DNA from: Nemertoderma westbladi
Lineage: Eukaryota > Animalia > Xenacoelomorpha
DNA length: 35,345 nt
Direction: 5' to 3'
Assembly: GCA_032718475.1 (NCBI GenBank)
Contig: JAUCBJ010006664.1
Coordinates: forward strand, 1 to 35,345
Under the pieces are notes generated by a model, which saw only the letters and a program-made list of their open reading frames with translations, had not been told where the DNA came from and searched no databases. The position numbers and the translations under genes are program-made. Positions 1-35,345 of this stretch are shown here, one piece after another (the first letter of the stretch is position 1; the number at the start of each line of letters is the position of its first letter).

Positions 1-523
1 CACCAGTATCTCCTTTCCTCCTGACTCCGCCTTTCTCTTTCTGATCAACTTACTCGCCATTCCGAACGTTCACTCGCTCACCTGCAAGGTGGTGCCTTAC
101 CAAGGCGCAATACAGATGAGTGATGTATCTAGGATGTTCTATACAGTTCGATAATGGCCTACTTCCTACTTAACTGCGCCTTTTAACCTAAATTATTCCT
201 AATTAATTTTGAAGCTAGTAAATACACCCTAATTTCGATTTCTGTCCGTTACTTTTATTATGTTCCAGAATAACTTCCCTTGTGTTGCCACTATTCTACA
301 ATTTTTAGCCCTATTTTATTTATTTTTCTATTTACTTTGATTCTACTGTCCTACTACTTACTACTGCCTATGGATTATTCTATTCTCTAATCCACATTCT
401 GGCCTACTCTGTGGGTCTATGCAGTACAGCAGTATACGTCGTGTGGCCACACGATTTACCCAGCTGTACTCATATGCCCCCTTCTCGCTACTAACGCTAC
501 TTACTGCTAACTAATATCTATAT

Positions 524-531
524 CTTATATA
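524..531 (-). promoter_or_regulatory. Candidate LTR TATA box
   Basis: GGGTATATAAG on the minus strand, just downstream of the repeat array and about 200 bp upstream of AATAAA. Confidence 0.45.
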
Positions 532-546
532 CCCTTCTACCTCTTA

Positions 547-1160
547 CTCTCTCTCTCTCTAACTAATGGTACTACGTACCCTCTAACTCTAACTCTAACT
601 AACGGTACTACGTACCCTCTAACTCTCTAACTATCGGTACTACGTACCCTCTAACTCTCTAACTATCGGTACTACGTACCCTCTAACTCTCTAATTACCG
701 GTACTACGTACCCTCTAACTCTCTAACTATCTATTGGTACTACGTACCCTCTAACTCTCTAACTATCGGTACTACGTACCCTCTAACTGACTCTCTAACT
801 AGGTACTACGTACCTACTAACTCTCTAACTAGGTACTACGTACCTACTAACTCTCTAACTAGGTACTACGTACCTACTAACTCTCTAACTAACTCTAGGT
901 ACTACGTACCTATTAACTAACTAACTAACTCTAGGTACTACGTACCTACTGACTAACTAGGTACAACGTACCTTCTGCCTCTCTAACTAGGTACTACGTA
1001 CCTACTAATTCTCTAACGAGGTACTACGTACTTACTAACTCTCTAACTAACTCTAGGTACTACGTACCTATTAACTAACTAACTAACTCTAGGTACTACG
1101 TACCTACTGACTAACTAGGTACAACGTACCTTCTGCCTACTAACTGCGTACCTACTATGT
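547..1160. repeat. Tandem array of about 18 palindromic GGTACTACGTACC units with CTAACT-rich linkers (period about 26-37 bp)
   Basis: Directly visible; includes an internal ~100-bp duplication (881-980 vs 1039-1138). Confidence 0.95.
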
Positions 1161-1223
1161 ACTATTATTTATTTTTATTTTATTTTGCAAATTTTATATG
1201 TGGGAAGGGCGTCTCGCCCTCAA

Positions 1224-1236
1224 TCCCACCCCCCTC
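1224..1236 (-). other. Polypurine tract of the BEL/Pao element
   Basis: Minus strand reads GAGGGGGGTGGGA-T-TG, about 40 bp after the pol stop codon. Confidence 0.75.
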
Positions 1237-1278
1237 AGTCCAAAACTTGGACGACTAAACAACGCACTAACTCCACTT

Positions 1279-3865
1279 CTAAGGTGCCCCTTCTAGAAGA
1301 CAGCATTTCCCTACAGCTCTCCTGTAAGTTTTTCTGTCCTTCGCACCTATCTTTCCACCTATTCGCACTTCTACCGATCGGACTCTTCCGTCCTCGTCGG
1401 AGTAGGTGCCTACAACTCTCGCCAACCGCCATTGGTTGTTGATGATAGTATCATCCGTGACGATTACGAGATCTCCCTCTCTTAACTCCCTGTTCGGCTT
1501 CCTCCACTTGCTTCGCTTATGGAGCGTGGGTAGGTATTCCTCGACCCACCTCCTCCAATACTCTGCGCTTATTGCTTTAGCGACTTTCCAACTTTGGCGG
1601 GAGTGTATGTCATCTGGGTCTACACCCCGCATATCGATGGTCGCTGGCCTTTCCATCAGGAAATGGCTAGGCGTCAGCACGTCTAACGACTCAGGGTCAT
1701 CATTCTCCGGATATAGCGGTCTGCTATTAATGATCCCCTCGCACTTCGCAAGTACTGTCCGTAAAACGTCCTCAGTGACCATGTGGGTGTTCATTAGCTT
1801 CGTCATTAGACGCTTTGAACTGCCCACCAGTCTCTCGACGCATCCTAGTGTATGTGGTGCATACGGCGTCCGTCTCTCCCACTTTACTTGACGTCTCCTC
1901 ATGGCTGCCTTGACTTCTTCCCCCTCCAAGATGTCCAGGGCCTCTGCCATCTCACTCTCTGCACCCACAAAGTTGGTGCCGTTGTCGCTGTATATCACTG
2001 CGATCGTCCCACCTTTGCGGTCCCTAAACCTTTCTAAGGCGTTAATGAACGCTGATGCGGTTGCATCTTGGGCGAGTTCTATCCCTACCGCCCGCGTATT
2101 GTTGCATACGAAGATAATACCGTAGCGTTTCTCCGTGTGTCGCATCACCTTGATCTTTATCGGCCCGAACATGTCCACACCGCAATGCGTAAATGGCGGG
2201 TCGTGCTGTCTTACCCTACTCGCCGGTAGTGGCGCCATCTCCTGTATGGCTCGCTCCTTCTTCGCCCGTCGGCAGGTCTGGCACTGCCCCACTACCGCTT
2301 TAACCTTCTTCCTTAATTGTTTGACCCAATAGGTCCTCCTTATCTCTGTGAGGGTTCGGTTGGTGCCCCCATGCAATATCGATTTGTGGGAGTCCCATAT
2401 AATCTGGTGGACTATTGGCGATCCTGTAGGAATGATGATGGGTTTCGGTGGTACCACTATGCTGTTGTTGTATCCCACCCTAGAATTCATTACTAGAATC
2501 CCGTCGTCATTGAGTTGTGGCGACAGCGTTATCAGCTCGCTGTCCCGTCGGAGGTGCTGTTGGTTACCGACGCGTTCCACCTCGTCGCCGTAGTTCTTCC
2601 GTTGTTCATAGCGGATCACTGCCTTGGCCGCTCCCTCCAGATCTATGGTTGTCCTGATTTTCTTGTCCTTGCCGACTCCCGCAAGGAAATTCCCAAAGGC
2701 TCTCCAATACGCCACTAGTTTCTTGGTCTTATACCAACTAGAACTGTAGCTGAGGAGTTTATCCGTTGGGTTATCGCACAGTTCCCTTCCTGGTTGCATG
2801 TCCCTAATCTCCCTCACCATCTGGGAGTATATCTCTTCTCCCTCTGAATCTCCCTCTTCTCCTTCTGATACTACTTCCGAGCCCGGGTCCACCTTCCTCA
2901 TCGGCGGCCAGGCCTCCCTATCGCTTAGAAATTGTGGCCCATGTTGCCACAATACTTCCTTCTTCAGGAAAGTGTGGCGTTCCACGCCCCTCGACAGCAA
3001 GTCCGCTGGGTTCTCGTCTGTTGGGCAGTAGTGCCACCTTTCCAGTTCCGTGCTCGCCCTTATTTCGTCCACTCTATTCGCGACGAATATCGGGTATCTC
3101 GTCTTTTCGTTGTGTAGCCAACCAAGCACTACCATGGAGTCCGTCCAGTAGTGTGTCTCCACTATGTTGGGAATAGTATCGACTAGGTAGGCTGTGGCTC
3201 TTACTCCTAGTCTCGCAGCTGTCAATTCTAACTTGGGAACAGATGCTGAATCTGGCGGCGTTGACTTTGCTTTGCTAAAGGCTAGCCTTGGCTTATGAGC
3301 CCCCTCTCGTTGTACTAAGTAGAGTGCCGCTCCGTACGCTTCCAACGACGCGTCGGAGAACATGTGTAGGTCCAGATTTGTCATGTTCCCATCCGGGAAA
3401 TACACCCTCGGCATGTTGTATGTTCCCATCTTCTCCAAGTTTCCTGTCCACTTGCTCCACTGTCTCTTGATTTCCTCTGGTACCTCTACGTCCCACTCAT
3501 CTTTCAATTTGTATACTCTCTTGAGTATCTGTTTCCCCGTGACTAATAATGGGGATGCTAGGCCTAGGGGATCGTATATCCTTGCTATATACGATACATA
3601 GCCCCTCTTCGTGTGGATGTCTGCGCCCTCCTGGCTCAGCTGATACTTCAGTTCGTCTGTCTTTCTATCCCACACGATTCCCAATGCCTTCTGCTGAGAT
3701 TCTGTTCTCTTAATCGCCATGTCCTGCCCTCTGGCTGTTGTGGGGTTATCCATGGTCGATTCTGGTTTCCTGTCCTCTATGGCTTTGATAAATTCTTCCG
3801 AACTGGATTGGAATTTGGTCAGGTTAAAGCCGGATCCTTTTAGGATGTCGCGCGCCCTGTAATAG
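1279..3865 (-). CDS. pol: BEL/Pao Pol fragment: end of RT, Pao RNase H region, HHCC zinc finger, DDE integrase, C-terminal DUF5641-like domain
   Basis: Motifs LGIVWD, IYDPLGLASP, LHMFSDASLEAYGA, VPKLELTAA, YWTDSMVVLGW, FVANRV, WHYCPTDENPADLLSRG, H-x4-H...CQTC, GVDMFGP, SDNGTNF, VERLV, YWRRWVEEYL. About 860 codons without a stop. The ORF-track start at 3888 is probably flanking DNA. Confidence 0.95.
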
Positions 3866-4175
3866 ACAATTACTTTCATTGAATCCAAGGCAAGAGTTTG
3901 TGTTGTATTCTGTGAAAGGAGCTATCAGCTGGGTAAAATGTTATTTGCCTAATGGTCAGAGAGAGAGATCCCACTCTGTAACTTGGCAATTATTGCTTAA
4001 ATCCATTCAGCTGAATGGCACTGTAGAGATTTGATTCTGGGTTACAACTAATTAGCAATCAATGACAAATTCTCGTTGATTTGCACACCGACGTGTAATA
4101 ATTGGCTGAAGTGTGTTCGAGAGCAATGGATATTGAGCTCAACTTAACCGACAAGGTGGGGATGGTAGAGGAGGA

Positions 4176-4201
4176 GGGGGGGGGGGGGGGGGGGGGGGGG
4201 G
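4176..4201 (+). repeat. Poly-G tract
   Basis: Homopolymer run of about 26 G. Confidence 0.9.
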
Positions 4202-4389
4202 TTCCGTACACTAAAAGTTCTTAAAAATATTTTAAGTTTATTTTTAATTGTATTGCTAGCTACATCAGTTCTTAGTATGGTGACTTAGTTATGATGTCGT
4301 GTTATGGTGATCATCTGTATTGTAGTGGGGGGGAGTGGGGCTGTGCTCGTATAATACTACTGGTATTTACGCTACTTCCTGACGAAGGG

Positions 4390-4935
4390 GTTGTACTTAA
4401 GATTTTATATTTTTTAATTTTTAATATATTATCCGGGTCATGCTTATAATTTAGTAAGAAGATAATTTTTGAAATTTTTTGAAAAGCTTAATTTAGATTT
4501 ATTGCATTTTATAGAACTTGGGATTTTATTCCAAATAGAAGGGCCCTGAAAACTCAAAGATTGCTGGATTGATGTTAGTCTGACTAGTGGTGGACGGTAG
4601 TTGTCCTGAGTAGATGAGCGGGTAGAATAGTTGTGGATAGAGGAGACCTTATTGAAACGAAGGGCGATAGTAGATGTTGGTTTAATAGATTTAGAATTAA
4701 TTTCGTGCATAAATAGGCCTACTTGGTGCTTATATAGAGAGTCGAGAGGTAGAATGCCTAAAGATTTATATAGAGGAGCTGAAGAAGATTGATAATGGCT
4801 GAAAGTTATGTATCTAATGAGATCATTAATTTTAATACGTAGAGGTTTTAGAGTAGAATTATATGTACCTCCCCAAAGTAGAATACCATAGTGCAGATAG
4901 GGATGAATTAAAGAGAAATAGAGTAGACGGAGACC
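4390..4935 (-). mobile_element. 5'-truncated CR1/L2-group LINE, ORF2 C-terminal fragment
   Basis: LYFSLIHPYLHYGILLWG...SAPLYKSLGILPL...HNYSTR...SFQGPSIWNKIP..IK...SFSKNFKNYL matches the typical post-RT C-terminus of this group. Stop at 4444 is followed by an A-rich stretch. The N-terminal ~30 aa of the ORF-track call look unrelated. Confidence 0.85.
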
Positions 4936-5341
4936 ACCAAACAAATTCTCGTAACGTTTCACCGGAGTGTTTAGGCAGAGATAGCGCATAGAGATAGAGA
5001 TAGAGCTACGACAAACATACAACATTGACAACCATGTCTACATAATAAATAACTGGGAATACAGGCCTACTTATTACGGAAGCCCAGAAGGGCCATGTTG
5101 CGTACACACAAAATCTTTGAAATGATTGCATATTTTTTGTGTGTGCGCGACAGTAAAATTATCGTGTTTTATTTGTTGTCGTTTTATTTGTTGTTGTAAT
5201 TATCGAAGGAATATTTCTTGTGCGCGCGGGGGTTGTAGTCAATGGTTAGGCCTAAAATTATACACTATGGTAGGCTACAGCCTGATAGCCGAGCACTAAC
5301 TGCAAGAAATCACCATTTCAAATTCCCCTCCAAATTCACAC

Positions 5342-5344
<3 letters not shown>

Positions 5345-5372
<28 letters not shown>
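5345..5372 (+). repeat. (CA)n microsatellite, junction 1
   Basis: Directly visible; immediately precedes element A1. Confidence 0.95.
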
Positions 5373-6481
5373 CCCTCTTTGTACAACCCCCATTCTGGGG
5401 ACCGTTATTTCTATCGGTCGGTTCTGGGGTCGATATTGATTCCCTTATAACTTCTTTATTCTTGGTTTAAATTAAATTATTTTGGCACCAATAGACTCAG
5501 GAGACCATTTTACGTTATTCTATTGTTTCAAAATTTATCAACTCTAAAGATTGCTAATTTGTTACTCATAGGTTGAACTGGGGTCCTCAAACATACACAT
5601 TTCTCTGGTGTGTTTAAGTTTTTGTCCAATCACGATCCGGTCCCCAGTGTGATTGAGCACATTTCAGGTAGAGTTTACACAATCATTAACTCTACCGAAT
5701 GTTAAACATCAAACAATGTGCTGCCGTGTCAGACGATATGTGATTGGATAACAAATAATGTTCTGGAATATTCTTGAGAAATAGAAAGGGTTCAATGGGC
5801 AGCCATAATCTTAAAATCCTTGTATTCGTAACTAACTCTGCAATATGATTTTGATGTGAGGAAACAATACGTAGATTTCATTTTTGCTACCAATTTTAAC
5901 TAAATATTTTAATATTTTTATTGCCATTTGTGATAATAATCAAAATAACCAATGAACTTGAAATAAATAATTAACTAAACCTAGAAACATTAATTTAATT
6001 TCGCAGTATGTAGTGCCTAATAGTATATTATTGACTAGGCCTACATGATGTTCGTAACATTAATACAGTCGATAATATAGTTTAATACTTTAATTCTGAA
6101 TTACTTAATATATAAGAAGAAAGCAATACATGTATTATTTCGTTTCTAAAATTTATATTTTAATAAGCGATTCATTTATTTCGTTCTGAATATTTAGAAA
6201 AAATGATGTTGATGTAGATTGCATTTTAGCTACAAATTCATTCCGACGACGTCCCCGGATTGTAAATCGTCCCCGGTTTGTCGTTGTGTATTCATGCAAT
6301 TGTCCCCGGTATGAATCAGGTACAACGTAATCCTGTGTAATCCGTATGTAATGTATATTTTTGAATACATATGATTGCATGAACATATCAAGTATGATAG
6401 GGTACTAAGCAAGTTAAATTCTTTAGTACTAAATACATTAAAATGAAAACATACGATACGTTGGCCTAGGTATTATTTTAA

Positions 6482-7902
6482 GGCCCCGGTAGCGCTACAT
6501 GGACATAATTTTTATATTGCCTTGTTAGAGCAACTTCTCATTGTCAGAAACGACCATAACTTTATATGAAGGTCAATGGAAGATTTGTAATTATGAATAA
6601 AATTAAAAAATTCAAATTTTTCAAAACTTTGGAAAAATATTACCAAATTTTTGTATAAAAATCCCAAAACCTTCAGCAGATTCAATCTTGAGTATTTTTC
6701 TTTCTAATTTTTAAAATCGTATCAAAAATGTATGCTCTTTCGATATCTCGAAGCAAAATATCGAAAATTAATTAACAATTGTTATTTTGGTGCTGTTTTT
6801 TGTTTTGTTTATTCTTTAATTTTGACAAATTAAAAATTATCAATATTTTATTCAATTTTGGCCATTTATTTCCATATTGGAATAAAACAATCAGAATTCG
6901 ATGTCGAGATATCTGAAGAGAGCACATCAGAGAACCCCTCTGAGCAAAATTTTTGAAAATTTATTGAAAATTGAATTGTATGAAGCTATTTTTATGCAAA
7001 AAAAATACCATTCCGAGATAATTGCCTTTAAAATTTGAAACTTCCCGCGCCAAAATTGTCTGTTAATATGTGAGAAAGTCTGTCAATATATATCTATCAA
7101 CAAGAAAGCATAAAACCATGCTAAGAATTTTGCTATGGGGGTTTTCCTGATCGCTGATTTAATTTTTGAGGACAGTTCTCAATTTTAATGAAATCTAGTT
7201 TGTCTGACAACATTGAGCTAAAAGTTTAGCTATAGGGGTTTTCCTGGTCGCAGAATTCATTTTCAGTATCAATATTAACATTTTTGATGACATCCAAATT
7301 GTCTGTTTGGCTGTCAGACTGTCGGTTATATTATGACAGACAAACTGACAGCATACAGACAGAACCAACGAGGCCAAATTTGATTAATGACATCAGAAAT
7401 GAAGCCACCGACCACGAAAACCCACACAGATAATTTTATTAGACAGATCGTATGTTTTTTATTGACGGTCAGGTCAGACATACTGACGGACAAACCGACA
7501 GTAAAACGGACAGACAGCAATATCTCGAGAAGAAGGACATATCTTGCTAAACGGTTGTCAAATTTGGAATCTTGATAAAAATCTGCTCTAGATGAAAGTA
7601 AAAAAATTTTCCTGTGCGGAGAGACGGCACCATTATATCATATACTTATGTGCCACCGCAACTCGAAATCCCTCAACCAGCTGGCGAACCACCACCTTCA
7701 CACTTGCACATGAGGCATCCACATAACTTTTAATTTATATTTATTGGTATATTTTTATTATTAAATATGATCTTAACCATTTTAACACTTGTGGCTTATA
7801 ACAGCAATTACCATATTTTGGTGTAATAAATAAATTTTTTTTTACATTTTCTTAATAAAGAAATTTTTTGCAAAAAATTATTGAAGTAGCGCTACCGGGG
7901 CC
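6482..7902. mobile_element. Kolobok-like non-autonomous DNA transposon nested in A1
   Basis: TIR GGCCCCGGTAGCGCTAC / GTAGCGCTACCGGGGCC, flanked by TTAA and GTAA (TTAA in the second copy). GG...CC termini with a TTAA TSD fit Kolobok rather than piggyBac. Confidence 0.75.
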
Positions 7903-8388
7903 GTAAGTGTTTTTCTATAATTATATCAACTTTGTACAGTTCTAGAAAAATTTCATAGGATTAAAAAGTTGAACTTTCTTGGTTATGCCTGGGATTCACA
8001 ATTTCAAGTTAAGTGCAAACAAGTTTCTATGTATAAAGTTGATATAATTGGAGAAAATTACAAACATACTTATAAGAAAGAAGCACTTTATAGCGTTATG
8101 ACATTTTATAACACTCGCTTCGTTCAGATAATAAACACACTCTGGCCGACCTCTAAAAAGTGCAACTTTTTACAAAGTGTATTTATTAATAGTAAATAAA
8201 ATCCATGTATAAAATAATTGTAAATACATGGATGCTAACGTGTTTATGGGGTTGAAAAGGAAGGAGAAAAGGTATTGAATACAAGAAGAAGAAGGAGGAA
8301 TAACACGGATGTTATCAAATCTTACCCAAAAAGAAGCAGAGCAACTAGAAGATTGGACAATAAAGCAGAGATACAGAGCGATATTGAA

Positions 8389-11300
8389 GGTTAAAGAAGT
8401 GGGTGGGGCAGGGTTGTCTGATTTTAAAGGAGTGAGTGGGACAGGGTTGTCGGAGGTTGAAGGAGTAGGGTGGGGCAGGGTTGTCTGATTTTAAAGGAGT
8501 GAGTGGGACAGGGTTGTCGGAGGTTGAAGGAGTAGGGTGGGGCAGGGTTGTCTGATTTTAAAGGAGTGAGTGGGACAGGGTTGTCGGAGGTTGAAGGAGT
8601 AGGGTGGGGCAGGGTTGTCGGAGGTTGAAGGAGTGGGTGGGGCGAGGTCGTTGGAGGTTAACGGAGTGGATGGGGCAGGGTTGTCGGAGGTTGAAGGAGT
8701 GGATGGAGCAGGGTCATTGGAGGTTAAAGAAGTGGATGGAGCAGGGTTGTCGGTGTTTAAAAGAGTGAGTGGGGCAGGGATGTCGGAGGTTGAAGGAGTG
8801 GATGGGGCAGGGTCATTGGAGTTTAAAGGAGTGGCTGGAGCAGGGTCAATGGAGTTTAAAGGAGGGGGTGGGGCAGGGTCGTCTGAGTTTAAAGGAGTGG
8901 ATGGGGCAGGGTTGTCGGAGTTTAAAAGAGTGAGTGGGGCAGGGTTGTCGGAGGTCGAAGGAGTGGGTGAAGCAGGCTCGTTGGAGGTTAACGGAGTGGA
9001 TGGGGCAGGGTCATTGTAGTTTAAAGGAGTGGCTGGAGCAGGGTCAATGGAGTTTAAAGGAGGGGGTGGGGCAGGGTCGTCTGAGTTTAAAGGAGTGGAT
9101 GGGGCAGGGTTGTCGGAGTTTAAAAGAGTGAGTGGGGCAGGGTTGTCGGAGGTCGAAGGAGTGGGTGAGGCAGGCTCGTTGGATGTTGAAGGAGTTGGTG
9201 GGGCAGGGTCATTGGAGTTTAAAGGAGTGAGTAGGACAGGGTTGTCGGAGTTGAAAGGAGTGGATGGGGCAGGGTCATTGGAGTTTAAAGGAGTGGCTGG
9301 AGCAGGGTCAATGGAGTTTAAAGGAGGGGGTGGGGCAGGGTCGTCTGAGTTTAAAGGAGTGAGTGGGGCAGGGTTGTCGGAGGTTGAAGGAGTGGGTGGG
9401 GCAGGGTCATTTGAGTTTAAAGGAGTGGGTGGGGCAGGGTCATTTGAGTTTAAAGGACTGAGTGGGGCTGGGTTGTCGGAGGTCGAAGGAGTGGGTGGGG
9501 CAGGGTCATTTGAGTTTAAAGGAGTGAGTGGGGCAGGGTTGTCGGAGTTTAAAGAAGTGGATGGGGCAGGGTCATTGGAGTTTAAAGGAGTGGGTGGGGT
9601 AGGGTTGTTGGAGTTTAAAGGAGTGGGTGGGGCAGGGTTGTCGGAGTTTTAAGGAGTGAGTGGAGCAGGGTTGTCGGAGGTCGAAGGAGTGGGTGGGGCA
9701 GGGTCATTGGAGTTTAAAGGAGTGAGAGGGGCAGGGTTGTCGGAGTTTAAAGGAGTGAGTGGGGCAGGGTTATCGGAGGTTGAAGGAGTGGGTGGGGCAG
9801 GGTCGTTGAAGGATGAAGGAGTGGGTGGGGCAGGGTCGTTGAAGGTTGAAGAAGTGGGTGGCGCAGGGTCGTTGAAGGTTGAAGGAGTGGGTGGGGCAGG
9901 GTTGTCGGAGTTTAAAGGAGTGAGTAGGACAGGGTTGTCGGAGTTTAAAGGAGTGGCTGGAGCAGGGTCAATGGAGTTTAAAGGAGGGGGTGGGGCAGGG
10001 TCGTCTGAGTTTAAAGGAGTGGATGGGGCAGGGTTGTCGGAGTTTAAAAGAGTGAGTGGGGCAGGGTTGTCGGAGGTCGAAGGAGTGGGTGAGGCAGGCT
10101 CGTTGGATGTTGAAGGAGTTGGTGGGGCAGGGTCATTGGAGTTTAAAGGAGTGAGTAGGACAGGGTTGTCGGAGTTGAAAGGAGTGGATGGGGCAGGGTC
10201 ATTGGAGTTTAAAGGAGTGGCTGGAGCAGGGTCAATGGAGTTTAAAGGAGGGGGTGGGGCAGGGTCGTCTGAGTTTAAAGGAGTGAGTGGGGCAGGGTTG
10301 TCGGAGGTTGAAGGAGTGGGTGGGGCAGGGTCATTTGAGTTTAAAGGAGTGGGTGGGGCAGGGTCATTTGAGTTTAAAGGACTGAGTGGGGCTGGGTTGT
10401 CGGAGGTCGAAGGAGTGGGTGGGGCAGGGTCATTTGAGTTTAAAGGAGTGAGTGGGGCAGGGTTGTCGGAGTTTAAAGAAGTGGATGGGGCAGGGTCATT
10501 GGAGTTTAAAGGAGTGGGTGGGGTAGGGTTGTTGGAGTTTAAAGGAGTGGGTGGGGCAGGGTTGTCGGAGTTTTAAGGAGTGAGTGGAGCAGGGTTGTCG
10601 GAGGTCGAAGGAGTGGGTGGGGCAGGGTCATTGGAGTTTAAAGGAGTGAGAGGGGCAGGGTTGTCGGAGTTTAAAGGAGTGAGTGGGGCAGGGTTATCGG
10701 AGGTTGAAGGAGTGGGTGGGGCAGGGTCGTTGAAGGATGAAGGAGTGGGTGGGGCAGGGTCGTTGAAGGTTGAAGAAGTGGGTGGCGCAGGGTCGTTGAA
10801 GGTTGAAGGAGTGGGTGGGGCAGGGTTGTCGGAGTTTAAAGGAGTGAGTAGGACAGGGTTGTCGGAGTTTAAAGGAGTGGATGGGGCAGGGTCATTGGAG
10901 TTTAAAGGAGTGGATGGGGCAGGGTTGTCGGAGTTTAAAAGAGTGAGTGGGGCAGGGTTGTCGGAGGTCGAAGGAGTGGGTGAAGCAGGCTCGTTGGAGG
11001 TTAACGGAGTGGATGGGGCAGGGTCATTGGAGTTTAAAGGAGTGGCTGGAGCAGGGTCAATGGAGTTTAAAGGAGGGGGTGGGGCAGGGTCGTCTGAGTT
11101 TAAAGGAGTGGATGGGGCAGGGTTGTCGGAGTTTAAAAGAGTGAGTGGGGCAGGGTTGTCGGAGGTCGAAGGAGTGGGTGAGGCAGGCTCGTTGGATGTT
11201 GAAGGAGTTGGTGGGGCAGGGTCATTGGAGTTTAAAGGAGTGAGTAGGACAGGGTTGTCGGAGTTGAAAGGAGTGGATGGGGCAGGGTCATTGGAGTTTA

Positions 11301-11630
11301 AAGGAGTGGCTGGAGCAGGGTCAATGGAGTTTAAAGGAGGGGGTGGGGCAGGGTCGTCTGAGTTTAAAGGAGTGAGTGGGGCAGGGTTGTCGGAGGTTGA
11401 AGGAGTGGGTGGGGCAGGGTCATTTGAGTTTAAAGGAGTGGGTGGGGCAGGGTCATTTGAGTTTAAAGGACTGAGTGGGGCTGGGTTGTCGGAGGTTGAA
11501 GGAGTGGGTGGGGCAGGGTCATTTGAGTTTAAAGGAGTGGGTGGGGCAGGGTCATTTGAGTTTAAAGGACTGAGTGGGGCTGGGTTGTCGGATGTTGAAG
11601 GAGTGGGTGGGGCAGGGTCGTTGGAGGAGG
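8389..11630 (+). repeat. 33-bp G-rich minisatellite (about 98 units) with 924-bp higher-order duplication
   Basis: Unit approximates GGGGCAGGGTTGTCGGAGTTTAAAGGAGTGAGT. ORFs at 9656 and 10580 are offset by 924 bp = 28 x 33. Confidence 0.95.
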
Positions 11631-11662
11631 ATAGGGTTTGGGGGCAAGGTTAACTGCATCTG

Positions 11663-12203
11663 TGGGGCGAGCCACGAAGTTGGCGGAGCCTTAGCGAATT
11701 GACACTGTTAGGGGGTGGGTCAATTTATGCAAATAGTTGTCGTCGTCGTCGTTGTCGTCGTCGTTGTCGTCGTCGTCGTTGTCGTCGTCGTCGTCGTTAC
11801 GATTTTGACATGCTAATAACTTTGTCGGATTTAAAGCTGCCAAGTTGAAAATTTGTAGGTATCAATATGAGCAAAAGTTGAGATTTTTGAGAGACTTTCA
11901 GACACCATCAGTGCAATGGTCTCCCGCTAGAGGGCCACATGTCTAAACATTAAATGCCCTCCCATTTCTTTGCTTTTAATCCGTTTAAGCTGAAACTTGG
12001 CAGATATGTATTAGACCATTAGCTGTGACTTTCAAAGGAGGCGAATCCATCTGCAGTTCTCCAGTCTGCCGCTAGAGGGCCAAAGGTCTGAAAGTGAAAA
12101 CAACTAACGACGACAACTATTTGCATAAATTGACCCACCCCCTAACAGTGTCAATTCGCTAAGGCTTCGCCAACTTCGTGCTGCGCGAAGTCCCCACTTC
12201 GTG
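11663..12203. mobile_element. ~540-bp non-autonomous element with 74-bp subterminal inverted repeats, (GTC)n microsatellite and 3' hairpin
   Basis: 11673-11746 is the reverse complement of 12107-12180 with one mismatch. Hairpin CGAAGT-CCCC-ACTTCG at 12186-12201. Absent at the equivalent site of A2 (about 21937). Confidence 0.85.
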
Positions 12204-13198
12204 TTGATGTTATGCAAACCATGCGTTTATGGCATGACTTATTTGATACATCAGATTTAACTACCACAAATGTTCTTGATATTGTTAAGGAGTTTACATG
12301 GTGCAGCAACTACGCTGAACTTGCAGATTGCATCAGTGAGCAACATGTCACCAATCCGGCATTGAGTAACTGTGACATGGTCTGTGGTGATTCTCAAGAA
12401 GATAAAAACAATCTATGCAATTCTGATAGGCCTAGTGATTCGGAAAATGTTTCTGGTAAAGATGATATGGATGTATTTCCAAGTAACTGAATTTGAATTT
12501 GAGTCAGAATCCGCTTATACAATTTATAGCAAGAAAACGAAACGTAACGTTCTTAATGAATGTCCTTCATGAACCACTTTCAATTGTATATTGTAAATGT
12601 ATATCAAGTTGTTTATCAGGAAAATTTGTCATAAATTATATATTCGAGCGATTCGGGCGCCATTCTGCTTTAAAACACGATTACTAAAGTATTTGATTTC
12701 CAAATTGGCACATTCGACATATATATTCTACTTACTTAAAATTAATCTCTACCTTTTAGGTGACAATGAATTCCTAGTCCCCATTTTGAACCATGCCACA
12801 CATACTGCTGCGTTTGGTCAAAATGTTAAATTAGATCACAAAATATTAATTACATTGTAGATTCCAGTCCCCACATTGAACAACAGCACCCATACTACAA
12901 CGTGTGTTTGGAATGTTATATTAACTGTATGGAAAAGGGGACACTTGAAACTATCGCATTATACTGGGGTCAGTGAAATTTTCAAAACTCAAACACAAAT
13001 TTACACACGTATTTGACAGGTTTGGGTGGAACAGGGGACATCGCCGAAATGATCCGAAATTTTCAGAATCCATTAATTTTAGTACGTAGATTCCATTTTT
13101 GATATCATTTCATTCCGGGGACGTCCCCGGATTGTAGATCGTCCCCGGTTTGTCGCTGTGTATTCATGCAATTGTCCCCTGTTTGAACCAGTTCACCT

Positions 13199-13226
<28 letters not shown>
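13199..13226 (+). repeat. (CA)n microsatellite, junction 2
   Basis: Directly visible between A1 and B. Confidence 0.95.
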
Positions 13227-13230
<4 letters not shown>

Positions 13231-14029
13231 CTGCAAATCGTATATTATCCTAACACCAACACATTTACGTTTTTTACGCGACAGTACTAACACCTAATGA
13301 CACTGATTTAATTGTGCTAACACAACCAGTTCAATGAATGACCGCTAGTAGTGCACACCACACATCAATTCCCCTAACAGGGTAATAACTAGTGTTTAAA
13401 TTGCCGGCTTCTGAACATTCATTAAGGAAATCTGTATAAAAGCAATATTGGCTGGAATATATGACTATAATTTAATTTCTAGAATACAACTATTGTGCTA
13501 ACAACAACCAATAGTAGTATGCTGATAGCAACTACTGACAACTAAATGCGGTGTAATATAATATGCAATACTGCACATCGCATTATAGCAAAATTAATGC
13601 AACATTTATTTCCTACGAGATTGACACCGGAATTATCAGTTATTCTGTTAGCCGAAGTAATGAAAGAAGTGGGGTGCTGCACTGTGCTGCACTACTGTGC
13701 TGCACTACTGTGCTGCACTAACAGACACAAATGTCGCGTTAGCTCCATGCGCGTTAGATCCCACCGAATTAGATACCACTGCAATGCCTGTCATTAAGTC
13801 TTGCGTCGTTAGGTTTCGCCGTATTTTGCAGAAATAATTTGTACTTACTGTATATTTGCAGCTGATTTCTAGTATAAATAAGTATAACCAGAGTTATTGA
13901 CTTTCGTTTTTTGTTTTGGTTAAAATAACATGTTGGTGGACCTATCGCTGCATGACCTTATGACACAGAAACATCGCGCTAGACTTAAAGCAGAAGGTCT
14001 TACTACACTGGAATTTATATTTACGCTCT

Positions 14030-14657
14030 TCACACTGTACTGTAGTTCAGTTATTAGGAAGCGCAATATTAGCCAGATAAAATACACACTCACCAATATT
14101 GGTTACACCTTGCCATATAATTGATTACACTGTAGTTCAGTTGTTAGCACAATATTAGTTAGCCAGATAATATAAACACACACTCACCAATATTGGTTAC
14201 ACCTTATCATATAATTGATTACACTGTAGTACAGTTAGCACAATATTACTTAGCCAGATATACACACAGACACCAATATTTGTTACACCTTGTTATATAA
14301 TTGATTACACTGTAATTCAGTTGTTAGCACAATATTAGTTAGCCAGATGATATAAACACACACTCACCAATATTGGTTACACCTTATCATATAATTGATT
14401 ACACTGTAGTACAGTTAGCACAATATTACTTAGCCAGATAATATACACACAGACACCAATATTTGTTACACCTTGATATATAATTGATTACACTGTAGTT
14501 CAGTTGTTAGCACAATAAGGGTTAGCCAGATAATATAAACACACACTCGCTAATATTGGTTACACCTTGTCATATAATTGATTGCGCTGTAGTTTAGTTG
14601 TTAGCACAATATTAGTTAGTCAGATAATATAAATCCACACTCGCTAATATTGGTTAC
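14030..14657. repeat. ~90-bp satellite (alternating 94 and 86-89 bp monomers, ~180-bp dimer), left part
   Basis: The anchor TTGATT recurs at 14121, 14215, 14301, 14395, 14484 and 14578. Confidence 0.9.
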
Positions 14658-16156
14658 TACTACTACTAGAATCGGCATGCTGCATTACAGCTGCATTTTT
14701 AAGAATGCTGTGCCGGCTTATCGACAACTCCCTATCACCCATGACATTTGCTAGATCATCCGCATCTTCAAGGCCAGTGTCCTTTAAGATGCGTCTCAAG
14801 AAAGTCATGGGCTTGTCCACCATGCTTATTCACTCCATGAGGCTGCCAAAGTACAAGATTATGCACTGGCTGGTCCTCACGGCGATAGCAATGTCCTGCA
14901 AAGCGGAGGCGATTTTGTTCTAGTGTCAAGCTTGGGGGAACCAATGAGACACCTCCAATGTTATATAGTGTCTGGTTGGAGATGTGTGCATTGTACTTGA
15001 CACAATGAACCCGGCGTAGCATTCTTGTGAAAGTGCCATCCAGAGATTTCGTGTCCTCCGCAGTTAGAGCCCAGCATGGACTCCCATAGAGGAGTACTGG
15101 AACTACTGCTCCTCTAAATAATCGGACCTTAAGTGTCCGATTAATTCTCGGTGACTTCCAAATCCTGGAAAGCCTATTAAAGGTTGCCCATGCCTTTCCC
15201 TTACGTATTCGTAGGTCCTCATCTGACTTCCGGATACATGATCCCAGGTAACAGAAGTCATCCACATGCTCAAGCATACCATCTTTTGAGCTTATGCTCA
15301 TCCGATCAGAGACTTGCTGAGGACTTTCAAAGTTAACTGTCAAAATTTTGGTCTTTCTGGAGTTAATAAAAAGACACTAGAAGCAGCATGATCTAATGAG
15401 CTGAGGAGCCGTTGGGCTCCCTCTAGTGATTCTGAGAGTACTCCTAAGTCATCAGCAAAGTCTAGATCAGTTAGGTACTTGGCAGGATTTCCTCGACTTC
15501 TGGAGCCAGTAGGTGGAGTTATCAGCACCCCATCATCATTATGATGATCTAAGGACATGCGTAGAACATAGTCAACAACAATTATTAACAAGAATGGTGC
15601 AATTGTGTCTCCATGGAGGACGCCCTATAACACTTCAAATGGTTCTGTGTCACCGTCAACAGTAGACACAAATGTTGTCGAACCATCGTATACTGATCGG
15701 ATTGCTGCAATAATTTCATCAGGAATCCCATATAATGAAAGTATGCTGAACATACGTGAGCGAGAGACTGATTCAAAGGCCTTGAAGAAGTCAACAAAGA
15801 TAACAGCCAGATGCCTGTCTTTCTTTTTTGATAACTCTTCAATTATCCTTCTAAGTGCCAAAATGGGCTCCATGGTCCCACGACCTTTACGGAACCCATT
15901 CTGATTTCCACGGAGCAGTCTCTCAATGGGATCCCTGATGCGATTAAATAGAATTCTATTGTATAGCTTTGCAGCAATCGAGATCAATGAGATTCCCCGA
16001 AAAGAACCATAGAGTGTTAGGTTGCCCTTCTTGGGACCTGCACCAACTTATTTGTTTTCATTTCTTGTGGGACTCTTGTTGTTCGGTACATGTCTACTAT
16101 GATGGGATAGATGAGCTTTAAACACTCAGGTATTTTAAAGAACTAGAACTAGCTCT
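14658..16156 (-). mobile_element. 5'-truncated RTE-clade LINE with (TAG)n tail and 13-bp TSD; RT frame disrupted
   Basis: PKKGNL..FRGISLISIAAKLYNRIL, QNGFRKGR, FVDFFKAF, DLDFADDL, FCYLGS, RLRFAGHCYR. Contains a stop and a frameshift. Tail CTACTACTACTA on plus at 14657-14668. TAATATTGGTTAC is duplicated at 14645-14657 and 16157-16169. Confidence 0.9.
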
Positions 16157-16445
16157 TAATATTGGTTACACCTTGTCATATAATTGATTACACTGTAGTT
16201 CAGTTGTTAGCCCAATAAGGGTTAGCCAGATAATATACACACACTCGCTAATATTGGTTACACCTTGTCATATAATTAATTGCGCTGTAGTTTAGTTGTT
16301 AGCACAATATTAGTTAGCCAGATAATATAAACACACACTCGCTAATATTGGTTACACCTTGTCATATAATTGATTACACTATAGTTCAGTTGTTAGCACA
16401 ATGTTAGTTAGCCAGATTATATAGGTACACACTCGTCAATATTTG
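16157..16445. repeat. ~90-bp satellite, right part
   Basis: The same monomer resumes in phase after the RTE insertion, about 3 units. Confidence 0.9.
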
Positions 16446-16624
16446 TTTTATTATAGATACATTTAATTTTAGATGTTAGATGAAAAATAGTTTGCCACCC
16501 ATTTGATACGACTACAGCTTTATTAACTTTATGAAATGTATCTAACATTAGAATTGTTACACACATATGTGAATTTTTGGAATCTAAAAGACCTATTATC
16601 CAATACATGGAAATGATACATGAT

Positions 16625-16757
16625 ACACCTAACAGTAATCTTATGGAAACAACACACCTAACAGTAATCGGGTGGAAATAGTACACCTACACCTAACAGT
16701 AATCGGGTGGAAGCGATACACCTAACAGTAAACGGGTGGAAGCGACACACCTAACAT
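16625..16757. repeat. ~29-bp tandem repeat ACACCTAACAGTAATCGGGTGGAA (4-5 units)
   Basis: Directly visible; contains the CTAACA motif of segment B. Confidence 0.8.
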
Positions 16758-16981
16758 GTATATTTACAATATATTCACATTGCAGCTGCATGGGGGCGCA
16801 AGATAAAAAAACACACTGAAAATTTATCTGGCAAATTAAATTCACCTAACATAGCTTGAAACTTCGCGAGATGATTTTTTTCGTAATTTGAGACAACTGT
16901 TAGCGGAAAGTGTTAGCACAATTGCGAAGTTAGCACAATGATTGTGGGAATCTGGCGAAATGTTAGGTGTATTACGCGTTT

Positions 16982-16982
<1 letters not shown>

Positions 16983-17060
<78 letters not shown>
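16983..17060 (+). repeat. (CA)n microsatellite, junction 3
   Basis: About 39 CA units between B and A2. Confidence 0.95.
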
Positions 17061-17063
<3 letters not shown>

Positions 17064-18184
17064 CTCTTTGTACAACCCCCATTCTGGGGACCGTTATTTC
17101 TATCGGTCGGTTCTGGGGTCGATATTGATTCCCTTATAACTTCTTTATTCTTGGTTTAAATTAAATTATTTTGGCACCAATAGACTCAGGAGACCATTTT
17201 ACGTCATTCTATTGTTTCAAAATTTATCAACTCTAAAGATTGCTAATTTGTTACTCATAGGTTGAACTGGGGTCCTCAAACATACACATTTCACTGGTGT
17301 GTTTAAGTTTTTCTCCAATCACGACCCGGTCCCCAGTGTGATTGAGCACATTTCAGGTAGAGTTTACACAATCATTATTAACTCTACCGAATGTTAAACA
17401 TTTAACAATGTGCAGCGTGTCAGACAATATGTGATTGGATAACAAATAATGTTCTGGAATATTCTTGAGAAATAGAAAGGGTTCAATGTGCAGGCAGCCA
17501 TAATCTTCAAACCCTTGTATTCGTAACTAACTCTGCAATATGATTTTGATGTGAGGAAACAATACGTAGATTTCATTTTGCTACCAATTTTAACTAAATA
17601 TTTTAATATTTTTATTGCTATTTGTGATAATAATCAAAATAACCAATGAACTTGAAATTAATAATTAACTAAACCTAAGAAACATTCATTTAATTTCGCA
17701 GTATGTAGTGCCTAATAATAGTATATTATTGACTACATGATGTTCGTAACATTAATACAGTCGATAATATAGTTAAATGCTTTAATTCTGATTTTCTTAA
17801 TATATAAGAAGAAAACAATACATGTATTATTTCGTTTCTAAAATTTATATTTTAATAAGCGATTCATTTATTTCATACTGATTATGGAGAAAAAATGATG
17901 TTGATGTAGATTGCATTTTAGCTACTAATTCACTCCGGGGACGTCCCCGGATTGTTGATCGTCCCCGGTTTGACGTTGTGTATTCATGCAATTGTCCCCG
18001 GTATGAATCAGGTACAACGTAATCATGTGTAATCCGTATCCGTATGTAATGTATATTTTTGAATACATATGATTGCATGAACATATCAAGTAGGATTGGG
18101 TACTAAGCAAGTTAAATTCTTTAGTACTACAGTAAATACATAAAAATGAAAACATACGATACGTTGGCCTAGGTATTATTTTAA

Positions 18185-19414
18185 GGCCCCGCGGTAGCGC
18201 TACATGGACATGATTTTTATATTGCCTTGTTAGAGCAACTTCTCATTGTCAGAAACGACCATAACTTGGTATGAAGGTCAATGGAAGATTTGTAATTATG
18301 AATAAAAATAAAAAATTCAAATTTTTCAAAAATTTGGAAAAATATTAACAAATATTGACAAATTTTTGGACAAAAATCCAAAAACCTTCATCAGATTCAA
18401 TCTTGAGTATTTTCCTTTCTAATTTTTCAAATCGCATCAAAAATGTATGCTCTTTCGATATCTCGAAGCAAAATTTCAAAAATTAATTAACAATTGTCAT
18501 TTTGGTGCTGTTTTTTGTTTTGTTTATTGTTTAATTTTGACAAATTAAAAATTATAAATATTTTATTCAATTTTGGCCAATTATTTCCTTATTGGAATAA
18601 AACAATCAGAATTCGAGATCGAGATATCTGAAGAGAGAGCACATCAGAGAACCCCTCTGAGCAAAATTTTTGAAATTTTATTGAAAATTGAATTGTCTGA
18701 AGCTATTTTTATGCAAAAAAAAACCATTCCGAGATAATTGCCTTTAAAATTTGAACCTTCCCGCGCAAAAATTGTCTGTTAATATGTGAGAAAGTTTGTC
18801 AATATATAGGTATCAACAAGAAAGCATAAACCATGCTAAAAATTTTGCTATGGGGGTATTCCTGGTAGCTGATTTCATTTCTGAGGTCAGTTTTCAATTT
18901 TAATGAAATCTAGTTTGTCTGAATGTTTGTCTGTCGGTCTTTCTGACCATCCGACTTATCTGTCTGTCAAATATTAGAAAAAGGCACAGCATTGAGCTAA
19001 AAGTTTAGCTATAGGGGTTTTCCTGGTCGCAGAATTTATTTCGAGTGTCAATTTTAACATTTGATGACTTCCAAATTGTCTGTTTCGCTGTCAGACTGTC
19101 GGTTATATTTTGACAGACAGACTGATAGGCATACAGACAGAACCGACGAGGGCAAATTTGATTAATGACATCAGAAATGAAGTCACCGACCACGAAAACC
19201 CACACAGGGAATTTTATTAGACAAATCGTATGTTTTTTATTGACGGACAGACATACTGACGGACAAACCGACAGTAAAACGGACAGACAGCAATATCTCG
19301 AGAAATAGGACAGATCTTGCTAAGCGGTTTTCAAATTTGGAATCTTGATAAATCTGCTCTAGATGAAATTAAAAAATTTTTGAAAAAAATTATTGAAGTA
19401 GTGCTACCGGGGCC
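18185..19414. mobile_element. Kolobok-like element nested in A2
   Basis: TTAA-GGCCCCGCGGTAGCGCTAC ... GTAGTGCTACCGGGGCC-TTAA; same site as in A1. Confidence 0.78.
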
Positions 19415-19764
19415 TTAAGTGTTTTTCTCTAATTCTCTAATTATATCAACTTCGTACAGTTCTAGAAAAATTGTTATAGGATCAAAAAGTTGAACTTTCT
19501 TGGTTATGCCTGGGATTCACAATTTCAAGTTAAGTGCAAACAAGTTTCTATGTATAAAGTTGATATAATTGGAGAAAATTATAAACATACTTATAAGAAA
19601 GATGCACTTTATAGCGTTATGACATTTTATAACACTCACTTCGTTCAGATAATAAACACACTCTGGCCGACCTCTAAAAAGTGCTACTTTTTACAAAGTG
19701 TATTAATAGTAAATGAAATCAATGTATAAAATAATTGTAAATACATGGATGTTAACTTGTTTAT

Positions 19765-22300
19765 GGGGTTGAAAAGGAAGGAGAAAAGGTATTGAATACA
19801 AGAAGAAGAAGGAGGAATAACACGGAAGTTATCAAATCTTACCCAAAAAGAAGCAGAGCAACTAGAAGATTGGACAATAAAGAAGAGTTACAGAGAGATA
19901 TTGAAGTGCCTAAGTTGTCGGAGTTTAAAGGAGTGAGTGGGGCTGTGTCGCGTGAGTTTAAAGGAGTGAGTGGGGCAGGGTTGTCGGAGGTTGAAGGAGT
20001 GGGTGGGGCAGGGTCATTTGAGTTTAAAGGAGTGGCTGGGGCAGGGTTGTCGGAGTTTAAAGGAGTGAGTGGGGCAGGGTTGTCGGAGTTTTAAGTAGTG
20101 AGTGGGACAGGGTTGTCGGATGTCGAAGGAGTGGGTGGGGCAGGGTCATTGGAGTTTAAAGGAGTGAGTGGGGCAGGGTTTTCCGAGGTTGAAGGAGTGG
20201 GTGGGGCAGAGTCGTTGGAGGTTGAAGGAGTGGGTGGGGCGAGATCGTTGGAGGTTGAAGGAGTGGGTGGGGCAGGGTCATTGGAATTTAAAGGAGTGAG
20301 TGGGGCAGGGTTGTCGGAGTTTAAAGGAGTGAGTGGGGCAGGGTTGTCGGAGTTTAAAGGAGTGAGTGGGGCAGGCTTGTCGGAGGTTGAAGGAGTGGGT
20401 GGGGCAGGGTTTTGAGTTTAAAGGAGTGAGTGGGGCAGGGTTGTCGGAGGTCAAAGGAGTGGGTGGGGCAGGGTCATTTGAGTTTAAAGGAGTGAGTGGG
20501 GCAGGGTTGTCTGAGTTTAAAGGAGTGAGTGGGGCAGGGTTGTCGGAGGTTGATGGAGTGGGTGGGGCCGGGTCATTTGAGTTTAAAGGAGTGAGTGGGG
20601 CAGGGTTGTCGGAGGTTGAAGGAGTGGGTGGGGCAGGGTCATTTGAGTTTAAAGGAGTGAGTGGGACAGGGTTGTCGGAGGTCAAAGGAGTGGGTGGGGC
20701 AGGGTCATTTGAGTTTAAAGGAGTGAGTGGGGCAGGGTTGTCTGAGTTTAAAGGAGTGAGTGGGGCAGGGTTGTCGGAGGTTGAAGGAGTGGGTGAGGCA
20801 GGGTCATTTGAGTTTAAAGGAGTGAGTGGGGCAGGGTTGTCGGAGGTTGAAGGAGTGGGTGGGGCAGGGTCATTTGAGTTTAAAGGAGTGAGTGGGGCAG
20901 GGTTGTCCGAGGTTGAAGGAGTGGGTGGGGCAGAGTCGTTGGAGGTTGAAGGAGTGGGTGGGGCGAGATCGTTGGAGGTTGAAGGAGTGGGTGGGGCAGG
21001 GTCATTGGAATATAAAGGAGTGAGTGGGGCAGGGTTGTCGGAGTTTAAAGGAGTGAGTGGGGCAGGGTTGTCGGAGGTTTAAGGAGTGGGTGAGGCAGGG
21101 TCGTTGAAGGTTGATGGAGTGGGTGGGGCAGGGTCGTTGAAGGTTGAAGGAGTGGGTGGCGCAGGGTTGTTGAAGGTTGAAGGAGTGGGTGGGGCAGAGT
21201 CATTGGAGTTTAAAGGAGTGAGTGGGGCAGGGTCGTCTGAGTTTAAAGGAGTGAGTGAGGCAGGGTTTTCGGAGGTTGAAGGAGTGGGTGGGGCAGGGTC
21301 ATTTGAGTTTAAAGGAGTGAGTGGGGCAGGGTTGTCGGAGGTCGAATGAGTGGGTGGGGCAGGGTCATTTGAGTTTAAAGGAGTGAGTGGGGCAGGGTTG
21401 TCTGAGTTTAAAGGAGTGAGTGGGGCAGGGTTGTCGGAGGTTGAAGGAGTGGGTGGGGCAGAGTCATTTGAGTTTAAAGGAGTGAGTGGGGCAGGGTTGT
21501 CGGAGGTTGAAGGAGTGGGTGGGGCAGGGTCATTGGAGTTTAAAGGAGTGGCTGGGGCAGGATTGTCGGAGTTTAAAGGAGTGGGTGGGGCAGGGTCATT
21601 GGAGTTTAAAGGAGTGAGTGGGGCAGGGTTGTCGGAGGTTGAAGGAGTGGGTGGGGCAGGGTCATTGGAGTTTAAAGGAGTGGCTGGGGCAGGATTGTCG
21701 GAGTTTAAAGGAGTGGGTGTGGCAGGGTTGTCGGAGGTTGAAGGAGTGAGTGGGTCAGGGTCGTCTGAGTTTAAAGGTGTGAGTGGGGCAGGGTTGTCGG
21801 ATGTTGAAGGAGTGGGTGGGGTAGGGTTGTCCGAGATTGAAGGAGTGGGTGGGACGAGGTCGTTGGGGGTTGAAGGAGTGGATGGGGCAGGGTCGTTGGA
21901 GGAGGATAGGGTTTGGGGGCAAGGTTAACTGCGTCTGTTGTTGTTATGCAAACCATGCGTTCATGGCATGACTTATTTGATACATCAGATTTAACTACCA
22001 CCAATGTTCTTGATATTGTTAAGGAGTTTACTTTGTGCAGCAACTATGCTGAACTTGCAGATTGCATCAGTGAGCAACATGTCAGCAATCCGGCATTGAG
22101 TAACTGTGACATGGTCTGTGGTGATTCTCAAGAAGATAAAAACAATCTATGCAATTCTGATACTGATTCGGGAAATGTTTCTGGTAAAGATGATATGGAT
22201 GTATTTTCAAGTAACTGAATTTGAATTTGAGTCAGAATCAGCTTATACAAATTATAGCAAGAAAAGGAAACGTAACGTTCTTAATGAATGTCCTTCATGA
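19765..22300 (+). pseudogene. Possible decayed ORF of family A: basic N-terminus, 11-aa Gly-rich repeats, acidic region ending near KKRKR
   Basis: The frame NTRRRRRNNTEVIKSYPKRSRATRRLDNKEELQRDIE runs in frame into GAGLSEFKGVS repeats. A protein-like acidic segment follows the array. Several stops and frameshifts; no recognised domain. Confidence 0.35.
19913..21905 (+). repeat. 33-bp G-rich minisatellite (about 60 units)
   Basis: Same unit as 8389-11630 with a different order of variants. Confidence 0.95.
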
Positions 22301-22988
22301 ATCACTTTCAACTGTATATTGCAAATGTATATCAAGTTGTTTATCAGGAAAATTTGTCATAAAATTATATATTCGATTTGATTTCTTATTGTTTGTTGAA
22401 ATAATAGATAATAGAAATGAAATGAATGAAATAATAGCAGTGAGGGGCGCCATTCTGCTTTAAAACACGATTACTAAAGTATTTGATTTCCAAATTGGCA
22501 CATTCGACATATATATTCTACTTACTTAAAATTAATCTCTACTTTTTAGGTGACAATGAATTCCTAGTCCCCATTTTGAACCATACCACACATACTGCTG
22601 CGTTTGGTCAAAATGTTAAATTAGATCACAACATATTAATTACATTGTAGATTCCAGTCCCCACATTGAACAACAGCACCCATACTACAACGTGTGTTTG
22701 GAATGTTATATTAACTGTATGGAAAAGGGGACACTTGAAACTATCGCATTATACTGGGGTCGGTGAAATTTTCAAAACTCAAACACAAATTTACACACGT
22801 ATTTGACAGGTTTGGGTGGAACAGGGGACATCGCCGAAATGATCTGAAATTTTCAGAATCCATTAATTTTAGTACGTAGATTCCATTTTTGATATCTTTT
22901 CATTCCGGGGATGTCCCCGGATTGTAGATCGTCCCCGGTTTGTCGCTGTGTATTCATGCTATTGTCCCCTGTTTGAACCAGTTCACCT

Positions 22989-22995
22989 ACACACC

Positions 22996-23055
<60 letters not shown>
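22989..23055 (+). repeat. (CA)n microsatellite, junction 4
   Basis: Directly visible between A2 and the right arm of the outer TIR element. Confidence 0.95.
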
Positions 23056-23059
<4 letters not shown>

Positions 23060-24239
23060 TGGGGGTTCTAACAGTCGCGCGCACACCCCACGTATTCCGT
23101 CGCACACACACGATAAATTTCAAATATGCAATCATTTCTAAGATTTTGTGTGTGCGCAACATGGCCGGCCCTTCTGGGTTTCCGTAACTTCTACAATAGG
23201 GTTGGTGCGCGAAAAAACTGTTGGGCTAGAAACAATTGAATAAGGGATAACAAGGTGCCCAGAATCGAGTGGCGGGGAGTGTTTTGTGTTTTTTATATGG
23301 TGGGACGAGTCCCGATTATACATTTTGCACATTTTTTGTGCCTTTTTTTAATGTTTTTTTTTTTAATATGTTTGCAGGGTTAAGACCCCAAGTTTCATAA
23401 TAGATGGCACAGTACCGATATAAGTTTTTGCTATTAAATATACAATTTACAGTGTTTTTTTAAGCTGAACTATCAAAACAGTCGAGTTTAAGATAATTAA
23501 ATTATTTCATATGACATCATAATATTTCCGTTTTGTTTTATTTCAGCCAAGTATCTTTATGGTTTCTAAATTTACAATTGAAGAAATTCACTTTAAATCT
23601 TTGTTATCAAGTGAGACATAAAATATATATCATTCTACCTTTTTGGAGTTGCAGCATCGATTTATTAAAATGTAAGTTGCAAAGGCCTCTACTCAATTAC
23701 TATTTTTTATTTTCTGCCAGGATGAATGCGAAACAAATTATATATCGGCCTATTATATTTCTTTATTTACAGAATAACCTCGCCTCAAATAGAATTAGAT
23801 AGAACCATATCGAATGGAATAAATAAACTGGTCAGTTATTTAAACGTTCGAAAAGTTACTGGGGGCTGTTTCAGCTGTCAGATCAGAGGAACTGAATCTG
23901 AACAGATGAAAAACTAATAACGCCACAATGAGGATTGAAACCATGCAGAAAGTTATTAGTTCAGATGTTGTTACAACAAACTCTCCTTCCTAAGTATTCC
24001 ATAGAAGATCAAATAATATAAATGTATCTCTATGTTATTTTAAATGAACACAAATTATTATTGTCATCAATGTAAAACGATTAATCATAAATATAAAAGA
24101 AGTAGATCGTACCAACAACGTCATAATGTAACCAACTGCAATAGCATAAACTCCATCTCCACAAATAAGTCTCTATCTACCGCCAATCAATATCTTCGGT
24201 TTCTTCCGCATTGCCTCATCAAATTCGAGATATACCTGG

Positions 24240-24812
24240 TATCCCTGCGCCGTCGTCCAGCCCGAGCCCGCTACGCCATTTCGTCCGCGACCCTCTAAGG
24301 CAATGGGAAGCCCCGCGTATGATAGCCAGCTGGACCCGGGTACGGACCCACCCCATCACCATGCTGTAGGGTCTCCCCCACGTCCGGTGGAGCTTCTGGG
24401 CAATGGTCCTGAGGAGCTTGTCCGCTTGGGGGGCCAACACTCCGTCGCAGGAGGCAACGTATGGCGAGAAGTCGCCACGCCGCGCCCAGACTGCGTCGGA
24501 GTAGAGCCGCTTCTTCTCGTCTTCGGCTGACTCGAGGACTGACATCGGGGAGCGCCCCGCATAAGACCCGGCGTCAAGGTTAACCAACCTGATGTCGATC
24601 AACGCCTGGGTCTGCGGGTTAAACGCCCCCCGAATGCCCACGTCACACCGAAGACCAGATGCTCCGTCGACCCCCTGCTGCTCCCGAACGATCGGCTCGC
24701 AAGTAACATTGCGGGGCCCGAACGCTGCCGCCGCCAGGTCGCCCACAACGTCCCGTAGCTCATTGTGGCGCTGGATGACGAGACCTCCTTTCTTGCAATT
24801 TAACCCGTGGTT
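24240..24812 (-). mobile_element. Fragment of a CRE-clade non-LTR retrotransposon: C-terminal restriction-like endonuclease domain
   Basis: H.LNCKKGG...RHNELRD...EP...RCDV..RG...IDIR...EDEKKRLY...F.P...YS...VRTR...CLRGSR. GC-rich island in AT-rich flanks; the ORF-track N-terminus is flank. Confidence 0.8.
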
Positions 24813-26203
24813 AAATATAATTGAATAATAATCAAATAATATAATTGAATATAACCAGCTCAATTCCGGAATTTTACATTTAGTTACCGAAAGTATTTAA
24901 TTATGATGTAATATTTTCATGTCTTAATGTTGAACTCGAAATCATAAATATTTATATATTTAATGTAAAGTTGATATGTCTATAATTGCATAATTTATAT
25001 TATATGAATTTGAATTACTGTTTAAGATGAATAATAACTAAGATTTAAATAGTATTTTCCATAGGAAAAGCTCGCAATGTTCATTTAATTTGGAACTTAA
25101 ATAATTTATATTATAGAACAATGATATTAATTTACCTCGATATATTTAAATATTAAGTCATTTTTACTTGAATAGCAATTCCATATCTGTATTGTATATC
25201 TGTCACTGTGTACCTGTGTATCTGATACGTCCCTTGGGTAGACACAAATATGGTCTATCCACTATCCAGTGTTAATTAATCATCTGAAGGATTAATAACT
25301 CAATTGGTTATATTACAGTATTTAACCAATCGGGTTTTTGACCAATAATATATTGATTACAGTACCAATTGAGTGTAGGCCTATTGGAGTTTGTTGCCTT
25401 TCAGAACTGTTATAATGTTGTATGTAAATCTAATCTATTATAATTATCTCGGTCCCATTGTGGCTGGTTGTGGTTTCCCTAAAGTTACCCGACAACCCTA
25501 TGTCATTGTACGTCCGTCCGTGTTACTTAACTATCAACTCTGTTTGGACAATCGCACTCCATACTGCACTCAAAAACACCAGTTCAGCTATTATCCTTAT
25601 ATTGGATATATTTAGCATTAATTACAGCGATCAGTGGATTGGTTACAGACTACTAAGGTCAGTAAACCCATCACGGGGTCTGTATTGGATACACATGTTT
25701 ACAGTAGTTCTCTATATAATTACATTCATATGAATGTACACAGATATGGAAAGCGTACAGGAATCTATCTCTATTCATCTGATGTAATTATTGCGGCAAC
25801 ATTATTGTGATCTAAACCTATTCAGCCTACTTGTGGATATTTATCAATATTCTGTTCAATTGTTGTGATCTCATGGATAGTATATTAATATTACTGCATA
25901 ATAAAATTGGTAATTGAATATTTTATGCTTTCTATTATATTTTCATAACTTTCTATATGCTTATGTAATTTATAATAAAGATTAAAAAGTTTATATTGAT
26001 TAATATTTATAGCCCTAATTGTATTTATAGGCCTACAATCCTCATATAAATATTGTTATAATGTTTCTGGTGAAAATATTATGTAATAATAATATTATAT
26101 TAATGGATATCATTATAATGGATATTCCCTTCGCCCATACTTTCTCCTCCTATATTATTTTATGTAACCATGCCATATAACTCCCATTATTCTCCCATTT
26201 TAA

Positions 26204-26948
26204 GGGGGGGGGGGGGGGGGGGGGGGGTACACCATTTTCGGTCAACTCTTCGATTTATCACTCTCAGCGTTTCAAAATTGTTTGGTTTTGGCTAAAATTT
26301 GGCATATAGGTGCCTAAGATGCTATTCTACATGACAGGTCAGAAAAAAAATTTTTTTCGCTATTTAATATTAGTTAATACTAGTTAACAATAAAAAAAAC
26401 TTGGTTGCGCTTAAAACCCTAAGGCTTTTACAGTTTTGAACCTAATCACATGAAATTTTTTTTATATGATAGATCGTAGATGGGGCAACATAATAATCAG
26501 GCGAGATTTTGTTAAAATAATTCTGCACCGCTAGGGGGCGCTGCAAATTTATGCTAATTTTTAGGTTTTTTATAAATAGTATTAAATTTTATTAATAAAA
26601 AATTTCGAAAAGTTGTCTGATACTTTTATGCAGGGTGGCTATCTAGACACCCACAGAAAGTTTCAGACTAATTACTCAAAAATTGTAGAAGTAGTAGGGT
26701 TTTGAAGTTGACAATTTCATGAAAAAAATATTTGGAGATAATCGACCTTTCATTATACATAGTAATAGTAATTTCAATAGGATTCCCTAAATGGAAATTT
26801 ACATAACTTGAAAACTAAAAGAGCCTATTAAATAGCCGTTTTCAGATTTGGAAACACCATTCAATGGTGCATTATAATAGATCATAAAAATAATTTCGAC
26901 ATATTTTGGACCAAAATGGTCTACCCCCCCCCCCCCCCCCCCCCCCCC
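26204..26948. mobile_element. Kolobok-like MITE with TTAA TSD and poly-G/poly-C termini
   Basis: TTAA-G24-TACACCATTTTCGGTC ... GACCAAAATGGTCTA-C25-TTAA. Confidence 0.8.
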
Positions 26949-28424
26949 TTAAATGTATATACCAACCCTTTGCTTCTCAACTACATGTGCATTGGTGACA
27001 GAGTCTATGGGAGAAGAGATAAACTCTGTAGCATTCGGATAGAATAATCAATTAACATCAGAAAATAATTTTAAGTTACGGTTACAAAAAACCCTCTTAT
27101 CGAGATATCCAATTCACCAGAAGTATAAACCGGACTGGAATCGGTAAGGAATTCCAAGTAATTTCGCACAGCAATAGAGCTTGTGCAGCTGCATTATGTC
27201 AGACCTAGGTTGTTTCTTATGAAGACAAACCCAAATAAATTTAATGGCCTTGAATGGGTGGAGATCACACGACCCCAGAATTATATGCAGTTAATTATTG
27301 GCACCATATGCCATAGACAGTATAGGGGTGAATGAAAAACGTTTTTTTATTTAGTTTTAGATTTTCTCTCTTATAGAAAGTGGCATTGTGTTGAGAAAAC
27401 TAAGAAAATATAGGGAAAAACTTTTTAAATTAACAGTTGACCCATCCACAACAAATTTCAAATCTGAAACTTTTACCGCAAACTATAATTTTTGAGTGAA
27501 AGCTGAGAAAAGCAAATATTGGAGCATTCATGGTACTTAACAAAAATATCTGTAGTTGGAATTTAAACTTAATGTTTAAACCCTTCCACAAATGGCTTGA
27601 AAATATCAAAATTCGTTATTTTTTCTGAAAATTTAGCAATGACTGAAATTTCAACCATAGAGTAATGGATGTCTTGAATTATGTTTTTTCTCCCATGGAT
27701 TCAGTGTTATGGTACATAGACGAGTTAAAAGAGCAATAAATTTATGTACTATCATTCATGTGTGAAGACAACTCCACTCTTTAACAAAAAATATTCGCAC
27801 AAGACTTATTAAACACGCGAATGCAGCATATCTTCCCTTTTATTGATGACCAACTTTTAGCACTCATATTAATCTGATCTTATGCTACTACTGTCAATGC
27901 ATTCTTACCAGTAGTAGTGCGGACTTATAGTATTGCCATTACATTATAGAAATACAAATAAAAGTTGGCCTATATTAGGTGCAGAACTAACAACTCAGAT
28001 GCGTATAAAATGTAATAATAACTGCGGACTGTATACTTTTAGAGTCAATCTGTGCGGAAATTTGAATTATCGCGTTGAAACAGAAAATCCACTCAAACTA
28101 GGCTTATTATTCTGGTCATGGAGGATATTACCAATGAAAGAGATTAGCCGCATTTATTATACCAAAACATGTGTATAAAATTCGTGAATACACTGTTGTT
28201 GATTTAATAAGGTGTAAGGCATCCCAGAAAATGTTTATTTGCTTACAAATGCATTAAAAACTCATTTTAATCAAAACATTGGTATGGCATCAATATGGTA
28301 TTGTAATTTAAATAAACACAGGGTCCAGTGTTTCCAAAGAACCACTGTTGGTTATTCTTTGTTTGTTTATAGCATCCAAATATTTCCAATTGTCTCCACA
28401 ACTCCAAAGGATGGAGGGGATCTA

Positions 28425-28539
28425 GGACACTTCCCCCCCCCCCCCCGGACACTTCCCCCCCCCGGACACTTCCCCCCCCGGATACTTCCCCCCCGGACAC
28501 TCGCCCCCCGGACACTTGCCCCCCGGACACTTCCCCCCC
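28425..28539. repeat. Seven tandem GGACACTT-C(n) units, probably the subterminal repeat of a DNA-transposon remnant
   Basis: Units at about 28425, 28447, 28463, 28480, 28495, 28510 and 28525. No matching opposite end found. Confidence 0.75.
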
Positions 28540-29773
28540 AGTTAAAGTGTTAAAATTAATCTGGGTGCATCAAAGCAATAAACAAAAGTTAAAGATGGTT
28601 ACAGGACAAGTTGTATCTAGATAAGTTTTTTCAAAATTATAAAATAAACATTTTTATAGTCAAATTTTGTTTGTTTTTCTTTAAATTCCTTTAATTCTTT
28701 TAATTTCTTTTAATTGGGGGTTGCCGCCCCCAAACCCCCGCTTCTTTTTTTTATCGCCCCCAGAACCCGGCATTTCCCTGAGTGCCCAGGGTGAAAGACT
28801 TAAGACCACTTTGAAATAATTAATTCATGTTTGAATCATCAGATAATAAATTGACTTAGCCTAAAGTAGGAGCTGTATTGAATGTTAACCAATTTAATAT
28901 ATAAATTACTACAATATTATATAATTCAACAAAATCCTATTAAAAATATTGCAAGTAATCAGGAAATTTAATATGTAGTGTGTATAATATCTATATAGTA
29001 TGTATAGTAGTAATATGTATATCAATATGTAATGCTGAACACAGAATACTAGTCGACGCATGTCGATTTTACCCTGGAGAGGTATAATTTTGATTGCAAC
29101 AATAATATTCATCCCCATCTGCTACAATTTGAAGAAGAATATTACGTAATAATACCTGTAATTAAAACAATTAATTATTATAATTCTATAGTTAATAAAA
29201 ACACGTTGTGGGGTCTTCGAGCAGCACGTGTTCAAATGTTCAATGACTGAACAGCGACTAATTAACAAATTTATGAGAGATTCATTGACCAGCTACCGAC
29301 AGACCAATATTGTGACATATATTTTAGTTTAATGTTTGATTCAATTAGAGGCACAAATTAAAAAGGCTACAAATATATAGGGGTGAATAATTAAATTAGT
29401 CCCCCATTAGGCCTAAAAGGTAGCCAAGTATAAGTTGCAATCTATATAAATTTTTAAATTTAGTAGTGTGCGTGTGTTGTGTATTGATTCCGTAGATTTC
29501 ATGTTGAAATAGCGTTCATTAATTTAATTTCTATTTAATTATTCAGGCATACTAATACACACATTAAATTAGTTCGTGTGTGTTAGGTGTGTAAGATTTG
29601 ATTGTTTCGTCACGAACCCATTCGGGCACAGAAACTGACGAATTCTTCGCGAATTTCGCAAACGTCGCAAACTTCGGGAATTTGTTCTACAATTTTGACT
29701 CCTTAAGCAAAAGGGTCCCGAATGAGTTTTTTAACCTTTATTTTTTTGTGATTTTGAGTGCTTTTTTATATTA

Positions 29774-32476
29774 GTGAATGTTCTTTGTGTTGCTTACAAT
29801 CCCCACTCTGCTTTTTCACCACACTTCTTCCCAGACCTGGAGAACTTTCTGGGGGACACATCATCATTCAATGAAGTTTATGTTTTGGGAGATACGAATG
29901 CTGACACCACCATGCTCAATAGCGAAACAAAGAAGACACCATCAATGAAACCACGAACAAAGTTGCACTACTCGGACCCTGCATATCACTTACTATCCTT
30001 CTGCCGTTCAATGTCGCTAAAACAACTGATCAATGAGCCTACGAGAGTTACTGAAACAACATCAACAACTATCGATCATGTGTTCATATCGACAGATAAT
30101 ATCATCAGCAATTCTGGCGTGATACACTGCGGTCTTAGTGATCATCACATGGTATATGTAACGAGGAAGAAGGTCAAGGCAGCCAAAGACGGCCATACAT
30201 ACAGGAAATGCCGCTCATACAAGTCATATACCAAAGAGGCTGTGTTAGAGAGGTTGCAAGCTGACACACAGCTGCACAAAATCACCTCAATATCGGATGT
30301 AAATAGAGCAGCCACACTCTTAACCAATGTGCTGCAAGATAACCTAAACACACTAGCCCCAATGCATACTAAACGTGTACGGACCAATGCAGAACCATGG
30401 GTTACACCCAGTATTCTACAACTGATATCTGCAAAACACAAGTCAATGCAGGCTTATGAAAGAAACAAAAACCAGGTAACACTTACACACTATAAGGAAA
30501 TCCGCAATGCAACAACTGCTGCTATATCTTGCGCAAAGAAAAACTACATTAAGGAAAAAATACAGACATACAAAAAAAATTCAAAAAAACTATGGAAGGA
30601 ATTGAAAAGCCTTGGCACTCCCAGCAACCAAACATTGCATACAATAACAAGTATCAAAACAGGTGAAAGTATAGTCAGTGATCCACTGAGAATAGCAGAG
30701 GATTTCAACGTATATTTCTCTACAATCGCATCAGAACTGGTAAAACGTCTGCCTCAAGGTACAGGAGAATTTAATCTGGCAGCAACAGACAGATATTATC
30801 GGTCGCAGGGTGTCCCCCTGGACACTTTTGAGATCCGAAAAGTAAACATCACGGATGTAGCAGAGATCTTGGATGGGCTGGCAGAACATAAAAGTCCCGG
30901 CATCGATGGCCTAACCCCAATGTATCTACGTGACTCCAGCATTGCTATAGTGGAAGCTCTAACACACGTTATCAATCTGTCGATATCAACAGCCATATTC
31001 CCATCGATATATAAAACTGCAAAGGTGACACCAATCTACAAAAAAGAATGTAGACTTACCAAGGGTAACTTCCGCCCAGTCTCACTCTTATCAATCCTGT
31101 CAAAGGTTCTAGAACGTATAGTATTTATACAGTTTGTTGCATACCTTGTCGAGTACAAGATTCTAGACCCCCTTCAATCTGGCTTCCGAAAGGGCTTCTC
31201 TGTAGAGACATGTCTACTGTTCCTGAATGACGTCATCAAAACATCTGCAGACAATGGCATGGTGACTGGGGTTATACTAATAGACCTTCGCAAAGCATTT
31301 GACACCGTCAGCCATGAAATCCTTCTAAAAAAGCTATCACTAATAGGCTTTAAATCATCAGCAGTAGCATGGTTCCACTCGTATTTGGAGAATAGAAAAC
31401 AGGTTGTCTGTGTTGGGGGGGTATGTTCGAGTGAAGCGATAGTAGATACAGGAGTACCACAAGGAGGTCTATTGGCAGTTTTGCTCTTCTTAATATATGG
31501 AAACGACATAAATATGGCCATCAACCCGGCTACATGCTTCTCGGGATCAAATCTACAGTCATTGAGACCCAAAGATGAACTCCATAGCGTAAACCTAGAA
31601 CCCCAAACAGAGTCGGATGTAACTTCTACAGAACCACATACTTTGTCCCTGAAGCTAGCCGATGATGCCAACCTCATTGCCTCCCACCAACACCCATCAG
31701 CTGTTGCAAATACGCTAGAAATTATGCTAGACAAAGTATACTCATGGGCTACTGAAAACAAATTAAGTTTGAACTTCGAAAAAACTAAAAGCATTCTTTT
31801 TGGAACTCACCAGCGACTAAACAACGCTCACCCGCTCAATATTACATGCGCTGGGATCCCTATTGAAGAAAAAAAAACTGTGAAATATTTAGGGTGTTTC
31901 TTGGATGCCAACATGTCAGGCGATTCAATGGCAGCAAAAGTTATAAAGAAATGCAACTCAACTCTACGATGCCTTTACCGACAGGGGTCTATACTCGATT
32001 ATTACACCAAAAGGTTGCTTTGTAATGCTCTAATTCAACCTCACTTGGACTTTGTATCATCCTGCTGGTACTATAGCACAAGCAAAGGTCTACAGAACCA
32101 ACTACAGACACTCCAACGGAAGTGCATACGATTCTGCCTGGGACTGCACCACCGGACACACATAACGCAAGACCACTATATAAAAATGTCATGGCTAGCT
32201 ATTGACACTCGTGTTGAACAAAGCATATTATGTCACATGTATCGTATTAGTCGCGGCCTATCCCCACCATATCTCGAGAACTTAGTTATTTTCGACCCAA
32301 CTGGAATTAACCTTCGTAGGAGCGAGAACCGAGCCGTAATCCCCTCACGCAGAACTGCTGTTGGGTGTGAAACGCTGTCATTCTTAGGCCCGAGTCTATG
32401 GAACTCCCTGCCCAATAAACTAAAAAGTAAAATATCCCTGAGTCATTTAAACATGGGATCAAAAACCACTATTTGA
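29774..32476 (+). CDS. CR1/L2-group LINE ORF2 (C-terminal half of APE endonuclease plus RT), 5'-truncated
   Basis: VLGDTNAD, QLINEPTRVT..TSTTIDH, GLSDHHMV (APE). KSPGIDG, NFRPVSLL, QSGFRKG, IDLRKAFDTV, GVPQG, LADD, KYLG (RT). 900 open codons, no true start codon. Confidence 0.93.
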   Translation: MNVLCVAYNPHSAFSPHFFPDLENFLGDTSSFNEVYVLGDTNADTTMLNSETKKTPSMKPRTKLHYSDPAYHLLSFCRSMSLKQLINEPTRVTETTSTTIDHVFISTDNIISNSGVIHCGLSDHHMVYVTRKKVKAAKDGHTYRKCRSYKSYTKEAVLERLQADTQLHKITSISDVNRAATLLTNVLQDNLNTLAPMHTKRVRTNAEPWVTPSILQLISAKHKSMQAYERNKNQVTLTHYKEIRNATTAAISCAKKNYIKEKIQTYKKNSKKLWKELKSLGTPSNQTLHTITSIKTGESIVSDPLRIAEDFNVYFSTIASELVKRLPQGTGEFNLAATDRYYRSQGVPLDTFEIRKVNITDVAEILDGLAEHKSPGIDGLTPMYLRDSSIAIVEALTHVINLSISTAIFPSIYKTAKVTPIYKKECRLTKGNFRPVSLLSILSKVLERIVFIQFVAYLVEYKILDPLQSGFRKGFSVETCLLFLNDVIKTSADNGMVTGVILIDLRKAFDTVSHEILLKKLSLIGFKSSAVAWFHSYLENRKQVVCVGGVCSSEAIVDTGVPQGGLLAVLLFLIYGNDINMAINPATCFSGSNLQSLRPKDELHSVNLEPQTESDVTSTEPHTLSLKLADDANLIASHQHPSAVANTLEIMLDKVYSWATENKLSLNFEKTKSILFGTHQRLNNAHPLNITCAGIPIEEKKTVKYLGCFLDANMSGDSMAAKVIKKCNSTLRCLYRQGSILDYYTKRLLCNALIQPHLDFVSSCWYYSTSKGLQNQLQTLQRKCIRFCLGLHHRTHITQDHYIKMSWLAIDTRVEQSILCHMYRISRGLSPPYLENLVIFDPTGINLRRSENRAVIPSRRTAVGCETLSFLGPSLWNSLPNKLKSKISLSHLNMGSKTTI

Positions 32477-33020
32477 ATATGCGCTAACAACAGCATGATA
32501 TGATACGTACATACTATGATATCCTAACTCCTAATTATTAGTGATATGATGCTAATTTATAACAGCTGTCTTAACAAACGGCCTGTGATATGGTGCTGGT
32601 CAATAATTCTAGAACCCTATAAGCCCTAACCCCCTTTAAATATGTATTTTTTAATATACTATGTATTTGTATTACTTTCTTTTTTAATCTTAGTTATGTG
32701 CATGTTGTTTTATACTTCAGTGTATTTACGAACTCTTATAATTGCGTTATTAACAAATGCCCTTACTTGCGGGTACCGATAAGCTGGCTCTATGCTATTA
32801 TAAATATTATAGTGATATGATAACTGATTAATGATAATATAAATAACTCTTAAAACTCAGTATCTTATAGTATACTATGTATTTTAACTTTTGGTATATT
32901 TATAGTGTATTTTATAAGTATTTTAACTAAGTATTTTATATTTCGGGTGTATTTAACAGGCTCTTTTAATAACTTCTTCAACGAATGGCCTTAATGAACA
33001 GCCGTCTTGGATTAATAATG
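29774..33020 (+). mobile_element. CR1/L2-group (Crack/Daphne-like) LINE including probable AT-rich 3' UTR
   Basis: ORF2 as above; the 3' boundary is uncertain and the clade assignment is tentative. Confidence 0.65.
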
Positions 33021-33027
33021 TAGTAAC

Positions 33028-33250
33028 TGTGGGGCGAGCCACGAAGTGAGTGAGCCTTAGCGTAGTGGTACCATTAATCAACCTGTCGTTCTGTCGTTCT
33101 GTCGTTCTGTCGTTCTGTCGTGTTCAATTTTAAACGTTAATAACTCGGCCAATCTTTGATGAAATCTATCCAAACTTGGTACACATGTTGTATGGCAAAA
33201 GTTTAGAAATTTTCCAAGTAGAATTTCCGTGTGGCCTTCGAGAAGCTAGG
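33028..33250 (+). mobile_element. Left end of a non-autonomous element related to 11663-12203
   Basis: Shares CTGTGGGGCGAGCCACGAAGT...GAGCCTTAGCG, followed by (CTGTCGTT)4-5 at 33084-33120. Right end not found. Confidence 0.65.
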
Positions 33251-34957
33251 ATAATAGCAGTTAATTAGTTAATTAAGTTATTACGGTAAAAACACCATTT
33301 TCAACCTGCCTTTTAAAGGAAATTAATTGTTTTACAGTATAAGACTTCAATAATTATACTTAAAAAATATACAGATGTAATCCGCATACTCCATTCTATT
33401 ATAGTTTTTAATTAGTTCAAGTGATTTGCTTTAATAATCGTGTCTTTAATTGATCTAAAGTAATTAAACCGGCATAAAAAATGTATTCTCATTAAATACT
33501 GCTCATTTATTGGTTAACATCCAAGTTGGCTTGATTCCCAGCAACACTTGAGGTATTCAGTCAGCCTTGCTTGTAAGAGGCAGACTGCTGCTGCTGCTAG
33601 TAGCCATCCATTCACTCACTCTCCATTGAACTGGCTGATTGGAGGTGTGTGTGTATCGGGTTCAATGACATTAATATTATTACTAAAGTAACGTCGGGAT
33701 GTTAATATTCACTGGAGCTATGAGTCTCTCTGGTTAGTTGAATGAATGAAATAAATAATTGTTTTACTGTTCCGAATATCAATGTTTATTTCTGTAGGCC
33801 AACTTACTGTATTATTATTTAATCTAAATGTACATAATAGTTTAAATAAATTATTTCACAATTTCATTCCAATTCATACTGCTTACGCAACCATGCTAAT
33901 TAGGTATATTAAATGGCAGGATTGTTTTTAATTAAAATTTTTACAGAGCAAACAAGTATATTGTATTTAACTGAAAGTTAATTTATTTCGGTAAGTAGGC
34001 CTTGCGGTTTGTTAGTTTAGTTAGTATAATAAGTATCAAATATATTACGTGCTGCTGTACAGTAAACGCGGCTTTGCGTTATTGAATTACAGAATTGGCG
34101 GTACAAAGTACATTAATAGGGATCAGGCATATTGCATTTATATAATTGTTGTTGTAAATGTACAATAATATGCGCCACTTTTATTTTAGTAACTGCAATG
34201 TGTATTTCATTTGTACCTGCAACCCATTAAAAAGGGCAGCTGAACATATCGCGGACAGGCTGACTATTCACCATAACAAAAAAACCCAAATCGCCGCAGT
34301 TCCACTTACAGTTCCATATTATTCTGTTTTGCAATTCAACCCAATTTATCTGCTCTCTGCTACACGCGGTTTTATCCACGAGTTTTGTAAAGTCCCGACT
34401 TATCGGGAATGACATGAACTTAGCGTCCGGAATATTCTGATCAGATTAAATCTACTTGGCGCTGTAATACTGCATCCCGTTGTACCAGAAGTTATTAAAA
34501 CATACCGGCCCCTCAAATGCGCTTGCAGTGGGTTAGAGAACAACATATACCGCCCCAGTACAACCGCTATTTTGATAAGGTCCAATATATAATATATATA
34601 TATGGTCTAACATATGATAGTTCACTAATCAGCTAATAGGCCTATTAATTCGTGAGATTTCAATTTATAAATAAAACTAATATACGAGCTCATATGAGCT
34701 CAATTGATTGATTGATTGAAGGTATGACCGTTGTTGTGGGGGACTAGGTCTACCTGTCTAGCAGCTAATAACTCGTCCGTGGAGAGAATAATATAAGTCG
34801 AGGAACATAACGAAACGCGTTTAATTTATTTATTTATTCCAATTGGGGATGCTTTCTAACGCGGGAATGCGGTGCTATTAAACATCAACACATTCCTGCG
34901 CGTGCGTCGATATTGTGCACCCTAATACTAACAACCCACCCAGACACCCCCTACCCC

Positions 34958-34958
<1 letters not shown>

Positions 34959-34993
<35 letters not shown>
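34959..34993 (+). repeat. Poly-C tract
   Basis: Homopolymer run of about 35 C. Confidence 0.9.
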
Positions 34994-35137
34994 ATCACCC
35001 AACATTACTATGTATAGATCAATGCAGCTCAATATATTAGTAAAGGTATCGTCTGATTAGCTTTCCTACACATGACCTCTTATCCTTGTAGTTGTTTATT
35101 TATTTACACTATTTTTTGTTGAGTAAATCTTTCTGAT

Positions 35138-35138
35138 A

Positions 35139-35166
<28 letters not shown>
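35138..35166 (+). repeat. Poly-G tract
   Basis: Homopolymer run of about 29 G. Confidence 0.9.
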
Positions 35167-35169
<3 letters not shown>

Positions 35170-35345
35170 TACTCTGGACGAGCGCAACGATTGAACGACG
35201 CTTATAATAATTAAGACGAGTACGGCGTTGATTATATTCATATACACCACCTGGCTTTGCATATTTAACGTGCGATTGGAAATAAGTTCGTTCTACCCTT
35301 CCGTGGGTGGTAGATGTCACGGTTATGTATTGGTGGTTGAGAAGG

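Follow-up and report, generated by a model that had tools for sequence, protein, structure and literature searches.

A head-to-tail train of non-coding elements at CA tracts in Nemertoderma westbladi, with end structures suggestive of a tyrosine recombinase

The stretch of DNA analyzed here, which we call the window, comprises 35,345 bases from Nemertoderma westbladi (Eukaryota; Animalia; Xenacoelomorpha; GenBank assembly GCA_032718475.1, contig JAUCBJ010006664.1, positions 1 to 35,345 of the forward strand). Runs of (CA)5 or longer occur in it exactly four times and (TG)5 runs not at all, and the longest CA or TG run apart from these four tracts is 8 letters. Run counts and Tandem Repeats Finder place the tracts, all on the plus strand, at 5345..5372, 13199..13226, 16983..17061, and 22989..23055, the last with a short C-run close to its start. 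Between them lie three large elements, head to tail and on the plus strand: A1 (5373..13198; non-coding, 7826 bp with nested inserts included), B (13227..16982; 3756 bp, delimited by the tract boundaries and segment analysis), and A2 (17062..22988; 5927 bp, with ends as in A1). Both A copies were defined by self-BLAST and alignment. The initial annotation had remarked that long CA tracts occur only at the boundaries of these segments and on one strand, and this holds for all four tracts. Indeed, each of the six element ends in the window abuts same-strand CA, and a terminal direct repeat cannot be delimited inside such a microsatellite. The first letters past the last CA are CCCCT in A and CCCTT in B, as had also been noted. 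Tract lengths range from 28 to 79, and the element ends are fixed.

Beyond the outer tracts, the flanks of the train are inverted repeats of each other. In self-BLAST, 5074-5151 matches 23099-23187 in inverted orientation at 83% identity. Thus, the train interrupts a small host element of the CA tract, whose left half (5074..5344, plus strand) carries one inverted-repeat arm, and whose right half (23056..23187, plus strand) carries the other. Subtracting the train on paper would restore an element of ~0.45 kb with a single CA tract in its middle, as judged from the sequence. This inverted-repeat relation is absent from the initial annotation.

Self-BLAST confirms that A1 and A2 are same-orientation, diverged copies whose homology terminates in the tracts on both sides, as first described. 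They are 95.5% identical over 2739 columns to the left of a 33-bp array and 95.9% identical over 1025 columns to its right, with one change in the first 200 bp and six in the last 372, and each copy carries private inserts. The left end of A (5380..5402, plus strand) reads TGTA, 13 nt, GGGGAC, a build that recurs in the metagenome ends described below. The right end (13174..13198, plus strand) reads GTCCCC, 12 nt, TTCA, 3 nt, with one mismatch to a TRCA arm; read inwards it is TGAA, 12 nt, GGGGAC. An inner cluster of GTCCCC motifs at 6214..6319 (plus strand), ~0.9 kb (0.87-0.92) from the left end, is 88% like the right subterminal 106 bp. GTCCCC or GGGGAC occurs 14 times in A1, 13 times in A2, and 0 times in B.

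Much of the bulk of A is repetitive. Sequence comparison identified a nested element with 21-nt inverted ends that is common to A1 and A2 (6478..7906 in A1, no strand assigned); it contains a very high-copy repeat at ~7010-7600 and a 259-bp insert private to A1. The 33-bp minisatellite of A1 comprises 98 copies (8391..11626, plus strand), and its counterpart in A2 lies at 19914..21901 (plus strand), both found with Tandem Repeats Finder. A second nested insert, bounded by 74-nt inverted repeats and private to A1, was placed by sequence comparison at 11664..12190, with approximate edges and no strand. Seven frames of A were scanned, and no Pfam family was found at E 0.1. The longest frame outside the array (21937-22215) had just three protein matches, all repeat-rich and judged artefacts, and 0 Atlas matches. 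Long open frames over the 33-bp array are present on both strands, and we take them as by-products of the repeat. These searches gave no enzyme gene in A, and B has none of its own.

Element B is built around a different motif, with CTAACA or TGTTAG occurring 27 times in B, 3 times in A1, and once in A2. End alignment gives a left end of TGCA, 13 nt, CCTAACA (13232..13255, plus strand) and a right end of TGTTAGG, 13 nt, TGCA (16961..16984, plus strand), whose last two letters are common with the third CA tract. The left end and the inverted right end agree at 15 of 24 positions; among 20,000 shuffles, 67 reach this score. Within B, Tandem Repeats Finder and self-BLAST show a 94-bp tandem array spanning 14039..16447 (plus strand), split into 14039-14657 and 16157-16447 by a broken non-LTR reverse transcriptase fragment (14660..16150, approximate edges, minus strand; RVT_1, E 1.2e-13) with a short three-base-repeat tail. 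This fragment is a nested passenger in the array and not the mobilizer of B.

The ends of A and B follow a common build: TGYA, 12 or 13 nt, then a family motif, GGGGAC in A and CCTAAC in B. The motif of each element recurs in both orientations in its subterminal arrays. Between arm and tract there are 5-7 letters on the left and 0-3 on the right, so the ends are asymmetric. End-to-end alignments over 60 and 300 nt gave no terminal inverted or direct repeat in A or B above shuffled controls, and over 150 nt the A ends, compared directly with the B ends, scored no higher than shuffles. The reading of these ends as TGYA arms plus a spacer is post hoc, and the right arm of A carries a mismatch.

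Public sequence runs bear on whether A and B exist beyond this locus. Five runs were available as contigs only; three contain 42-46% of the words, X1 and X2 are one sample, and a further run (X5) contains nearly none of the words and leaves the left end of A uncovered. In the region 4210-8380, the contig at the left end of A has a depth of 423 (X1) and 535 (X3), and flank contigs have depths of 116 (X1), 10 (X2), and 28 (X3). In the region 13219-13670, the main contigs at the left end of B have depths of 764 (X1) and 152 (X2); contig depth is not copy number, as X1 and X2 give unequal A:B ratios although both are one sample. The X1 contig at the left end of A runs 31 letters past 5386, of which the element explains 13, leaving 18 more. 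The main B contigs match all eight CA letters offered and then extend 19-20 letters, and in X1 this contig alone covers the first 60 bp of B. For a repeat with random flanks, a contig break at the end of the repeat would be expected, judging from how contigs are constructed. The main B contig was not found in X3, where filtering may be the cause.

Also at the left end of B, X2 and X3 hold long, apparently single-copy contigs with depths of 13-15. These represent a diverged left end (depth 13 in X2, 15 in X3) that joins 1.6-1.7 kb of other sequence at 13226 and fails to match the eight CA letters. This copy confirms the boundary of B and not its CA target, and it is an exception to the CA flank. 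Finally, of a set of read variants with 217 further rows, the 26 listed between 5516 and 6902 include 18 that carry the letter of A2 and 8 whose letter neither copy has; thus, further variants of A exist. Together, the public contigs point to A and B as multi-copy families.

A-type ends also occur in other genomes. We scanned 33 of 64 parts of a metagenome collection with a pattern of 12 CA letters, TGT, and TGGGGAC at loose spacing, and recovered at least 118 loci. Among the matches listed there are 100 distinct CA-anchored ends, and in 32 of them GGGGAC follows TGTA after 12 or 13 nt (14 and 18 ends, respectively). TGTA at each other spacing seen accounts for 1-4 ends, and the control TGT[CGT] gives 4-9 ends throughout. 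Six of these 32 TGTA-type loci also contain, on the inner side, a match to the right-end pattern. Five of the six are two-ended copies of ~125-145 bp, four of one family at different flanks and one of another; all five have CA-rich DNA on the same strand past the far end, for which the scan did not select. Some metagenome copies have, at one of their sides, no more than a short or broken CA stretch (L025). In the sixth, L084, no CA follows the end. A further locus, L050, is a tandem run of ~125-bp units separated by CA. The exact 24-mer of the left end of A had no match in the metagenome contigs. Elsewhere, the A-type pattern gave 10 matches in viral contigs, all without CA tracts and taken as chance; the B-type pattern gave 0 matches in viral contigs and a single, chance-like match among the metagenome loci.

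On this evidence, CA-targeted mobility of both the A and B families is very likely. The initial proposal of two non-autonomous families that insert into CA in a fixed orientation is backed by the B contigs, the A-type ends, and the two-ended copies. It is useful to contrast this with a reading in which A and B do target CA and the train arose partly by local duplication, with a single A insertion copied through unequal exchange between CA tracts, or with the block as a whole being a segmental duplication broken in microsatellites. A1 and A2 are in the same train and orientation, the tracts give homology for unequal exchange, contigs do not separate dispersed from clustered copies, and the L050 units could themselves be plain tandem duplication. 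However, A1 and A2 are 4-4.5% different and carry private inserts and yet have near-identical termini, the read variants attest further A variants, and the depth of the elements exceeds that of their flanks. Local duplication alone would also leave the conserved end build in other genomes unexplained. We therefore regard local duplication as an unlikely contributor to the train and return to serial, CA-targeted insertion.

What enzyme might move these elements is suggested by the DNA inside the A-type ends. At L062, an A-type end is followed 6 kb inside by a 451-aa frame, P0004, which matches the Pfam phage-integrase family at E 0.001 and 19.3 bits, under the curated cut-off of 27.1. A search among longer proteins gave it 48 relatives, including proteins of fish, brittle star, oyster, ark clam, and annelid, and many of the fish relatives carry a SET domain. 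Five residues of P0004 (R149, K197, R269, H295, and Y304) are invariant in all 24 aligned sequences, and its HxxR motif has Thr in place of His. Foldseek matched the predicted model (pLDDT 77.6) to nothing at E 0.001 or better, the best rows all being Xer recombinases; a wide structural search ranked XerH first (Z 11.4, rmsd 3.2, 143 aligned), with XerD and XerA also at the top. Both the fold and the catalytic residues suit a tyrosine recombinase, and genes with these residues intact sit inside several A-type ends. Residues 391-451 of the predicted model resemble a homeodomain weakly (Z 6.4-6.6). The Atlas links P0004 to a tyrosine-recombinase (YR) cluster (0.91), and a search of the PDB gave no sequence match.

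Across the metagenome loci and the window, profiles of this YR family were significant only in L062, L071, L037, and L053. Of the eight A-type ends whose inner DNA spans 1.5 kb or more, four thus have a YR inside, versus none of 23 other loci (Fisher p 0.002); at a 2-kb threshold the figures are 3 of 7 versus 0 of 19 (p 0.013). All four matches lie on the inner side and point towards the end, and they fall within 54.6 kb of inner DNA, while 348 kb of other DNA contains none. The YR-bearing ends, four in number, are dissimilar, at 50-60% over 300 nt, yet they may come from few hosts. L062 and L053 share a layout of end, GTCCCC cluster from 0.78 kb inside, tandem array, and YR gene. Element A repeats this layout, with its cluster at 0.87-0.92 kb and its array, without the gene. 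The short end build and the layout are all that A has in common with the YR loci, similarity over 300 nt being ~52-55%, which is background. The YR gene of L037 is broken, and at L071 many inserts separate the end from the gene. No metagenome contig has a YR between both ends, and the metagenome loci searched include none with a B-type end next to a YR. Family profiles also found no YR remnant in the window, in keeping with the initial statement that the mobilizing enzyme is not encoded there. The YR alignment has no relative among viral contigs, and among genome contigs it finds one locus, L129, a spliced gene without visible ends.

These associations favor a tyrosine recombinase as the enzyme class. 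The main competing class is a DDE cut-and-paste transposase, whether EnSpm/CACTA-like, Dada-like, KDZ, or Mutator-like, that would bind the subterminal motifs and target CA. Arrays of subterminal motifs are typical of several DDE-type groups, and EnSpm/CACTA and Mutator-like elements are defined by terminal inverted repeats. Such repeats are what A and B lack above shuffled controls. Inside A-type ends it is a YR that was found, and this in four end families unlike one another, and a Pfam scan of 14 frames at loci with A-type ends named no DDE transposase. The precedents that lend this reading some plausibility are Dada elements, which have no terminal inverted repeats, short subterminal inverted repeats, and tandem insertions in the text available (PMC3706591), and Mutator-like elements of plants that target TA repeats, as far as the accessible text goes (PMC4486113). 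We consider a DDE mechanism very unlikely. Least probable of all, and strongly disfavored, is the idea that the CA tracts are parts of the elements (tails grown by slippage) rather than a prior target, with insertion at short CAC-like sites anywhere: the diverged B copy without a CA flank and the metagenome copies in which one side has just short or broken CA (L025) would fit it, yet neighboring elements share single tracts, the outer tracts join two halves of one host, and the tracts vary from 28 to 79 in length while the element ends are fixed.

Our preferred explanation is that A1, B, and A2 are non-autonomous, Crypton-like elements that were inserted serially into one CA microsatellite by a YR encoded elsewhere, and we consider this probable. 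In the proposed mechanism, the YR would bind the two inverted arms, and its homeodomain-like C-terminal part would assist on the subterminal motifs. The element would leave as a circle, whose junction would bring the two arms together around an asymmetric spacer of ~8 nt, and this junction would then recombine with a CA tract. The asymmetry of the spacer would thus fix the orientation of insertion. Since each insertion would leave CA on both sides, the site would remain usable and trains could grow. We infer the arms, the ~8-nt spacer, the directional recombination, and the renewal of the tract by analogy with known YR sites and an active algal Crypton. The motif of B would require a related YR of other binding specificity, which is the weakest step; the link between B and a YR comes from the end build of B.

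The proposed mechanism has partial precedents. According to the text available to us, some CryptonV families insert specifically in microsatellites (PMC8869645, citing Kapitonov and Jurka 2012, Repbase Reports 12:2034). CryptonV elements, as described there, are YR-encoding DNA transposons of animals, and the microsatellite insertion of some families resembles that of A and B; A and B differ in being large and non-coding, in having two subterminal motifs, and in sharing one CA site in a train. In A and B, insertion into a microsatellite is seen at all six ends in the window, in the main B contigs, and in the five two-ended relatives, with the one diverged B copy as the exception. Like Crypton and CryptonV elements, A and B have no terminal inverted repeat and no long direct repeat, showing short inverted arms alone. 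Given the printed report of microsatellite insertion by CryptonV, A and B likely work like CryptonV and are candidate members of that group. The accessible parts of PMC4455052, PMC5753468, PMC12730594, PMC9004415, and PMC8969392 added no CryptonV detail.

Other Cryptons clarify what is shared and what is not. In the parts of PMC3212892 available, YR sites consist of inverted arms with a 6-8 bp spacer between them, and Cryptons (F, S, A, and I) have no terminal inverted repeats, a short constant sequence at both ends, a proposed circular intermediate, and non-autonomous derivatives. In Cryptons a short direct repeat at the two termini serves as the recombination substrate, and the same-strand CA at the six ends of A and B would be compatible with one. 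An active algal Crypton, CryptonF-1_cRei, has ends of CACCG, targets CAYCG, and leaves the target upon excision, as far as its description could be consulted (PMC9977147). In these accounts the targets of the F, S, A, and I groups and of CryptonF-1_cRei are short motifs, whereas the target of A and B is a microsatellite.

Two comparisons drawn in the initial annotation fared less well. Waldo and Mino are CA-targeting non-LTR elements with their own reverse transcriptase and endonuclease and with variable 5' truncation. Nothing at this locus points to a non-LTR mechanism: A has no reverse transcriptase, its two ends stay fixed between A1 and A2, and the reverse transcriptase of B is nested in its array. 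Dada, whose DDE transposase carries CCCC and CCHC fingers, had been offered as an example of microsatellite targeting; the accessible parts of the Dada papers give small-RNA-gene targets and no CA target. These parts also describe target specificity, absent terminal inverted repeats, short subterminal inverted repeats, and tandem insertions, all like A and B, and in contrast a DDE enzyme, small-RNA-gene targets, and 6-7 bp duplications (PMC3706591, PMC8869645). The train occupies a CA tract in an inverted-repeat host, unlike the small RNA genes and 6-7 bp duplications of Dada. MuTAnT and other plant elements at TA microsatellites are DNA elements with dinucleotide-repeat flanks, like A and B, and are described as having a Mutator-like transposase, unlike our reading of A and B (PMC4486113, in part). 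Because the TA target is symmetric, it implies no fixed orientation.

The CA-targeted train may be relevant in several ways. First, to our knowledge, eukaryotes have few sequence-specific DNA transposons, and in the searchable literature microsatellite-targeting Cryptons amount to a name and one sentence. The literature searched, with Repbase Reports and most subscription journals outside its scope, gave no account of the end rule of A and B, of the pairing with an enzyme, or of trains. The feature is real and most likely a new member of a thinly described kind, perhaps known to Repbase specialists. Second, this case offers candidate arms for recombination, cargo of up to 8 kb, and a family of candidate enzymes that includes full-length natural members; thus, the proposed Crypton circle-and-recombine mechanism becomes directly testable. 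Third, if the reading is true, some CA tracts would serve as landing pads where insertions accumulate and are renewed, with consequences for microsatellite markers and for local genome growth, and the YR would be an animal integrase for an abundant non-coding target. More broadly, and tentatively, since we hold it to be possible rather than probable, there may be a widespread animal YR family with a loxP-like site (inverted arms and an asymmetric ~8-nt spacer) that directionally and repeatedly inserts cargo of 0.13 to 8 kb into CA, with subfamilies distinguished by the subterminal motif that a homeodomain-like tail reads and several of them queuing at one self-renewing site.

Finally, endogenous nimaviruses with telomere-specific YRs offer another case in which insertion at a simple repeat is linked to a YR, their ends being joined over the repeat in concatemers or episomes; in the text available, nimaviruses differ from A and B in being viruses of several hundred kb, in targeting (TAACC)n, and in having YRs described as distinct from Crypton YRs (PMC10871703). 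In the accessible parts of PMC3212892, the C-terminus of CryptonF is GCR1_C, and a C-terminal domain is lacking in CryptonA and CryptonI; the YR family beside A-type ends has a homeodomain-like C-terminus, often with a SET domain in its fish relatives.

A second and different tyrosine recombinase (YR)-like frame, P0005, lies at 517-1185 (+) of L037, a metagenome locus with an A-type, CA-flanked end, where it continues into the C-terminal part of a YR of the type of P0004, the 451-aa frame inside an end of L062. P0005 had no match in Pfam, and we take it to be YR-like on the basis of its motifs. This arrangement could represent two genes joined by deletion or an element carrying two YRs. In the genome contigs, the locus L129 holds a spliced YR gene of the P0004 family (37% identity to P0004). 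Its contig was assigned to a bacterial MAG, and is likely host DNA placed in that bin.

In the left ends of L053, L058, L077, L025, L064, and L087, eight letters precede the TGTA arm; the first three differ among similar ends, and the last five are steadier. Judged from these letters, it is as if a few bases had been retained from the previous site. In the L037 group, the variation falls at letters 4-5 of these eight, not at the first three. At L050, ∼125-bp units form a tandem run (807-1227, −), and the start of every unit is marked by an A-type end on a short CA tract. This run could be a second train, though plain tandem duplication is possible.

Within the window, a short C-run stands close to the start of the fourth CA tract (22989-22998), its letters similar to those at the A left junction; it may be an excision footprint or the product of point changes. 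At 13296, one contig from sequencing run X1 links the interior of B to letters resembling the right half of the host element, a join which suggests that B may meet the host family at further loci as well.

Also in the window, an 880-aa BEL/Pao LTR retrotransposon frame with Peptidase_A17 and integrase domains (1279-3921, −) is accompanied by a tandem array of 30- to 36-bp units (555-1134). The frame at 24219-24896 (−), unmatched in a Pfam scan, is by its motif a putative restriction-like endonuclease end of the CRE-clade type. Finally, a 913-aa frame (29735-32476, −) reads, by eye from its translation, like a non-LTR endonuclease and RT.
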